64,000 bases of DNA, from NCBI GenBank assembly GCA_035459025.1, contig DATHYT010000045.1, forward strand, positions 13,171 through 77,170, written 5' to 3'. The notes beneath the pieces are model-generated. The model made no database searches, was not told the origin of the DNA, and worked only from the letters and a program-made list of their open reading frames with translations. This DNA comes from Burkholderiales bacterium (GTDB lineage: Bacteria; Pseudomonadota; Gammaproteobacteria; Burkholderiales; SG8-39). Of the stretch, positions 1 to 64,000 are shown piece after piece (position 1 is the first letter of the stretch; each line of letters opens with the position of its first letter). The position numbers were made by a program, and so were the translations under genes.

Positions 1-531
1 CACGGCCTCGGGCCGCTGCATGATCGACGCGAGCGTCGCGCCCTCGGGCGCGCGCAGCAGCAGCGGCAGCGGCACCCAGCCTTCCAGCCGGCCGCCCGCG
101 CCCGTCACGAACACGCGCTGCACGGTGGCTTCAATGTGGCGCACGCGATCGAGCGCCTCGACGGCGCGTGTCGCCCCCGGCAGCGCCAGCACGTCGGGAT
201 CGGTCCAGGCGCCGACGGTATCCTCGATGTAGCCGAGCAGCAGCTGCGAGGCGAGTGCCGCCGCGGTGGGCAGCCCGGCGATGAGCCGCGCGCGGCGCGG
301 CTCGGCGACATGGCGCAGCACCGCCACCACGGGTTGCGTGCCGAGCTCGCCGAGGAGCGCAAGCACCTGCTCGTCGTCGAGCCCGGCGAGGCTGCGCGCC
401 GCCGCGTTCGGCAGCATCGCCGAGAGCACCGGCGCAGCCAGCCGCGCCGGCACGCGGTCGAGCAGCCCGGCGGCGGCCGCCGGGGCCAGCGATTCCAGCA
501 CGCGCGCGGCTTCCGCCGGGTGCGCGCGCAT
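1..531 (-). CDS. MgtE-family Mg2+ transporter, N-terminal part only (MgtE_N-like plus CBS-like region); the gene runs off the window edge
   Basis: Absent from the ORF track because no stop lies inside the window. My own minus-strand translation from ATG (complement of 529-531) reads MRAHPAEAARVLESLAPAAAAGLLDRVPARLAAPVLSAMLP...LGYIEDTVGAWTDPDVLALPGATRAVEALDRVRH...RVFVTGAGGRLEGWVPLPLLL. It lies 25 nt downstream of the MscS-like gene on the same strand. Confidence 0.55.
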   Translation of the reverse strand, partial: MRAHPAEAARVLESLAPAAAAGLLDRVPARLAAPVLSAMLPNAAARSLAGLDDEQVLALLGELGTQPVVAVLRHVAEPRRARLIAGLPTAAALASQLLLGYIEDTVGAWTDPDVLALPGATRAVEALDRVRHIEATVQRVFVTGAGGRLEGWVPLPLLLRAPEGATLASIMQRPEAV

Positions 532-556
532 GAAGGCAAAGCTTAGGGTTTCGGCA

Positions 557-1372
557 TCAGCCATTGCCGTCGCCCGTGAGCAGCACGATGGGCTCGTCGT
601 GATAGACGCGCCCGGGCAGCGCGACCCGGCCTTCTTTGGCTTCCAGCACCAGCGACGTGGCGCTCACCTCGACAATACGGCCCTCGAATCCGGCGACGCG
701 CACGCGCTGCCCGATCTGGAACGCCTGGCGCAGGTAATGCGCGCCGATCAAATTCGCGACGTAGCCGCGCGCGCCCAGGCTCACCGCGATGGTGACGCCG
801 CCGAGCACCGAGGCTATGACCACCGCGGCGAGGATCGCGAGCCAGGTAACCCGGATGCCGATCTGGTCGGCGCCCACCAGGATCGCGGCGACCAGCGTCG
901 CGCCCTGCGCCAGGCGCGCAAGCGCCGTGCGCTGCGCGGGCTGCAGCCGCACCGCGGTGGCGTGCACCAGGTCGGCGACGAAGCTCGCCAGGACGTAGCC
1001 GGCGACCACGATCAGCACGCCCGCGGCGAGCGTCGGCAGGTAATCGAGCAGCCGCGCCAGCCAGTCGGTGAAGGTCTGCAGGCCGAGCACGTGCGTCGCC
1101 GCGGTGACGAAAAAGAGCAGCACCACCCAGTAGACGACGGTGCCGAGCACGTTCGCCGAGCGGCCCACGCGCAGGCGCGACGGTCCCGCCAGGCGCTCGA
1201 TCAGCGATTCCGCCAGCTGCATGCCGCGCACCGTGAGCACGCGCAGCAGACGCGCGAGCAGCCAGCCCGCGGCGAGCAGCAGCAATGCGCCGATCAGGCT
1301 CGGCAGGTGCGCGGCGAGGCGCTCGAGCAGCGCGCCGGCGGCGCCGGCGAAGGAATCGCCGAAGTTGTTCAT
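557..1372 (-). CDS. mechanosensitive ion channel (MscS family) protein
   Basis: ORF track 557..1456(-). Start moved to the in-frame ATG at complement 1370-1372 (MNNFGDSF...) because the first 28 codons are Arg/Ser-rich junk. It has several hydrophobic helices followed by the MscS-like beta segment IGQRVRVAGFEGRIVEVSATSLVLE. Confidence 0.75.
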   Translation of the reverse strand: MNNFGDSFAGAAGALLERLAAHLPSLIGALLLLAAGWLLARLLRVLTVRGMQLAESLIERLAGPSRLRVGRSANVLGTVVYWVVLLFFVTAATHVLGLQTFTDWLARLLDYLPTLAAGVLIVVAGYVLASFVADLVHATAVRLQPAQRTALARLAQGATLVAAILVGADQIGIRVTWLAILAAVVIASVLGGVTIAVSLGARGYVANLIGAHYLRQAFQIGQRVRVAGFEGRIVEVSATSLVLEAKEGRVALPGRVYHDEPIVLLTGDGNG

Positions 1373-1510
1373 GCGTGTATGGTATCGCGATGAACTTGCA
1401 GTAGACCATCGCGCCCTTGCGCCGACGGAGCCGGCATGGACCGGCGCCCGGGGCACCGCGGCCCGTCGCGTTCAACCCCGACGGCGAGATCGCGCGCGCG
1501 CTGCCGTGAG

Positions 1511-1867
1511 TCAGCGCGGCACTGTCGCCCGCATCGTCTTGCCGTCATAACCCTTCGGCTTGTGCCGCGCGCGCACGGTCACGTGCGTGACGCCTGCCGG
1601 GATCCGCACGCCGTAGAGATCCCGCGTAAACGGCTGCTCGGTCTCGTGCGGGTGATACAGGACGCGCCGGCCGAGCACTGCGCCGTCGGGCCCGATCACC
1701 TCGAACGCATCGGCGTAATGGTGCCAGCCCTTGTCCACGCTCTTCACCGTGACGTCGAAGTCGTAGGTACCGGCGCTGTTGCGCCGAACTTTCACGTCCA
1801 CGACGTCGGCTTCGCCGGCGAAGGCGCCCTGGGCAAGCAGCAGCACTGCGATCAGAACGGCTCTCAT
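1511..1867 (-). CDS. small secreted protein of unknown function (His-rich motifs WHHY and YHPHE)
   Basis: 118-aa ORF with a clear signal peptide, MRAVLIAVLLLAQGAFA/GEA. Its ATG shares one base with the TGA of the upstream RdhA-like gene (TGATG at 1865-1869), implying translational coupling. Confidence 0.6.
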   Translation of the reverse strand: MRAVLIAVLLLAQGAFAGEADVVDVKVRRNSAGTYDFDVTVKSVDKGWHHYADAFEVIGPDGAVLGRRVLYHPHETEQPFTRDLYGVRIPAGVTHVTVRARHKPKGYDGKTMRATVPR

Positions 1868-3909
1868 CAGGGCATCCTCTTCGCAGCCGCGTACGCCGCC
1901 AGGCCCGCCTGGCGATCGATCGGCACGACATCTCTGACCGTGGTGCCGCCTTTGGGTTGCAGCTCGGGCGGGAAAAAGGCGAGCTTCTGCGCCTTGGCCA
2001 GCTTCTCGCCGCGCCCGAGGTCGAGGTCGCGCTCGTTTGCCGACGCCGGCTTCAGCGCCACGCCGTCCACGATCTCAAGGTCGAACCACCAGCGCTTCAA
2101 CGGGTTCCTCGCGCCGCCGCCGGTCGCGTCGTCGTAGTCGATGAGCGCGCGGCGCGCAGCCGGCACGTCGATGGACAGCCAAAGCAGCTTCTCCGACTCC
2201 ACCAGGTCCTCGCGGTTGTAGGGGCAGGTCTTCATGCAGCGTCCGCAGGCCGAGCCCCTGGCGTTGGTCAGGCGGTAGCGCCCGCACTTCTCCACGTCGG
2301 GCTTCCAGATCTCGTAGCCGTTGAACATCACCTTCGCGCCGAAGGGTATGGCGTTGCAGGGACATTCGCGCGCGCACTTCTGGCACATGCGGCACACCGC
2401 CTGCAGGCCGAAGTCGACCGGCCGGTCCACTTCGAGCGGCAGGTCGGTGGTGAAGACGACCGACTTGGAGCGCGGGCCGATGAACGGATTGAGCACCAGC
2501 TCGCCGATCCGCGACATCTCGCCCAGGCCCGCCATCAGCATCGCCGGCAGGTGCAGCAGCTCCGAGTGCGCGTTCGAGTGCACGCGCGACGAATGGCCGA
2601 GACGGCGCAGGTGCGCGGCCATCACGCCGGCGAGGTGCGCGCCGCGCATGTACGCGCGCATCGACTGCGCGCCCGAGACCCAGTCGTCGCCGGAGCTGCC
2701 CTCCATGGTCTCGAAGCCCTGGTCGATCAGCATCACCACCGCGTACGGGTGGTAGGCGTCGATCGGCTCGCCCGCCTCGTCGCCGTGCGAGTAGTACATC
2801 CAGGGCTCGGCGCGGCAGATGCCCACCAGGTCCGCGCCCAGGTAGTAGCCGAGCGCCTTGACCGCCTCGGCGTTGCGCCTTGCGTCCTTGAGCGAGGAAC
2901 CGGCAAGCGGCTCGCGCCCGCCCTGCAGCGGCACCATGTTGCGGATCAGCGGCGTCATCGCGAACGCGAGCGGGTGCTTGACGGCGAAGCGGCGGCGCTC
3001 GTGCGCCGGCCTTTCGCCGAGGTCGCCGGCAAGCGCGCGCGAGAACAGGTCGGCGCGCTTTGGCACGCGCTTGATCTCCTCGCGCAGAACCCGCGTCGTG
3101 GGCTCGTCCACGCGCGGGATGCGCTCCATCTCGTAGCGGCCAAGATGCAAGGGGCGCCGGTCTTGCTCCGCCTCGGTCCACCCCGGCCGGGTCCCCGGCT
3201 TGCCCATGTACGCGTCGAGGCTCGGCCAGTCGAGCGACGCGATCGGAGTGTCGGCCGCGAATTCGTAGTCGGTGGTGACCACGCCCAGGCGGAAACCGCG
3301 CTTCAGGAACGGCGCGGCGAGCACGCCGCCCGCGGCCCGCACGAGCCCCGCGCGCTGCGCGAGCCGCTCGATCGACACCTGGGTGTGTTCCGCGAAATGC
3401 CCGCGCGCGTGCCAGCCCAGCGCCCGCACATAGCCCGACATGACCACCGCGACCTCGGCGCAGCGCAGGTCGGTCTTCGCGCTGTTGGTGCCGCGGATCC
3501 ACGCGTCGCCCGCCTCGCCCGGCTGCGTTTCGCGGCCGAATTCGACGAGGAAAACGAACGCGTGGCTGTGCGCCGGGCGCTCCTGCGTGAGCCAGTCGCC
3601 CGCCTCGAGGCGGCAGCCCCCGGCAAGGGTGACGTCAAGGAAGTAGGCCGACGCCTTCAGGTTCTGCGCGCGCTGCTCCAGGTCCTCGGGCACCGGCGCG
3701 CGGCTGCGCGCGACCTCGCCGTCGAGGAACTTCGCGAACAGCTCGCGGTACTCGGGCAGCGCCGCGGCGATCGAATCGGGCGCCGCCGCCGACGCATCCG
3801 CCGGCGGGCGCGCCTGCAGGGCCGGCGCGCCCGCATCGCGCGGCAGCAGCTCAACGGGCAGTGGACCGAGGTCGAAGGGGCGGTCGCGGTTCGAGAACAG
3901 GCGCGCCAT
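1867..3909 (-). CDS. reductive-dehalogenase-family (RdhA-like) iron-sulfur protein, cytoplasmic type (no Tat signal, no RdhB anchor)
   Basis: Part of ORF 1867..4572(-). Real start taken at MARLFSNRDRPF (complement 3907-3909, in frame); the upstream 221 codons are Arg/Gly/Ala junk that overlaps the rubrerythrin-like gene. Two ferredoxin-type cluster motifs near the C-terminus, CRMCQKCARECPCN and CGRYRLTNARGSACGRCMKTCPYN, match the CxxCxxCxxxCP plus Cx(n)CxxCxxxCP arrangement typical of RdhA/QueG-fold enzymes. At about 680 aa it is the size of the aerobic 'catabolic' RdhA type. Confidence 0.6.
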   Translation of the reverse strand: MARLFSNRDRPFDLGPLPVELLPRDAGAPALQARPPADASAAAPDSIAAALPEYRELFAKFLDGEVARSRAPVPEDLEQRAQNLKASAYFLDVTLAGGCRLEAGDWLTQERPAHSHAFVFLVEFGRETQPGEAGDAWIRGTNSAKTDLRCAEVAVVMSGYVRALGWHARGHFAEHTQVSIERLAQRAGLVRAAGGVLAAPFLKRGFRLGVVTTDYEFAADTPIASLDWPSLDAYMGKPGTRPGWTEAEQDRRPLHLGRYEMERIPRVDEPTTRVLREEIKRVPKRADLFSRALAGDLGERPAHERRRFAVKHPLAFAMTPLIRNMVPLQGGREPLAGSSLKDARRNAEAVKALGYYLGADLVGICRAEPWMYYSHGDEAGEPIDAYHPYAVVMLIDQGFETMEGSSGDDWVSGAQSMRAYMRGAHLAGVMAAHLRRLGHSSRVHSNAHSELLHLPAMLMAGLGEMSRIGELVLNPFIGPRSKSVVFTTDLPLEVDRPVDFGLQAVCRMCQKCARECPCNAIPFGAKVMFNGYEIWKPDVEKCGRYRLTNARGSACGRCMKTCPYNREDLVESEKLLWLSIDVPAARRALIDYDDATGGGARNPLKRWWFDLEIVDGVALKPASANERDLDLGRGEKLAKAQKLAFFPPELQPKGGTTVRDVVPIDRQAGLAAYAAAKRMP

Positions 3910-3956
3910 CCCCCAATTCTCGTGCAAAAACCCGGGCCGCGCCGCGCGCCCGGGCG

Positions 3957-4460
3957 CTAGTCGCCGAACACCGTGGTCCAGTCCACGCGCACGTCGGGCG
4001 TGCGCTCGATCGCCTGTTCGACCATGGCGATGTGCCCCTCTTCCTCGAGCGCCATCTCCTGCGCGAGCGCGCGCAGCGCCGGATCCGCGGCGCTCGCGTG
4101 CACCTCGGCGAAGAACTGGTGCGCGCGGCGCTCGGCGTCGAGCGCGATGGCGAGCGCGTGGCGCGGCGTGAGCAGGCGGAACACCAGCTCGCGCGCCACC
4201 GTCTCCGGCGCGCTCGCGTCGAGCCAGGCGTACTCGGCGGGCGCGAACTTCGGCACCTCGACGCCAGCGGTACGCGCCTCCAACGTGTCGAGGTGCTCTG
4301 CCTCGTACACCGCCAGCGTGCGGAACAGCGCCGCGACCTCGTCGTTGCCCAGATCCGCCATGAACTGCGCCAGCTCGGCATAGCGCTCGGCGGCCTCGCG
4401 CTCGATGGCGATGGCGTGCGCGTAGAGCTCGGCGGGCGTGCGGATCGGGGGGCGGTTCAT
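3957..4460 (-). CDS. ferritin-like di-iron protein (rubrerythrin family, no rubredoxin domain)
   Basis: 167-aa ORF. It shows four-helix-bundle di-iron ligand motifs: IEREAAERY, YEAEHLD (ExxH), LDAERRAHQFF and ALEEEGHIAM (ExxH). It sits 47 nt upstream of the RdhA-like gene on the same strand. Confidence 0.7.
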   Translation of the reverse strand: MNRPPIRTPAELYAHAIAIEREAAERYAELAQFMADLGNDEVAALFRTLAVYEAEHLDTLEARTAGVEVPKFAPAEYAWLDASAPETVARELVFRLLTPRHALAIALDAERRAHQFFAEVHASAADPALRALAQEMALEEEGHIAMVEQAIERTPDVRVDWTTVFGD

Positions 4461-4574
4461 GGCGCGTCGGCGGTTGGCCCGATGCCGCCACTGTGCGTCG
4501 CAACGCGGCGCCCGGCTTGACCCAGATCAAACACCCCGCGCTCCGTATAATCCCCGCATACGGGGGAGGCATCG

Positions 4575-6617
4575 ATGCCGGGCAGTGCGGTCAGCGGCAG
4601 GCTGTTCGGCCTCATATGGCCGCTGCTCGCGGCCATGGTCCTGCTGCTGCTCGTCGCGGTGCTTGGCATGCAGGTGCTGTCGGTGATCCGCGCCTACATC
4701 GCCGGCGAGAGCCACTGGTCGAAGGCGCAGAAGGACGCCGTGTCCCAGCTGGTGCACTACGCGCAGACCGGCGACGCCATGGCCTACCGGATGTACCAGT
4801 CGAGCATCGCGGTCAACCTCGGCGTCCGCCGCGCTCGGCTCGCCATGGAAGGCCCGGAGCCCGATCCCGAGACCGCGCGCCTCGGTCTGCTCGAAGGCCG
4901 CAACCATGCCGACGACGTCGGCGCCATGGTGGCGTTGTATCCATACTTCCGCCACGAGCCGGACGTGGCGAACGCCATCGACGCCTGGGTACGCGCCGAC
5001 GCGTTGCTGGTGCGGCTGCATGGCCTGGCGCAGGCGCTCCGCGTCGAGGTCGAGGTGCGCGGCGCCGGAACGCCGCGCACGCACGATCTCGCCAACGAGG
5101 CGATCGCGCTCGGCAAGCTGATCACTCCCCTCGCGCAGGAGTATGCCGACGCGATGTCGGCCGCCGCCCGGCGCACCTCGCAGCTGATCGCCCTGGCCGG
5201 CGCACTGCTGACGCTGCTGCTTGCCGCCGGCGGCATCCTCATCTCCCGGCGCAGCCTCGCGCGCCTGCAGCGTGCCGAGGCGCAGCAGCGCTCCGCCGAG
5301 CAGCGCCTGGCCCAGCTCGCGCAATTCGACGCCCTCACCGGCCTCGCCAACCGCACGTTGTTCCAGGATCGCCTGGCGCAGGCGATCGCGCGCGCGCACC
5401 GCAGCGAGCGGCGCGTCGCGCTGCTGTTCCTCGATCTCGACCGCTTCAAGGAGATCAACGACTCGCTCGGCCATGAAGCCGGCGACTGCGTGCTGCAGGA
5501 GGCCGGTGTGCGCCTGCGCCGGCAGCTGCGCGAGGGCGACTCGGTGGCGCGCCTGGGCGGCGACGAGTTCACGGTGATCCTGGAAGACGTGGAAAGCGCC
5601 GAGCAGGTGCAGGAGGTGGCGAAGAAGCTGCTGCGCGCCTTCGCCGAACCGATGTCCTTCGCCGGCCGCGACCTGTTCGTCACGCTCTCGATCGGCATCG
5701 CGCTCTACCCCAGGGACGGCGACGACGCCGACAGCCTGCTCAAGCACGCCGACACCGCGATGTACCAGGCGAAGCACGAAGGTCGCGACAACCTGCAGTT
5801 CTACGCGGCCGCCATGAGCGCGGCCGCGAACGAGCGCCTCTCGCTCGAGGGCAGTCTGCGGCAGGCGCTGGAGCGCAGCGAGTTCGTGCTGCATTACCAG
5901 CCGGTGGTGCGGCTGGCGAGCGGCGAGATCTCGAGCGTCGAGGCGCTGCTGCGCTGGCGCCACCCGCAGGACGGCCTGGTGCCGCCGGGGCGCTTCATCG
6001 GCGCGGCCGAGCAGAACGGCCTCATCGTGCCGATCGGCGCCTGGGTGCTGCAGGAAGCCTGCGCGCAGGCTGCGCGCTGGCAGGCGGCGGGCCTGCGGCC
6101 GGTGCGCGTGGCGGTCAACCTGTCGGCACGCCAGTTCCGGCGCCCCGGTCTGGTGGACACGGTGCGCGCGGCGCTGCGCGCCGCGGCGCTGCATCCGCAG
6201 TGGCTGCTGCTGGAGATCACCGAGACCCTGCTGATGGATAACCCGACCGCGGGCAGCGCGGTGCTGGGGGCGCTGCGCGACCTGGGCGCGCACATGGCGC
6301 TTGATGACTTCGGCACCGGGTATTCCTCGCTCGCCTACCTGAAGCACTTCCCGCTCGACTTCATCAAGATCGACCACTCGTTCGTGCGCGACATTCCGGG
6401 CGATGCCGACGACGCGTCGATCGTCAAGGCCACCATCGGCCTCGCCGCAAGCCTCGGCATGCTGACCACCGCGGAAGGCGTCGAAACGCAGGCGCAGCTC
6501 GCGTTCCTGAAGGAGCACGGGTGCCGCTACGGGCAGGGATTCCTGTTCAGCCCGGCGGTGGAGGCGGATGCGTTCGCGGCGATGCTGCGCGAGGAGCGTA
6601 TCCTCGGCGGCGCCTAG
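4575..6617 (+). CDS. membrane-bound bifunctional diguanylate cyclase/phosphodiesterase (periplasmic helical sensor - GGDEF - EAL)
   Basis: 680 aa. Two TM segments flank a region of about 190 aa. The GGDEF motif is intact (VARLGGDEFTVIL) and the EAL motif is intact (VEALLRWRH), with downstream DDFGTGYSSL and the QGFLF-type ending. GGGGGAGG Shine-Dalgarno lies 5 nt before the ATG. Confidence 0.9.
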   Translation: MPGSAVSGRLFGLIWPLLAAMVLLLLVAVLGMQVLSVIRAYIAGESHWSKAQKDAVSQLVHYAQTGDAMAYRMYQSSIAVNLGVRRARLAMEGPEPDPETARLGLLEGRNHADDVGAMVALYPYFRHEPDVANAIDAWVRADALLVRLHGLAQALRVEVEVRGAGTPRTHDLANEAIALGKLITPLAQEYADAMSAAARRTSQLIALAGALLTLLLAAGGILISRRSLARLQRAEAQQRSAEQRLAQLAQFDALTGLANRTLFQDRLAQAIARAHRSERRVALLFLDLDRFKEINDSLGHEAGDCVLQEAGVRLRRQLREGDSVARLGGDEFTVILEDVESAEQVQEVAKKLLRAFAEPMSFAGRDLFVTLSIGIALYPRDGDDADSLLKHADTAMYQAKHEGRDNLQFYAAAMSAAANERLSLEGSLRQALERSEFVLHYQPVVRLASGEISSVEALLRWRHPQDGLVPPGRFIGAAEQNGLIVPIGAWVLQEACAQAARWQAAGLRPVRVAVNLSARQFRRPGLVDTVRAALRAAALHPQWLLLEITETLLMDNPTAGSAVLGALRDLGAHMALDDFGTGYSSLAYLKHFPLDFIKIDHSFVRDIPGDADDASIVKATIGLAASLGMLTTAEGVETQAQLAFLKEHGCRYGQGFLFSPAVEADAFAAMLREERILGGA

Positions 6618-7633
6618 AAGCCCTCCAGCACCAGCTTGCCGACCGTGTGGCCGTGCTCGAGGCGCTGGTGCGCCTGGCGCAGGTTCTCGGCGCAGATCCG
6701 CCCGAGGTTGGCGCGGAACGTCGTCACCAGGGTGCCCGCCTCGAGCAGTCCCGCGGCGTCCTCGAGCAGGTTGTGCTGCGCCTGCATGTCCGGCGTCCGG
6801 AACGTCGAGCGCGTGAACATTCCTTCCCACGCGAAGCTCACGCTCTTTTCCTGCAGCGGCGCCAGGTCCACCGGCCGCAGCGTGCGCACGATGGAGCAGA
6901 TGCGGCCCTGCGGCGCGATGAGGCGCGCCAGCTCGGGGAAGATCGCGTCGGTGTTGTTGCAGCACAAGACGTAGTCGGCTTCCGGCGCGCCGAGCGCGGC
7001 GAGCTGCGGCGCCAGCGCCTGCGTATGGTCGACGACGGCGTCGGCGCCGAGGCCCCTGACCCAGGCGATCGAGTCGGGCCGCGAAGCGCTCGCGATGACC
7101 GTGAGGCGCGCGAGCTTCTTCGCCAGCTGGATTGCGATCGAGCCCACGCCGCCCGCGCCGCCGAGGATCAGCAGGCGCCGGCTGGCGTGGGCGCCGGACT
7201 TGGAGATGCCCATGCGATCGAACAGCGCTTCCCAGGCGGTAATGGTGGTGAGCGGCATCGCCGCGGCCTCGGCGAAGGAGAGATTCGTGGGCTTCGGGCC
7301 GACGATGCGCTCGTCGACGAGGTGCAGCTGGCAGTTCGCGCCCGGGCGCTGGTTGCTGCCCGCGTAGTAAACCTTGTCGCCCGGCTTGAAGAGCTCGGCT
7401 TCCGGACCCGTCGCCTGAACGATGCCGGCCGCGTCCCAGCCGAGAATCTTCAGCTCGGTGTCGGGACGGTTGCCCGCGGCGCGGCGCTTGGTGTCCACCG
7501 GGTTCACCGACACCGCCTTCACCTCGACCAGCAGGTCGCGGCCTTTCGGCTCGGGGGCATCGAGCGTGACGTCGAGCAGCGACTCGGGATCGTCGATGGG
7601 CAGGTACTTGTAGTGGCCGACGGCTTTCATCAT
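6614..7633 (-). CDS. zinc-type alcohol dehydrogenase / quinone oxidoreductase family protein (MDR superfamily)
   Basis: 339 aa. It has a GroES-like N-terminus (LLVEVKAVSVNPVDTK), the nucleotide-binding motif LILGGAGGVGSIAIQLAK and a C-terminal GKLVL ending. Confidence 0.85.
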   Translation of the reverse strand: MMKAVGHYKYLPIDDPESLLDVTLDAPEPKGRDLLVEVKAVSVNPVDTKRRAAGNRPDTELKILGWDAAGIVQATGPEAELFKPGDKVYYAGSNQRPGANCQLHLVDERIVGPKPTNLSFAEAAAMPLTTITAWEALFDRMGISKSGAHASRRLLILGGAGGVGSIAIQLAKKLARLTVIASASRPDSIAWVRGLGADAVVDHTQALAPQLAALGAPEADYVLCCNNTDAIFPELARLIAPQGRICSIVRTLRPVDLAPLQEKSVSFAWEGMFTRSTFRTPDMQAQHNLLEDAAGLLEAGTLVTTFRANLGRICAENLRQAHQRLEHGHTVGKLVLEGF

Positions 7634-7664
7634 GGCGATGTTACCGCGCTAGTAGAATTCCGGC

Positions 7665-9290
7665 GTGAGCAAGCCGCAGCCGCCTTCCACGTCCAACTTC
7701 ATCAAGCAGGTGATCGAGGCCGACCTCGCCTCGGGCAAGCACAAGCGCCTCGTGACCCGCTTCCCGCCCGAGCCGAACGGCTACCTGCACTTCGGCCACG
7801 CCAAGTCGATCGTGCTCAACTTCGGTCTGGCGCAGGAATACGGCGGGCGCTGCAACCTGCGCTTCGACGACACCAACCCGGAGAAGGAGGAGCAGGCCTA
7901 CGTCGATTCGATCGAGGACATGGTGCGCTGGCTGGGGTACGACTACGGCAAGGCGTTGTACGCCTCGGACTATTTCGACTTCATGTATCGGTGCGCGGAG
8001 CATCTGGCGCAGCAGGGCCTCGCCTACGTCGACAGCCAGAGCGCCGAGCAGATGCAGCACAAGCGCGGCTCGTTCACCGAGCCGGGCACGGACAGCCCGT
8101 ATCGCAGCCGCTCGCCCGGCGAGAACCTCGCGCTCCTGCGCGAGATGCGGGACAAAAAGCACCCCGACGGGACGCACGTGCTGCGCGCGAAGATCGACAT
8201 GGCTTCGCCCAACATCAACCTGCGCGACCCGGTGCTGTACCGGATCAAGCACGTGGCGCACCACCGCACCGGCGACAACTGGTGCATCTATCCAACGTAC
8301 ACCTACGCGCACCCGATCGAGGATGCGCTCGAGGGCATCACGCACTCGCTCTGCACTCTGGAGTTCGAGGACCAGCGGCCGTTCTACGACTGGCTGCTGG
8401 GCAAGCTTGCCGACGGCGGCCTGCTCAAGCGACCCCTGCCCCAGCAGATCGAGTTCGCCCGGCTCAACCTGACGCATGTCGTCCTGTCGAAGCGCCGTCT
8501 GGTCGAGCTCGTCGACAAGGGCCACGTCGACGGCTGGGACGATCCGCGCCTGCCGACGCTGGCGGGTGCGCGCCGGCGCGGCTATACGCCGGAGGGGTTC
8601 CGGCGCTTTGCCGAGCGCATCGGCATCTCGAAGGCAAATCAGGTGATCGATTTCTCCGTGCTCGAGGACGCCATGCGCGAGCACCTGAATGAGGTGGCGC
8701 CGCGGCGCATGGCCGTGCTGGATCCGGTCAAGCTGGTGATCGAGAACTATCCCGCCGGGATAGAGGAGACGGTCGAGGTGCCGAACCATCCGCAGAAACC
8801 GCAGATGGGCAAGCGCTCGGTGCCGTTCTCCGGCGAGCTGTGGATCGAGCGCGAGGATTTCCAGGAGGCGCCGCCGAAGGGATACTTTCGTCTCTATCCG
8901 GGCAACCAGGTGCGCCTGCGCTACGGCTACGTCGTCAAGTGCATCGGGTACGACAAGGCGACCGATACCGTGCGCTGCACGTACCTGCAGGACTCCCGGT
9001 CAGGCACGCCGGGCGCGGACAAGTACAAAGTGAAAGGCAACATCCACTGGGTGAGCGCAAAGCACGCGCATGCGGCCAGCGTTCACCTGTACGACCGGCT
9101 GTTCGCAGACCTGCAAAGCGACGGACTGAATCCCGGCTCGAAGAAGACGATCGGGGCCAAGCTCGAGCCGTGCCTGCAGGAGGCGCGCGCCGGCGATCCG
9201 CTGCAATTCGAGCGCCACGGCTACTTCGTCGCCGACCGCGACGGCTTCAACCGCACCGTGACGTTGCGCGACTCCTGGGCGAAGGCCTAA
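7665..9290 (+). CDS. glnS: glutamine--tRNA ligase
   Basis: 541 aa with a GTG start. Class I synthetase HIGH motif (PEPNGYLHFGHAKS) and KMSKS-type motif (VLSKRR). Overall collinear with GlnRS (FIKQVIEADL..., TRFPPEPNG...). Confidence 0.95.
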   Translation: MSKPQPPSTSNFIKQVIEADLASGKHKRLVTRFPPEPNGYLHFGHAKSIVLNFGLAQEYGGRCNLRFDDTNPEKEEQAYVDSIEDMVRWLGYDYGKALYASDYFDFMYRCAEHLAQQGLAYVDSQSAEQMQHKRGSFTEPGTDSPYRSRSPGENLALLREMRDKKHPDGTHVLRAKIDMASPNINLRDPVLYRIKHVAHHRTGDNWCIYPTYTYAHPIEDALEGITHSLCTLEFEDQRPFYDWLLGKLADGGLLKRPLPQQIEFARLNLTHVVLSKRRLVELVDKGHVDGWDDPRLPTLAGARRRGYTPEGFRRFAERIGISKANQVIDFSVLEDAMREHLNEVAPRRMAVLDPVKLVIENYPAGIEETVEVPNHPQKPQMGKRSVPFSGELWIEREDFQEAPPKGYFRLYPGNQVRLRYGYVVKCIGYDKATDTVRCTYLQDSRSGTPGADKYKVKGNIHWVSAKHAHAASVHLYDRLFADLQSDGLNPGSKKTIGAKLEPCLQEARAGDPLQFERHGYFVADRDGFNRTVTLRDSWAKA

Positions 9291-10264
9291 GCCTCGTCGG
9301 GCGCGCCACCCGCGCTCGCCAGGTCTTCCTGCTTCACCTTTTCCGTATTGAACTTCGCCGCCCGCCCGATCATCGTCTTCAGCACGTCCTCGAGCGCCGG
9401 CGGCTCGCCCTGCATGAAGCGCAGCGGATTCACCCTCGCGACCACGAACGCGCGCAGATAAGGACTCTGGAACCCGCGCGCCTTCAGCTTCTTGATCACC
9501 TCGGCCACGTTCTCGTCCAGCTCCTGCAGCATCGCGGCGTGCTTCTCGTGTGACTTCAGTGCCTTCGACAGGGGCTCGTCGGAGAACTTCTCCAGCCGCC
9601 GCACGACCGGGTTGTACGCGCCGCCGGCGAACTTGGCGTTCTTTTCGTAGCACAGCCCCATCGTCACGAAGGACGCCTCCTCCAGGTAGAAGGAAAAACC
9701 GGCCTCCGGCCGCGCAGCGTCCTCCTCGATCAGCCCGCGATAGATGCGGATCACCTCCAGGGACTTCTCTTTGAGGTTGTGCGCTTTCTCGGTGTTCAGC
9801 GCCAGGATCTGCCACGCCACCTCGCGCTTGGGCACTACCAGCGCGGTCACCGATTTCGCTCCCAGGCGCCGCAGCGCCATCAACCGATGCATGCCGTTCG
9901 GCGTCCAGAAGCCGTCCTTGGGCGCCGTGACGCAGATGATCGGGTCGAGAAACATGCCGGTCCTGTCGATGACGTCGGCCAGCTTCTTGTGGTGCGCGTC
10001 CGAGAGGTCGCGCTGGAACGGCGTCGGCTCGACTTCCGAGATCGGCAGGATGCAGGAGAGCAGCGCGCCCCCTCCCAGCGGGTCCTTGTAGGTGCCGATC
10101 ACTTCGCCGCCCGCCTGCTTCACCCGCTCGCGCACCTCCTCGGCCTCCCCCGAGAGCATGTCGAGCCGGCACTCAGCGGGCGTCAGCCCGCGGCTGAGCG
10201 CCTGCGCCTTCTTCACCCGGCGCTTCGCCGGGGCCCGCTTCAGTCCGGATCTTCTGGTTGCCAT
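9287..10264 (-). CDS. stand-alone ParB/Srx-fold (ParB N-terminal domain-like) protein
   Basis: 325 aa. Basic N-terminal tail (RRSGLKRAPAKRRVKKAQ). ParB-N-like core FQRDLSDAHHKKLADVI ... TPNGMHRLMALRRLG. No parA or parS partner is visible. Convergent with glnS, overlapping it by 4 nt. Confidence 0.55.
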   Translation of the reverse strand: MATRRSGLKRAPAKRRVKKAQALSRGLTPAECRLDMLSGEAEEVRERVKQAGGEVIGTYKDPLGGGALLSCILPISEVEPTPFQRDLSDAHHKKLADVIDRTGMFLDPIICVTAPKDGFWTPNGMHRLMALRRLGAKSVTALVVPKREVAWQILALNTEKAHNLKEKSLEVIRIYRGLIEEDAARPEAGFSFYLEEASFVTMGLCYEKNAKFAGGAYNPVVRRLEKFSDEPLSKALKSHEKHAAMLQELDENVAEVIKKLKARGFQSPYLRAFVVARVNPLRFMQGEPPALEDVLKTMIGRAAKFNTEKVKQEDLASAGGAPDEA

Positions 10265-10337
10265 GCGGCTAGCTTAGCGCAGGTGGTGTGAACCGACCGG
10301 CGCCGGATGCCGGCCGTGTCTTACGATACGCGCGGCC

Positions 10338-11543
10338 ATGCGCTCCCGCCCCGATCCCCTCCTCTTCGCCGTCTGCGCGCTGGGCATCACGCAGATCACC
10401 GCCTGGGGCACGAGCTACTACTGCCTGGGCGTGCTCGCCAACCCGATCGCCCGGGATACCGGCTGGAGCCTGAGCCTGATCTATTTCGGCTTCACCGTGT
10501 CGCTGCTCGTGATGGGGGCGGTGTCGACCTGGGCGGGACGCGCCATTGACCGCTTCGGCGCGCAGGCGGTGATGAGCACCGGTACCGTGCTGGTCTCTGC
10601 GGGCCTGCTGCTGCTGTCGCTTGTGACGAGCGAAGCCGCCTACCTCGGCGTGTGGGCGTTTCTCGGCGTCGGCATGCGCCTGTGCCTGTACGACGCCGCC
10701 TTCGCCGCGCTGGTGCAGGTCGTGCCCTCCCGCGGCCGGCGCGCCATCTCCTACCTGACGCTCTTCGGCGCGTTCGCCTCCACGGTGTTCTGGGTCGTCG
10801 GCCACTACCTCAACGAGGCGCTCGGCTGGCGCGAGACGCTCGGCTGGTTCGCGCTCATCAACCTCTCGGTCTGCCTGCCGCTCAACTGGTTCGGGCTGGC
10901 GCGCCGCGAGCCGGCCGGCGGACACGAGGCCGCGGCGGCGAAGCCCTCGGTGGACGGCGCGCCGCTGCAGGGCAAGGTGCGCACCATCGCCATCGCGCTG
11001 TTTGCGCTCGTGATGTCGCTGAACGGCTTCGTCTTCGGCGTGGTCACCGTGCAGCTGGTGCCGCTGCTGGAAGCCGCCGGGCTCGCTACCGCGGCCGCCG
11101 TGTGGGTCGCCTCGATGAAAGGCTTCGCCCAGTTCGGCGGCCGCCTCGTGGAGATCGTCTTCGGGCGCAATCTTCGCGCCATCACGGTCGCGCGCATCGC
11201 CATCGGCGTGCTGCCGGCGTCCTTTGCCGTGCTCTTGTTCTCCGGCGGCAACCTGCAGGCGGTGATTGCCTTTACGCTGCTGATGGGCGCCTCGCAGGGC
11301 GTGATCACCATCGTGCGCGGCGCGGTGCCGCTGGCGCTCTTCGGCGCCACAGGCTACGGCGCAGTGCTCGGTGTGCTCGCCACGCCCATCCTCATCGTCA
11401 ACGCCGCGTCGCCGACGATCTTCGCGCTGATCGTCGATGGCTGGGGCTGGAACGCCGCCGAGGTCGTGCTGCTCGCCGCGGCGGCGGCCTCGTGGCTGGC
11501 GATGGAGGCGATGTCGCGCTGGTACGAGAAGCGCCGCCGCTAG
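10338..11543 (+). CDS. MFS transporter
   Basis: 401 aa with about 12 hydrophobic helices in a two-halves organisation. No substrate can be assigned. Confidence 0.8.
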   Translation: MRSRPDPLLFAVCALGITQITAWGTSYYCLGVLANPIARDTGWSLSLIYFGFTVSLLVMGAVSTWAGRAIDRFGAQAVMSTGTVLVSAGLLLLSLVTSEAAYLGVWAFLGVGMRLCLYDAAFAALVQVVPSRGRRAISYLTLFGAFASTVFWVVGHYLNEALGWRETLGWFALINLSVCLPLNWFGLARREPAGGHEAAAAKPSVDGAPLQGKVRTIAIALFALVMSLNGFVFGVVTVQLVPLLEAAGLATAAAVWVASMKGFAQFGGRLVEIVFGRNLRAITVARIAIGVLPASFAVLLFSGGNLQAVIAFTLLMGASQGVITIVRGAVPLALFGATGYGAVLGVLATPILIVNAASPTIFALIVDGWGWNAAEVVLLAAAAASWLAMEAMSRWYEKRRR

Positions 11544-11549
11544 CCGGGA

Positions 11550-12950
11550 TCAGCCCGCCTGCAGCGGCACGAACAGCCGCCGCTCGCCCCGCTGCACCAG
11601 CAGCGCAATGGTCTTGCCCGATTGCGTCGCGCTTCTGAGGTCCTCGACGCTCGCCACCAGTTTGCCGTCCGCCTGCAGCACGATGTCGCCCGGAGCAATG
11701 CCGGCGCGCGCCGCGGCGCCGTTCACGCCCTGCACCAGCAGCCCGCCCGGCACGTGAGCTGCCTCGAGTTCCTGCGGCGTGAGCGGGCGCACCGCAAGGC
11801 CGAGCCGGCCCTTGCCCGCCGCCTCGTCGTCAGCGGCCTGCTGCTTCGACTTGTCCTCGGCGGTGCCGAGCGTGGCAGCGAGCGTGCGCCGCTCCCCCTT
11901 GCGCAGCACTTCGAACTGCACCTTCGCGCCCGGCGTCGACTCGCCCACCATCGCGGCCAGCTCGCCGGAATCGCCGACCGGCCGGCCATTGAACTTCACC
12001 ACCACATCGCCCGGCTGCAATCCCGCGTGCTGCGCGGGGCTGTCCGGCGCCACGGCGGCGACCAGCGCGCCCTGCGGACGCTCGAGGCCGAACGACTCGG
12101 CGAGCGCCTGGTTCATGGTCTGCACGTTGACGCCGAGGCGCGCATGCGTGGCATGCCCGGTGGCCACGATCTGGTCCTTGACGCGCAGCGCCATGTCGAT
12201 GGGAATCGCGAACGACAGGCCCTGGTAGCCGCCCGAGCGGCTGTAGATCTGCGAGTTGATGCCGATCACTTCGCCGTCGAGGTTGAACAGCGGCCCGCCG
12301 GAATTGCCCGGATTCACAGCCACGTCGGTCTGGATGAACGGCACGTAGATATCGCCCGGCAGCGAGCGGCCCTTGGCGGACACGATGCCCGCCGTGACGC
12401 TGTTCTCGAAGCCGAACGGCGAGCCTATGGCCACCACCCAGTCGCCCACCCGCGCGCGCTTCGGGTCGCCCAGCCTCACCACGGGGAGCTCGCGCGCATC
12501 GATGCGCAGCACGGCGATGTCGGTCGCCGGGTCGGTGCCGAGCACCTCGGCCTTGAACTCGCGCCGGTCGGTGAGCTTGACCGTGACCTCGGTCGCGTTC
12601 TGCAAGACGTGGGCATTGGTGAGCACGATGCCGTCGGTGCTGAGGATGAAGCCCGAGCCCTGGCCCTGAACGGGCATCTCGGGCATCGGCGTACCGAACT
12701 GGAACGGCAACCCGCGGAACAGCTCCGGCGCCGCCTGCTGCGCGCCCGCCTTGCGCGTGCCCGACGTGGCGATGTTGACGACCGCAGGGCCGTAGCGCTG
12801 CACGATGCCGGCGAAATCCGGCAGCTGCGCCGCGGCTACGGGCGCCGCCGCCTGCGCGACGCCTGTGTTGAGGTACTGCGCGCCCACGATCGCGCCCATT
12901 GCGGACATCGCCAGCGCCGCCAGCAATATCACGATCTTCCTGGTCTGCAT
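11550..12950 (-). CDS. periplasmic serine endoprotease, DegP/DegQ/MucD (Do) family, two PDZ domains
   Basis: 466 aa. Signal peptide. Trypsin-like catalytic motifs TNAHV, DIAVLRI and GNSGGPLFN, then two PDZ-like segments (GLQPGDVVVKFNGRPV and GIAPGDIVLQADGKLV). Confidence 0.9.
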   Translation of the reverse strand: MQTRKIVILLAALAMSAMGAIVGAQYLNTGVAQAAAPVAAAQLPDFAGIVQRYGPAVVNIATSGTRKAGAQQAAPELFRGLPFQFGTPMPEMPVQGQGSGFILSTDGIVLTNAHVLQNATEVTVKLTDRREFKAEVLGTDPATDIAVLRIDARELPVVRLGDPKRARVGDWVVAIGSPFGFENSVTAGIVSAKGRSLPGDIYVPFIQTDVAVNPGNSGGPLFNLDGEVIGINSQIYSRSGGYQGLSFAIPIDMALRVKDQIVATGHATHARLGVNVQTMNQALAESFGLERPQGALVAAVAPDSPAQHAGLQPGDVVVKFNGRPVGDSGELAAMVGESTPGAKVQFEVLRKGERRTLAATLGTAEDKSKQQAADDEAAGKGRLGLAVRPLTPQELEAAHVPGGLLVQGVNGAAARAGIAPGDIVLQADGKLVASVEDLRSATQSGKTIALLVQRGERRLFVPLQAG

Positions 12951-13087
12951 GTTGCGTCTCCTGCGAATTCCGGATGCCGCTTGGACCGGGCGCTTGCGCG
13001 GCGGTTCCCGGCGCCGGGACGGCGCGGTCGCAATTGGGCATAATGCGCGGCAACCTGTGGGTAGGGGGAACCTTGACGGAGGCTAAA

Positions 13088-13705
13088 GTGAAAATTGCGG
13101 CAACCATGATCGCAGCGCTCGTCGGCATGCTGGCCGGGTTCCAGGCTCATGCACAGTCATCGTCCGTCTACATCGGGGCCAGCGGCGGCGCGGTGTGGAC
13201 CGACGCGGCCAACAGCGTGGCCTCCAATTCGCGTGGTGGAATTCACGACGAGAGCGTTCCCAACGGCTTCAAGGTCTTTGGCGGCCGCATCCGAGACAAC
13301 TTCGGCATCGAGCTCGCGTACTACTACCTCGGCAAGTTCGACATCGTCACGCCCGGCACGGGCGGGATCCTGGACCAGCTCGAGACCCGGGCGCTGGCGG
13401 TCTCCGGCGTCTACTCGGCGCCGCTCGGGCACGGATACAACTTCATCGCCAAGCTCGGCATCGCGTTCACGGAGGCGCAGTACGATTGCAGGACGGGTGG
13501 TTGCGGCTCGGCCCCCCTTATCGACACCAGGCGCCGCGGCAATTCGGGGCTTATCGGACTGGGCATCACCTCGCAGGTGTCGTCCAACGTCGCGTTGCGG
13601 ATGGAGTTCGAGCACATCGGCAACGTTCGGCATGCCATGTCGAATACCGTCTTCTTCAACGACGGCTACGACATGTTCTCGGTGGGCCTGCACCTGAATT
13701 TCTGA
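13088..13705 (+). CDS. small outer-membrane beta-barrel protein (OmpA-barrel/OmpW-like porin family)
   Basis: Inside ORF 12899..13705(+). Start taken at the in-frame GTG 13088, 5 nt after GGAGG (13078-13082). Signal peptide VKIAATMIAALVGMLAGFQAHA/QS, alternating beta-strand pattern, C-terminal aromatic residue (…VGLHLNF). Confidence 0.65.
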   Translation: MKIAATMIAALVGMLAGFQAHAQSSSVYIGASGGAVWTDAANSVASNSRGGIHDESVPNGFKVFGGRIRDNFGIELAYYYLGKFDIVTPGTGGILDQLETRALAVSGVYSAPLGHGYNFIAKLGIAFTEAQYDCRTGGCGSAPLIDTRRRGNSGLIGLGITSQVSSNVALRMEFEHIGNVRHAMSNTVFFNDGYDMFSVGLHLNF

Positions 13706-13767
13706 TCGGGTAGGACGTTCCAACGGCCCTTAGGTTGGGCCGTGTGCCGAGCAAGCTCTTGTTTTGA

Positions 13768-13796
13768 TTGACGGAAACCTGCCGTCCCTGTATAAA
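13768..13796 (+). promoter_or_regulatory. putative sigma70 promoter of the cold-shock gene (-35 TTGACG, 17-nt spacer, -10 TATAAA preceded by TG)
   Basis: TTGACG at 13768-13773 and TATAAA at 13791-13796. This predicts a leader of about 130 nt before the csp ATG, consistent with the long 5' UTRs of cspA-type genes. Confidence 0.4.
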
Positions 13797-13934
13797 GGCA
13801 CGGCAGGATTCTCAAGCAGAGAAAAAGCTGGTCCGCCGGCGGCCCGAGTGCCGCGCTCATCAGTTGCTTCGTTTCCTTTCCTTGATCATTCCGCAGGGCA
13901 AGCGCCCTTTCATTCATCACTGGGGAAGCAAGAC

Positions 13935-14138
13935 ATGAGCGCAGGTACCGTGAAGTGGTTCAACGACGCCAAGGGTTTCGGGTTCATCACGCCGGAGGAC
14001 GGCAGCAAGGATCTGTTTGTGCATTTTTCGGCGATCCAGGGCGGCGGCTTCAAGACGCTGAAGGAGAACGACAAGGTGCAGTTCGACGTGGTGCAGGGCC
14101 CAAAGGGCACCCAGGCCACCAACGTCAGGCCCGCCTGA
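13935..14138 (+). CDS. cold-shock protein, CspA family
   Basis: 67 aa, [35 protein letters not shown]..., with RNP1 (KGFGFI) and RNP2 (VFVHF-like) motifs. The ORF track entry 13764..14138 begins at an upstream TTG inside the promoter and is too long. Confidence 0.95.
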
Positions 14139-14157
14139 TCGCGACGACGGCAATCCA

Positions 14158-14185
14158 AGCCCGGTCGCACCGGGCTTTTTTGTTT
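14158..14185 (+). terminator. rho-independent terminator after the csp gene
   Basis: 8-bp GC-rich stem AGCCCGGT / ACCGGGCT with a 3-nt loop, followed by TTTTTTGTTT. It begins 20 nt after the csp stop. Confidence 0.75.
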
Positions 14186-14200
14186 CCACGGGGAGCGGGC

Positions 14201-14431
14201 ATGGACAAGCGCAAGCGATGGCGGGAGCAGGAGCAGCAGGTGGTGGAGCGCTGGAACGCCGCCGAAGCGCGCTACCGCGAGGTGCACGCGGCGCTGCAGC
14301 GCCTGGCGGGCAACGGCGCCGAAGCCGAGGCCCTGAAACAGGAAGTCGAGCGCGCGCGCGCCGACATCGAAGCCGTGCGGCGGCAGGTGGCGCGCCTCAA
14401 GGTCGAATTCACATCGGGAAAGAGATACTGA
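14201..14431 (+). CDS. hypothetical small coiled-coil protein (76 aa)
   Basis: In-frame ATG 14201 within ORF 13955..14431, preceded by GGGAG. Charged heptad-like sequence (EQEQQVVERWNAAEARYREVHAALQRL...EVERARADIEAVRRQVARLKVEF). No family recognised. Confidence 0.4.
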   Translation: MDKRKRWREQEQQVVERWNAAEARYREVHAALQRLAGNGAEAEALKQEVERARADIEAVRRQVARLKVEFTSGKRY

Positions 14432-14674
14432 ATGAACACGCGAAACAACCTGACGCGCGGCCGTGCCGCGCTGTGGAGCCGGGACAAGATCGAGTTGCTC
14501 AGCACGCCGGAGGTGCGCAACCTGCACGCCAACGCCGAGCGGCTCCTCGAGACCGAGATCGCCGCGCTGTGCCTCGAAGTGCTGGGAGCCCGGCCGCGCA
14601 GCGGCGTCGCGGCGCCTGCCAAGCCCGCGCCGCGCGTCCGGCGCGCCAAGGCCAAGGCCGAGGAAGCCGCCTAG
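14432..14674 (+). CDS. hypothetical protein (80 aa) with a basic Ala/Pro/Lys-rich tail
   Basis: The ATG directly abuts the TGA of the preceding small ORF (TGAATG), suggesting coupling. No family recognised. Confidence 0.35.
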   Translation: MNTRNNLTRGRAALWSRDKIELLSTPEVRNLHANAERLLETEIAALCLEVLGARPRSGVAAPAKPAPRVRRAKAKAEEAA

Positions 14675-14702
14675 CGCGCGGGCGCGCTACACTGCGGCCG
14701 CC

Positions 14703-15362
14703 ATGTGCGGCCGCTACGTCAGTCCCGAGCAAGCGTCGATCGAGCGCGCCTGGAAGATCGACCGCGCGAGCAGCAACCCGTTTCCGCGCCGCTTCAACGT
14801 GCAGCCCACCACTGCCGTGCCGATGCTGCGCCTCGAGGACGGTGCGCGCACGCTGAGCGGCGCGCGCTGGGGCCTGATTCCGCACTGGTGGAAGCAGGAC
14901 AAGCCGCCCAGCTTCAGCATCAATGCGCGGCTCGAGGACATCTCGCGCAAGCCGATGTGGCGCGATCCTATTCGCCGCTCGCGCTGCCTGGTGCCGGCCG
15001 AAGGCTGGTACGAGTGGCAGGAAACCCCGAGCGGCAAGCAGCCGCACTACATCACGCGCCGCGACCGCCGCCCGTTCTGCTTTGCGGGGCTGTACGCGCA
15101 CTGGCGCGATACGCTGAGCTGCGCCATCCTCACCACGCAGGCGCTCGGACCGATCGCGGAGGTGCACGAGCGCATGCCGGTGGTGCTGCCCGAGGACGCT
15201 TTCGGCGCCTGGCTGGAGCCCGCGATGCATGACGCAGCAGTGGCGACCACGATGGCGCAGGCGCCGATGGCGCCGGAGGACTTCGAGCACTACCCGGTCA
15301 GCAGGCGCGTGAACAACGCTCGCAACGAGGGCCCGGACCTGATCGAGCCGCTGCGCGCCTAG
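14703..15362 (+). CDS. SOS-response-associated peptidase (SRAP / YedK / HMCES family), abasic-site DNA-protein crosslink enzyme
   Basis: Inside ORF 14463..15362, with the in-frame ATG at 14703. The N-terminal MCGRY carries the catalytic Cys2. Family motifs GLIPHWW, CLVPAEGWYEW, PFCFAGLY and MPVVL are present. Confidence 0.9.
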   Translation: MCGRYVSPEQASIERAWKIDRASSNPFPRRFNVQPTTAVPMLRLEDGARTLSGARWGLIPHWWKQDKPPSFSINARLEDISRKPMWRDPIRRSRCLVPAEGWYEWQETPSGKQPHYITRRDRRPFCFAGLYAHWRDTLSCAILTTQALGPIAEVHERMPVVLPEDAFGAWLEPAMHDAAVATTMAQAPMAPEDFEHYPVSRRVNNARNEGPDLIEPLRA

Positions 15363-15529
15363 CGCTTGCGGGCGGCGGCGGCTCTCTCCTTGCGCGCCGC
15401 CATGATCTTCTCGTAGCACTCGGCGCACACTTCGCGCCGCCGCTCGCCGCCGGGCAGCACGCGGAACTGCGCGCGCGGCTTCGAGTGCTGGCCGTGCATG
15501 CAGAACTTGAGCGGGCTGAGATTGGGCAT
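15359..15529 (-). CDS. hypothetical small protein (56 aa), possible Cys/His metal-binding knuckle
   Basis: Internal ATG (complement 15527-15529) of ORF 15359..15697(-): MPNLSPLKFCMHGQH...VCAECYEKIMAARKER... Weak support; the region would otherwise be non-coding. Confidence 0.3.
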   Translation of the reverse strand: MPNLSPLKFCMHGQHSKPRAQFRVLPGGERRREVCAECYEKIMAARKERAAAARKR

Positions 15530-15601
15530 GGTCCGGGGCGCCGGGGCCGCGCCGCTATAATCGTGCGGCCAACTCCATCGACGCTTCGAGCACCGTATCA
15601 C

Positions 15602-16531
15602 ATGTGGCCGTTTCACCGAAACCTGGCCGTACCGCTGCTGGCCGCGCTCGTCGCGGGCGCGGGCGGTGCCGTGCAGGCCTTCGACCTCCAGGGGCACCGC
15701 GGCACCCGCGGCACCGCCCCGGAGAACACGCTACCCGGGTTTGCTGCGGCGCTCGCAACGGGCGTCGACACCCTGGAGCTGGATACGGGCGTGACGCGCG
15801 ACGGGGTCGTCGTGATCCATCACGACCGGCGCCTCAACCCCGACATCGCCCGCGGCCCCGACGGCCGCTGGATCGAGGCTCCGGGGCCGCTGCTGCTTGA
15901 GCTCGACTTCAAAGACCTGCAGCGCTACGACGTGGGGCGCCTGCGTCCGGGCAGCGACTATGCCGCGCGCTTTCCGGAGCAGACTCCCGCCGACGGCGCG
16001 CGCATCCCCCGCCTCGCCGAGCTTTTCGCTCTGGTACGCAAGGCCGGCAACGACCAGGTGCGTTTCAACATCGAGACCAAGATCTCGCCGGCGGCGCCGG
16101 CCGAAACGCTGCCGCCCGAGGCGTTTGCGCGCGCGCTGATCGCGGAGATCCGCGCCGCCGGCATGGCCGGGCGCACGACCGTGCAGTCCTTCGACTGGCG
16201 CACGCTGCAGGCCGTCGAGCGCGAGGCGCCCGAGATCGCCACGGCGTACCTGACCGGCCGGCGCCGCGGCGGCTCGCAACCGCAGGCAGTGCACGCCGCG
16301 GGCGGCAGGATCTGGTCGCCGAACTACGAAGAGCTCGATTCCGTGGCGCTGGTCGAAGCGCGCAGGCTCGGGCTGAAGGTCGTGCCCTGGACCATGAACG
16401 AGCCCGGCTTCATCGAGCGCTTTCTCGACCTTGGCGTGGACGGCATCATCACCGACTACCCGGAGCGTGTGCGCGCTGAACTCGTGCGGCGCGGCATGCC
16501 GCTGCCCGCGCGCACCCCGGTGGAGCCCTGA
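15602..16531 (+). CDS. glycerophosphodiester phosphodiesterase family protein, secreted
   Basis: In-frame ATG 15602 in ORF 15485..16531. Signal peptide MWPFHRNLAVPLLAALVAGAGGAVQA. GDPD motifs HRGTRGTAPENTLPGF, LELDTGVTRDGVVVIHHD and FNIETK. Confidence 0.85.
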   Translation: MWPFHRNLAVPLLAALVAGAGGAVQAFDLQGHRGTRGTAPENTLPGFAAALATGVDTLELDTGVTRDGVVVIHHDRRLNPDIARGPDGRWIEAPGPLLLELDFKDLQRYDVGRLRPGSDYAARFPEQTPADGARIPRLAELFALVRKAGNDQVRFNIETKISPAAPAETLPPEAFARALIAEIRAAGMAGRTTVQSFDWRTLQAVEREAPEIATAYLTGRRRGGSQPQAVHAAGGRIWSPNYEELDSVALVEARRLGLKVVPWTMNEPGFIERFLDLGVDGIITDYPERVRAELVRRGMPLPARTPVEP

Positions 16532-16533
16532 GG

Positions 16534-17127
16534 GTGCCGCCGGTCACGGGCGCGCTGCTCGCCGCCAACGTCCTCGTTTTCATGCTGCAGCTTGCCGGCG
16601 GCCTGCCGCTCGTCGAGCACTTCGCGCTGTGGCCGCCGGCCACCTCGGGACCGCGCGCCGGCCCGCCCTTCGAGCTGTGGCAGCTGCTGAGCTACAGCTT
16701 TCTGCACGGCAGCCTGCTGCACCTGATGTTCAACATGCTCGCGCTGTACACGTTCGGCCGCGACGTCGAGCGCCTGTTCGGCTCGCAGTGGTATCTGCAG
16801 TTCTACTTCGCCAGCGTGGTAGCGGCGGCGCTGTCGCACCTGGTGGTCACCGGCTGGATGGGCGCGCCGCCGTATCCCACGGTCGGCGCTTCGGGCGGCG
16901 TCTACGGCGTGCTGCTCGCCTACGGCATCTATTTCCCGCGGCGCACGGTGCTGCTGTTGTTTCCGCCGATCCCGATGCCGGCGCGCGTGTTCGTGGTGCT
17001 GTTCGCGGCCCTGGAGTTGTACTTCGGCGTCACCGGCACGGCCTCGGGCATCGCGCATTTCGCGCACCTGGGCGGCATGCTCGGAGGCTGGCTGATGATT
17101 CGCAGCCGGAGGCGCCGCCGCGGCTAG
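16534..17127 (+). CDS. rhomboid family intramembrane serine protease
   Basis: 197 aa with a GTG start 2 nt after the glpQ-like stop. Motifs HGSLLHLMFNM, GASGGVYGVL (catalytic Ser) and AHLGGMLGG (catalytic His). Confidence 0.85.
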   Translation: MPPVTGALLAANVLVFMLQLAGGLPLVEHFALWPPATSGPRAGPPFELWQLLSYSFLHGSLLHLMFNMLALYTFGRDVERLFGSQWYLQFYFASVVAAALSHLVVTGWMGAPPYPTVGASGGVYGVLLAYGIYFPRRTVLLLFPPIPMPARVFVVLFAALELYFGVTGTASGIAHFAHLGGMLGGWLMIRSRRRRRG

Positions 17128-17149
17128 TTATGGTGTATAAGGGAGGTCT

Positions 17150-17500
17150 ATGCTCAGAGAACTCCCTGGTCAGCAGTCCCGCAGCCGATTCATGGTCGGC
17201 AAGTACGAAGTGATCGCCCAGCCCATCCCCGGATCCGCGCACATGCTGCGCTACACGGTTTTCCTGAAGGGCACGCGCATCGGGGCGATGGCGAGCGTGC
17301 CCACCGAGTCCGATTGCCGCTTCCTCGAGAACCCGCCGCCGGTACCGCCGGTGAAGCCGTTCCAGGTGTTTTACCGCCCGGGCCGGCCGAAGAAGGGCAG
17401 CCAGCCCGCGAGCGCCGCGGACCGCGCCCTCGGCAGCACGCCGCACGAGGACCTGCCCGCAGGCCTCGCCATCCCGTCGCTGGAGAAGTCGGCCGAGTAG
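17150..17500 (+). CDS. hypothetical protein (116 aa)
   Basis: Strong Shine-Dalgarno AAGGGAGG 5-6 nt upstream of the ATG, and GC3-rich codon usage like its neighbours. No family recognised. Confidence 0.5.
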   Translation: MLRELPGQQSRSRFMVGKYEVIAQPIPGSAHMLRYTVFLKGTRIGAMASVPTESDCRFLENPPPVPPVKPFQVFYRPGRPKKGSQPASAADRALGSTPHEDLPAGLAIPSLEKSAE

Positions 17501-17582
17501 AAACATCCTGTTGCAATTTGCGCCAGTTTTAGGGCGATTGCAGACAGCCTAAGCGGCTACAAAGTGGGCGGAGGCAACGCCC

Positions 17583-18941
17583 ATGAGAAAGCTCGTCATC
17601 GCCCTGCTCGCAGTTCTCGCCACCGCGTCGGGCGCGCTGGCCGAGGAGCGCGCGCCCTACTCGCAAGCCGAGCTCGACCAGATGCTCGCGCCGATCGCGC
17701 TGTATCCCGACGCGCTGCTGTCGCAGGTGCTGATGGCCGCGACCTACCCCCTAGAGGTGGTGGAAGCGGCCCGCTGGTCGCGCGCCCACTCCGACCTCAA
17801 GGGCGAAGACGCAGTCCGGGCCGTTCAGGACCAGGATTGGGATCCGAGCGTGAAGTCGCTGCTCGCCTTCCCCGATCTCCTGACGCGCATGGACGAGGAG
17901 CTCGATTGGACCCGGCGCCTCGGCGATGCCTTCCTCGAGCAGGAGCCGCATGTCATGCAGACCGTGCAGCGGCTGCGGCGCAAAGCAGAGGCGGCGGGCC
18001 AGCTCGGCTCCGGCGAGCACCTGCGGGTGCTCGAGGAGGACGGCGTCATCGTCATCGAGCAGGCGAATCCGCGCGTCGTCTATGTCCCGTACTACGACCC
18101 CCTCGTCGTCTACGGCGCCTGGTGGTGGCCCGCCCATCCGCCGGTGGTCTGGGCGCCGTGGTCGGGATACACCGTGTATCGGCCGGGCATCTGGTGGGGC
18201 GTGGGCGTCGGCATTTCCTCGGGCTTCTTCTACGGCGGGGTGCGTTGGATCGACCGGCGCGTGGTCGTCGTGCGCCCGAGCCCCTACGATGCGCGTCCGC
18301 TCGCGACCGGCCCATGGCGGCACAATCCGGCGCACCGCCGCGGCATCGTGTACCGCCACCCCGAAACGCAACGGCGTTTCGCGCCCGTGGAGCCGCGCCT
18401 CCAGCGACCCGCAGTGCGCCAGGAATCGCAGCGCGAGGAACGGCGCGCGCCGCCGCGGGCGGAGCCGCGCTGGCAGCCGCGCGAGGAACGGCGCGCGCCG
18501 CAACGGGACGAGCCGCGCTGGCAGCCGCGCGAGGAACGGCGCGGGCCGCAACGGGACGAGCGGCGCTGGCAGCCGCGCGAGGAACGGCGCGGGACACTGC
18601 GGGAGGAGCAGCGCTGGCAGCCGAGCGACGATCGCCGCCGCGGCGTGATGCCGCCGGCGCTGCGCACCAGCCCGCCACAGCCCACCGCACCGCGCTTCTC
18701 GGGTTCGCAACGCGAGCGCGGCGCGCCGCGCACGCTGCCCTATGATCGCGGCCATGGATGGAACCGGCAGCCTGTGGATCGCGCTCACGGTGTGGGCCGC
18801 GTTCGCGCAGACGCTCCGCAATACCGCGCAGCGCAGCCTGACCGCGTCGCTCGGCACGCTAGGCGCGACGCTGGTGCGGTTCCTGTACGGCCTGCCGTTC
18901 GCGCTGGCATGGCTGGCGATCGTCCACGCATGGCGCGCTGA
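17583..18941 (+). CDS. DUF3300 domain-containing secreted protein with a repetitive Arg/Glu/Pro/Gln-rich C-terminal region
   Basis: Signal peptide MRKLVIALLAVLATASGALA. DUF3300 signature LAPIALYPDALLSQVLMAATYPLEVVEAARW. The 3' end is uncertain because the ORF runs 200 nt into the next gene. Confidence 0.7.
   Translation: MRKLVIALLAVLATASGALAEERAPYSQAELDQMLAPIALYPDALLSQVLMAATYPLEVVEAARWSRAHSDLKGEDAVRAVQDQDWDPSVKSLLAFPDLLTRMDEELDWTRRLGDAFLEQEPHVMQTVQRLRRKAEAAGQLGSGEHLRVLEEDGVIVIEQANPRVVYVPYYDPLVVYGAWWWPAHPPVVWAPWSGYTVYRPGIWWGVGVGISSGFFYGGVRWIDRRVVVVRPSPYDARPLATGPWRHNPAHRRGIVYRHPETQRRFAPVEPRLQRPAVRQESQREERRAPPRAEPRWQPREERRAPQRDEPRWQPREERRGPQRDERRWQPREERRGTLREEQRWQPSDDRRRGVMPPALRTSPPQPTAPRFSGSQRERGAPRTLPYDRGHGWNRQPVDRAHGVGRVRADAPQYRAAQPDRVARHARRDAGAVPVRPAVRAGMAGDRPRMAR
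18432..18623 (+). repeat. four tandem 48-bp (16-codon) in-frame repeats inside the DUF3300 gene
   Basis: Units start at 18432, 18480, 18528 and 18576. Consensus is CGCGAGGAACGGCGCGNGCCGCAACGGGACGAGCCGCGCTGGCAGCCG, encoding REERRAPQRDEPRWQP-type units. The last unit is the most diverged. Confidence 0.9.
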
Positions 18942-19668
18942 GGCCATCCCGGCGCTGGGCTGGGCGTTCCTCGCCTGGGTCACGCTCGGTGCGGTGGCGC
19001 AGATCGCCGCCACCGCGTTCCTGCTCGCGGCGATGGAGGCGCGCAGCTTCGCGCTCGGCGTGGCGTACTCCAAGACCGAGCTGCTGCAGATCGCGGTCTT
19101 CGGGCTCGCCTTCCTCGGCGATCCGCTCTCCATGCCCGTGCTGCTCGCCGTAGCGCTCGGCACGCTCGGCGTGCTGCTGCTCTCGCCCGCCGATCCGCAA
19201 CGGCCGTTCGCCGCGCTGCTGACCGGCCTCGGCACGCGACCCGCGCTGCTCGGCCTTGCCTCAGGCGCCGGTTTCGCCTTCGCCGCCATCGGCTACCGCG
19301 GCGCGGCGCTCGCGCTCGAAGGCTCGTTCCTCATGTCGGCGGCAACGGCGCTTGCGGCAGCGCAGGTGATCCAGACCGCGCTCCTCGGCGGCTGGCTGCT
19401 GTGGCGGAGCCCCGGCGTGGTGCGCGCGACGCTGCGACTGTGGCGGCCGTCGCTGTTCGCAGGCTTCATGGGCGCCGCGGCGTCCGCGGGCTGGTTCAGC
19501 GCCTTCGCGCTGCAGCCCGCGGCGCACGTGCGCACGCTCGGCCTCGTCGAGCTGCTGTTCAGCTACGCGGTGTCGAGAAAGCTCTTCAGCGAGCGCATGA
19601 CCCGGCTGGAAGCCGCCGGCATGGCGTTCCTCGCCGCCGGCATTGCCGTGATTACGCTGACGGCCTAG
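18742..19668 (+). CDS. EamA/DMT family transporter
   Basis: 308 aa with about 10 TM helices in two EamA-like halves. The first helix (SLWIALTVWAAFAQTL) forces a start at 18742 or 18754. Confidence 0.8.
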   Translation: MIAAMDGTGSLWIALTVWAAFAQTLRNTAQRSLTASLGTLGATLVRFLYGLPFALAWLAIVHAWRAEAIPALGWAFLAWVTLGAVAQIAATAFLLAAMEARSFALGVAYSKTELLQIAVFGLAFLGDPLSMPVLLAVALGTLGVLLLSPADPQRPFAALLTGLGTRPALLGLASGAGFAFAAIGYRGAALALEGSFLMSAATALAAAQVIQTALLGGWLLWRSPGVVRATLRLWRPSLFAGFMGAAASAGWFSAFALQPAAHVRTLGLVELLFSYAVSRKLFSERMTRLEAAGMAFLAAGIAVITLTA

Positions 19669-20716
19669 CGCGCGCCGCGACCAGCCTGTCGAACTCCTCG
19701 GCCACCGCGGCGTCGTGGTCGAGCATCTCCTGCGCGTTGCGCTCGCCGTAGTGCAGTACCCCCATGTCGGCGTACGCTTTCTGCACCGCGTCGCTCCACA
19801 GGCCGATGTCCTTCACCGTCGGCACGATGCGGCTGAACAGGCGCTTGCGGAACCGCACCTGGCCCTCGGAGGCGGCGTGCGCCCCTATCGCGTCCTTGGG
19901 GTCGATGCCGATCGCTTCCCACATCTCTTCCGAGTTCAGGCGGTCGCGCAGGAAGTACGAGCCTTCGATCACGAACTGCTCGCGCTCGCGCCGCTCGGCG
20001 GCCGAGAGCTGCGGGTAGTACTCGCGCAGCGCGATGCGTCCGAAGGCGACGTGGCGCGCCTCGTCCTGCATAACGTAGGCATTCACCGCCTGGCACAGGG
20101 GATTCTTCGCGTAGTCGCGGATCCTCTGGAACGCGGCGAGCGCGAGCCCTTCGATCAGTACCTGCATGCCGAGGTAGGTGAAGTCCCAGCGCTTGTCGGT
20201 CAGCGCCTGCTCCAGCAGGCGCTTGAGCGGCGGCGAGATCGGGTAGACGAAGCGGAATTTCTCCTTCAGCAGCCGCCGGTAGGCCTCGACGTGGCGCGCC
20301 TCGTCCATCACCTGGGTGGCGGCGTAGAACTTCGATTCCAGCGTCGGCGCGTCCTGCACGATGCGCGCCGAGCACACCAGGGCCCCCTGCTCGCCGTGCA
20401 GGAACTGCGACAGGTTGTGCACCTGGCTGTGGTAGCGCAGGTCCGATATCTGGCGCGCCGACAGGCGCTGGTACAGCGGCGTGCCGTAGAGCGGCATCAT
20501 CTCCTCGGCGATCTGCATCGGATCGTCGGGGTCCACATCCTGCGACCAGTCGATGCGCTTCTCGGCGTCCCACTGCTGCTGCTTGCCTTTGGAGTACAGC
20601 CGCAGCAGCTCTTCGCTCCGCGTGTCGTAGTTCCAGGTAAAGGCGGTCTCGGACGCCCCCTGGACCTTCCAGTGCGTTTCCTCGACCGGCAGCACGTACT
20701 TGAAGACGGCGCCCAT
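19652..20716 (-). CDS. ferritin-like di-iron oxygenase family protein (AurF-like/diiron carboxylate)
   Basis: Internal ATG (complement 20714-20716, MGAVFKYVLP...) of ORF 19652..20794. Two DEARH (ExxH) motifs, MDEARHVEAY and QDEARHVAFG, plus FLHGEQGA and LIEGLA helices. Its ATG shares a base with the TAA of the upstream enoyl-CoA hydratase gene. Confidence 0.65.
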   Translation of the reverse strand: MGAVFKYVLPVEETHWKVQGASETAFTWNYDTRSEELLRLYSKGKQQQWDAEKRIDWSQDVDPDDPMQIAEEMMPLYGTPLYQRLSARQISDLRYHSQVHNLSQFLHGEQGALVCSARIVQDAPTLESKFYAATQVMDEARHVEAYRRLLKEKFRFVYPISPPLKRLLEQALTDKRWDFTYLGMQVLIEGLALAAFQRIRDYAKNPLCQAVNAYVMQDEARHVAFGRIALREYYPQLSAAERREREQFVIEGSYFLRDRLNSEEMWEAIGIDPKDAIGAHAASEGQVRFRKRLFSRIVPTVKDIGLWSDAVQKAYADMGVLHYGERNAQEMLDHDAAVAEEFDRLVAARARPSA

Positions 20717-21507
20717 TACCGGCCTTTCCACTGCGGCGCGCGCTTCTCCAGGAACGCCTGCATGCCCTCGCGGAAATCCTGGCTCATGTAGCACATCAGG
20801 ATCAGGTCGTCGCCTTCGCCCTTGGCGAGCGACGGGCGCAGGCGCAGCAGCGACTCCTTGGTCGCCTGCAGCGTGAGCGGCGCCTGGCTGGCGACCAGCT
20901 GCGTCACCTCCTCGGCGCGCGCCATCACCTGCGCGTCATCCACCACCTCGGTGACCAGGCCGATGGCAAGCGCTTCCGGCGCCTCGAGCAGCCGCGCGCG
21001 GAAGATCATGTCCTTCACGCGCGCCGGGCCGATCAGCGCGGCAAGCCGCGCGTAGTTGCCGCTGGACAGGCAGTTGCCGAGGGTGCGCGCCACGGGGAAG
21101 CCCGTGCGCAGGCTGGTGCCGGCGATGCGCAGGTCGCAGCACACCGCGATGCCGGCACCGCCCCCGGTGCAGGCGCCGCGGATCGCGGCTACCGTCGGCA
21201 CGCGGCAGCGCTCGAGCGCGCCCAGCACCCGGTCGATGCGCGCCTCGTAGTCAAGGGCGTCCTGGGGCTTGTCGAAGGCGCGGAACTGGGAGATGTCGGT
21301 GCCGGCGGCAAAGGCCTTCTCCCCGGCGCCGGTCAGCAGCATCGCCTTGATCGAGCGGTCTTTGTCGGCCTCGGCGCAGATCTCCGCCAGGCGGTCGTAC
21401 ATGGCGAAGGTCAAGGCATTGCGCGCCTGCGGGCGGTTGAAGGTCACCCGCGCGATGCCGTCGCGCACCTCGTACAGCAGATCCTGCCCAGCGTCCGCAG
21501 CGCCCAT
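20716..21507 (-). CDS. enoyl-CoA hydratase/isomerase (crotonase) family protein
   Basis: 263 aa. Shows VTFNRPQARNALT, LLTGAGEKAFAAGTDI and ACTGGGAGIAVCCDLRIA, the oxyanion-hole regions of the crotonase fold. Confidence 0.9.
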   Translation of the reverse strand: MGAADAGQDLLYEVRDGIARVTFNRPQARNALTFAMYDRLAEICAEADKDRSIKAMLLTGAGEKAFAAGTDISQFRAFDKPQDALDYEARIDRVLGALERCRVPTVAAIRGACTGGGAGIAVCCDLRIAGTSLRTGFPVARTLGNCLSSGNYARLAALIGPARVKDMIFRARLLEAPEALAIGLVTEVVDDAQVMARAEEVTQLVASQAPLTLQATKESLLRLRPSLAKGEGDDLILMCYMSQDFREGMQAFLEKRAPQWKGR

Positions 21508-21572
21508 GATGCTCCCCGTCCTTTTTTCCGGAAGATGTGGGAGACTAGCGCAGGAGGAGGAGGAGAACCACC

Positions 21573-22538
21573 ATGAGAACGACGAAATGCCTCGGCGCGC
21601 TGGCGGCGGCCGCCGCGCTGGTCTTGGCCGTATCCCCGGCCCAATCGCAGGACAGCTACCCGTCCAAGCGCCTGGACTGGACCATCGCCTTCGGGCCGGG
21701 AGGCGGCAACGACATCATGTCGCGCACCCTGATCTCGATCCTGGAGAAGTACAAGCTCTACCCCGAGACCATCGTCGCCGACAACAAGCCCGGCGGCAGC
21801 GGCGCCAAGGGCTGGGGGTTCCTGTTCGCGCAGAAGGGCAACCCCTACCACGTCTCCACCACCAGCGGCAGCTTCATTACCACGCCGCTGCAGGCCAACA
21901 CGCCCTGGCAGCCCGGGAGCTTCACGCCGGTGGCCCTGCTCGCCTCCGACGACATGCTGCTGCTGGTGAGCAAGGATTCGAAGATCAAGACCCTGGCGGA
22001 GTTCATCGCCGCGGCCAAGGCCAAGCCGCCGTCGATCGGCGGCATCGGCGCCGTCAACATCGACTTCATCGTGCCAAAGCTGGTGTCGGAGAAGGCCGGC
22101 TTCACCTTCAACTACGTCTCGTTCAACAAGCAGGGCGAGCTGATCACGGCGCTGCTGTCCAATTCGCTCGACGCGGCGATGTCGAACCCGGGCGAGGTAC
22201 TCGGCCTGCTGCAATCGGGCGACATGCGGGCGCTCGCCTTCAGCGGCAAGAGCACGCCGGCGGCGCTCGGCACGGTGCCCACCTTCGCCGAGCTGGGCTA
22301 CGACATCGGCATCTCGCTGCCGCGCGGGCTGGTCCTGCCGCCCGACGTGCCCAAGCAAGCCCAGGACTGGTGGATCGCGACCATGAAGAAGGTGGTCGCC
22401 ACGCCCGAATGGAAGGCCTACATCGACAAGCAGCTCCTCACCGAGAACGTGCTCTACGGCGAGGATTTCCGTACCTTCCTGCAGAAGACCCAGGGCGTCT
22501 TTGCCGACATCCTGAGGAAATCGGGCGCCATCAAGTAG
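21573..22538 (+). CDS. tctC: tripartite tricarboxylate transporter substrate-binding protein (Bug/TctC family)
   Basis: 321 aa. Signal peptide. Bug-family pattern (YPSKRLDWTIAFGPGGGNDIMSRTL..., NKPGGSGA). Confidence 0.85.
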   Translation: MRTTKCLGALAAAAALVLAVSPAQSQDSYPSKRLDWTIAFGPGGGNDIMSRTLISILEKYKLYPETIVADNKPGGSGAKGWGFLFAQKGNPYHVSTTSGSFITTPLQANTPWQPGSFTPVALLASDDMLLLVSKDSKIKTLAEFIAAAKAKPPSIGGIGAVNIDFIVPKLVSEKAGFTFNYVSFNKQGELITALLSNSLDAAMSNPGEVLGLLQSGDMRALAFSGKSTPAALGTVPTFAELGYDIGISLPRGLVLPPDVPKQAQDWWIATMKKVVATPEWKAYIDKQLLTENVLYGEDFRTFLQKTQGVFADILRKSGAIK

Positions 22539-22557
22539 CCGCGACCCCGGCTGCACC

Positions 22558-22995
22558 ATGCGCGCGGGGTTCCTCGCCGGCATCCTGCTGCTCGCCGGTG
22601 GCTATACCTGGATCGCTTTCGCCGAGCTCGCCTGGCTGTCCTCGGCCGGACGGCTCGGTCCGGGTTTCTTCCCGCGCTTCATCGGCGTAACGCTGGTCGC
22701 CCTGTGCGCCTGGAGCCTCGTCGCCGAGCTGCTTGACGGCTCGCGCGAGCGCTTGTCCCGGCACTGGCGCGTCACCCTGGTGCTGGCGCTGCTCTCGGGG
22801 CTGTTCGTCGCCGCCCTCGACGTGCTGGGCGGACTGCTGTCGATGATCGCCTACATCGCGACGGCCCTGGCGTACCTCAACCGCCGGCGCAGCATGCAGA
22901 ACGCGCTGCTCGCGGTGCTGCTGCCGCTCGCGATCTATCTGCTGTTCCGCGTCTGGCTGAACGCCGCCGTGCCGCGCGGGCTGCTGCCGTTCTGA
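22558..22995 (+). CDS. tctB: tripartite tricarboxylate transporter small membrane protein (TctB family)
   Basis: 145 aa with 4 TM helices, positioned between the tctC-like and tctA-like genes. Confidence 0.75.
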   Translation: MRAGFLAGILLLAGGYTWIAFAELAWLSSAGRLGPGFFPRFIGVTLVALCAWSLVAELLDGSRERLSRHWRVTLVLALLSGLFVAALDVLGGLLSMIAYIATALAYLNRRRSMQNALLAVLLPLAIYLLFRVWLNAAVPRGLLPF

Positions 22996-24494
22996 TGGAC
23001 CTGTTCGCCAACCTGCTGCTCGGCTTTTCGGTCGCGGTGTCGCCGCTCAACCTCGTCTACCTGTTCCTCGGCGTGATGATCGGCATGATCGTGGGCATCA
23101 TCCCCGGTTTCGGCCCGGCGGCCGCGCTTGCGGTCTTGCTGCCGATCACGTTCGGCATGGATCCCGCCGGCGCCGTGATCATGCTTGCCGCGATCTACTA
23201 CGGGGCGCAGTACGGCGGCACCATCACCTCGATCCTGCTCAACACGCCGGGCGAGTCGTCGTCGGTGGCGAGCACCTTCGACGGCTATCCCCTGGCGCAG
23301 CAGGGGCGCGCCGGCCCGGCGCTGGTCATGCAAGCGGTCGCCTCCTTCGTCGGCGGCACGCTCGGGGTGGTGCTCATTACGCTGCTCGCGCCGCCCTTCA
23401 CGCAGCTTGCGCGCGGCTTCGGGCCGCCGGAATTCTTCCTTCTCGTGGTCATGGGCCTGTCCACGCTCATCGTCATGATCGGCGGCAGCTGGCGGCTGGG
23501 GCTGATCTCGGCGCTCGCCGGTTTCGCGCTCGGCACCGTCGGCGTCGACCTGGAAACCGGCAACAGCCGCTTCACCTTCGGCTCGGCGGAGCTGATCGGC
23601 GGCATCGATTTCATCCCGGTGGCGATCGGCCTGTTCGGCCTCGGCGAGCTGTACTACGCGTTCTACACCGGGCTGCATGTCTCGGGCACGGGCGGCATCG
23701 TGCAGCTGAAGAAGGAAAGGAGCTTCTGGCCGGAGATGCGCGACTACGTCGAGACCAAGTGGGCGCTGGCGCGCGGATCGCTTCTCGGGTTCGTGGTCGG
23801 CGTGCTGCCCGGCGCCGGCGCGACCGTGGCCTCGCTCATGTCCTACTCGCTGGAAAAATCCGTGTCGCGCACGCCGCAGAAGTTCGGCAAGGGCGCCATG
23901 GCGGGACTGGTCGGCCCCGAAGCGGCGAACAACGCCGCCTCGTCCGGCGCGATGGTGCCGCTGCTCACCCTCGGCATCCCCGGCTCGGCGGCCACCGCGG
24001 TCCTGCTCGCGGCGTTCGTGCTGTGGGGGCTGACGCCGGGGCCGCTGCTCATGGTGCAGAAGCCCGAGTTCGCGTGGGGCCTGATCGCCAGCATGTACCT
24101 CGGCAACATGGCGCTGCTCGCGCTCAACATCTTCGCCATTCCGCTTTTCGTGCAGATGATCAAGCTGCCCTACCGCATCCTCGCGCCGGCGGTGATCCTG
24201 ATCTGCACCATCGGCACCTACAGCGTGAACGGCAGCATCATCGAGACCTGGCTCATGTTCGGCGCCGGGCTGGTCGGCTTCTTCATGAAGCTGCATGGCT
24301 ATTCGCCCGCCGCCCTGGTGCTCGCGCTCGTGCTCGGCCCGCTGGCCGAGCAGTCGCTGCGCCAGACGATGACGATCTCGAGCGGCTCGTTCGGCATCTT
24401 CCTCGACCGCCCCATGTCGCTCGCCATCCTCTGCATCACCGTCGCACTGCTGGCCGCGGGCATCCTCATGCGGCGCGGACGCCGTCTAGACTAG
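22995..24494 (+). CDS. tctA: tripartite tricarboxylate transporter large permease (TctA family)
   Basis: 499 aa. Polytopic, with TctA-like motifs (GIIPGFGPAAALAVLLP, YGAQYGGTITSILLNTPGE). The start overlaps the tctB stop. Confidence 0.9.
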   Translation: MDLFANLLLGFSVAVSPLNLVYLFLGVMIGMIVGIIPGFGPAAALAVLLPITFGMDPAGAVIMLAAIYYGAQYGGTITSILLNTPGESSSVASTFDGYPLAQQGRAGPALVMQAVASFVGGTLGVVLITLLAPPFTQLARGFGPPEFFLLVVMGLSTLIVMIGGSWRLGLISALAGFALGTVGVDLETGNSRFTFGSAELIGGIDFIPVAIGLFGLGELYYAFYTGLHVSGTGGIVQLKKERSFWPEMRDYVETKWALARGSLLGFVVGVLPGAGATVASLMSYSLEKSVSRTPQKFGKGAMAGLVGPEAANNAASSGAMVPLLTLGIPGSAATAVLLAAFVLWGLTPGPLLMVQKPEFAWGLIASMYLGNMALLALNIFAIPLFVQMIKLPYRILAPAVILICTIGTYSVNGSIIETWLMFGAGLVGFFMKLHGYSPAALVLALVLGPLAEQSLRQTMTISSGSFGIFLDRPMSLAILCITVALLAAGILMRRGRRLD

Positions 24495-24537
24495 CGCGAT
24501 CAATCCGCGGCCGCGCGCCGGGCATATACTTGCGCGC

Positions 24538-27500
24538 ATGGGCGCGAGAAAGAAAGGCGACGACGCCGATCTCGTGACGCGCATCGCGCGCGCGGCGCGC
24601 GGCAGCCTGGCACCGGCGCACGCCGATCTCGCCGAGCGCTTCGCGCGCCTGTACTACGCCGGCGCCGACGCGCGCGAGCTCGCCGAGCGCGACCCGAAGG
24701 ACCTAATCGGCGCGGCCGCAGCCCACCTCGAGCTCGGGCGCCGCTTCGACGATGGCGCCGCCAAGGTGCACGTGTTCAACCCCCGGCGCGAAGAGCACGG
24801 CTGGCAGAGCACGCATACGGTGGTGCAGGTGGTGGGCGCCGACATGCCGTTCCTGGTCGACTCGACGACCGTCGAGGTGAACCGGCTCGGGCTCACGCTG
24901 CACCTCGTTCTCCACCCGGTGCTGCGCGTGGTGCGCGATGCGCAGGGACGCTTGCAGGAGGTCGCGCCGCCGGCCGCCGGCGCCGATGGACGGCTGGAGT
25001 CGTTCATGCACCTGGAGGTCGACCGCCAGACCGATGCCGCGCGCCTGCAGGAGATCGAGCAGGGACTGGCGCGGGTGCTGGCCGACGTGGCCGCCGCAGT
25101 GGCCGACTGGAAAGCCATGCAGCAGCGCCTACGCGAGCGGGTCGACGAGCTCGGCGCGGCCCAGCCGCCGCTCGACGCGGCCGAGGCGCGCGAGGCGCAG
25201 GCGTTCCTTGCCTGGCTCCTCGACAACCACATGACGCTGCTCGGCTATCGCGATTACGACCTCGTCACCGAGAACGGCGAGGACGTGCTGCGCGTGGTGA
25301 AGGGCTCGGGCCTGGGCATCCTGCGCGAGCGTGCGGACACCACCGTCTCGACGAGCTTCGCCACGCTGCCGCCGGAGACGCGCGCGCGCGCGCGCCAGCC
25401 CGAGATCCTGGTCCTGTCCAAGGCCAATACGCGCGCCACCGTGCACCGCCCCGGCTACCTCGACTACGTCGGCGTGAAGCGCTTCGACGCCGAAGGGCGC
25501 GTGGTCGGCGAGCGCCGCATCCTCGGTTTGTACACCCACACCGTATACACGGCGAACCTCGACACGATCCCCGTCGTGCGGCGCAAGGTGGCGCACGTTC
25601 GCGAGCGCGCCGGGTTCCTGCCGGCGAGCCACAACGGCAAGGCGCTCGCTTCGATCCTCGAGGACTACCCGCGCGACGAACTGATGCAGATCGAGCCCGA
25701 CGAGCTCTACGCGCACGCCATCGCCATCCTGCAGCTCGGCGAGCGCCAGAGGACGCGCCTGCTGGTGCGGCGCGACGCGTTCGGTCGCTTCGTCACCTGC
25801 CTGGTGTTCGTGCCGCGCGACAAGTACAACACCGAGCAGCGCACCCGGTTCCAGCAGATCCTCGCCGAGGCGTTCAACGGCACGGCGGCCGAGTTCACCG
25901 TGAGCCTGTCGGAAGCGCCGCTTGCGCGCGTGTTCATGGTGATCCGCACCCGCCCGGGGACCGTGCCCGAGCTGGACGTGCGCGAGCTCGAGGAGCGGAT
26001 CGTCGCCGCCACGCGGCGCTGGGAGGACGACCTGCAGTCACTGCTCATCGAGCGCTTCGGCGAGGAGCAGGGCAACCGCCTGCACGCGCGCTACGGCGCG
26101 GCCTTCCCCGCGGGCTATCGCGAGGCGAACGACGTGCGCGGTGCGCTGGTCGACGTCGAGATGATGAATACGCTTGGCGCGCCGCCGGCACTCGGCATGA
26201 ACCTGTACCGGCCGCCGGCCAGCGAGCCCGGCACGCTGCGCTTCCGGCTGGTGCGCACCGGCGCGCCGCCGGTCCTGTCGGACGCGCTGCCGATCCTCGA
26301 GAACCTCGGCCTGCGCGTGCTCGACGACCGACCCTACCGCATCGACCCCGCGGGCGGCGACACGGTGTGGATCCTCGATTTCGGCCTCGCGCTGCGCGGC
26401 GAGGCCGAGGTGGCGCTGGATCGCGTGCGGCCGCTGTTCCACGAGGCGTTCGAGGCCATGTGGAACGGCTGGGTCGAGCCCGACAGCCTGAACCAGCTGG
26501 TGCTGGCGGCCGAGCTCTCGGCGCGCAGCATCGCGCTGCTGCGGGCCTACAGCCGCTACCTGCGCCAGGCGGGGTTCACCTTCAGCCTCGACTACGTGCA
26601 GCAGTCGCTGGTCGCGCACGCGGCGCTGTCGCGCGCACTGGTGCGGCTGTTCCATGCGCGCTTCGAGCCCGGGCAGGCGTCCGCCGAACGCGAGCAGGCG
26701 CTGGTACGCGAGATCGAGACCGCGCTGGAGCAGGTGCCCAGCCTGGACGACGACCGCATCCTGCGCCAGTTCCTCGCCGCGATCCGCGCCACCACGCGCA
26801 CCAACGCCTTCCAGAGCGCTGCCGGCGGCGGCCGCAAGACCTACCTCTCGCTCAAGTTCGATCCGCGCGAGGTGCCGGGGCTGCCCGAGCCGCGGCCGAT
26901 GTTCGAGATCTTCGTCTACTCGCCGCGCGTCGAGGGCGTGCACCTGCGCGGCGGGCCGGTGGCGCGCGGGGGCCTGCGCTGGTCGGACCGGCGCGAGGAC
27001 TTCCGCACCGAGGTGCTCGGGCTGATGAAGGCGCAGATGGTCAAGAACGCGGTCATCGTGCCGGTCGGCTCCAAGGGCGGCTTCGTGCTCAAGCGCGCGC
27101 CGCCGCCGGGCGACCGCGAGGCGCTGATGCAGGAAGGCGTCGAGTGCTACAAGATCTTCCTGCGGGGCTTGCTCGACATCACCGACAACCTGGTCGGCGG
27201 CAAGCCGCGGCCGCCCGCGCAGGTCGTGCGCCATGACGGCGACGACCCGTACCTGGTGGTGGCCGCCGACAAGGGCACCGCAACCTTCTCCGACATCGCC
27301 AACGGGGTGGCGCAGGAGTACGGCTTCTGGCTCGGCGATGCGTTCGCCTCGGGCGGCTCGGCGGGCTACGACCACAAGAAGATGGGCATCACCGCGCGCG
27401 GCGCCTGGGAATCGGTCAAGCGCCATTTCCGCGAGCTCGGCCGCGACACGCAATCGCAGCCGTTCACCGCGGCGGGGATCGGCGACATGTCGGGCGACGT

Positions 27501-29361
27501 GTTCGGCAACGGCATGCTGCTGTCGCGCCAGATCCGGCTGCTCGCCGCGTTCGACCACCGCCACATCTTCCTCGATCCCGATCCTGATCCCGAGAACAGC
27601 TTTGCCGAGCGCGAGCGCCTGTTCGCGCTGGCGCGCTCCTCCTGGGCCGACTACAACGCGAAGCTGATCTCCAAGGGCGGCGGCGTCTGGCCGCGCACCG
27701 CCAAGTCGGTGCCGCTCTCGCCGGAGGCGCGGCGCGCGCTGGGCGTCGAAGCCAAGGCCCTGTCGCCGACCGAGCTGGTGAGCGCGATCCTCAAGGCGCC
27801 GGTCGAGCTGCTCTACAACGGCGGCATCGGCACCTACGTCAAGGCAAGCCCGGAATCGCACGCGCAGGTCGGCGACCGCGCCAACGACGCGCTGCGCGTC
27901 GACGGCCGCGAGCTGCGCTGCAAGGTGGTGGCCGAGGGCGGCAATCTCGGCTTTACGCAGCTCGGACGCATCGAGTACGCGCTCGGCGGCGGGCGCATCA
28001 ACACCGACGCCATCGACAACTCGGCGGGCGTGGACTGCTCGGATCACGAGGTGAACATCAAGATCCTGCTCGACGCGGCGGTGCGCGAAGGCGAGCTCAC
28101 CGGCAAGCAGCGCGACCGCCTGCTCGCCGAGATGACCGACGAGGTCGCGCAGCTCGTGCTGCGCGACAACGTGTTCCAGACGCAGAGCCTGTCGGTGGCG
28201 GGGCGCGTGGCGCCGGCGCTCCTCGAGCAGCAGGCGCGCTTCATCCGGGCCCTCGAGCGCGCCGGGCGCCTGAACCGCGCCATCGAGTACCTGCCCGCCG
28301 ACGAGGAGATCGCGGCGCGCCGGTCGGCGCGCCGCGGGCTGACCGCGCCCGAGCGCGCAGTGCTGCTCGCCTACTCCAAGATGCAGACTTACGAAGAGCT
28401 ATGCGCCTCGGACATTCCGGACGATCCCACTATCGCCACGGCGCTCGAGCGCTACTTCCCGCAGCCGCTGCGCAAGCGCTACGCTCGCCACATCCAGGCG
28501 CATCCGCTGCGCCGCGAGATCATCGCCACGCACGTCACCAACAGCATGGCCAACCGCGTCGGCAGCACCTTCGTGCACCGCATGCGCGAGGAGTCCGGGG
28601 CAAGTACGGCGGAAGTCGTGCGCGCGTACATGGTGACGCGCGAAGCCTACGGCCTGGTGGCGTTCTGGCGGCAGGTCGAGGCGCTCGATCTCAAGGTGGC
28701 GGACGAGGTGCAGGCCGCGATGCTTCTCGACGCGGGCCGGCTGGTGGTGCGTGCGACGCTGTGGCTGCTGCGCAACCGCAAGCACCTCGCCGACGTTGCC
28801 GCGTCGGTCGCGCACTTCCGTCCGGGAATCGAGGCCCTCGGCGCGCTGCTGCCGGAGGCCTTCGCCGAGAGCGAGCGCCAGGGCTTCGAGCAGGCGAGCC
28901 GGCGTTACCTCGAGGCCGCCGTACCGCCCGCGCTCGCCGCGCAGGTAGCGCGCTTTGACGCGTTGCCGGCGGCGCTCGACCTGGTGGAGGTCGGCGAGGC
29001 CCTCGGTCGCGATGTGCGCACCGTGGCGCAGGCCTACTTCGCGCTTGGCGGCCGGCTCGAGTTTCCCTGGCTGCGCTCGTGCATCTCCGGCCTGCCGGCT
29101 GAGAGCCACTGGCAGACCCTTGCCAAGGCGGCGCTGCGCGACGACCTCGCCGGCATGCAGCGCCAGCTGGCCGCCGACGTGCTGCGCGGGGCGGACGGCG
29201 CCGACACAACGCGCGCCCTGGCCGCGTGGGAGGAGACCAACCGCGCATTGCTCGAGCGCTTCCGCCAGGTGCACGCCGACCTGCGCACCCACAAGACGCT
29301 CGACCTGGCGATGGCTTCGGTGGCGATGCGCGAGCTGCGCAACATCGCGGCGCGCGGCTGA
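24538..29361 (+). CDS. gdhB: NAD-specific glutamate dehydrogenase, large (about 180 kDa) type
   Basis: 1607 aa. Collinear with the 1600-aa NAD-GDH class, with catalytic-core motifs [40 protein letters not shown] and [13 protein letters not shown]. Confidence 0.95.
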   Translation: [1607 protein letters not shown]

Positions 29362-29373
29362 GGCGGCGGCCGC

Positions 29374-31031
<1,658 letters not shown>

Positions 31032-31032
<1 letters not shown>

Positions 31033-33308
31033 CAGCGCTCCTGCAGCGCGCGCCACACCTTTTCGGGCGTGAGCGGCATGTCGATCTCCTTCACGCCGAG
31101 CGCGTCGATCACCGCGTTGACGATCGCGGGCACGGCGCCGTGGCAGCCCGCTTCGCCCGCGCCCTTGGCGCCGAGCAGGTTCTGCGCCGTGGGCACGGAC
31201 TGCTCGAAGCTCGCCTGCATCGCTGCCGGCATGTCGGCGGCGCGCGGCATGGCGTAGTCCATGAACGAGCCGGTGAGCAGCTGCCCGGTCTCGTCGTACA
31301 CCGACTGCTCGAACAGCGCCTGGCCGAGTCCCTGCGCCACCCCGCCGTGCATCTGCGACTCGGCGGTGAGCGGATTGATGACGCGCCCGATGTCGTCCAC
31401 CGCGCTGTGGCGCGCGACGCGCACCGCGCCGGTCTCGGGGTCGACCTCGACCTCGGCAATCTGGCAGCCGTTCGGCCAGGTCTGCCCCTTGGCCGTCTCG
31501 GTGTGCTCGCAGACGATGCGCTGCGCCGGCTGCTTGCCCGCGAGCTCGAACAGGCCGATGCCGCGGTCGGTGCCGGCAATGCGAAAGCGCCCGTCGCCAA
31601 ATTCGAGATCGGCCACGGCGGCTTCCAGCGCCTGCGCCGCGAGCGGGCGCGCCGCCTCGATCAGCGCGATGGCGCCGGCCAGCGCCGCGCTGCCGCCGAC
31701 CTGCAGCCCGCGCGAGCCGCCGGCGCCCCCGCCCGCCTTGAGCAGGTCGCTGTCGCCCTGCACGACGCGGATCGCCTGCGGGTCGATGCCGAGCTTGTCC
31801 GCCACGATCTGGGCATAGGACGTCCACAGCCCCTGGCCGATCGCCTGGGTGCCCGAATCCACTTCCAGCGTGCCGTCGGCCGCCGCGATCATGCGCACCG
31901 TCTCGCTCAGGCGCGCGCTGCCCGTGATCTCGACGTAGCACGCCAGCCCGCGCCCGTAGCGCAGCCCGCGCGCCTCGGCGCCCGCCTTGCGCCCCGCAAA
32001 GCCGTCCCAGTCGGCGGCCCCGAGCGCCGCGCGCAGCACCTTCTCGAAGTCGCCGCAGTCGTAGGTGTAGCCGGCCGGGTTCGCATAGGGCATGCGCGTG
32101 GCCGGGATCAGGTTCTTCAGCCGCAGCGCGATCGGGTCGGCGCCCACCTCGCGCGCCGCGCGCTCGACCAGCCGCTCGAGCAGATAGCCCATCTCCGGCC
32201 GCCCCGCGCCACGGTAGGCGTCCACCGGCGTGGTGTTGGTGAACATCATCTTCACTTCGTGGTCGAGCACCGGGATCGCGTAGACGCCGGTGGGCGCGCG
32301 CACGCCCGACATCGCGGGCACCGCGGCGCCGAAGCTCGAGATGTAGGCGCCGACGTTGGCGAGCGTGCGGATGCGCAGCGCGGTAAAGCGATGCCCGGCG
32401 TCCAGCGCGAGCTCGGCGACCGTCAGGTTGTCGCGCCCGTGCACCTCGGCGAGGAAGTTCTCCGAGCGGTCGGCGAGCCAGCGCAGGGGCCGCCCGAGCT
32501 TCTTCGCCGCCCACAGCAGCGCCGCGTGCTCCGGATAGGCGTAGCCGCGCGCGCCGAAGCCGCCGCCCACGTCGGTGCTGACGATGCGCAGCGCCTCCTC
32601 CTTGACGCCCAGAGCGCCCGCGAGCTGCGCGCGCGTGTTGTGCACATTCTGCGTGGGGCACCACAGCGTGTAGCGGCCGGTGTCCGCGTGGTATTGCGCC
32701 GCGAGCGCGCGCGGCTCGAGCGGATTCGCCACCACGCGCTGGTTCACCACCTGGATGCGCACCACGTGCGCCGCCGCCGCGAACGCCGCCTCGCGCGCCG
32801 CCTTGTCGCCCGCGTGATAGTAGGCGACGTCGTTATGCGCGCGCGCGGCGCCCGGCAGGTCGGGAATCGCCTCCAGCGGCTCCCACTCGACCTCGATCAT
32901 CTCCGCGGCGTCGCGCGCCTGGTGGCGCGTTTCGGCGACCACCATGGCCACGGCGTCGCCGACGAAGCGCGCCTCGTCGGCCGTGATCGGCATGCGCGGC
33001 GGCGCGACGATGGGCGAGCCGTCCTGGCGCTTGTGCAGGTGCGTGAAGGGGATCGGCCCAACGCCGTCGGCAACGACGTCGGCGCCGAGGTAGACGGCGG
33101 CGACGCCCGGTGCGCCGCGCGCGGCAGAGACATCCATCTTCGCGATGCGCGCGTGCGCGTGCGGCGAGCGCAGGAAGGCGACGTGCAGCGCCCCTTCGGG
33201 GCGCACGTCGTCGGTGTAGCGGCCCGCCCCGGTGAGCAGGCGCTGGTCCTCGAGGCGCCGCAGGGGCTTGCCGATCCACTGGCTGGCGGAAAGGATGGGG
33301 TCGTTCAT
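31032..33308 (-). CDS. molybdopterin-binding large subunit of the xanthine dehydrogenase/CO dehydrogenase family (form II CoxL-like)
   Basis: ORF 31032..33326(-). ATG at complement 33306-33308 (MNDPILSASQWIGKPLRRLEDQRLLTG...) preferred over the upstream TTG. Contains the AYRGAGR active-site loop motif. No 2Fe-2S small subunit or FAD medium subunit gene is adjacent. Confidence 0.85.
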
Positions 33309-33352
33309 TGGGGGCAAAGCGCGCAATTCTATACTGCGTGCCTGGAGGCTCC

Positions 33353-34228
33353 ATGACCACAGCAGAGGTTCTCGGCTTCATCGGCACGGGCGTGATGGGC
33401 GAGCCCATGTGCCGCAATCTGGCCGCGAAGAGCGGCGCCCGGGTGATCGCCTGGGATCCGCAGCGCGCGCCGCTCGAGCGCCTGCGCACGCACAGCGTGA
33501 CGCTCGCCGCCAGCCCGGGCGAGCTCGCCGCGCAGGCAGCGATCGTCTTCGCCTGCCTGCCGGGCGGCGCGCAGCTCGAATCGCTCTGCGAAACAGCGCT
33601 CCTGCCCGCGGCACGCGCCGGACTGACGATCGTGGATCTGGGCACCTCCGGCGTCGGCCGTACGCGCGCGCTGGCGCAGCGCTTCAGCGCGCGCGGCGCC
33701 GACTACGCGGACGCGCCCATCGCGCGCACGCGCGCGGCCGCCGAGGCCGGTACGCTCGCCATCAGCGTCGGCGCGACACCCGAGGTGTTCGCGCGCATCC
33801 GGCCGCTGCTCGCCTGCATCGGCACCGACATCACGCACTGCGGCGGCGTCGGCAGCGGGCAGGTGGTGAAGATCCTCAACAACATGGTGCTGTTCCAGAC
33901 CGTGAACGCGCTTGCCGAGGCGCTGGCGCTCGGGCGGCGCGCCGGCGTGGAGCCGGCGCTGCTGTTCGAGGCGCTCGCCAAGGGCTCGGCCGACAGCTTC
34001 GCGCTGCGCAACCACGGCATGAAGGCGATGCTGCCGGGCGAGTACCCGGAGCGCGCCTTTTCGGTGGAGTACGCGTCCAAGGACAACGGCTATGCCCTGG
34101 AGCTCGGTCGCGAAACCGGGCTGCGCCTGCGTGGCGCGGAAACCGTCGCCGCGTTGTTCGACGAGGCGCGCGCCGCCGGCTATGGCGGCGCCTACTACCC
34201 GGTGATCGCGAAAGTCGTGGACCGCTGA
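33353..34228 (+). CDS. NAD(P)-dependent beta-hydroxyacid dehydrogenase (3-hydroxyisobutyrate/6-phosphogluconate dehydrogenase-like) family protein
   Basis: In-frame ATG 33353 in ORF 33308..34228, with CTGGAGG Shine-Dalgarno upstream. Rossmann motif GFIGTGVMGEPM, with DAPIAR and GSGQVVKILNN motifs. Confidence 0.85.
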   Translation: MTTAEVLGFIGTGVMGEPMCRNLAAKSGARVIAWDPQRAPLERLRTHSVTLAASPGELAAQAAIVFACLPGGAQLESLCETALLPAARAGLTIVDLGTSGVGRTRALAQRFSARGADYADAPIARTRAAAEAGTLAISVGATPEVFARIRPLLACIGTDITHCGGVGSGQVVKILNNMVLFQTVNALAEALALGRRAGVEPALLFEALAKGSADSFALRNHGMKAMLPGEYPERAFSVEYASKDNGYALELGRETGLRLRGAETVAALFDEARAAGYGGAYYPVIAKVVDR

Positions 34229-34235
34229 AGCGCGC

Positions 34236-34958
34236 CTACCAGCGTACCGTGGCCCCGATGAGCAGCGCCTCGTCGATCGGCGCGCTGCCATTGCCGTTGC
34301 GCCAGCCGATGTCGAGGTCCACGTCGCGCGTCATCGACCAGATGGCGCCGATCGTGGAGTAGCGCACCGTGCGCCCGCCGGGCGCCGGATTGGTCTCGCG
34401 CGCGAACTCGCCCACGAAGCGCACGTCGCCGATGCGGTAGGTGGCAGCCGCGGCCAGCTGGCGCAGCGATTCGCGCTCGCCGAGCTTGTTCTCGTTGCGC
34501 CAGAATCCGGCGTGCGCGTGCACGGCGATGGCGCCCGGCGCGTACGACACGATGATCAGCGACCCCCAGGTGACCTTGCCGGTGCCGCGCCCGTCGCGCT
34601 CGTCGCCGGTGGGCACGGTGATGCCGGGCTTGAGCGCCAGGCTCCAGGCGTTGCGCTCGAGGAAGCGCCACTTGAGGCCGAGCGAGGCGTCGCCGACGCC
34701 GTCGGGCCCGTCGCGGTACACCGGAATGCCGACCTGGACGTCGGCGGTCTCGCCGACGCCGTAGCTGAGCACGCCGGTCCAGACCTCGATGTCGCGGCGC
34801 GTGCCGCGCTCCTCCAGCTCTTCGGCAAACACTTCGAGCTGGTAGCGGCCGGCGCCCTGCGTGCCGGTGTCCTCGGTGATCAGCGGATGCGCGGCCTGCG
34901 CGTCGAGCGCGACCGCAAGGCAAAGCGGAAGAAGTCCTGCGGCAAGTTTAGTATTCAT
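34236..34958 (-). CDS. outer-membrane beta-barrel 'transporter' family protein (MetA-pathway/phenol-degradation-like OMP)
   Basis: 240 aa. Signal peptide MNTKLAAGLLPLCLAVALDAQA. HPLITEDTGTQG start typical of this family, alternating beta pattern, terminal W. Confidence 0.6.
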   Translation of the reverse strand: MNTKLAAGLLPLCLAVALDAQAAHPLITEDTGTQGAGRYQLEVFAEELEERGTRRDIEVWTGVLSYGVGETADVQVGIPVYRDGPDGVGDASLGLKWRFLERNAWSLALKPGITVPTGDERDGRGTGKVTWGSLIIVSYAPGAIAVHAHAGFWRNENKLGERESLRQLAAAATYRIGDVRFVGEFARETNPAPGGRTVRYSTIGAIWSMTRDVDLDIGWRNGNGSAPIDEALLIGATVRW

Positions 34959-34987
34959 GTTCCCGACTGTCGTGGAAAGGAGACGCC

Positions 34988-35284
34988 GTGCCCTACGCCA
35001 TACTGACGACTGACAAGCCGAACAGCGCAGAGTTGCGCGCCAGGGTGCGCGACACGCACATTGAGTATCTCACGGCCAACGTGCACAAGCTGCTCGCGGC
35101 CGGCGCGCTGATCAACGACGACGGCAGCGGCGGCCACGGCGGCATCCTCATCGTCGACACCGACGACCGCAAGGACGCCGAGGCCTTCATCGCGGCAGAC
35201 CCCTTCGCGAAGGCCGGGCTGTTCGAGAAGGTGACGGTAACGCGCTGGCGCAAGGCCTACTTCAACAAGCAGAAGCTGATCTAG
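34988..35284 (+). CDS. YciI family protein
   Basis: 98 aa with a GTG start. YciI-like pattern (R..HIEYL..., LLAAGALINDDG...GGILIVD, AEAFIAADPFAKAGLFEKVTV.RW). Confidence 0.8.
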   Translation: MPYAILTTDKPNSAELRARVRDTHIEYLTANVHKLLAAGALINDDGSGGHGGILIVDTDDRKDAEAFIAADPFAKAGLFEKVTVTRWRKAYFNKQKLI

Positions 35285-36394
35285 CTAGGGCGCGGGCTCC
35301 AGCCGCGCGAGCACGGCGCGCGACTCGTCGGTGAGCAGGTAGAGGAAGCCGTCGGGGCCGCTGCGCACGTCGCGGATGCGCCCGAGCGCGCCCTGGAGCA
35401 GGCGCTCCTCGCGCACCACCTTCTCGCCGTCGAGCTCGAGCCGCACCAGGAGCTGCGCCTTGAGCGCGCCGATGAACAGGTCGCCGCGCCACTTCGGAAA
35501 TTTGTCGCCCGTGTAGAAGGCCATGCCCGAGGGCGCGATCGACGGCACCCATTTCCACACCGGCTGCTCCATGCCGGGCTTGTGCGTGCCCTCGCCGATC
35601 TGCGTGCCGACGACGTACTGCACGCCGTAGGTGATCACCGGCCAGCCGTAGTTGGCGCCGGCGCGGATCACGTTCACCTCGTCGCCGCCCTGCGGGCCGT
35701 GCTCCTGCGTCCAGAGGACGCCGGTCTGCGGATGGAGCGCCGCGCCTTGCTGATTGCGGTTGCCGAGCGTGTACTTCTCCGGCTTCCAGCCCGGCTTGCC
35801 GACGAACGGGTTGTCCTCGGGCACGCGGCCGTCGTCGTGCAGGCGGATCACCGAGCCGGCGTGGTCGCCCGGGCGCTGCGCGCGCTCCATCTCGCCGCGG
35901 TCGCCGAGCGTGATGTACAGGTAGCCCTGCCGGTCGAACACGAGGCGCGAGCCGAAGTGGCGCCCCGTGCTGCCCTTGGGGTTCTGGCGGAAGATGACCT
36001 GCGCGTCCTCGAGCCGGTGGTCCGCGAGGCGCCCGCGCGCGACTTCCGTGCCGACGCCGTCGATGCCGCGCGCGGTAAAAGAGATGTAAACCAGGCTGTT
36101 CTCCTTGAAGCGCGGATGCAGCGCCACGTCCATCAGGCCGCCCTGCCCGACCACCGTGACCTCGGGCAGTCCGGCGACGGGCTGCGGGTCGAGGCGGCCG
36201 TCCTTGACGATGCGCAGCCGCCCGGCCTTCTCCGTGACCAGCATGCGGCCGTCGGGCAGGAAGGCGAGCGCCCAGGGCTGCTCCAGGCCGCGCACCAGCT
36301 CGACGACGCGAAAGCTGTGCTCGGCGGAAGTGTGCACCTGCGCGACGGCGGGCAGCGTGGCGAGCGCGGCCACGATACAAATGACGGTTTTCAT
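35285..36394 (-). CDS. PQQ-dependent soluble sugar (aldose/sorbosone) dehydrogenase, YliI/Asd-like
   Basis: 369 aa. Signal peptide. Beta-propeller motifs (LEQPWALAFLPDGRMLVTEKAGRLR, HFGSRLVFDRQGYLYITLGDRG, EHGPQGGDEVNVI, NYGWP). Confidence 0.85.
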   Translation of the reverse strand: MKTVICIVAALATLPAVAQVHTSAEHSFRVVELVRGLEQPWALAFLPDGRMLVTEKAGRLRIVKDGRLDPQPVAGLPEVTVVGQGGLMDVALHPRFKENSLVYISFTARGIDGVGTEVARGRLADHRLEDAQVIFRQNPKGSTGRHFGSRLVFDRQGYLYITLGDRGEMERAQRPGDHAGSVIRLHDDGRVPEDNPFVGKPGWKPEKYTLGNRNQQGAALHPQTGVLWTQEHGPQGGDEVNVIRAGANYGWPVITYGVQYVVGTQIGEGTHKPGMEQPVWKWVPSIAPSGMAFYTGDKFPKWRGDLFIGALKAQLLVRLELDGEKVVREERLLQGALGRIRDVRSGPDGFLYLLTDESRAVLARLEPAP

Positions 36395-36414
36395 GTGCCT
36401 AGCATAATGCCAGC

Positions 36415-37119
36415 GTGGCGATCGCGCGCTTTCGCTTCCACGGCGGGCTGGCGGCCTTCCTGAACAAGGAACACCGCGACCGCTCGTTCGTGCACGCCTG
36501 CGCGCGCGCCGCGACCCTCAAGAACGCCATCGAGGCGCTCGGCGTGCCGCACACCGAGGCCGGGCGCGTCATCGTCAACGGCGCCCCGGCCACGCTGCAG
36601 CGCGCGGTGCGCGACGGCGATCAGATCGAAGTCTTCGCCACAACGACGCAAGAGGGAATAGACCTCATCTTCCTGGCCGACGCGCACCTCGGGGGCCTGG
36701 CGCGCTTCCTGCGCATGCTGGGCTTCGACACGCTGCACGACAATCGCTTCGCCGACGCCGAGATCCGGCGCCTGGCCGAGGCCGAGCGGCGCATCGTGCT
36801 CAGTCGCGACCGCGAGCTCCTCAAGTGCCGCGAGATCGCGCATGGCTGCTACGTGCGCGCCCTCAAGGCAGAGGCGCAACTGCGCGAAGTGGCGGCGCGC
36901 TACGGCCTTGCGGCGCGCGCCCGCCCGTTCACGCTTTGCCTGCGCTGCAATCTTCCGCTGCTGCCGGCCACCAAGGCGCAGGTTGCCGCGCTCGCCCCGC
37001 CGCAGGTCCTCGAGCACCAGACGCAGTTCACTTGCTGCGCCGGCTGCGGCCGCGTGTACTGGCCTGGTTCGCATTACGCGCGCATGCGCGCCGCGCTCGG
37101 CGACCTGCTCGGGGGATAA
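36415..37119 (+). CDS. Mut7-C ubiquitin-like plus Mut7-C RNase (PIN-like, DUF82) domain protein with C-terminal zinc ribbon
   Basis: 234 aa. N-terminal beta-grasp-like part (RFRFHGGLAAFL...VNGAPATLQRAVRDGDQIEVF), then FLADAHLGGLARFLRMLGFDT...SRDRELL and the Cys pairs CLRCN...CCAGCGRVYWPGSHY. Confidence 0.8.
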   Translation: MAIARFRFHGGLAAFLNKEHRDRSFVHACARAATLKNAIEALGVPHTEAGRVIVNGAPATLQRAVRDGDQIEVFATTTQEGIDLIFLADAHLGGLARFLRMLGFDTLHDNRFADAEIRRLAEAERRIVLSRDRELLKCREIAHGCYVRALKAEAQLREVAARYGLAARARPFTLCLRCNLPLLPATKAQVAALAPPQVLEHQTQFTCCAGCGRVYWPGSHYARMRAALGDLLGG

Positions 37120-37126
37120 TCCCCTC

Positions 37127-38179
37127 ATGCCAACCGCCGCCGTCGTCGGCGCCCAGGGCGTCATCGGGCGCTACATCGTCGAGAAGCTCGCTTCCCTGCC
37201 CGACTGGAGTGTGGTCGGGCTTTCGCGCCGCAAAGGCGCCGATGCGCCGCGCGTCAAGCACATCCCGGTGGACCTGCTCGATCCGCGGGACGCCAGGGCG
37301 AAGCTCGCCAGCCTCAAGGACGTGACGCACGTCTTCTTCGCCGCGTTCCAGCCCGGCAGCGGACCCGCCGCGGACTACGCCAAGAACATCGCCGCCAACC
37401 TCGAGCTGCTGGTGAACTCGGTCTCGCCGATCGACCAGGCGTCCTCGAAGCTCGAGCGCGTCGTGCTGGTGACCGGCACCAAGTACTACGGCTCGCACCT
37501 CGGTCCGTTCAAGACGCCGGCGAAAGAGGACGACCCGCGGCACGCGGGCCCCAACTACTACTTCGACCAGATCGACTGGCTCGCGGAGTACAAGAAGGGC
37601 AAGCGCTGGAGCTGGACCGAGCTGCGGCCGCAGACGCTGTGCGGCTTCGCGCCGGGCACGGCGATGAGCATCGTGTCGGTGATCGCGGTGTACGCCGCGA
37701 TGCGCAAGGAGCTCGGGCTGCCGCTCGCCTTTCCCGGCACGGCCTGGTCCTCGCTCTACCAGGTTACCGAGTCGGCGCACATCGCCGAAGCGGCGCACTG
37801 GGCAGCGACCGAGCCGCGCTGCGCCAACCAGGCCTACAACATCACCAATGGCGACTACTTCCGCTGGCAGCACGTGTGGCCCGCGATCGCCAAGGTGTTC
37901 GACATGCCCGTCGCGGAGCCGCAGCCGCACGCGCTCGTGGATTTCATGGCCGACAAGGCCCCGCTGTGGGACGCGATGGTGAAGAAGCACGGCCTCAAGC
38001 CCTACAGCTTCAAGGACGTCGTCGCCTGGCCCTTCGGCGACTACGTCTTCAATTGCGACTGGGACGTGATGACCAGCACCACCAAGTGCCGGCAGCACGG
38101 CTTTCACGCCGTGGTGGACAGCGAGGAAATGTTCGGGCGGTTGCTGCGCCGCTTTCGCGCCGAGCGAATCGTCCCGTAG
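37127..38179 (+). CDS. extended SDR oxidoreductase, progesterone-5beta-reductase/iridoid-synthase-like (PRISE/VEP1-like)
   Basis: In-frame ATG 37127 in ORF 36842..38179. GAQGVIGRYIVEKL glycine motif, TGTKYYG, and NYYFDQ (the NFYY-type motif of this subfamily). Confidence 0.7.
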   Translation: MPTAAVVGAQGVIGRYIVEKLASLPDWSVVGLSRRKGADAPRVKHIPVDLLDPRDARAKLASLKDVTHVFFAAFQPGSGPAADYAKNIAANLELLVNSVSPIDQASSKLERVVLVTGTKYYGSHLGPFKTPAKEDDPRHAGPNYYFDQIDWLAEYKKGKRWSWTELRPQTLCGFAPGTAMSIVSVIAVYAAMRKELGLPLAFPGTAWSSLYQVTESAHIAEAAHWAATEPRCANQAYNITNGDYFRWQHVWPAIAKVFDMPVAEPQPHALVDFMADKAPLWDAMVKKHGLKPYSFKDVVAWPFGDYVFNCDWDVMTSTTKCRQHGFHAVVDSEEMFGRLLRRFRAERIVP

Positions 38180-38186
38180 GTCCGCG

Positions 38187-39359
38187 CTATTCGAACGGCG
38201 GCTTCAGCCCGAGCAGCTTTCCCAGCACTTCCTCGGTATGCGCGCCGAGCGCCGGCCCCGGCGCATCGGTGCGCCCCGGCGTCTCGCCGAGCAAAGGCGG
38301 AATGGCGGGGATCTTGAGCGGCTTGCCGTTCACCTCGACCGGCTCGAACATGCCGCGCGCATTGAAGTGCGGGTCGGCCATCATGTCGGCGACGTTGTAG
38401 ATCGGGCCGTTCGGCACGCCCGCCTGGCGCAGGGCCTCCAGCACCTCTGCCGAGCTGCGAGCCTTGGTCCAGGCGCCGATTGCCGCGTCGATCTCCTTCT
38501 CGTTCTCCACGCGCTTCGCGTTGGTCGCAAAGCGCGCGTCCTCGGCCATCTCCGGCCGGCCGATGGCGCGCATCAGGCGCTGATAGATCGAGTCGCCGTT
38601 GCCGCCGATGATCACGTACTTGCCATCCGCGCAGAGATAGGTGTTGGTCGGCACGATGCCGGTGAGCGTCGAGCCCGAAGGCTCGCGGATCACGCCCGCG
38701 CCGTCGTACTCCGGCACCACCGACTCGAGCAGGTTGAATACCGACTCGTAGATGGCCACGTCGACGACCTGTCCGGCCTTCGCCTTGCCGCGCAGCCGCG
38801 CGGTGAGCGCAAGCAGGATGCCGAGCACCGCGTGCAGGCCGGCGAGCGTGTCGCCCATGGAAAGGTTCGGCCGCACCGGCGGCCGGTCGGGAAAGCCGTT
38901 CACGTGGCGAAAGCCCGCGAAGCCCTCGCACACCGAGGCAAACCCGGGCTGCGCGGCGTAGGGCCCGGTCTGGCCGTAGCCCGAGACGCGCGCGACGATC
39001 AATTCGGGATTGAGCTGCTTCAGCTCCGCGGGCGACATGCCCCACTTCTCGAGCGTGCCCGGGCGGAAGTTCTCGATCAGCACGTCGCACTTCGCCGCGA
39101 GCTGCTTGGCGATCTCGCGCCCGCGCGGCGTGCCCAGGTCGAGCGTGACGGATTTCTTGTTGCGCGCGAGGCTCGCCCACCACAGCGACGTGCCGTCGCG
39201 CACCACGCGCCAGCCGCGGATCGGGTCGCCCCCGGGCGGCTCCACCTTGATGACCTCGGCGCCGAAATAGCCCAGCACGCAGCCGGCGAAGGGGCCGGCC
39301 AGCAACTGCCCCATCTCGAGGACGCGGATGCCCTCGAGCGGCCGTGCCGCCGCGCTCAT
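38187..39359 (-). CDS. family III CoA-transferase (CaiB/BaiF family)
   Basis: 390 aa. Shows [43 protein letters not shown] and the GD.L.G region. Its ATG overlaps the stomatin-like stop (ATGA). Confidence 0.9.
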
Positions 39360-40117
39360 GCGCCTTTCAGCTTCTTCGCCGCCTCCAGGATCGGCCCGAG
39401 GACGTCCATCGGCAGCGGGAACACGATGGTGTGCGACTTGTCGCTCGCGATCTGCGTGAGCGTCTGCAGGTACCGCAGCTGCATCGCCTCGGCGCGCTGC
39501 GACAGCATGTTGGCGGCCTCGAGCAGCTTCTCCGAAGCCTGCATCTCGCCTTCGGCGTGGATGATCTTCGCGCGTCGCGCGCGCTCGGCTTCCGCCTGCT
39601 GCGCGATGGCGCGCACCATGGATTCGTTGAGGTCGACGTGCTTGATCTCGACGTTCGCCACCTTGATGCCCCAGGCGTCGGTCTGCTGGTCGAGGATGGT
39701 CTGGATGTCGGCGTTCAGCTTGTCGCGCTCGGCGAGCATCTCGTCGAGCTCGTGCTTGCCGAGCACGGAGCGCAGCGTGGTCTGCGCCAGCTGGCTGGTG
39801 GCGTCCAGGAAGTTCGCCACCTGGATGATGGCGAGCTGCGGGTCGACGACGCGGAAGTACACCACCGCGTTCACCTTCACCGAGACGTTGTCGCGCGAAA
39901 TCACGTCCTGGCTCGGCACGTCGAGCACGATGAGGCGCAGGTCGACGCGCACCATCTGCTGGATGCCGGGGATGACGATGATCAGCCCGGGGCCCATGAC
40001 GCGCTGGAAGCGCCCGAGCAGGAACACCACGCCACGCTCGTATTCGCGCAGGATGCGAATCGAGGCGATGATCAGCAGGATGATCAGCGCCAGGAAACCG
40101 AGTCCGAAGTTCAGCAT
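39356..40117 (-). CDS. SPFH/Band-7 (stomatin-like, slipin) membrane protein
   Basis: 253 aa. N-terminal TM helix, then [14 protein letters not shown]...[26 protein letters not shown]... and an [17 protein letters not shown] coiled region. Confidence 0.9.
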
Positions 40118-40133
40118 GCCGTTCTCCTCGTCG

Positions 40134-41477
40134 TCATTCGTCGGCGCTCGCGCGCGTCGCGTCGAGCACCAATCCGTGGACCGCCGTGATGCGCAGGCGT
40201 TCCCCGGCGCGCAGCGGCTCCTTCGTGCGCACGCGCCAGCGCTCGCCCTGCACCCGCGCCCAGCCCTCGCCCGAGATGTCCTCGAGCGCCTCGCCGGACG
40301 CGCCGAGCAGGTACTCGCGCCCGGCGACCACCGGGCGCGCGCGGTTCTTCACCATCATGCCCACGACCAGGAACACGAAGGCCGCGCTGCCGACCGTAAC
40401 GCCGGCGATCAGCGTGTACGGGATCTCGAACTGCGGAATGTCGGTGTCGAGCAGCATGATCGAGCCGATGACGAACGCCACCAGCCCGCCGACGGCGAGC
40501 GCGCCGTGCGCGGCCACCCACACCTCGGCCACCATGAAGGCGATGCCGAGCAAGAGCAGCGCCAGCCCCGCGTAGTTCACCGGCAGCAGCTGGAACGCGT
40601 ACATCGCGATCAGGATGCAGATCGCGCCGACCACGCCGGGCAGGATCAGTCCAGGGTTGGAGAACTCGAAGATCAGCGCGTAGATGCCGAGCAGGATCAT
40701 CAGGTAGGCCACGCTCGGGTTGGTGATCACGCGCAGCACGTTGGTGCGCCAGTCGGCCTCGATCTCGGTCACCTGGGCGCCGGCGGTGGCGAGCTTGCGC
40801 TTCTCGCCGCCCGCCTCGACCGTGCGCCCGTCGACCGCCTGCAGCAGCGCCGGCACGCTGTCGGCGACGATCTCGATCACCTTGATCTTCTTCGCTTCCG
40901 CGGCCGAGAGGCTGACCGCCTCGCGCACCGCGCGCTCGCCCCACTCCGCGTTGCGCCCGCGCAGCTCGGCGAGGCTGCGGATATACGCGGCCGCGTCGTT
41001 GGTCGCCTTGCGCATCATCGTGTCGCCGGCGGGCGCGGCGCCCTTCTTGGCATCCTTGCCCGAGGGATCCGGCTTGTCGCCGCCGCCCGAGGGCGCGCCG
41101 ATCGCCACCGGCGAGGCCGCGCCGAGGTTGGTCGCCGGGGCCATGGCGGCGATGTGCGCCGCATAGAGGATGAAAGTGCCCGCGCTCGCCGCGCGCGCGC
41201 CAGACGGGCCGACCCAGGCCACCACCGGCACCGGCGAAGCGAGGATGTCGCGGATGATGTCGCGCATCGACGTGTCCAGGCCGCCGGGCGTATCGAGGCG
41301 CAGCACCACCAGCGGCGCGCCCTGCTTGGCGGCCGTCTCGAGGCTGCGGCTGACGAAGTCGGACGTCGCCGGGCCGATTGCACCCTCGACGGCGATCAGC
41401 GCCACGGGCGCGGCAGGCAGCGCGAGCGCCGGCGCAAAGAGGAAGGTCGCGAGCAGCAGGCAACGCCGCAGACTCAT
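40134..41477 (-). CDS. NfeD-family membrane-bound serine protease (ClpP-like domain plus C-terminal OB domain)
   Basis: 447 aa. Signal/TM segment, ClpP-class region ([22 protein letters not shown]...[25 protein letters not shown]), 4-5 TM helices and a C-terminal NfeD OB segment ([15 protein letters not shown]). It sits immediately upstream of the SPFH gene, the classic pairing. Confidence 0.85.
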
Positions 41478-41504
41478 GTGCAGACTATAAACCTATATTC
41501 GCGG

Positions 41505-43415
41505 TCAGTCCGGGAGGCCTGCAGACCGTAATTCGCCAATGACGCGGTCGAGCACCGCTTGATCGCGATAGGGCTCCTGCGCCGCGTGCCGCGCAAGCGA
41601 GAAGTCCGGCGCGAGACCCGCGACCTCGCCCGCAATGCGCCGCGCATCTGCTGCCCAGCCGCCGCGCACCAGCGCGCTCGCGAGGATCAGCCGACAGTTG
41701 ACCGCCTGCGGGGCGATCCGCAGCCCCTCCTGCGCGGCGCTGACTGCGAAATCCATCTGACCGCCCTCCCGGTAGGCGGCGGCGAGAATTTCGACAAACC
41801 AAGGTGGATAGACTGGGGAATAGCGAATCGCATGCCTGATGTGCGTCAAGGCCGCATCCGGCTCGCCGCAGTGCAGGAGCACGTTGGCGAGAAAACCGTT
41901 CGCGTTGGTGCAGTTCGGCCGTATGACGGCAGCCTCGCGCGCGATGGCAAGCGCCTCGTCGAACCTGCGCTGCAGTAGCCGGACGTTTCCGAGCACCGTG
42001 TGCGCCTGGCCGTCGGCGTCTGCCATGCCGACCGCCCGCTCCGCCCACTCGCCGGCGGCAGCGCGCGCCCGCTCCGGATCACTGCTCCAGCCTCGCGTCA
42101 CCTCGAACCACAGGCACATCGCCATCCACGAGGGCCCGTGCGACGAACCAGGCGCCAGCTCGACCACCCGCTCGAAACAGGCGCGCGCGGCCGCCATCGA
42201 TTCCTTGTTCATCTGGAAGAAGGCCTGCATGCCGCGATAGAACTGATCGCGTGATTTCGGCACAGTCAGGCATTTGTGCCAGATCCGCGCCTGCTCGCCG
42301 CTCGCCAGCTTCACGTCAAGTGCGGTAACCACTCGCGCCGCGATCTCGTCCTGGAGTTCGAACGTGTGATCGAGCGCCCGGTCGTACCGCTCGGACCATG
42401 TCACCGTGCCGGCAGTCGTGTCGGTGAGTTGCACGTTCACCCGCACGCGTTCGCCTTGGCGCTGCACAGCACCTTCGAGCGCATTACGCACGCCCAGACG
42501 CCGCGCAGCTTCGGCGGCATCGACGCCGCGCAGGGCATTGGCGGACCCCGCCGCGATCAGGAACACGCCCGGCATCTTGACGAGCGCGTTCTGAATGTCC
42601 ATGCGCAGTCCGTCGGCGAGCGCGGCGGTGTCGGGGTCCTGGCCGGTGCAGGAAAACGGCAGCAGCACGATCGATGGCCGATCGGGGAGCGGCAGCGCGA
42701 CGGACTCGAGTTGCGCCGGAACGGGCCGTGACCCGACCGGCACCTCGCCTTCGGCTAGCGCGAACAACCCAGGCTCCACTGCCGACAGAAGATATCCCGC
42801 GTCGTCCGGAAGCTGGGCATGCACCGCCTCCGTCAAGCGAATCCCGTCTGTCGGGGCGCGCCGCACGATCGATGCCGCGCGCTCGAGCGTTGCCCTGGGG
42901 GGCGACAGGTCGGCCTGGCCGGGTTTCCCCAAATCGAGCCCGAACCGGTAATGCACGTGCTCTGCCGGAGGCAACGCCGCGTTGGCGCGCGCAAGCGCGC
43001 TGCGCGCGCCAATTGCGCAGGCCAGCGCTTGCGCCGCGGTATCGAACACCGCGAGGAGCGCGTCGGCCGGCGCCACCCCAAGCCGGCCGCCATGCTCGCC
43101 GACAGTGGCGACGAGCACCTGTCGCGCGCGCGCGACCGCGCCACGTGCCGCTCGCACGTCCTCTCCCATGAGGATGCCAAATGCACGCAATTCTCCGTGC
43201 AGAACGACAGTGGTGCCGGAAAGCGCGCGCGGCACCGTCTGCGCCACCGGGCCAATCGCTGCAGCCGTTTGCGGGTGCGTCTTACGGTCGACCCACTTAT
43301 CCCAGAAATACCAGGCGGCCGCGATGCCGCCGAGGACCGTTGCTATGGTAAGCACCACCTCCATCCGTATTCGCCCCCTGTTTGCACGTCGCCTTCGATT
43401 GCGAGGCCAATTCAA
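41505..43415 (-). CDS. membrane-anchored protein: degenerate class III cyclase-homology-like region, then a TolB-N-like segment and TPR repeats
   Basis: 636 aa; start at 43415, or ATG 43364 (MEVVLTIATVLGG...). The TolB-like pattern PSIVLLPFSCTGQDPDTAALADGLRMDIQNAL...ALEGAVQRQGERVRVNVQLTDT..G.V.WSERYD is typical of 'adenylate cyclase-TPR' proteins. The C-terminal half is TPR-like. The cyclase-like part lacks the usual FxDIxGFT metal-Asp and the N/R catalytic pair. Confidence 0.6.
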   Translation of the reverse strand: MNWPRNRRRRANRGRIRMEVVLTIATVLGGIAAAWYFWDKWVDRKTHPQTAAAIGPVAQTVPRALSGTTVVLHGELRAFGILMGEDVRAARGAVARARQVLVATVGEHGGRLGVAPADALLAVFDTAAQALACAIGARSALARANAALPPAEHVHYRFGLDLGKPGQADLSPPRATLERAASIVRRAPTDGIRLTEAVHAQLPDDAGYLLSAVEPGLFALAEGEVPVGSRPVPAQLESVALPLPDRPSIVLLPFSCTGQDPDTAALADGLRMDIQNALVKMPGVFLIAAGSANALRGVDAAEAARRLGVRNALEGAVQRQGERVRVNVQLTDTTAGTVTWSERYDRALDHTFELQDEIAARVVTALDVKLASGEQARIWHKCLTVPKSRDQFYRGMQAFFQMNKESMAAARACFERVVELAPGSSHGPSWMAMCLWFEVTRGWSSDPERARAAAGEWAERAVGMADADGQAHTVLGNVRLLQRRFDEALAIAREAAVIRPNCTNANGFLANVLLHCGEPDAALTHIRHAIRYSPVYPPWFVEILAAAYREGGQMDFAVSAAQEGLRIAPQAVNCRLILASALVRGGWAADARRIAGEVAGLAPDFSLARHAAQEPYRDQAVLDRVIGELRSAGLPD

Positions 43416-43454
43416 TCAGAAGCGGGCGCAGATCGCCATACGCTGTCGGCTAGA

Positions 43455-46400
43455 ATGCGGTCTTTCCGCCGGCAAATCCCCCTCTTGAAGCAGGAACAGA
43501 TTCCCGCCGACGCCATCGTCATTCGCGGCGCGCGCCAGAACAATCTCAAGAACCTGACGCTGACGCTGCCCGCGGGCGAGCTGATCGTGGTGACCGGCGT
43601 TTCGGGCTCGGGCAAGTCCTCCCTCGTCTTCGACACCGTCTACGCCGAGGGCCAGCGCCGCTACGTCGAGACCTTCAGCCCCTACGCGCGCCAGTTCCTA
43701 GAGCGCATGGACAAGCCGCAGGTGGATGCCGTGGAGGGCATCCCGCCGGCCATCGCCATCGACCAGACCAACCCGGTGCGCACCTCGCGCTCCACGGTCG
43801 GCACCATGACCGAGCTGAACGACCACCTTAAGCTGCTCTACGCGCGCGCGGCCCAGCTGCACTGCCGCGGCTGCGGCAAGCCGGTGCGCCGCGACACGCC
43901 GCAGTCGATCTACGCCGCGCTGCCGCAGGACAGGGTGACGATCACGTTCCCGGTGCCGGTGCCGAAGAACTTCTCTGAAAAGGAAGTGGAAGCGCTCCTG
44001 CAGCGCCAGGGCTACACCAAGCTGCACTCACGCTCCAAGACCCTGATCGAAGTAGTGCAGGACACCGTGACCCCGGGGAAGTCCGAGAAGTCGCGGGTAA
44101 TGGACGCCATCGAATCTGCCCTCCGGTTTGGGCAAGGGCGTTTGGTTGCCTACGCTGAAGGTATCGTCGGTTCGGTTTCAAATACATCTGCCGACTTGGC
44201 CGGAAGAATCACCCGGCCAGGTCGGCAGACCCTAGGAGACCCAACGGAGGCACTGCGGTTTTCTACGGCTCTGCATTGCCCGGACTGCGATCTCACCTAT
44301 TCCGACCCCACCCCGGCGCAGTTCTCCTTCAACTCCCCGCTCGGCGCCTGCGACACCTGCCGCGGCTTCGGGCGCGTGATCGGCGTCGACTACGGGCTGG
44401 TGATTCCGGACGAGTCGAAGACGCTGCGCGAGGGCGCGATCCGGCCCTGGCAGACGCCGAGCTTCAAGGAATGCCAGGACGACCTGGCGAAGTACGCGAA
44501 GAAGCGCGGCCTGTCGCTCGACGTCCCGTGGCGCGAGATGAAGGACGCCGACCGCCGCTGGGTGATCGACGGCGACGACGGCTGGGTGAGCTGGAAGAAG
44601 TCCTGGCCCGGCAAGTGGTACGGCGTGGCGCGATTCTTCAAGTGGCTGGAGTCGAAGGCCTACAAGATGCACATCCGCGTGCTGCTCTCCAAGTATCGCG
44701 CGTACACGGAGTGCACGGCCTGCAACGGCACGCGCCTGAAGCCCGACGCGACGTTGTGGAAGCTCGCCGGCAAGTCGATCCACGAGCTGATGCTGATGCC
44801 GGTGAGCGACGTGCAGCGCCTGTTCGGCGGCCTCGAGCTGCCCAGGCCGCTCGACGAGGCCACCGACCTTCTGCTCGGCGAGATCCGCACGCGCCTGGCC
44901 TACCTGGGCGAAGTGGGTCTGGGCTACCTCACGCTCGACCGGCAGTCGCGCACCCTTTCCGGCGGCGAGGTGCAGCGGATCAACCTGACCACGGCGCTCG
45001 GCACTTCGCTGGTGAATACGCTCTTCGTGCTCGACGAGCCTTCCATCGGCCTGCACCCGCGCGACATGGGGCGCGTGATCGACGTGATGAAGAAGCTGCG
45101 CGACGCGGGCAACTCGCTCGTCGTCGTCGAGCACGACCCGCAGATCATGCTGGCCGCCGACCGCATCCTCGACATGGGCCCGGGCCCCGGCGAGCGCGGC
45201 GGCGAGATCGTGTTCTTCGGGGATCCGGCCGAACTGCGCAAGAAGGACACGCTCACCGCGCAGTACCTGTCGGGGCGCAAGCGCACCGAGGCGCCGCGCG
45301 CCCCGCGCGCGCCGGCGAAGTTCGTCACGGTGCGCGGCGCGTCCGAGCACAACCTCAAGGATATCGACGTCGCTTTCCCGCTGGAGCGCCTGGTGTGCGT
45401 GACGGGCGTCTCCGGATCGGGCAAGTCCACGCTGGTGCAGGACGTGCTCTACGCCGCGCTGCGCAAGGCGAAGGGCAAGCCGACCGAGACGCCCGGAAGG
45501 CACCGCGCGCTTGAAGGTGCCGAGCTCGTGGGCGACGTCGTCATGGTGGATCAGTCGCCGATCGGCAAGACCACGCGCTCCAATCCGGCAAGCTACGTCG
45601 GCGCCTTCGACGCCATTCGCGACCTGTACGCCAAGGCGCCAGTGGCGAAAGAGCGCAAGTACACCGCGGGTACCTTCAGCTTCAACTCGGGCCACGGCCG
45701 CTGCCCGGCCTGCGGCGGCAACGGCTTCGAGCACGTCGAGATGCAGTTCCTCTCCGACGTCTACCTGCGCTGCCCGGACTGCAACGGCAAGCGCTACCGG
45801 CCCGAGGTGCTCGAGGTGGCGCTGCGCGGCAAGAGCATCGCCGATGCGCTGGAGATGACGGTGTCTGCGGCCCTCGTGTTCTTCGAGGACCACGCCGAGG
45901 TCCTCGCGCGGCTGCGGCCCCTGGCCGACGTCGGCCTGGATTACCTGCGCCTCGGCCAGCCGGTGCCGACCCTTTCAGGCGGCGAAGCGCAGCGCCTCAA
46001 GCTTGCCGGGCACCTGACGCTGAAGGCCGGAGAGGAGCGCAAGCTCTTCCTGTTCGACGAGCCGACCACCGGCCTGCACTTCGAGGACATCGCGAAGCTG
46101 CTGCGCGCGTTCCGCCAGCTCATCGCGGCCGGGCACTCGCTGGTCGTCATCGAGCACAACCTCGACGTGATCCGCGCCGCCGACTGGATCCTCGACCTCG
46201 GTCCCGAGGGCGGCGCCGCGGGCGGCGAGCGGGTGTGCGCAGGAACGCCTTCGGAGGTGATGCGGCACGCGACGTCGCACACCGCGAAAGCGCTGCGCGA
46301 CTATGAAAAGGGGACAGACCTCATTTCCTTGAAATCAAAGGACAGGGAAATGAGGTCTGTCCCCAATATACGCATCCACAACGCACGCGAGCACAACCTC

Positions 46401-48965
46401 AAGTCGATCGACGTCGACATCCCGCGCCAGCGCTTCACGGTGGTGACCGGGGTGTCGGGCTCGGGCAAGTCCACGCTCGCCTTCGACATCCTGTTCTCCG
46501 AGGGCCAGCGCCGCTACCTCGAGTCGCTGAACGCCTATGCGCGCCAGTTCGTGCAGACCGCCGCGCGGCCCGATGTCGACGCCATCTACGGCATCCCGCC
46601 GACCGTCGCCATCGAGCAGCGCACCAGCCGCGGCGGCCGCAAGAGCACCGTCGGCACGCTCACCGAGATCCACCATTTCCTGCGGCTCCTTTTCGTCAAG
46701 CTCGGCACGCCGCACTGCCCCGACTGCGACGTGGCGATCGAACCGCAGAGCGAGGACGCGATCGCCGCGCGCCTGATGAAGGCGCACCGCAACGACACCG
46801 TGGTGTTGCTCGCGCCGCTCGTCGTCAACCGCAAGGGCGTCTACACCGACCTCGCGAAGTGGGCCGCGTCCAAGGGCTACTCGCAGCTGCGCGTGGACGG
46901 CAAGCTCCTGCCGCTGCGGCCCTTTCCGCGCCTCGACCGCTTCAAGGAGCACACCATCGAGCTGCCGGTCGGCTACGTGAAGGTGACGCCGAGGAACGAG
47001 AAGGAGCTGCGCGAGCGGCTCACGCGCGCCCTCGAGCACGGCAAGGGCGTGGTGCATGTGCAGACCGGGAAGCACATCCAGGTCTACTCCACCAAGCGCG
47101 CCTGCCCCTCGTGCGGGCGCAGCTTCCAGGAGCTCGACCCGCGCCTCTTTTCGTACAACTCGCGCCACGGCTGGTGCCCGAGCTGCGTCGGCACCGGGTT
47201 GCAGCTGAAGGACGTGGGCTGGGACGCGGAGCGCTCGCGCACGGGGCAGGAAGACCACGTGCTCGACTCGTGGCTCGAGTGGCTGGAAGTGGACGAAGCC
47301 TGCCCCGCCTGCGAGGGCAAGCGCCTCAATCCCGAGGCGCTCGCCGTGCGCTGGCGCGGCCGGAGCATCGCCGACTACGGCATGCAGCCGGTGGCGCAGC
47401 TCACCGAGCTGTTCGCGAAGGTGAAGCTGGAGGGCCGCAGCGCCGAGATCGCGCGCGACCTCGTCGCCGAGCTGAGGAGCCGCCTCGGCTTCCTGAAGGA
47501 AGTCGGCCTCGACTATCTCGCGCTCGACCGCGCCGCGCCCACGCTCTCGGGCGGCGAGGCGCAGCGGATCCGGCTGGCCGCCCAGCTCGGCTCCAACCTG
47601 CGCGGCGTGTGCTACATCCTCGACGAACCGACCATCGGCCTGCACCACCGCGACAACCGGATCCTCCTCGATGTGCTGGAAAAGCTCGAGGCCAAGGGCA
47701 ACACCCTGGTGGTCGTGGAGCACGACGAGGACACCATCCGCCGCGCGCACCACGTCATCGACCTCGGCCCGGGCGCGGGCAAGCAGGGGGGCCGCGTCAT
47801 CGCCGAAGGCACCGCCGACGAACTGGTGCAGTCTCCCGAGTCCGTCACCGGGCGCTTCCTCGCCCACCCCTTGCGCCACCCGCTGCAGCCGCGCCGCCGC
47901 GTGGCGAAGGACGCGCCGGCGCTCGAGATCGGCGGCGCCTCGATGCACAACCTGAAACGCATCGACGTGCGCATACCGATCGCGCGCCTCAGTGCCATCA
48001 CCGGCGTCTCCGGCTCGGGCAAGTCGACGCTCGCGCGCGACGTGCTGCATGACAGCCTGAAGGCGGGCGGCCCCATCGGCTGCAAGACCCTGAAGGGCCG
48101 CAAGCTCGTCGAGCGCGTGCTCGAAGTCGACCAGGCGCCGATCGGCAAGACCCCGCGCTCCTGCCCCGCAACGTACGTGGGCTTCTGGGACGCGATCCGG
48201 CGCCTGTTCGCCGACACGAGCGAAGCGCGCATCCGCGGCTGGGGCCCGAGCCGCTTTTCCTTCAACACCAAGGGCGGGCGCTGCGAGACCTGCGAGGGCC
48301 AGGGCCTGAAGAGAATCGAGATGAGCTTCCTGCCCGACGTGAAGGTGGCATGCGAAGCCTGCAACGGCCTGCGCTTCAACGCCGAAACGCTCGGCGCGCA
48401 CCTGCGCGGCAAATCGGTGGGCGACGTCCTGGCGATGAGCGTCGACGAGGCGGTGGAGTTCTTCGCCGCGCATCCGTCGATCAATCATGCGCTGAGGTTG
48501 CTGCAGGACGTGGGGCTCGGCTACCTCACGCTCGGGCAGCAGAGCCCGACGCTGTCAGGAGGAGAGGCGCAGAGGATCAAGCTTGTCACGGAATTGGCGA
48601 AGGTAAGGGAGCTCGGGGGTTCTACACATCTCCCGTCTCCCGCTTCTTCCTTTGGGAGACGGGAGACAGCGGTTAAAGGCGCAAAAACACTCTACGTCCT
48701 CGACGAACCCACCGTAGGCCTGCACATGGCCGACGTCGAAAAGCTGATCCGCGTGCTGCACCGCCTGGTCGACGCCGGCAACACGGTGGTCGTGGTCGAG
48801 CACAATCTTGACATCATCGCCGAAGCCGATTGGCTGATCGACCTCGGCCCCGAAGGGGGCGACGCCGGCGGCAAGGCCGTCTACCAGGGTTCGCCCGAGC
48901 GCGCTTCCCGAGGCCACACCGCGCAGGCGCTGAACGCGTTCCTCGCGGAGCGCAAGGCCGCGTGA
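43455..48965 (+). CDS. tandem-duplicated UvrA-like excinuclease ATPase (two complete UvrA modules in one 1836-aa chain: 4 ABC NBDs, 6 zinc modules)
   Basis: ORF 42819..48965(+). The first 212 codons overlap the divergent neighbouring gene and are junk, so the start is taken at in-frame ATG 43455 (a downstream TTG is also possible). Module 1: [25 protein letters not shown] ... LSGGEVQR ... [11 protein letters not shown] ... [11 protein letters not shown]...DEPTTGLH ... [12 protein letters not shown]. Module 2: [25 protein letters not shown] ... [11 protein letters not shown] ... [11 protein letters not shown] ... [11 protein letters not shown]...DEPTVGLH. All CxxC zinc-module pairs are present in both modules. 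Confidence 0.9.
   Translation: [1836 protein letters not shown]
44187..44229. repeat. in-frame hairpin element A inside uvrA module 1 (17-bp stem, 9-nt loop)
   Basis: TCTGCCGACTTGGCCGG / CCGGCCAGGTCGGCAGA gives 16 Watson-Crick pairs plus one G-T. It is embedded in a low-GC patch (about 44150-44260) encoding about 25 residues that are absent at the equivalent place in module 2. Confidence 0.8.
46310..46364. repeat. in-frame REP-like palindrome B forming the inter-module linker of the fused UvrA (19-bp perfect stem, 17-nt loop)
   Basis: GGGGACAGACCTCATTTCC (46310-46328) and GGAAATGAGGTCTGTCCCC (46346-46364) are perfect reverse complements. The core GGGACAGACCTCATTT is shared with the palindrome at 56764-56830. 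Confidence 0.95.
48629..48666. repeat. in-frame hairpin element C inside the last NBD of uvrA module 2 (13-bp perfect stem, 12-nt loop; each arm is a tandem 7-mer)
   Basis: TCTCCCGTCTCCC (48629-48641) pairs with GGGAGACGGGAGA (48654-48666). The arms are TCTCCCG x2 and GGGAGAC x2. It lies in a low-GC patch that adds about 23 residues between the ABC signature and Walker B. Confidence 0.85.
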
Positions 48966-49852
48966 GCGCGCTTCCCCCGCCGCGGCGCGCGGTCGCGCTG
49001 GCGCTGATGGTCGTGGCGCCGGTGCTGTGGAGCACCGCGGGGGTGCTTTCGCGCCTGATCCAGTCCGCGGGCGCCTTCGAGATGGCGTTCTGGCGCTCGA
49101 GCATCGCCGCCGTGTTCGTGTTCACCGCGCTCTCGCTGCTGCAGGGCGGGCGGCCCTTCGCCACCCTGCGCGCGGCGGGCCTCCCCGGCCTGATCTCCGG
49201 CGCCATGTGGGCGGTGATGTTCACCTGCTTCATCGTCGCGCTCACGCTCACCACCGTCGCCAACGTCCTGGTGGTGTCGAGCCTGGGCCCGCTTTGCACC
49301 GCGCTGCTCACCTGGCTCATGCTGCGCGAGCCGATTCCCACGCGCAGCTGGCTCGCGATCGTCGCCGCGAGCGTCGGCATGGGCGCCATGTTCGGCGCGG
49401 GGTTCACGGCCGACGACTGGAGCCACGTCGCCGGGCTCGCGCTCGCGCTCACCATCCCGATCGCGGGCGCGATCAACATCGTGGTGCTGCGAAAGAGCGG
49501 TGCGCACCTGGATCTGATGCCCGCCGTGATGCTCGGCGCGCTGATCTCGGCGGTGGTGTCGCTGCCCTTCGCGCTGCCGTTGGCCGCGAGCGGGCGCGAC
49601 CTGCTGGTGCTCGGCACACTCGGCGTGTTCCAGCTCGGCGTGCCCTGCCTGATGCTGGTGCTCGCCGCCCGCACGCTCACCGCGCCCGAAGTCGCGCTGC
49701 TCGCGCTGCTGGAGGTGGTGCTGGGGCCGCTGTGGACCTGGCTCGGTGCGGGCGAAGTGCCCGCGGGCGCGACCATCGCCGGCGGCGCCATCGTGCTCGC
49801 GGCGCTGGCGGGAAACGAGGCCGCCGCGCTCGCCGAGCGCAAGCGTGTATAA
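48962..49852 (+). CDS. EamA/DMT family transporter
   Basis: Inside ORF 48830..49852. The in-frame GTG 48962 overlaps the uvrA-like TGA (GTGA); the alternative ATG at 49006 is also in frame. About 10 TM helices in two EamA halves. Confidence 0.8.
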   Translation: MSALPPPRRAVALALMVVAPVLWSTAGVLSRLIQSAGAFEMAFWRSSIAAVFVFTALSLLQGGRPFATLRAAGLPGLISGAMWAVMFTCFIVALTLTTVANVLVVSSLGPLCTALLTWLMLREPIPTRSWLAIVAASVGMGAMFGAGFTADDWSHVAGLALALTIPIAGAINIVVLRKSGAHLDLMPAVMLGALISAVVSLPFALPLAASGRDLLVLGTLGVFQLGVPCLMLVLAARTLTAPEVALLALLEVVLGPLWTWLGAGEVPAGATIAGGAIVLAALAGNEAAALAERKRV

Positions 49853-49999
49853 TGCGCTCCAGGTTTCTGCAGCGCGTACTTCCGGTTTGCGTTTCAGTCG
49901 TTAGTCAGTCCATCCTGGACTTCGAATAACAAAGCCTAAGAGCGTCGGCCTGAACCGGTAGAAGGGTTCTCCTTCCCGGGCCGGCACCAGGAGAAAGAC

Positions 50000-51322
<1,323 letters not shown>

Positions 51323-51488
51323 CGGTCAGGACGGCAATCTTCCGCGCCGGCCGCGCAGCTTCCGCAGTTCGGCTGCAGCGGTGCCGGTGGCGGCAAGCGC
51401 CGCCGCCCCGGCGGTACCCACGCGATAGGGCGTACGCAGCACGGGGCATGCCTTGACCTGGCACACGCTCGGTTAAACTCGGGCGACC

Positions 51489-53987
51489 ATGCGCGAGCCC
51501 ACCCCGAAGACCATCTACCTCAAGGACTACACGCCGCCCGCCTTTGTCGTGCCGCACGTGGAGCTCGACGTCGACATCCGCGAGGACCACGCCCTCGTCA
51601 AGGCGAAGCTGCAGGTGAAGCGCAACGCGGGAGGCAAGGGGCCGCTGGTGCTGGACGGCGACGAGCTCGAGCTCGTGTCGGTGTCGCTGGACGGCAAGCC
51701 CGCGAAGCACGACGTCGCCCCCGACCGCCTCACGGTGCACGACGTGCCCGACGCCTTCACGCTCGAAACCGTGACGCGCATCGTGCCGCAGAAGAACACC
51801 AAGCTCGAGGGCCTGTACGCCACGAAGCACGGCTTCGTCACGCAGTGCGAGGCGGAAGGCTTTCGCCGCATCACCTGGTTCGTCGACCGCCCCGACAACA
51901 TGGCGCGCTACCTCGTCACGCTGCACGCCGACAAGGCGCGCTACCCGATTCTGCTCTCCAACGGCAACCGCACCGGCGGCGGCGACGAGGCCGGCGGGCG
52001 GCACTGGGCGGCGTTCGACGACCCGTTCCCCAAGCCCTCGTACCTGTTCGCGCTGGTGGCGGCGAACCTGGAGGAGCTGAAGGACGCGTTCGACACCCGC
52101 TCGGGCAAGCGCGCCGAGCTTTCCGTCTACGTTGAGCCCGGCAAGCTCGACCAGGCGGGCTGGGCGATGCAGTGCCTGAAGCGCGCCATGCGGTGGGACG
52201 AGCAGCGCTTCGGCCTCGAGCTCGACCTCGCGCAGTACAAGATCGTGGCGGTGGGCGACTTCAACTCCGGCGCCATGGAGAACAAGGGCCTCAACATCTT
52301 CAACACGCGCTTCGTGCTGGCGCGCCCCGACACCGCCACCGATGCCGACTACCAGGCGATCGACGCGGTGGTGGCGCACGAGTACTTCCACAACTGGACG
52401 GGCGACCGCGTCACCTGCCGCGACTGGTTCCAGCTGTCGCTGAAGGAAGGCCTCACGGTGTTCCGCGACCAGGAGTACAGCTCCGACCAGTACTCGCGCG
52501 CCGTCGAGCGCATCCAGAACGTGAGGATGCTGCGCGCCGGGCAGTTCCCCGAGGACGCGGGACCGCAGAAGCACCCGGTGCGCCCGCAGTCCTACATGGA
52601 GATCCGCAACTTCTACACCATGACCGTGTACGAGAAGGGCGCGGAGGTGGTGCGCATGCAGCACACGCTGCTGGGCGAAGCGAAGTTCCAGGCCGGGATG
52701 AAGCTGTACTTCCAGCGCCACGACGGCCACGCGGTCACCTGCGACGATTTCGTGCAGGCGATGCAGGACGCCTCGGGCGTCGACCTGTCGCAGTTCCGGC
52801 GCTGGTACGACGTCGCCGGCACGCCGGTGCTCGAGTGCGCCGGTGAGCACCGCGACGGCCGCTTCACCCTGCGCGTGAAGCAGTCGATAGACCCGCCGTT
52901 GCACATCCCGCTGGCGGTGAAGGTGGGTCCGCACGAGCGCGTCCTGCCGGTGAAACGCGCCGAGGAGACCTTTACCTTCGACGTGGCGGAGCCTGTGGTG
53001 CCGTCGCTGCTGCGCGGCTTTTCCGCTCCGGTGATCCTGAACTACCCGTACAGCGAATCCGACCTGGTGCGCCTGATGGCCGGGGACGACGATCCCTTCA
53101 ACCGCTGGGAAGCGGGCCAGCGGCTCGCCGCCGACATCATCCTCAAGCGCGGCGGCGAGCCCTCGGCCGCGTTCCTCGAGGCCGCGCGCCGCGTCCTGGC
53201 GGAAAAGGACCACGCGTTCGTCGCCGAGGCGCTCGCCCTGCCCTCGGAAGCGTTCCTCGCCGAGCAGATGGCGGTCGTCGATCCGGATGCGCTGCACGAG
53301 GCGCGCAACACCCTGCGCCGGCGGATCGCCGAGGCGCTGGAGCCGGAGCTGGCCGCGGCCTACCGCGCACTGGAGTCGCGCGCGCCGTACGCGCCCGAGC
53401 CCGCGGCGATCGGCCGGCGCGCGCTGCGCAACCTCTGCCTCGGCTACCTCGTGGAGCTGGGCCGGAGCGCGCTCGCCGACGCGCAGTTCCGCCGCGCCGA
53501 CAACATGACCGACGCCATGGCGGCGCTCGCCTGCCTGGCCAACGCCGACTGTCCCGAGCGCGAGCCGGCGCTGCAGGCGTTCTATGACAAGTGGCACGAC
53601 GAGCCGCTGGTGGTCGACAAGTGGCTCTCCGTGCAGGCCCTGTCGCGCCTGCCCGGGACGCTCGCGCGCGTGCGCGGGCTGCTCGCGCATCCGGCGTTCG
53701 ACATCAAGGTGCCGAACAAGGTGTACGCGCTGGTGCGCGCTTTTGCCGCCAACCACGTGCGCTTCCACGCCGCCGACGGTGCGGGCTATGCGTTCCTCGC
53801 CGAGCGCGTGCTCGAGCTCGACCGCCTCAATCCGCAGGTGGCGGCGCGCATGGCGCGAGGCTTCGATCGCTGGCGCAAGTTCGACGCCGCGCGCCAGGCG
53901 CTCGCCCGCGCGCAGCTCGAGCGCATCCGCGACGCGGCCGGGCTGTCGCGCGACGTGGCCGAGATCGTCGGCAAGTCGCTTGCCTGA
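51489..53987 (+). CDS. pepN: aminopeptidase N
   Basis: 832 aa. GAMEN motif (FNSGAMENKGLNIFN) and zinc motif HEYFHNWTGDRVTCRDWFQLSLKEG. Collinear with E. coli PepN along its length. Confidence 0.95.
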   Translation: MREPTPKTIYLKDYTPPAFVVPHVELDVDIREDHALVKAKLQVKRNAGGKGPLVLDGDELELVSVSLDGKPAKHDVAPDRLTVHDVPDAFTLETVTRIVPQKNTKLEGLYATKHGFVTQCEAEGFRRITWFVDRPDNMARYLVTLHADKARYPILLSNGNRTGGGDEAGGRHWAAFDDPFPKPSYLFALVAANLEELKDAFDTRSGKRAELSVYVEPGKLDQAGWAMQCLKRAMRWDEQRFGLELDLAQYKIVAVGDFNSGAMENKGLNIFNTRFVLARPDTATDADYQAIDAVVAHEYFHNWTGDRVTCRDWFQLSLKEGLTVFRDQEYSSDQYSRAVERIQNVRMLRAGQFPEDAGPQKHPVRPQSYMEIRNFYTMTVYEKGAEVVRMQHTLLGEAKFQAGMKLYFQRHDGHAVTCDDFVQAMQDASGVDLSQFRRWYDVAGTPVLECAGEHRDGRFTLRVKQSIDPPLHIPLAVKVGPHERVLPVKRAEETFTFDVAEPVVPSLLRGFSAPVILNYPYSESDLVRLMAGDDDPFNRWEAGQRLAADIILKRGGEPSAAFLEAARRVLAEKDHAFVAEALALPSEAFLAEQMAVVDPDALHEARNTLRRRIAEALEPELAAAYRALESRAPYAPEPAAIGRRALRNLCLGYLVELGRSALADAQFRRADNMTDAMAALACLANADCPEREPALQAFYDKWHDEPLVVDKWLSVQALSRLPGTLARVRGLLAHPAFDIKVPNKVYALVRAFAANHVRFHAADGAGYAFLAERVLELDRLNPQVAARMARGFDRWRKFDAARQALARAQLERIRDAAGLSRDVAEIVGKSLA

Positions 53988-53997
53988 GGGCGCGGCC

Positions 53998-55221
53998 ATG
54001 GCGACGACCGTCCTCGCCGTGTTCGCCGTCGTCTACCTGGGAATGCTGCTCGGCGGGCTGCCGTTCCTGCAGCTCGATCGCACGGGCGTGGCGCTGCTCG
54101 GCGCGATCGCGCTGGTCGCCCTCGGCGCGGTGACGCCGGCGGAGGCGGCGGGCGCGGTGCACCTGCCCACGCTGCTGCTGCTTTTCTCGTTCATGGTGAT
54201 CTCGGCGCAGATGCGCCTGGGCGGCTTCTACACGAGGGTGACGCTCGACCTCGCCGACCTGCGCGTCTCGCCGGCGGCGCTGCTCGGTCTGGTGATCGGC
54301 GTGGTCGGCGCGCTCTCGGCGGTGTTCAGCAACGACATCATCTGCCTGGCGATCGCGCCGGTGCTGGCCGACGCCTGCCTTGCGCGGCGGCTCGACCCCG
54401 TGCCCTACCTCCTTGGCCTCGCCTGCGCGGCGAACGTGGGCTCGGCCGCGACGCTGATCGGCAACCCGCAGAACATGCTCATCGGGCAGACGCTCGCGCT
54501 GTCGTTCTCGGGCTACCTGGTGGAGGCCATCGCGCCCGTGCTGCTCGGGCTGGCGGCGACCTGGGGCATCCTCGTGTGGCAGACACGCGGCCGCTGGCGC
54601 ACGGTGCTCGACGACCCGCCGCCCGAGCGCCGCGAAGACTACGCGGTGTACGACCGCTGGCAGACCGCCAAGGGCCTCGGGGTCGCGCTGGCGCTCGTCG
54701 GCGCGTTCCTCCTGTCGGACGTGCCTCGCGAAGTGGCCGCGCTCGCCGGCGCCGGGCTGCTGCTGATGAGCCGCAGGTTCCATTCGCACAAGATGCTCGG
54801 GCTGGTCGATTGGGAGCTGCTGGTGCTGTTCATCGGCCTGTTCGTCGTGAACCACGCGCTGGCGCAAACCGGGATTGCCGCCGCCGCGCTCGCCTGGCTG
54901 AGCGACGCGGGCACGCCGCTCACGGACACCGGGCCGCTGTTCCTCGCCACGCTGGTGCTGTCCAACCTCGTGTCCAACGTGCCCGCCGTGATGCTGCTGC
55001 TGCCGGCGGCGACCGAGCCGTTCTCGGGGCCGATGCTCGCGCTGGTCAGCACGCTCGCCGGCAACCTGCTCATCGTGGGCTCGATCGCGAACATCATCGT
55101 GGTCGACGCCGCGCGCCGCCGCGGCATCGCCATCGACTGGCGCACGCACGCGCGCACCGGCGTTCCGGTCGCGCTGGTCACGCTCTGCGTCACCGCGGTG
55201 TGGTTCGCGCTGCGGCACTGA
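53998..55221 (+). CDS. anion permease of the ArsB/NhaD (SLC13/citrate-transporter-like) superfamily
   Basis: In-frame ATG 53998 in ORF 53584..55221. 407 aa, polytopic. The motif GSAATLIGNPQNMLIGQ and its repeat in the second half (GNLLIVGSIANIIV) are present. Confidence 0.8.
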   Translation: MATTVLAVFAVVYLGMLLGGLPFLQLDRTGVALLGAIALVALGAVTPAEAAGAVHLPTLLLLFSFMVISAQMRLGGFYTRVTLDLADLRVSPAALLGLVIGVVGALSAVFSNDIICLAIAPVLADACLARRLDPVPYLLGLACAANVGSAATLIGNPQNMLIGQTLALSFSGYLVEAIAPVLLGLAATWGILVWQTRGRWRTVLDDPPPERREDYAVYDRWQTAKGLGVALALVGAFLLSDVPREVAALAGAGLLLMSRRFHSHKMLGLVDWELLVLFIGLFVVNHALAQTGIAAAALAWLSDAGTPLTDTGPLFLATLVLSNLVSNVPAVMLLLPAATEPFSGPMLALVSTLAGNLLIVGSIANIIVVDAARRRGIAIDWRTHARTGVPVALVTLCVTAVWFALRH

Positions 55222-55347
55222 GCGCGTCGGGCGCGCCCGACGCGCGCCGCGGTGCCGCGTAAAGCGTCACGAACGCCGGCCGGCCGGCCGACGGAGTGCG
55301 CAGTTTGTCCTTAATGTTCAGCGCGCCGAGTGGCATCGTGAGCGCGC

Positions 55348-56061
55348 TTGACCTCGCCCGACATCACCTCGCGGCTGTCGACCACCGGCCAGCTCCTCGT
55401 GCGCTCGGGGATCGAGATCGGCCGGCTGCTCGACGCGATGGCACAGGACCGCAGCGCCGTGACGGCGCAGGTGCCGCCGCAGCTGCTGTTCCTGTCGCAG
55501 CTCCTGTACGTCGAGCCGGTGCGCGGCTACATGATGCTGTCGTACTCCGACCACAAGCCCGCCAACAGCGCGGCGCTGTCGGCACGCTCGCTCACCTTCC
55601 GCTGCAACCACCGCGGCGCGCAGTTCGCGTTCACCGGCGACGGGCCGCGGCAGTCCGCGCACAAGGGGCAACCCTGCATCCAGTGCGCGTTGCCGAGCGC
55701 CGTGCTCGGCATGCAGCGGCGCGGCGCCGGCCGCGTCCAGGTGCCGGCGCAGGCGCCGGTGAGCTGCGACCTGCGCATGGGCCTGATCTCGTTCCCGGGC
55801 CGCGTGGTCGACGTCAGCCTCGACGGCATCGGCACGCTGGTCACCGACCCTGCGATCCCGCTGTGCGCCGGCACGCGGCTCGAGCGCGTGCGCATCAGCC
55901 ATCCGCAGTGCACGCCGTTCCTGATCGACTTCGAAATCCGCTACGTCACGCGCGTGGTGCTGGCCAACGGCGAGCACGCCAGCCGCATCGGCTGCCAGGT
56001 GGTCGGCGCGCGCGAGCGCCTCGAAGAGCTCATCCGGCTGTTCATCATCGACCTTGCCTGA
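55348..56061 (+). CDS. YcgR-like c-di-GMP receptor (PilZN plus PilZ domains)
   Basis: 237 aa with a TTG start as given in the track (uncertain). PilZ signature RRxxxR (QRRGAGRVQV) and D/NxSxxG (DVSLDGIG). Confidence 0.75.
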   Translation: MTSPDITSRLSTTGQLLVRSGIEIGRLLDAMAQDRSAVTAQVPPQLLFLSQLLYVEPVRGYMMLSYSDHKPANSAALSARSLTFRCNHRGAQFAFTGDGPRQSAHKGQPCIQCALPSAVLGMQRRGAGRVQVPAQAPVSCDLRMGLISFPGRVVDVSLDGIGTLVTDPAIPLCAGTRLERVRISHPQCTPFLIDFEIRYVTRVVLANGEHASRIGCQVVGARERLEELIRLFIIDLA

Positions 56062-56070
56062 CGCGGGGCG

Positions 56071-56766
56071 GTGCCCGAGAATCCGGGCACCGTGGACTCG
56101 ACGCTGTACCTGATCCTCGCCACGCTGCTGTTCCTGGGCATCCACGCGCTGCCCGCGACGCGACTGCGCGCGGCTGCCGTGCGCGCGCTCGGCGAGGGCG
56201 CCTACCAGGGCCTGTTCTCGCTCGCCTCGCTCGCCACGCTCGTCTGGATGAGCCTGGAGTACGAGCGCGCGCCCTTCGAAGGGCTGTGGCCGGGACTGCG
56301 CCTGGTGCCGATTGCGGTGCTGCCGGTGGCCTTCGTGCTCGTCGCCTGCGGCGCCCTCGCCCGCAACCCTACCGCGGCGGGCCAGGCCGGCGCGCTCCGC
56401 CAGGAGGACCCGGCGCGCGGCATCATCCGCGTCACGCGCCACCCGGTGATGTGGGCCATCATGCTGTGGGCGGGCGCGCACCTGCTCGCCATCGGCTCGC
56501 TGCAGGCGGTGATCTTCTTCGGCGGGCTGCTGCTGCTCGCCGCCGCCGGCACCACGTTGCAGGACGCGCGCAAGGCAGCGCAGCTCGGCGAGGACTGGAA
56601 GCGTTTCGCCGCACTCACCTCGAACCTGCCGTTCATGGCGATCGCGCAGGGGCGCAACCGCGTCGTCTGGCGCGAGATCGGCTGGTGGCGGCCCGCCGTC
56701 GGCCTGGTCGCGTTTGCCCTGCTACTCGGGCTGCACGCCTGGCTGTTCGGCGTGCGGCCGTACTAA
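56071..56766 (+). CDS. NnrU family membrane protein
   Basis: 231 aa with a GTG start. 5-6 TM helices and the motif RVTRHPVMWAIMLWAGAHLL, typical of NnrU. Confidence 0.7.
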   Translation: MPENPGTVDSTLYLILATLLFLGIHALPATRLRAAAVRALGEGAYQGLFSLASLATLVWMSLEYERAPFEGLWPGLRLVPIAVLPVAFVLVACGALARNPTAAGQAGALRQEDPARGIIRVTRHPVMWAIMLWAGAHLLAIGSLQAVIFFGGLLLLAAAGTTLQDARKAAQLGEDWKRFAALTSNLPFMAIAQGRNRVVWREIGWWRPAVGLVAFALLLGLHAWLFGVRPY

Positions 56767-56830
56767 ATAGGGACAGACCTCATTTTTCTTTTCACATCGC
56801 GAAAAGAAAAATGAGGTCTGTCCCTATTTA
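56764..56830. repeat. 67-bp perfect palindrome (30-bp arms, 7-nt loop), REP-like element and candidate bidirectional terminator
   Basis: TAAATAGGGACAGACCTCATTTTTCTTTTC acatcgc GAAAAGAAAAATGAGGTCTGTCCCTATTTA. The left arm starts with the TAA of the NnrU-like gene. The right arm contains the stop (complement 56824-56826) and the last two codons of the convergent dehydrogenase gene. Confidence 0.95.
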
Positions 56831-57720
56831 GCGGGCAGGTCGAGGCTGGCGAGCGCCGCGTAGACCTTGACGACGGCGGCGTCGTCCTCCAGGCCGTGGC
56901 CCTGCGCCGCGGCGGCGAGGTAGAGCTGGTGCGCGGTCGCGGTGAGCGGCAGCGGAAAGCCGAACTTCTTCGCCGTGTCGAGCACGATGCCGAGATCCTT
57001 GACGAAGATGTTCACCGCCGAGAGCGGCGTGTAGTCGCCCGCCAGGATGTGCGGCACGCGGTTCTGGAACATCCACGAGGACCCGGCGCTGTTCGAGATC
57101 ACCTCGTAGAGCGTCTTCGGGTCGGCGCCGGCGCGCATGCCGAGCGCCATCGCCTCGCAAGCCGCCGCGATGTGCACGCCCGCGAGCAGCTGGTTGATCA
57201 TCTTCACCTTCGAGCCGGGCCCGGGACGATCGCCCAGCCGGTACACCTTCGCCGCGATCGCCGCCAGCACCGGCTCGCACCTCGCGAACGCTTCCGGCGC
57301 GCCCGAGGCCATGATGGTCATCTCGCCCGCGGCGGCCTTCGCCGCGCCGCCCGAGACCGGCGCGTCGATCATCAGCAGGCCCATCCGCTCGAGCCGCGCG
57401 CCGAGCTGCTCGGCGACGTCCGGCGCCAGCGTCGCGCTCGACACCACGACGGCTCCCTTCCTCATCGCGGCCGCGGCGCCCTGCTCGCCGAACAGCACCT
57501 TCTCGGTCTGCTCGGCGTTGACCACCAGGATCACCACCACTTCGCACGCGGCACCAAGGGCCGCCGGCGTGGCCGCCGCCTTCGCGCCCTGCGCGACGAA
57601 CGCCTTTACCACGTCGGCGCGCACGTCGTAGACGTGCGTCTCGAACTTCTTCGCCAGCAGCGACTTCGCCACGCCGCCGCCCATCGAGCCCAGCCCGATC
57701 ACGCCGACCGCAGTCATCAC
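56824..57720 (-). CDS. NAD(P)-dependent beta-hydroxyacid dehydrogenase family protein (3-hydroxyisobutyrate dehydrogenase-like)
   Basis: 298 aa. Shows GVIGLGSMGGGVAKSL, DAPVSGG and GPGSKVKMINQLL motifs. Confidence 0.85.
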   Translation of the reverse strand: MMTAVGVIGLGSMGGGVAKSLLAKKFETHVYDVRADVVKAFVAQGAKAAATPAALGAACEVVVILVVNAEQTEKVLFGEQGAAAAMRKGAVVVSSATLAPDVAEQLGARLERMGLLMIDAPVSGGAAKAAAGEMTIMASGAPEAFARCEPVLAAIAAKVYRLGDRPGPGSKVKMINQLLAGVHIAAACEAMALGMRAGADPKTLYEVISNSAGSSWMFQNRVPHILAGDYTPLSAVNIFVKDLGIVLDTAKKFGFPLPLTATAHQLYLAAAAQGHGLEDDAAVVKVYAALASLDLPAK

Positions 57721-58118
57721 CCCTCTCCCTTCAGCTTGCGCTGCACGCGCTCGTCGAACTTGGCGACGTTGACCACCACGCGCTCGTGGCTGCCGTCGCC
57801 GATCAGGTCCCTTTCGTCGCGCGCCTCGAGGCGAAAGCGGATCGTGCGCCCCTCGACCCCGGTCACCTCGGCCGTCGCGGTGACGCGCATGCCGACGGGT
57901 GTCGCCGCGATGTGGCGCACGTTGAGCACGGTGCCCAGGCTCTGGCGCCCGGGCGGCAGCAGCCGCTCCACGGCGTCGAGCGCCGCGGCCTCGAAAAGAT
58001 TGATCATCACCGGCGTGGCGAGCACGCGCACGCGGCCGCTGCCGACGCGCGGCGCGGTATGCTCCTCGGCGACCATCAGCTCGGCGCGACCGCGCAGCCC
58101 GGGTTTGAGCAAGTCCAT
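57717..58118 (-). CDS. hotdog-fold thioesterase (fluoroacetyl-CoA thioesterase FlK-like family)
   Basis: 133 aa. Shows VGSGRVRVLATPVMINLFEAAA...G..LNVRHIAATPVG...A.V..V.GR...F. The stop overlaps the downstream dehydrogenase start (ATGA). Confidence 0.75.
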   Translation of the reverse strand: MDLLKPGLRGRAELMVAEEHTAPRVGSGRVRVLATPVMINLFEAAALDAVERLLPPGRQSLGTVLNVRHIAATPVGMRVTATAEVTGVEGRTIRFRLEARDERDLIGDGSHERVVVNVAKFDERVQRKLKGEG

Positions 58119-58138
58119 CGAGGACCTATCATAGCCTT

Positions 58139-59389
58139 ATGACTCCCCGCGTCGTCATCCTCGGCTGCGGTTTCGGCGGCCTGTTCGCCGCACGCGCGCT
58201 GCGCAAGGCGCCGGTGGAGGTCACCGTCGTCGACCGCACCAACCACCACCTGTTCCAGCCCCTGCTCTACCAGGTGGCAACCGCGGGTCTTGCTGCGCCC
58301 GCCATCGCCGAGCCGATCCGGCGCGCGCTGGCGATGCAAAGGAACGTCACCGTGCTCTACGGCGAGGCGCAGCGCGTCGACGTCGCGGCGCACGCCGTGG
58401 TCCTCGAAAACGGCGACACGCTGCCCTATGACCGCCTGATCCTCGCCACCGGTGCCACCGACAGCTACTTCGGCCACGACGAATGGCGCGCGCACGCGCC
58501 GGGACTGAAGACGCTCGAGGACGCGTTCGAGATCCGCAGCCGCATCCTGCTCGCTTTCGAGCACGCCGAGCGCGAGGCGGATCCCGTGAAGCGCGCCGCG
58601 TGGCTCACCTTCGTCGTCATCGGCGCGGGCGCCACCGGCGTGGAGATGGCCGGCATGGTGGCCGAGATCTCGCGCCACACGCTGAAGGGCGAGTTCCGCA
58701 GGTTCGATCCGCGCAACGCGCGCGTGGTGCTGGTCGAGGGTGCGGATCGAGTGCTGCCGAGCTACACGCCGGACCTCTCGGAGCGCGCGCGCGTGCAGCT
58801 TGAACGCCTGGGCGTCACCGTGTGGCTGGGAAGAAAGGTGACGGACATCGACGCGCGAGGCGTGCAGCTCGGCGGCGACCGGCTCGAAGCCATGACCGTC
58901 GTGTGGTGCGCGGGCGTCGCCGCGAGCCCGATCGGCGCCACGCTCGGCGTGCCGCTCGCGCACGGCGGGCGCGTGATCGTCGAGCCCGACCTGTCGGTGC
59001 CCGGTCACCCGGAAATCCAGGTGGTGGGGGACCTCGCCTTCCTGCCCGAGCACGAGCCGCCGGTGCCCGGCGTGGCGCCCGCCGCCAAGCAGATGGGGCG
59101 GCAAGCGGCGCACAACATCGTCGCCGCGCTCGCCAGCCGGCCGGCGCAAGCGTTCCGCTACCGCGACTACGGCCAGCTCGCCACCATCGGCCGCAGCAAG
59201 GCCGTGGCGATGTTCGGCCGCATCCACGTCTGGGGCTGGCTCGCCTGGGTGGCGTGGCTCACCGCCCACATCTACTTCCTGATCGGCTTCAGGAACCGGC
59301 TGGTGGTGCTGATCGACTGGGCCTGGGCCTACTGGACCTTCGAGCGCTCCGCGCGCATCGTCGACAAGGGGGCGCGCCCGCCGAGCTAG
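58139..59389 (+). CDS. ndh: type II NADH:quinone oxidoreductase (NDH-2)
   Basis: 416 aa. Shows VVILGCGFGGLFAARAL, NHHLFQPLLYQVATAGL and a second dinucleotide fold, VVIGAGATGVEMAG. Confidence 0.9.
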   Translation: MTPRVVILGCGFGGLFAARALRKAPVEVTVVDRTNHHLFQPLLYQVATAGLAAPAIAEPIRRALAMQRNVTVLYGEAQRVDVAAHAVVLENGDTLPYDRLILATGATDSYFGHDEWRAHAPGLKTLEDAFEIRSRILLAFEHAEREADPVKRAAWLTFVVIGAGATGVEMAGMVAEISRHTLKGEFRRFDPRNARVVLVEGADRVLPSYTPDLSERARVQLERLGVTVWLGRKVTDIDARGVQLGGDRLEAMTVVWCAGVAASPIGATLGVPLAHGGRVIVEPDLSVPGHPEIQVVGDLAFLPEHEPPVPGVAPAAKQMGRQAAHNIVAALASRPAQAFRYRDYGQLATIGRSKAVAMFGRIHVWGWLAWVAWLTAHIYFLIGFRNRLVVLIDWAWAYWTFERSARIVDKGARPPS

Positions 59390-60273
59390 CCGCGCGGCGG
59401 TCCGCCCCACAGCCACGCCGCGCCGCGCACGCCGCTCGCATCGCCGTGCACCGGCGGCAGCAGCCGGGTGGCGACGAGATCCGAGAAGATGTAGCGTCCC
59501 CAGATCCTGGGCACGTTGTCGTACAGGCGCCGCACGTTCGACAGGCCGCCGCCCAGCACCACGACGTCCGGGTCGATCAGGTTGATCACCGAGCCGAGCG
59601 CGCGCGCCAGCCGCTCCTCGTAGCGCGCGAGCGTGGCGTCGGCGCCGCGGCGCACGATTTCCTCGGGCGCAACCCGCTCGCCGGTAGCGATCTCGTGGTC
59701 GCGCGCGAGCGCGGGCCCCGACAGGTAGGTTTCGATGCAGCCGGCGCGCCCGCAGTAGCAGGCGGGAAGCGGCAAGTCCCCGGCCACCGGCAGCGGCAGC
59801 GGGTTGTGGCCCCATTCGCCGGCGATGGCGTTGGGTCCGGTCAGCACTTCGCCGCGCACCACCACGCCGCCGCCCACGCCGGTGCCCAGGATCACGCCGA
59901 ACACCACCTCGGCGCCCGCGCCCGCGCCGTCCACCGCCTCCGACAGCGCGAAGCAGTTGGCGTCGTTCGCGATCCGCACTTCGCGGCCCAGCGCATGCTC
60001 CAGGTCCTGCTTCAAGGGGTGGCCGATGAGCTGCGTGGAGTTGGCGTTCTTCACCAGGCCGCTCGCCGGCGACAGCGCGCCGGGAATGCCGATCCCGATC
60101 GTGCCTGCGCCCGCCTCGCGCACCAGCGCCGCAACCGCCGCCAGGGTCGCCTCGTAGGCGGCCCGCGGCGCCGGGACGCGCTTGCGGAACACTTCGCGTC
60201 CCTCGTCATCCAGCACCAGTGCTTCGATCTTGGTGCCGCCCAGGTCGATGCCGATGCGCCTCCCGCCGCTCAC
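59386..60273 (-). CDS. ROK family sugar kinase (N-acetylglucosamine kinase/fructokinase-like)
   Basis: Inside ORF 59386..60435(-). In-frame GTG start at complement 60271-60273 (VSGGRRIGIDLGGTKIE). ROK motifs NDANCFALSE, GTGVGGG and the zinc motif GEWGHNPLP...CYCGRAGCIETY. Confidence 0.8.
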   Translation of the reverse strand: MSGGRRIGIDLGGTKIEALVLDDEGREVFRKRVPAPRAAYEATLAAVAALVREAGAGTIGIGIPGALSPASGLVKNANSTQLIGHPLKQDLEHALGREVRIANDANCFALSEAVDGAGAGAEVVFGVILGTGVGGGVVVRGEVLTGPNAIAGEWGHNPLPLPVAGDLPLPACYCGRAGCIETYLSGPALARDHEIATGERVAPEEIVRRGADATLARYEERLARALGSVINLIDPDVVVLGGGLSNVRRLYDNVPRIWGRYIFSDLVATRLLPPVHGDASGVRGAAWLWGGPPRG

Positions 60274-60433
60274 CCCCCTGCCCCGCCCGAGTCGCAGACG
60301 GCAGTCCACACGCCGCCGTCCTGCTCGATCTCGCCGGTCAGCCGTGCGCCGAGCTCGGCGAAGAGCACGCTGCAAACCCGAGTACGGCTGGAGGAATCGG
60401 CCACGGCTGGCTGCTATTCTAGCGATTGCCCGC

Positions 60434-62026
60434 ATGGCACAAGCATCGATCGCCGCCGACTATGTCGTGGTGGGCGCCGGCAGCGCCGGGTGCCTGCTCG
60501 CCAACCGCCTGTCGCGCGACCCGGCGGTGCGCGTCGTGCTGCTCGAAGCCGGCGGCCGGGACGATTACTTCTGGATCGACATCCCGGTCGGCTACCTCTA
60601 CACCATCGCCAACCCGCGCACCGACTGGTGCTACCAGACCTCGGCCGACGAGCACCTCGACAGCCGCTCGATCCACTACGCACGCGGCCGCGGCCTGGGT
60701 GGCTGCTCCTCGATCAACGCCATGATCCACATGCGCGGCCAGAAGGCGGACTACGACCACTGGGCGGCGCTCGGCAACCGCGGCTGGAGCTGGGACGAGG
60801 TGCTGCCGGTGTTCCAGTCTGTCGAGGACTACCAGCACGGCGCGGTCGATACCTACGGCGCGGGCGGCGAGCTGCGCGTGGAAGATCCGCGTGTGCGCTG
60901 GGAGATCCTCGACGCCTGGCGCGCAGCGGCCGCCGAATGCGGCATCGCGCCAATCAAGGTGTTCAACACCGGGGATAACACGGGCTGCGCGTATTTCCAG
61001 ATGAATCAGAAGAGAGGCGTTCGCTGGAGCGCGACCAAAGCGTTCCTTCGTCCCGTTCTCCACAGGAAGAATCTGACGGTTCTCACCGGCGCCCATGTGA
61101 CGGGACTGCAATTCGAAGGCAGGGCGTGCACCGGGGTTACATTTCGCGCCGGCCGCGACGCGCGCTCCGCAACGGCGTCGCGCGAGGTGATCCTCGCGGC
61201 CGGCGCGATCGGGTCACCCCAAATCCTGCAGCTCTCGGGGGTCGGGCCTGGTGCTTTGCTGCAGCAGCACGGAATTCCGGTGGTTCACGACCTGCCCGGC
61301 GTCGGCGAGAACCTGCACGACCACCTGCAGATCCGCATGCAGTACCGGGTCAGCGGCGTGAAGACGCTCAACACCATGGCCAACAGCCTCTGGGGCAAGG
61401 CGGCGATGGCGCTCGAGTACCTCGCGTTCCGCACCGGGCCGCTCACCATGCCGCCGTCGCAGCTCGGCGCGTTCTCGAAGAGCGACCCCGCGCAGCCGAC
61501 CGCCAACATCGAGTGGCACGTGCAGCCGCTGTCGCTCGACAAGTTCGGCGAGCCGCTGCACCGCTTCCCGGCGATCACGCCGAGCGTGTGCAATCTGCGC
61601 CCGGCCTCGCGCGGCTGGGTGCGCATCCGCGCCAACGACCCTTTCACCTACCCGGAGATCAAGCTGAACTATCTTTCCGCGCCGGAGGACCGGCAGGTGG
61701 CGGCCGACGCGATGCGCGCCACGCGCCGCATCATGGCGGCCAGGGCGCTGGCGAAGTACCGGCCGGAGGAATTCAAGCCGGGGGCGGCGGCGCAAACACA
61801 GGAGGCGCTGGAACAGGCCGCGGGCGAGCTCGGCACCACCATCTTCCATCCCGTGGGCACCTGCGCCATGGGCAGCGTGGTGGACGAGCGGCTGCGGGTG
61901 CGCGGCATCGGGCGGCTGCGCGTGATCGACGCCGCGGTCATGCCGCGCATCACCTCCGGAAACACCAACGCCCCCACCACCATGATCGCCGAGAAGGGCG
62001 CGCGCATGGTGCTCGCCGACGCCTAA
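60434..62026 (+). CDS. GMC family FAD-dependent oxidoreductase (choline dehydrogenase-like)
   Basis: In-frame ATG 60434 in ORF 60182..62026. Shows [37 protein letters not shown], and the C-terminal HPVGTCAMG ... [27 protein letters not shown]. Confidence 0.9.
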
Positions 62027-62820
62027 CCGGCGTTCAGCGTCCAGTCGAACTCGGTGTAGCGCAGCCGCAGGCCGAGGCCGTGGCGCTCGGCGGCCGCGGC
62101 GACGCCGTCGTCCTGCACGTGCGCCAGGATGAATTCGAGCACGCCGCGCCTGCCGCCGAAGTCCACCGCGTACCAGTCGAAGAGCTTCGGCACCTCGAGC
62201 GTGGCGCCGCCGGCCGCAAGGCGCACGTGCGACGCGAGGTAGGCGCAGGTGGCGCGCTCCAGGTCGCCGGTCAGGTCTTCGGCCGCGTAGGCCGCAGGCG
62301 CGGGCGACGAGCGGCAGGCGGAGTACATGGCGAAATGCACGCGCTCGTCGAACATGTACGGCGCAAGCGCGTAGCGCGGCCCGTCGCGCCGCAGCGGCGT
62401 CGCGCCGAAGGCGAGGCGCGGCGCGTTCACCCGCAGCAGCCCGTGCTCGATCTCGTCCAGCGAGAAGACGTGCCCGCCGACCATGTACTGCGAGCCGCTG
62501 AAGAAGTCGCCCAGCGCGCGCACCCCGGCAAGCGCGCGGCGCGCCACCACCGCGTGCAGTACGAGCGCGTTGTAGACGTTGAGCCAGAAGGCGAGCCGCA
62601 AGCCGATATGCAGCGATGCGCAGTCGAAGTCGGCGAGCGCCCGCGCGGCCACGCCCAGTTCCGCGTACTCGGGCGACTCGGCGAAGCGCGCGTAGTCGAA
62701 GACATGGCGTGCCGGCTCGTAATGCGCGGCGCAGGCGGCGTGCAGCGCCGCGACCAGCAGTGCCGGGGCGTCGTCCGACCGGGCGTGCGAGTGCTGCTCG
62801 ATGGGATTGAGCACCGGCAT
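62023..62820 (-). CDS. DUF547 domain-containing protein
   Basis: Internal ATG (complement 62818-62820, MPVLNPIEQ...) of ORF 62023..63051. DUF547 signatures AFWLNVYNALVLHAV, SLDEIEHGLLR and HFAMYSACRSSP. Confidence 0.7.
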   Translation of the reverse strand: MPVLNPIEQHSHARSDDAPALLVAALHAACAAHYEPARHVFDYARFAESPEYAELGVAARALADFDCASLHIGLRLAFWLNVYNALVLHAVVARRALAGVRALGDFFSGSQYMVGGHVFSLDEIEHGLLRVNAPRLAFGATPLRRDGPRYALAPYMFDERVHFAMYSACRSSPAPAAYAAEDLTGDLERATCAYLASHVRLAAGGATLEVPKLFDWYAVDFGGRRGVLEFILAHVQDDGVAAAAERHGLGLRLRYTEFDWTLNAG

Positions 62821-62840
62821 CGCGCACGGCCGCCCGGCGG

Positions 62841-63413
62841 CTAGGGGACGAGCTCCTCGTCGTCGTGCTGCGGCTCGGCCTGGGCCTGTGACAGCGAGCG
62901 CAGCCGGAAGCGCCCTTCGTAGTCGAACAGCCACGTCTCCGTGAACGTGACGCTGCTCCCGCCGTCCAGGAGCTTCATCGAGGGGCGCGGGAACGGCTGC
63001 GCCTGGCGCAGGGTCTGTGCGACGAGCTCGGGCAGCCACGGGTTGTGCCACGGGGCGCGCACCAGGTCCAGGCGCCGCGCCTCGCCCAGCACGTCGATCT
63101 CGGCGCGCATGACGATGACCGCGCGCAACGGGTTCGGCGGCGGCCCCTCGAACACCCTGCCCGCGTTGGCCGCGTGCAGCAGCCCGGCAATTTCGCGCTG
63201 GTACTCGGCGAGCGTCGCGGCGCCCGAGGCCGGCGGCAGCGGGATCGAGGCCTGCGGCATGCTGTGGTAGGTCTTGGCCACCGCCGCGGGAACGTCAAGC
63301 GGCGGTGGCGCCGCGCAGGCGGCGAGCAGCAGCGCGAGCGCCGCAAGGGCTTGAAAACCATGCCCGCGGCCCCCAGCTTGCGCTACCATCCCGCAGCATT
63401 TTTCCGGCGGCAT
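62841..63413 (-). CDS. putative lipoprotein of unknown function
   Basis: 190 aa (or 182 aa from ATG at complement 63387-63389). Lipobox LLAAC after a hydrophobic stretch. No family recognised. Confidence 0.45.
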   Translation of the reverse strand: MPPEKCCGMVAQAGGRGHGFQALAALALLLAACAAPPPLDVPAAVAKTYHSMPQASIPLPPASGAATLAEYQREIAGLLHAANAGRVFEGPPPNPLRAVIVMRAEIDVLGEARRLDLVRAPWHNPWLPELVAQTLRQAQPFPRPSMKLLDGGSSVTFTETWLFDYEGRFRLRSLSQAQAEPQHDDEELVP

Positions 63414-63428
63414 GAGGAGAGATCATAA

Positions 63429-64000
63429 ATGAAGCGCGTCGTCTTGTTTCTGGCCACCAACATCGCGGTGCTGCTGCTGCTGTCGGTGGTGATCAGCGTG
63501 CTCGGGCTGGACCGCTGGCTCGCGGCCGAAGGCATCAATTACCAGGGGCTGCTGGTGTTCTCGGCGGTGATCGGCTTCGGCGGCGCCTTCATCTCGCTCG
63601 CGATGTCCAAGACCATGGCGAAGTGGTCCACCGGGGCCCGCGTCATCGACGGCACCGAGGGCACCACCGAGTATTGGCTGGTGCAGACCGTGAAGCGCCT
63701 GGCCGAGAAGGCCGGCATCGGCATGCCCGAGGTGGCAGTGTATGAAGGCGCGCCCAACGCGTTCGCCACCGGTGCGTTCAGGAACTCCTCGCTGGTCGCC
63801 GTCTCCACCGGCCTGGTGCAGTCGATGAGCAAGGAAGAAGTGGAAGCCGTGCTCGGCCACGAGATCGGCCACGTCGCCAACGGCGACATGGTGACGCTCA
63901 CCCTGATCCAGGGCGTGGTCAACACCTTCGTGATTTTCCTGTCGCGCGTGGTCGCCTTTTTCGTCGACAAGGTGATCTTCCGCACCGAGCGCGGCGTCGG
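63429..64000 (+). CDS. htpX: protease HtpX (M48 zinc metalloprotease), N-terminal part; runs off the window edge
   Basis: Not in the ORF track because it has no stop. My own translation from ATG 63429 (GAGGAGAG Shine-Dalgarno upstream) reads [21 protein letters not shown]...[21 protein letters not shown]...[18 protein letters not shown]. It contains the HEXXH motif. Confidence 0.9.

Follow-up and report, generated by a model that had tools for sequence, protein, structure and literature searches.

A palindromic repeat of a dispersed family likely inserted into, and translated as, the linker of an anciently fused UvrA-UvrA protein

The window analysed here (the whole 64-kb stretch of DNA) carries a uvrA gene in which two complete UvrA modules are encoded one after the other (Table 1). 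The open frame containing both modules spans 42819-48965, and the gene starts at the ATG at 43455 or, as homology with relatives indicates, at the TTG at 43485. UvrA equivalog profiles match each half and the fused protein has four Walker A sites, making it a fused double UvrA with two complete modules of two ABC ATPase sites each in one ORF. Module 1 aligns with residues 22-971 of the 974 residues of M. tuberculosis UvrA in a PDB alignment, with an end reading ...SHTAKALR. The fused product is 200 kDa in size, and the host is a free-living betaproteobacterium of 70% GC. In the NER literature, tandem-duplicated fused UvrA paralogues reportedly go by the name class III UvrA (a usage said to be that of Goosen and Moolenaar in 2008). 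The present protein is comparable to class III UvrA in having two UvrA modules per polypeptide, and its module 1, set beside that class, aligns with full-length UvrA.

Table 1. Coordinates of the fused uvrA gene, its modules and hairpins, and the intergenic copy of the linker repeat
Feature	Coordinates	Strand	Basis
Fused uvrA-uvrA gene, two complete UvrA modules in a single ORF	43455..48965	+	profile match, homologues
UvrA module 1, C-terminus ...SHTAKALRDYEK	43455..46309	+	NCBIfam UvrA profile, 4-938/943
Site A, in-frame hairpin in module 1, 17-bp arms with one U.G, loop aagaatcac	44187..44229	+	covariation
Left arm of linker palindrome, GGGGACAGACCTCATTTCC	46310..46328	+	exact reverse complement of right arm; to 46331 with one U.G
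Loop of linker hairpin, 17 nt, or 11 nt with extended arms	46329..46345	+	between arms
Right arm of linker palindrome, GGAAATGAGGTCTGTCCCC, with in-frame ATG 46350-46352	46346..46364	+	exact reverse complement of left arm
UvrA module 2, first residues IRIHNAREHNL	46368..48962	+	UvrA profile match
Site D, in-frame hairpin in module 2, 13-bp arms, 12-nt loop	48629..48666	+	covariation
Intergenic family member, 31-nt perfect arms, 69 bp	56763..56831	.	repeat finder and 16-mer matches

The linker between the modules is occupied by a 55-bp palindromic element. An earlier note on this DNA had described perfect 19-nt inverted arms around a 17-nt loop inside the ORF, together with a drop in GC content, and both descriptions are accurate: the arms are exact reverse complements, and GC over the element is 0.47-0.50 vs about 0.62-0.82 in the surroundings. 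A repeat finder extends the arms to 22 nt at 95% identity with an 11-nt loop, the extra mismatch being a U.G on the sense strand. Folded as RNA, the linker region reaches -47.4 kcal/mol (z = -8.3, 200 shuffles). The module borders drawn in the earlier note stand in that module 1 is complete before the left arm and IRIHNAREHNL begins a single codon past the right arm. They need amending in that the ancestral N-terminal lead of module 2 held ...EPAGRYLGN, a segment whose place, by comparison with relatives, the palindrome took. We put practically no weight on the linker palindrome being a chance feature or an assembly artefact, since perfect 19-nt arms with such a z-score lie far beyond chance and same-family palindromes occur at the same position in independent JGI, ENA, and NCBI assemblies; the one point in favour of an artefact is that fold-back artefacts are possible in metagenome assemblies generally. 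A terminator scan called no intrinsic terminator at 46310-46364 or at the intergenic copy (the tails are AATATA and TATTTAG), and terminator-like sites in the scanned 14.5 kb were at chance level. No Rfam 15 family matched at gathering score, and sub-threshold miRNA-hairpin look-alikes at the intergenic copy were the only hits.

The in-frame ATG of the right arm had been proposed as the point at which a stand-alone uvrA would start. The codon is indeed there, six codons ahead of IRIH and with a purine-rich AAGGA in the loop 6 nt upstream, and if functional it would allow module 2 to be made also as a stand-alone UvrA of about 95 kDa. We reject this proposal, which we judge highly unlikely, because the ATG is not conserved, the codon being ATA in two related loci (L102 and L109) and TTG in a third (L098). 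In addition, AAATR is the flank consensus of the repeat family itself, the ATG is buried within the 19-bp stem, and a promoter scan found no promoter-like site in 43000-57500.

The 16-mer GGGACAGACCTCATTT has four exact matches in the window, namely both linker arms and both arms of an intergenic palindrome, as the earlier note had observed; the intergenic palindrome is present with the same core, though at 69 bp rather than the 67 bp given there. At three or fewer mismatches, five matches are found in the window vs 0.14 expected by chance. The family unit can be written AAAT-GGGNCNGNCCC-ATTT, a short GC-rich hairpin, and the linker element is two such units head-to-head. Both single units and dimers are seen, as GGGGAC-N-GTCCCC or GGGGTC-N-GACCCC with AAAT/ATTT flanks, and are short stem-loops of the REP kind, for which stems are 5-13 bp; two inverted units form a long hairpin, as in REPINs. 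In the variant found in the window the unit no longer self-pairs, and pairing occurs in the dimer only. The unpaired GTAG or CGTC tag is absent from the family, whose flanks are AAAG/AAAT...AAT/ATTT. A separate GTAG-tagged family exists in relatives (L098 17925, L100 6143). The elements are 38-109 bp long and palindromic throughout, and do not have the characters of MITEs, which measure 70-300 bp and combine terminal inverted repeats, an interior that is not palindromic, and a target-site duplication.

Only two copies of the family lie in the window, and the claim that the repeat is dispersed is upheld by full core palindromes on many betaproteobacterial MAG contigs (JAQBXT01, JAABQT01, DAIBBI01, JAJZRV01, and JAOTWE01 among the matches listed), which share the flanks TAAATr...yATTTA. 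Only paired plus- and minus-strand matches of the 16-mer were counted as family members; single matches in unrelated phyla were set aside as chance, about 280 being expected in 596 Gb. The intergenic copy in the window lies between convergent ORFs (56071-56766 on the plus strand and 56828-57547 on the minus strand) and its ends contain both stop codons, and the intergenic copy of L098 likewise overlaps the stop codons of convergent genes. Long open frames that run across intergenic copies in high-GC MAGs were not accepted as genes.

The earlier note had offered two readings of the linker, namely insertion into an existing linker or a fusion event in which an intergenic REP between two tandem uvrA genes was read through, and comparison with relatives favours the first. 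The best 120 homologues are all full-length fused proteins of 1548-1911 aa, the junction is open and the gene fused in 90/90 related loci with DNA, and no unfused uvrA pair was found among those 90 loci or the best 120 protein matches. The fusion is common to relatives down to 61% identity. At 61-76% identity, and in some relatives at 82-86% (P0015, P0024, and P0034), the linker is non-palindromic and ends in EPAGRYLGN, reading ...EPAGRYLGN-AIRIH in distant relatives; the ancestral non-palindromic linker ends ...KIGEAPAPRAAEPAGRYLGN. For the second reading, an intergenic REP would have had to lose its stop and be read through, and the intergenic copies do border on stop codons and contain a TAA within their TAAAT flank, such that a one-base change could open the frame. 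Nevertheless, we reject it as very remote because not one of the 90 loci has an unfused pair; moreover, fused relatives down to 61% identity carry unrelated, non-palindromic linkers, and the palindrome replaces the conserved ancestral tail EPAGRYLGN. Because all loci are fused and fused relatives have a non-palindromic linker, the palindrome is younger than the fusion, and, as dated by this comparison of sequences, it came long after it.

Among close relatives, eight carry DNA palindromes at the linker spot with arms that differ from one another. The linker stem covaries across close relatives, with 19 pairs of which 98% are paired and 11 are changed on both sides (0/500 shuffles were as good). 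The encoded peptides vary as well, for example GTDLIS..MRSVP, GTVPII..MGTVP, and GSDPII..MGSDP. Among 40 close homologues, 20 have a linker peptide that perfect arms of 19 nt or longer could encode, as do 2 of 78 distant homologues and none of 118 shuffled controls. The background of this test is high, with shuffled linkers attaining 17 nt; arms shorter than 19 nt were left out of the count, and imperfect palindromes such as that of P0002 escape it. Palindromic and ancestral linkers are interleaved in the protein tree, and many relatives still carry an older single unit at the linker spot (peptide K-I-G-T/S-V/D-P). Five distant loci (L141, L142, L145, L152, and L149) have unrelated palindromes in the linker, each arm measuring 19-40 nt. 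The linker arms of L098 match the intergenic copy 11.6 kb downstream without a difference over 24 nt (about 26 nt if the flanks are included), and the linker variant is also present as a single unit at site A. The identity of these arms suggests recent copying in L098, with mobility deduced only from within one contig.

We consider it likely that a dispersed REP/REPIN-like repeat inserted into the existing linker of an anciently fused UvrA-UvrA and is translated in frame. The 55-bp palindrome would be a head-to-head dimer of a unit dispersed in Burkholderiales-type betaproteobacteria, typical copies of which would lie between convergent genes and overlap both stops, and the present copy would sit in the flexible tether that joins the modules. 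The linker copy has no in-frame stop and would therefore be translated as a spacer of roughly 19 aa. It may have been copied into the linker by transposition or gene conversion, probably seeded on the older single unit, and acquisition appears to have been repeated in separate lineages, each using the variant of its own genome. What is held constant would be the complementarity of the arms as nucleic acid, the encoded peptide being free to drift, and this complementarity may be kept by template switching from one arm to the other, by conversion from another copy, or by selection on the hairpin. At the protein level, the linker element is most likely a neutral spacer. Two points count against the insertion account. 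A direct sign of mobility is absent, no target-site duplication being apparent and no direct repeat extending beyond the palindromic flanks at 46300-46370 or 56755-56840, and the family has only two copies in the window.

Besides that of the linker, this uvrA gene has two more in-frame hairpins, which had been missed in the earlier note. The window thus has three in-frame hairpins at conserved positions, and some relatives have four, all of them in loop or linker insertions. Site A lies within an insertion that distant relatives lack, and its 17 pairs are 100% paired in 8 relatives, with 10 changed on both sides (0/500 shuffles), while its loop aagaatcac stays near-constant over a changing stem. 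Site D, between the ABC signature and Walker B, is likewise an insertion relative to distant relatives, and its 13 pairs are 100% paired in 11 relatives, with 7 changed on both sides (0/500 shuffles). The hairpin motif of sites A and D is ATCTSCCGWCTT, and a search for dispersed copies of these motifs found none elsewhere. An identity of hairpins A and D with GTAG/CGTC REPs was considered and discarded, as the CGTC of D is part of the stem instead of standing unpaired as a tag, and neither stem nor loop is of a fitting size. Perfect palindromes occur at 0.43 per kb in the gene vs 0.07 per kb in the flanks, about 6-fold, and 10 family dimers were counted in 296 kb of uvrA vs 2 in 531 kb of flanks. 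The two flank dimers (window 56763 and L098 24530) were checked and are both intergenic. Overall, the excess of palindromes in the gene over the flanks is 6-9 times; simple tolerance explains neither this density nor the preference for uvrA, which is a further point against the insertion account.

An unlikely but possible alternative is that the uvrA hairpins, including that of the linker, are selected nucleic-acid structures for which the repeat family is merely raw material. They might slow ribosomes at domain boundaries, affect mRNA half-life or processing, or form a DNA hairpin or cruciform recognised by a protein. This alternative overlaps with the insertion account, and the two are not mutually exclusive. 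Its case draws on the conserved positions of the hairpins, the covariation of all three window sites (98-100% paired), the near-constant loop of site A, and the density of palindromes in the gene, as well as on the unrelated palindromes that distant relatives gained in the same linker and loops and on the reported enrichment of uvrA and further repair genes in REPs, for which there is no neutral explanation. Three of the six stem mismatches are sense-strand G.U (the others being one C.A and two of other kinds), which also leans this way, although such a sample is far too small to decide. However, the linker palindrome is missing from many close relatives and most distant ones, which appear intact, the linker arms, loops, and lengths vary freely among relatives, and template switching between arms or conversion between copies can keep arms perfect without selection, as the identity in L098 illustrates. 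Sites A and D covary as strongly as the linker though they are not seen dispersed, and for these selection on structure would fit at least as well as neutral maintenance. The linker hairpin, at -47 kcal/mol as RNA, would have to be melted by ribosomes and may thereby influence translation or mRNA decay.

Several known systems resemble this one in part. REPs occur within uvrA and other DNA replication and repair genes, which are often the sole REP-tagged ORFs of a genome, and two REP inserts are present in uvrA of Thioalkalivibrio and in each of the two uvrA genes that Opitutus terrae has (Di Nocera, De Gregorio and Rocco 2013, BMC Genomics 14:522; PMC3733652). As with the present element, those intragenic REPs are short palindromes or head-to-head dimers in ORFs, where they encode 20-30 aa, and REP ends supply the stop codons of neighbouring genes, most copies lying between convergent or co-directional genes (PMC3733652). 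In contrast, REP families carry an unpaired GTAG or CGTC tag (PMC3733652), whereas the present family has AAAT/ATTT flanks and no such tag; unlike the cases in that study, the host here is a fused double UvrA with an insert that is exactly the inter-module linker; and the orthologue comparison, with recurrent acquisition and covariation of arms, was not part of that work. Rickettsia palindromic elements (RPE; Ogata et al. 2000, summarised in PMC10969869) are in-frame insertions in functional genes, and the likeness extends to a fold-compatible palindromic insertion adding a peptide segment, as is found here. RPEs are about 100-150 bp long, with a conserved peptide per family, in reduced alphaproteobacterial genomes, whereas the present element is 55 bp, its peptide is freely variable, and its host is free-living with 70% GC. 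REPINs, in which a RAYT transposase mobilises a pair of inverted REPs (Bertels and Rainey 2011, PMC3116915), are similar in that inverted units form a long hairpin and in being dispersed, mostly extragenic, and present as genome-specific variants, but the present family lacks their GTAG tag. Stems can arise and persist through template switching in the absence of selection (Monttinen and Loytynoja, bioRxiv 10.1101/2021.04.15.439925), and quasipalindrome template-switch mutation is described in coding sequences (PMC8604942). The likeness is that changes affect the two arms jointly and leave the stem perfect, also in coding sequence; template switching is, however, a mutational mechanism, whereas the present case is an element family. 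Insertion of repeats into ORFs of repair genes is thus already known, but in the present gene it is seen at three or four sites, with hairpin arms that remain complementary across relatives. No description of a repeat-encoded linker in a fused UvrA was found in the literature searched.

The locus is a clear and datable case of selfish or structural palindromic DNA turned into protein sequence: a repeat normally found past stop codons now makes up the entire tether of a 200-kDa fused repair protein, and has come to do so more than once, in lineage-specific variants. The orthologues form a series from no unit through a single unit and a dimer to multimers, plus two gene-specific covarying hairpins. 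They provide a natural experiment on whether in-ORF hairpins are kept by selection or by template switching, and on why intragenic REPs concentrate in uvrA and repair genes, a question raised in 2013. We regard as decidedly doubtful the further idea that UvrA-type genes are specifically targeted by, or selected to carry, hairpin-forming repeats, beyond mere tolerance. If it were true, a distortion-binding UvrA-like product could sense hairpins or cruciforms in its own gene or mRNA, as a form of autoregulation, or the hairpins could couple uvrA expression to the state of the hairpin-processing or replication machinery. It would then explain the persistence of three or four covarying in-frame hairpins at fixed sites, the convergence of unrelated repeat families on the same linker in distant lineages, and the frequency with which uvrA and other repair genes figure among the REP-tagged ORFs of bacteria at large.

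The linker palindrome of the fused uvrA gene lies within a single open frame (42819-48965), in which uvrA begins at ATG 43455 or, judging by the homologous genes of relatives, at TTG 43485. UvrA equivalog profiles cover both halves of the gene end to end. Residues 22-971 (of 974) of M. tuberculosis UvrA align with module 1, which ends ...SHTAKALR, module 2 begins with IRIHNAREHNL at 46368, and the inter-module peptide KGTDLISLKSKDREMRSVPN is encoded by the palindrome. The perfect 19-nt arms and 17-nt loop that the earlier note placed inside the ORF, between two UvrA modules, were confirmed, as was the drop in GC across the palindrome (0.47-0.50 vs. 0.62-0.82 in its surroundings). Per the repeat finder, the arms reach 22 nt at 95% with an 11-nt loop, the sole mismatch being a U.G pair in the sense strand, and the region's predicted RNA fold has an energy of -47.4 kcal/mol vs. 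-19.9 +/- 3.3 for shuffled sequences (z = -8.3). The 5' extension of the open frame (42819-43454, ~210 codons) lies outside the gene; in relatives the start corresponds to TTG 43485, with a divergent NfeD-type gene upstream of the fused uvrA. We would also note that, per Pfam searches of 43455-48965, UvrA_DNA-bind matched in module 1 only and the best UvrA_inter (UvrB-binding) match was in module 2; these uneven accessory domains hint that the two halves of the fused dimer may have different tasks.

Palindromes of the window and of relatives' loci (L-numbers)
Feature	Locus	Position	Sequence or structure
Linker palindrome, left arm	window	46310-46328	GGGGACAGACCTCATTTCC; exact reverse complement of right arm
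Linker palindrome, right arm	window	46346-46364	GGAAATGAGGTCTGTCCCC; 17 nt from left arm
Site A hairpin, module 1	window	44187-44229	17-bp arms with one U.G, loop aagaatcac; -39.9 kcal/mol, z = -8.4
Site D hairpin, module 2, between ABC signature and Walker B	window	48629-48666	13-bp arms, 12-nt loop; z = -3.4
Intergenic palindrome, between convergent ORFs 56071-56766 (+) and 56828-57547 (-)	window	56763-56831	69 bp
Site B dimer	L098	12563-12615	
Site B dimer	L102	12530-12582	
Site B dimer	L109	2581-2640	
Site B dimer	L103	8556-8602	
Site B dimer	L104	9720-9763	
Site B dimer	L116	3723-3769	
Linker, left arm	L098		GGGGACGGACCTCAATTTTTCGC
Linker, left arm	L099		ATAGGGTCTGACCCCATT
Linker, left arm	L100		GGGGACAGTCCCCATTATT
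Linker, left arm	L101		GGGGACAGACACCGTTTCCCG
Linker, left arm	L108		GGGGACAGACACCATTGCCCG
Linker, left arm	L102		GGGGACTGTCCCTATTTGCAC
Linker palindrome, unrelated family	L141, L142, L145		GCGGTTGGCGGTT...-type arms, 19-30 nt
Linker palindrome, unrelated family	L152		CTGGCGACTGGC...-type arms, 31 nt
Linker palindrome, unrelated family	L149		40-nt arms around GGGGACAGATCTATTTTCC
Variant copies	L098	~10672-10700, 12883-12937, 24530-24588	GGGGACGGACCTCAAT
Short same-core dimer	L002	888-925	
Short same-core dimer	L007	6024-6061	
GTAG-tagged REP	L098	17925-17951	GTAGGGTGGGCCAaTGGCCCACCCTAC
GTAG-tagged REP	L100	6143-6171	GTAGGGTGGGCCAaTGGCCCACCCTAC

The 16-mer core of the arms matches the window exactly four times, in the two linker arms and the two arms of the intergenic palindrome, and five times with up to 3 mismatches, against a chance expectation of 0.14. 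The intergenic copy that the earlier note had described is present and is slightly longer than the 67 bp then given. The stop codons of both neighbouring genes are included in its outermost bases, and the intergenic copy at L098 24530-24588 has the same convergent-gene and stop-codon arrangement; intergenic copies between convergent genes, with the ends supplying the stop codons of the adjoining ORFs, have been described for REPs (PMC3733652). A scan for the 16-mer covered one genome per species (596 Gb), where ~280 single matches are expected by chance, and single matches occur in unrelated phyla. Among the matches listed, paired +/- matches are whole palindromes of 38-109 bp. They are spread over numerous contigs from a handful of betaproteobacterial MAGs (JAQBXT01, JAABQT01, a Ferrovaceae MAG, JAJZRV01 and JAOTWE01) and have the common consensus TAAATrGGGACAGACCTCATTTTTCTCATTTGC...GCAAATGAGAAAAATGAGGTCTGTCCCyATTTA. 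The dispersed family that the earlier note had proposed is thus real, and the inter-module linker is occupied by one of its members (the GGGAC family), in frame. Close to the start of a homologous ORF (...GTDLISxEMRSVPF...LYxLYEGAEK...), at its 5' end, two other MAGs (L002 and L007) have a short dimer of this core; it may lie in the 5' UTR or encode part of the N-terminus, and the ATG of its arm is a possible start. The flanks of L098 and L100 contain, outside uvrA, another kind of REP with the classic GTAG tag.

Two origins had been considered, insertion of the repeat into an existing linker and fusion of tandem uvrA genes through read-through of an intergenic REP. Fusion is shared by all of the best 120 protein homologues (73-100% identity, 1548-1911 aa), of which those with a name are Burkholderiales MAGs. 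For DNA, we used the best 80 loci (61-90% identity) among 560 relatives from a metagenome scan and ten found by exact protein look-up; the junction is open and fused in all 90, and no tandem unfused uvrA pair was seen among them. A non-palindromic linker, ...REYE-x-K/A-I/F-...-EPAGRYLGN-AIRIHNAREHNL, is found in relatives at 61-76% identity and in several of those at 82-86% (e.g. P0015, P0024 and P0034); its EPAGRYLGN tail is replaced by the palindrome in the window. Because all loci are fused and relatives have this linker, insertion is supported and read-through is not: a young palindrome entered a gene whose fusion is old.

Palindromic and ancestral EPAGRYLGN linkers are interleaved in a neighbour-joining protein tree and, since EPAGRYLGN is not plausibly regained, this implies that the ancestral tail was replaced several times independently. 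For 20 of 40 close homologues, back-translation of the linker peptide is compatible with perfect arms of 19 nt or more; the same is true of 2 among 78 distant homologues and of none of the 118 shuffled linkers. When eight palindromic linkers are aligned, the window's 19 stem pairs are 98% paired and 11 are altered on both sides (shuffles as good, 0/500). The linker repeat has therefore been gained repeatedly, with arms that stay complementary and a peptide that varies. More distant fused relatives (62-68% identity) have unrelated palindromes in the same linker. In L127, L124, L137 and L152, large palindromes of unrelated families are also found in loops B and D.

Many relatives have only one unit, a short GC-rich mini-palindrome, at the left of the linker (e.g. 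L107, AAAATAGGGACAGTCCCTATTTCT, read as K-I-G-T-V-P-I-S); the large palindromes are its head-to-head dimers, and the L103 linker contains three or four units. GGGACAGACCTCATTT is common to the window's linker and intergenic copies. The L098 linker arms equal an intergenic dimer 11.6 kb downstream over 24 nt (~26 nt with flanks), differing only in the 3-nt loop. A single 25-kb locus of L098 thus holds three copies of this variant, two inside uvrA (one of them a single unit at site A) and one between convergent genes. Such near-identity indicates that loci have probably exchanged copies recently, through transposition or gene conversion, rather than slow in-situ drift alone. A resident single unit may seed such copying into the linker, where the palindrome would be a neutral flexible tether at the protein level.

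Further in-frame hairpins occur at sites A and D. Several relatives also have GGGAC/GGGTC-family dimers at site B, the counterpart in module 1 of the D loop, which is empty in the window (GHLTLKAGEERK). All four positions, the linker included, are insertions relative to the distant relatives P0052 and P0058. The 17 pairs of site A are 100% paired in 8 relatives, with 10 altered on both sides and a nearly constant loop, and the 13 pairs of site D are 100% paired in 11 relatives, with 7 altered on both sides; the encoded peptides vary freely while the stems remain paired. The site D arm motif ATCTSCCGWCTT is similar to that of site A, and searches of the window and of every flank gave no other copy. 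In 14 close loci, the density of perfect palindromes (arms of 12 nt or more) is 0.43 per kb in the uvrA gene vs. 0.07 per kb in flanks. Ten GGGAC-family dimers were counted in 296 kb of uvrA vs. two in 531 kb of flanks, and the two flank copies, when checked, proved intergenic. That hairpins A and D are gene-specific and covarying, and that palindromes are enriched in the fused gene, leaves room for a functional reading in which selection keeps the hairpins, which we consider rather unlikely. Arm symmetry may be kept by template switching, a documented mechanism (bioRxiv 10.1101/2021.04.15.439925), or conversion, by selection on the hairpin, or by both. The right-arm ATG, earlier suggested as an internal start for module 2, is a weak candidate, since it is ATA or TTG in 3/8 relatives and is buried in the stem.

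The GGGAC family behaves like a REP dimer (REPIN-like), yet falls outside the tagged REP superfamilies, having neither the GTAG nor the CGTC tag. It is shorter than MITEs and than Rickettsia RPEs, the classic in-frame palindromic inserts (PMC10969869). It was not called in the terminator scan and matched no Rfam family. REPs within genes are concentrated in those for replication and repair, with two inserts each in Thioalkalivibrio uvrA and both Opitutus terrae uvrA genes; REP-bearing repair genes are often the sole REP-tagged ORFs of their genome, a concentration for which Di Nocera et al. (2013) doubted that chance accounts (PMC3733652). The linker palindrome joins this known phenomenon of REP-decorated uvrA genes, for which the fused-uvrA orthologues form an unusually informative series.
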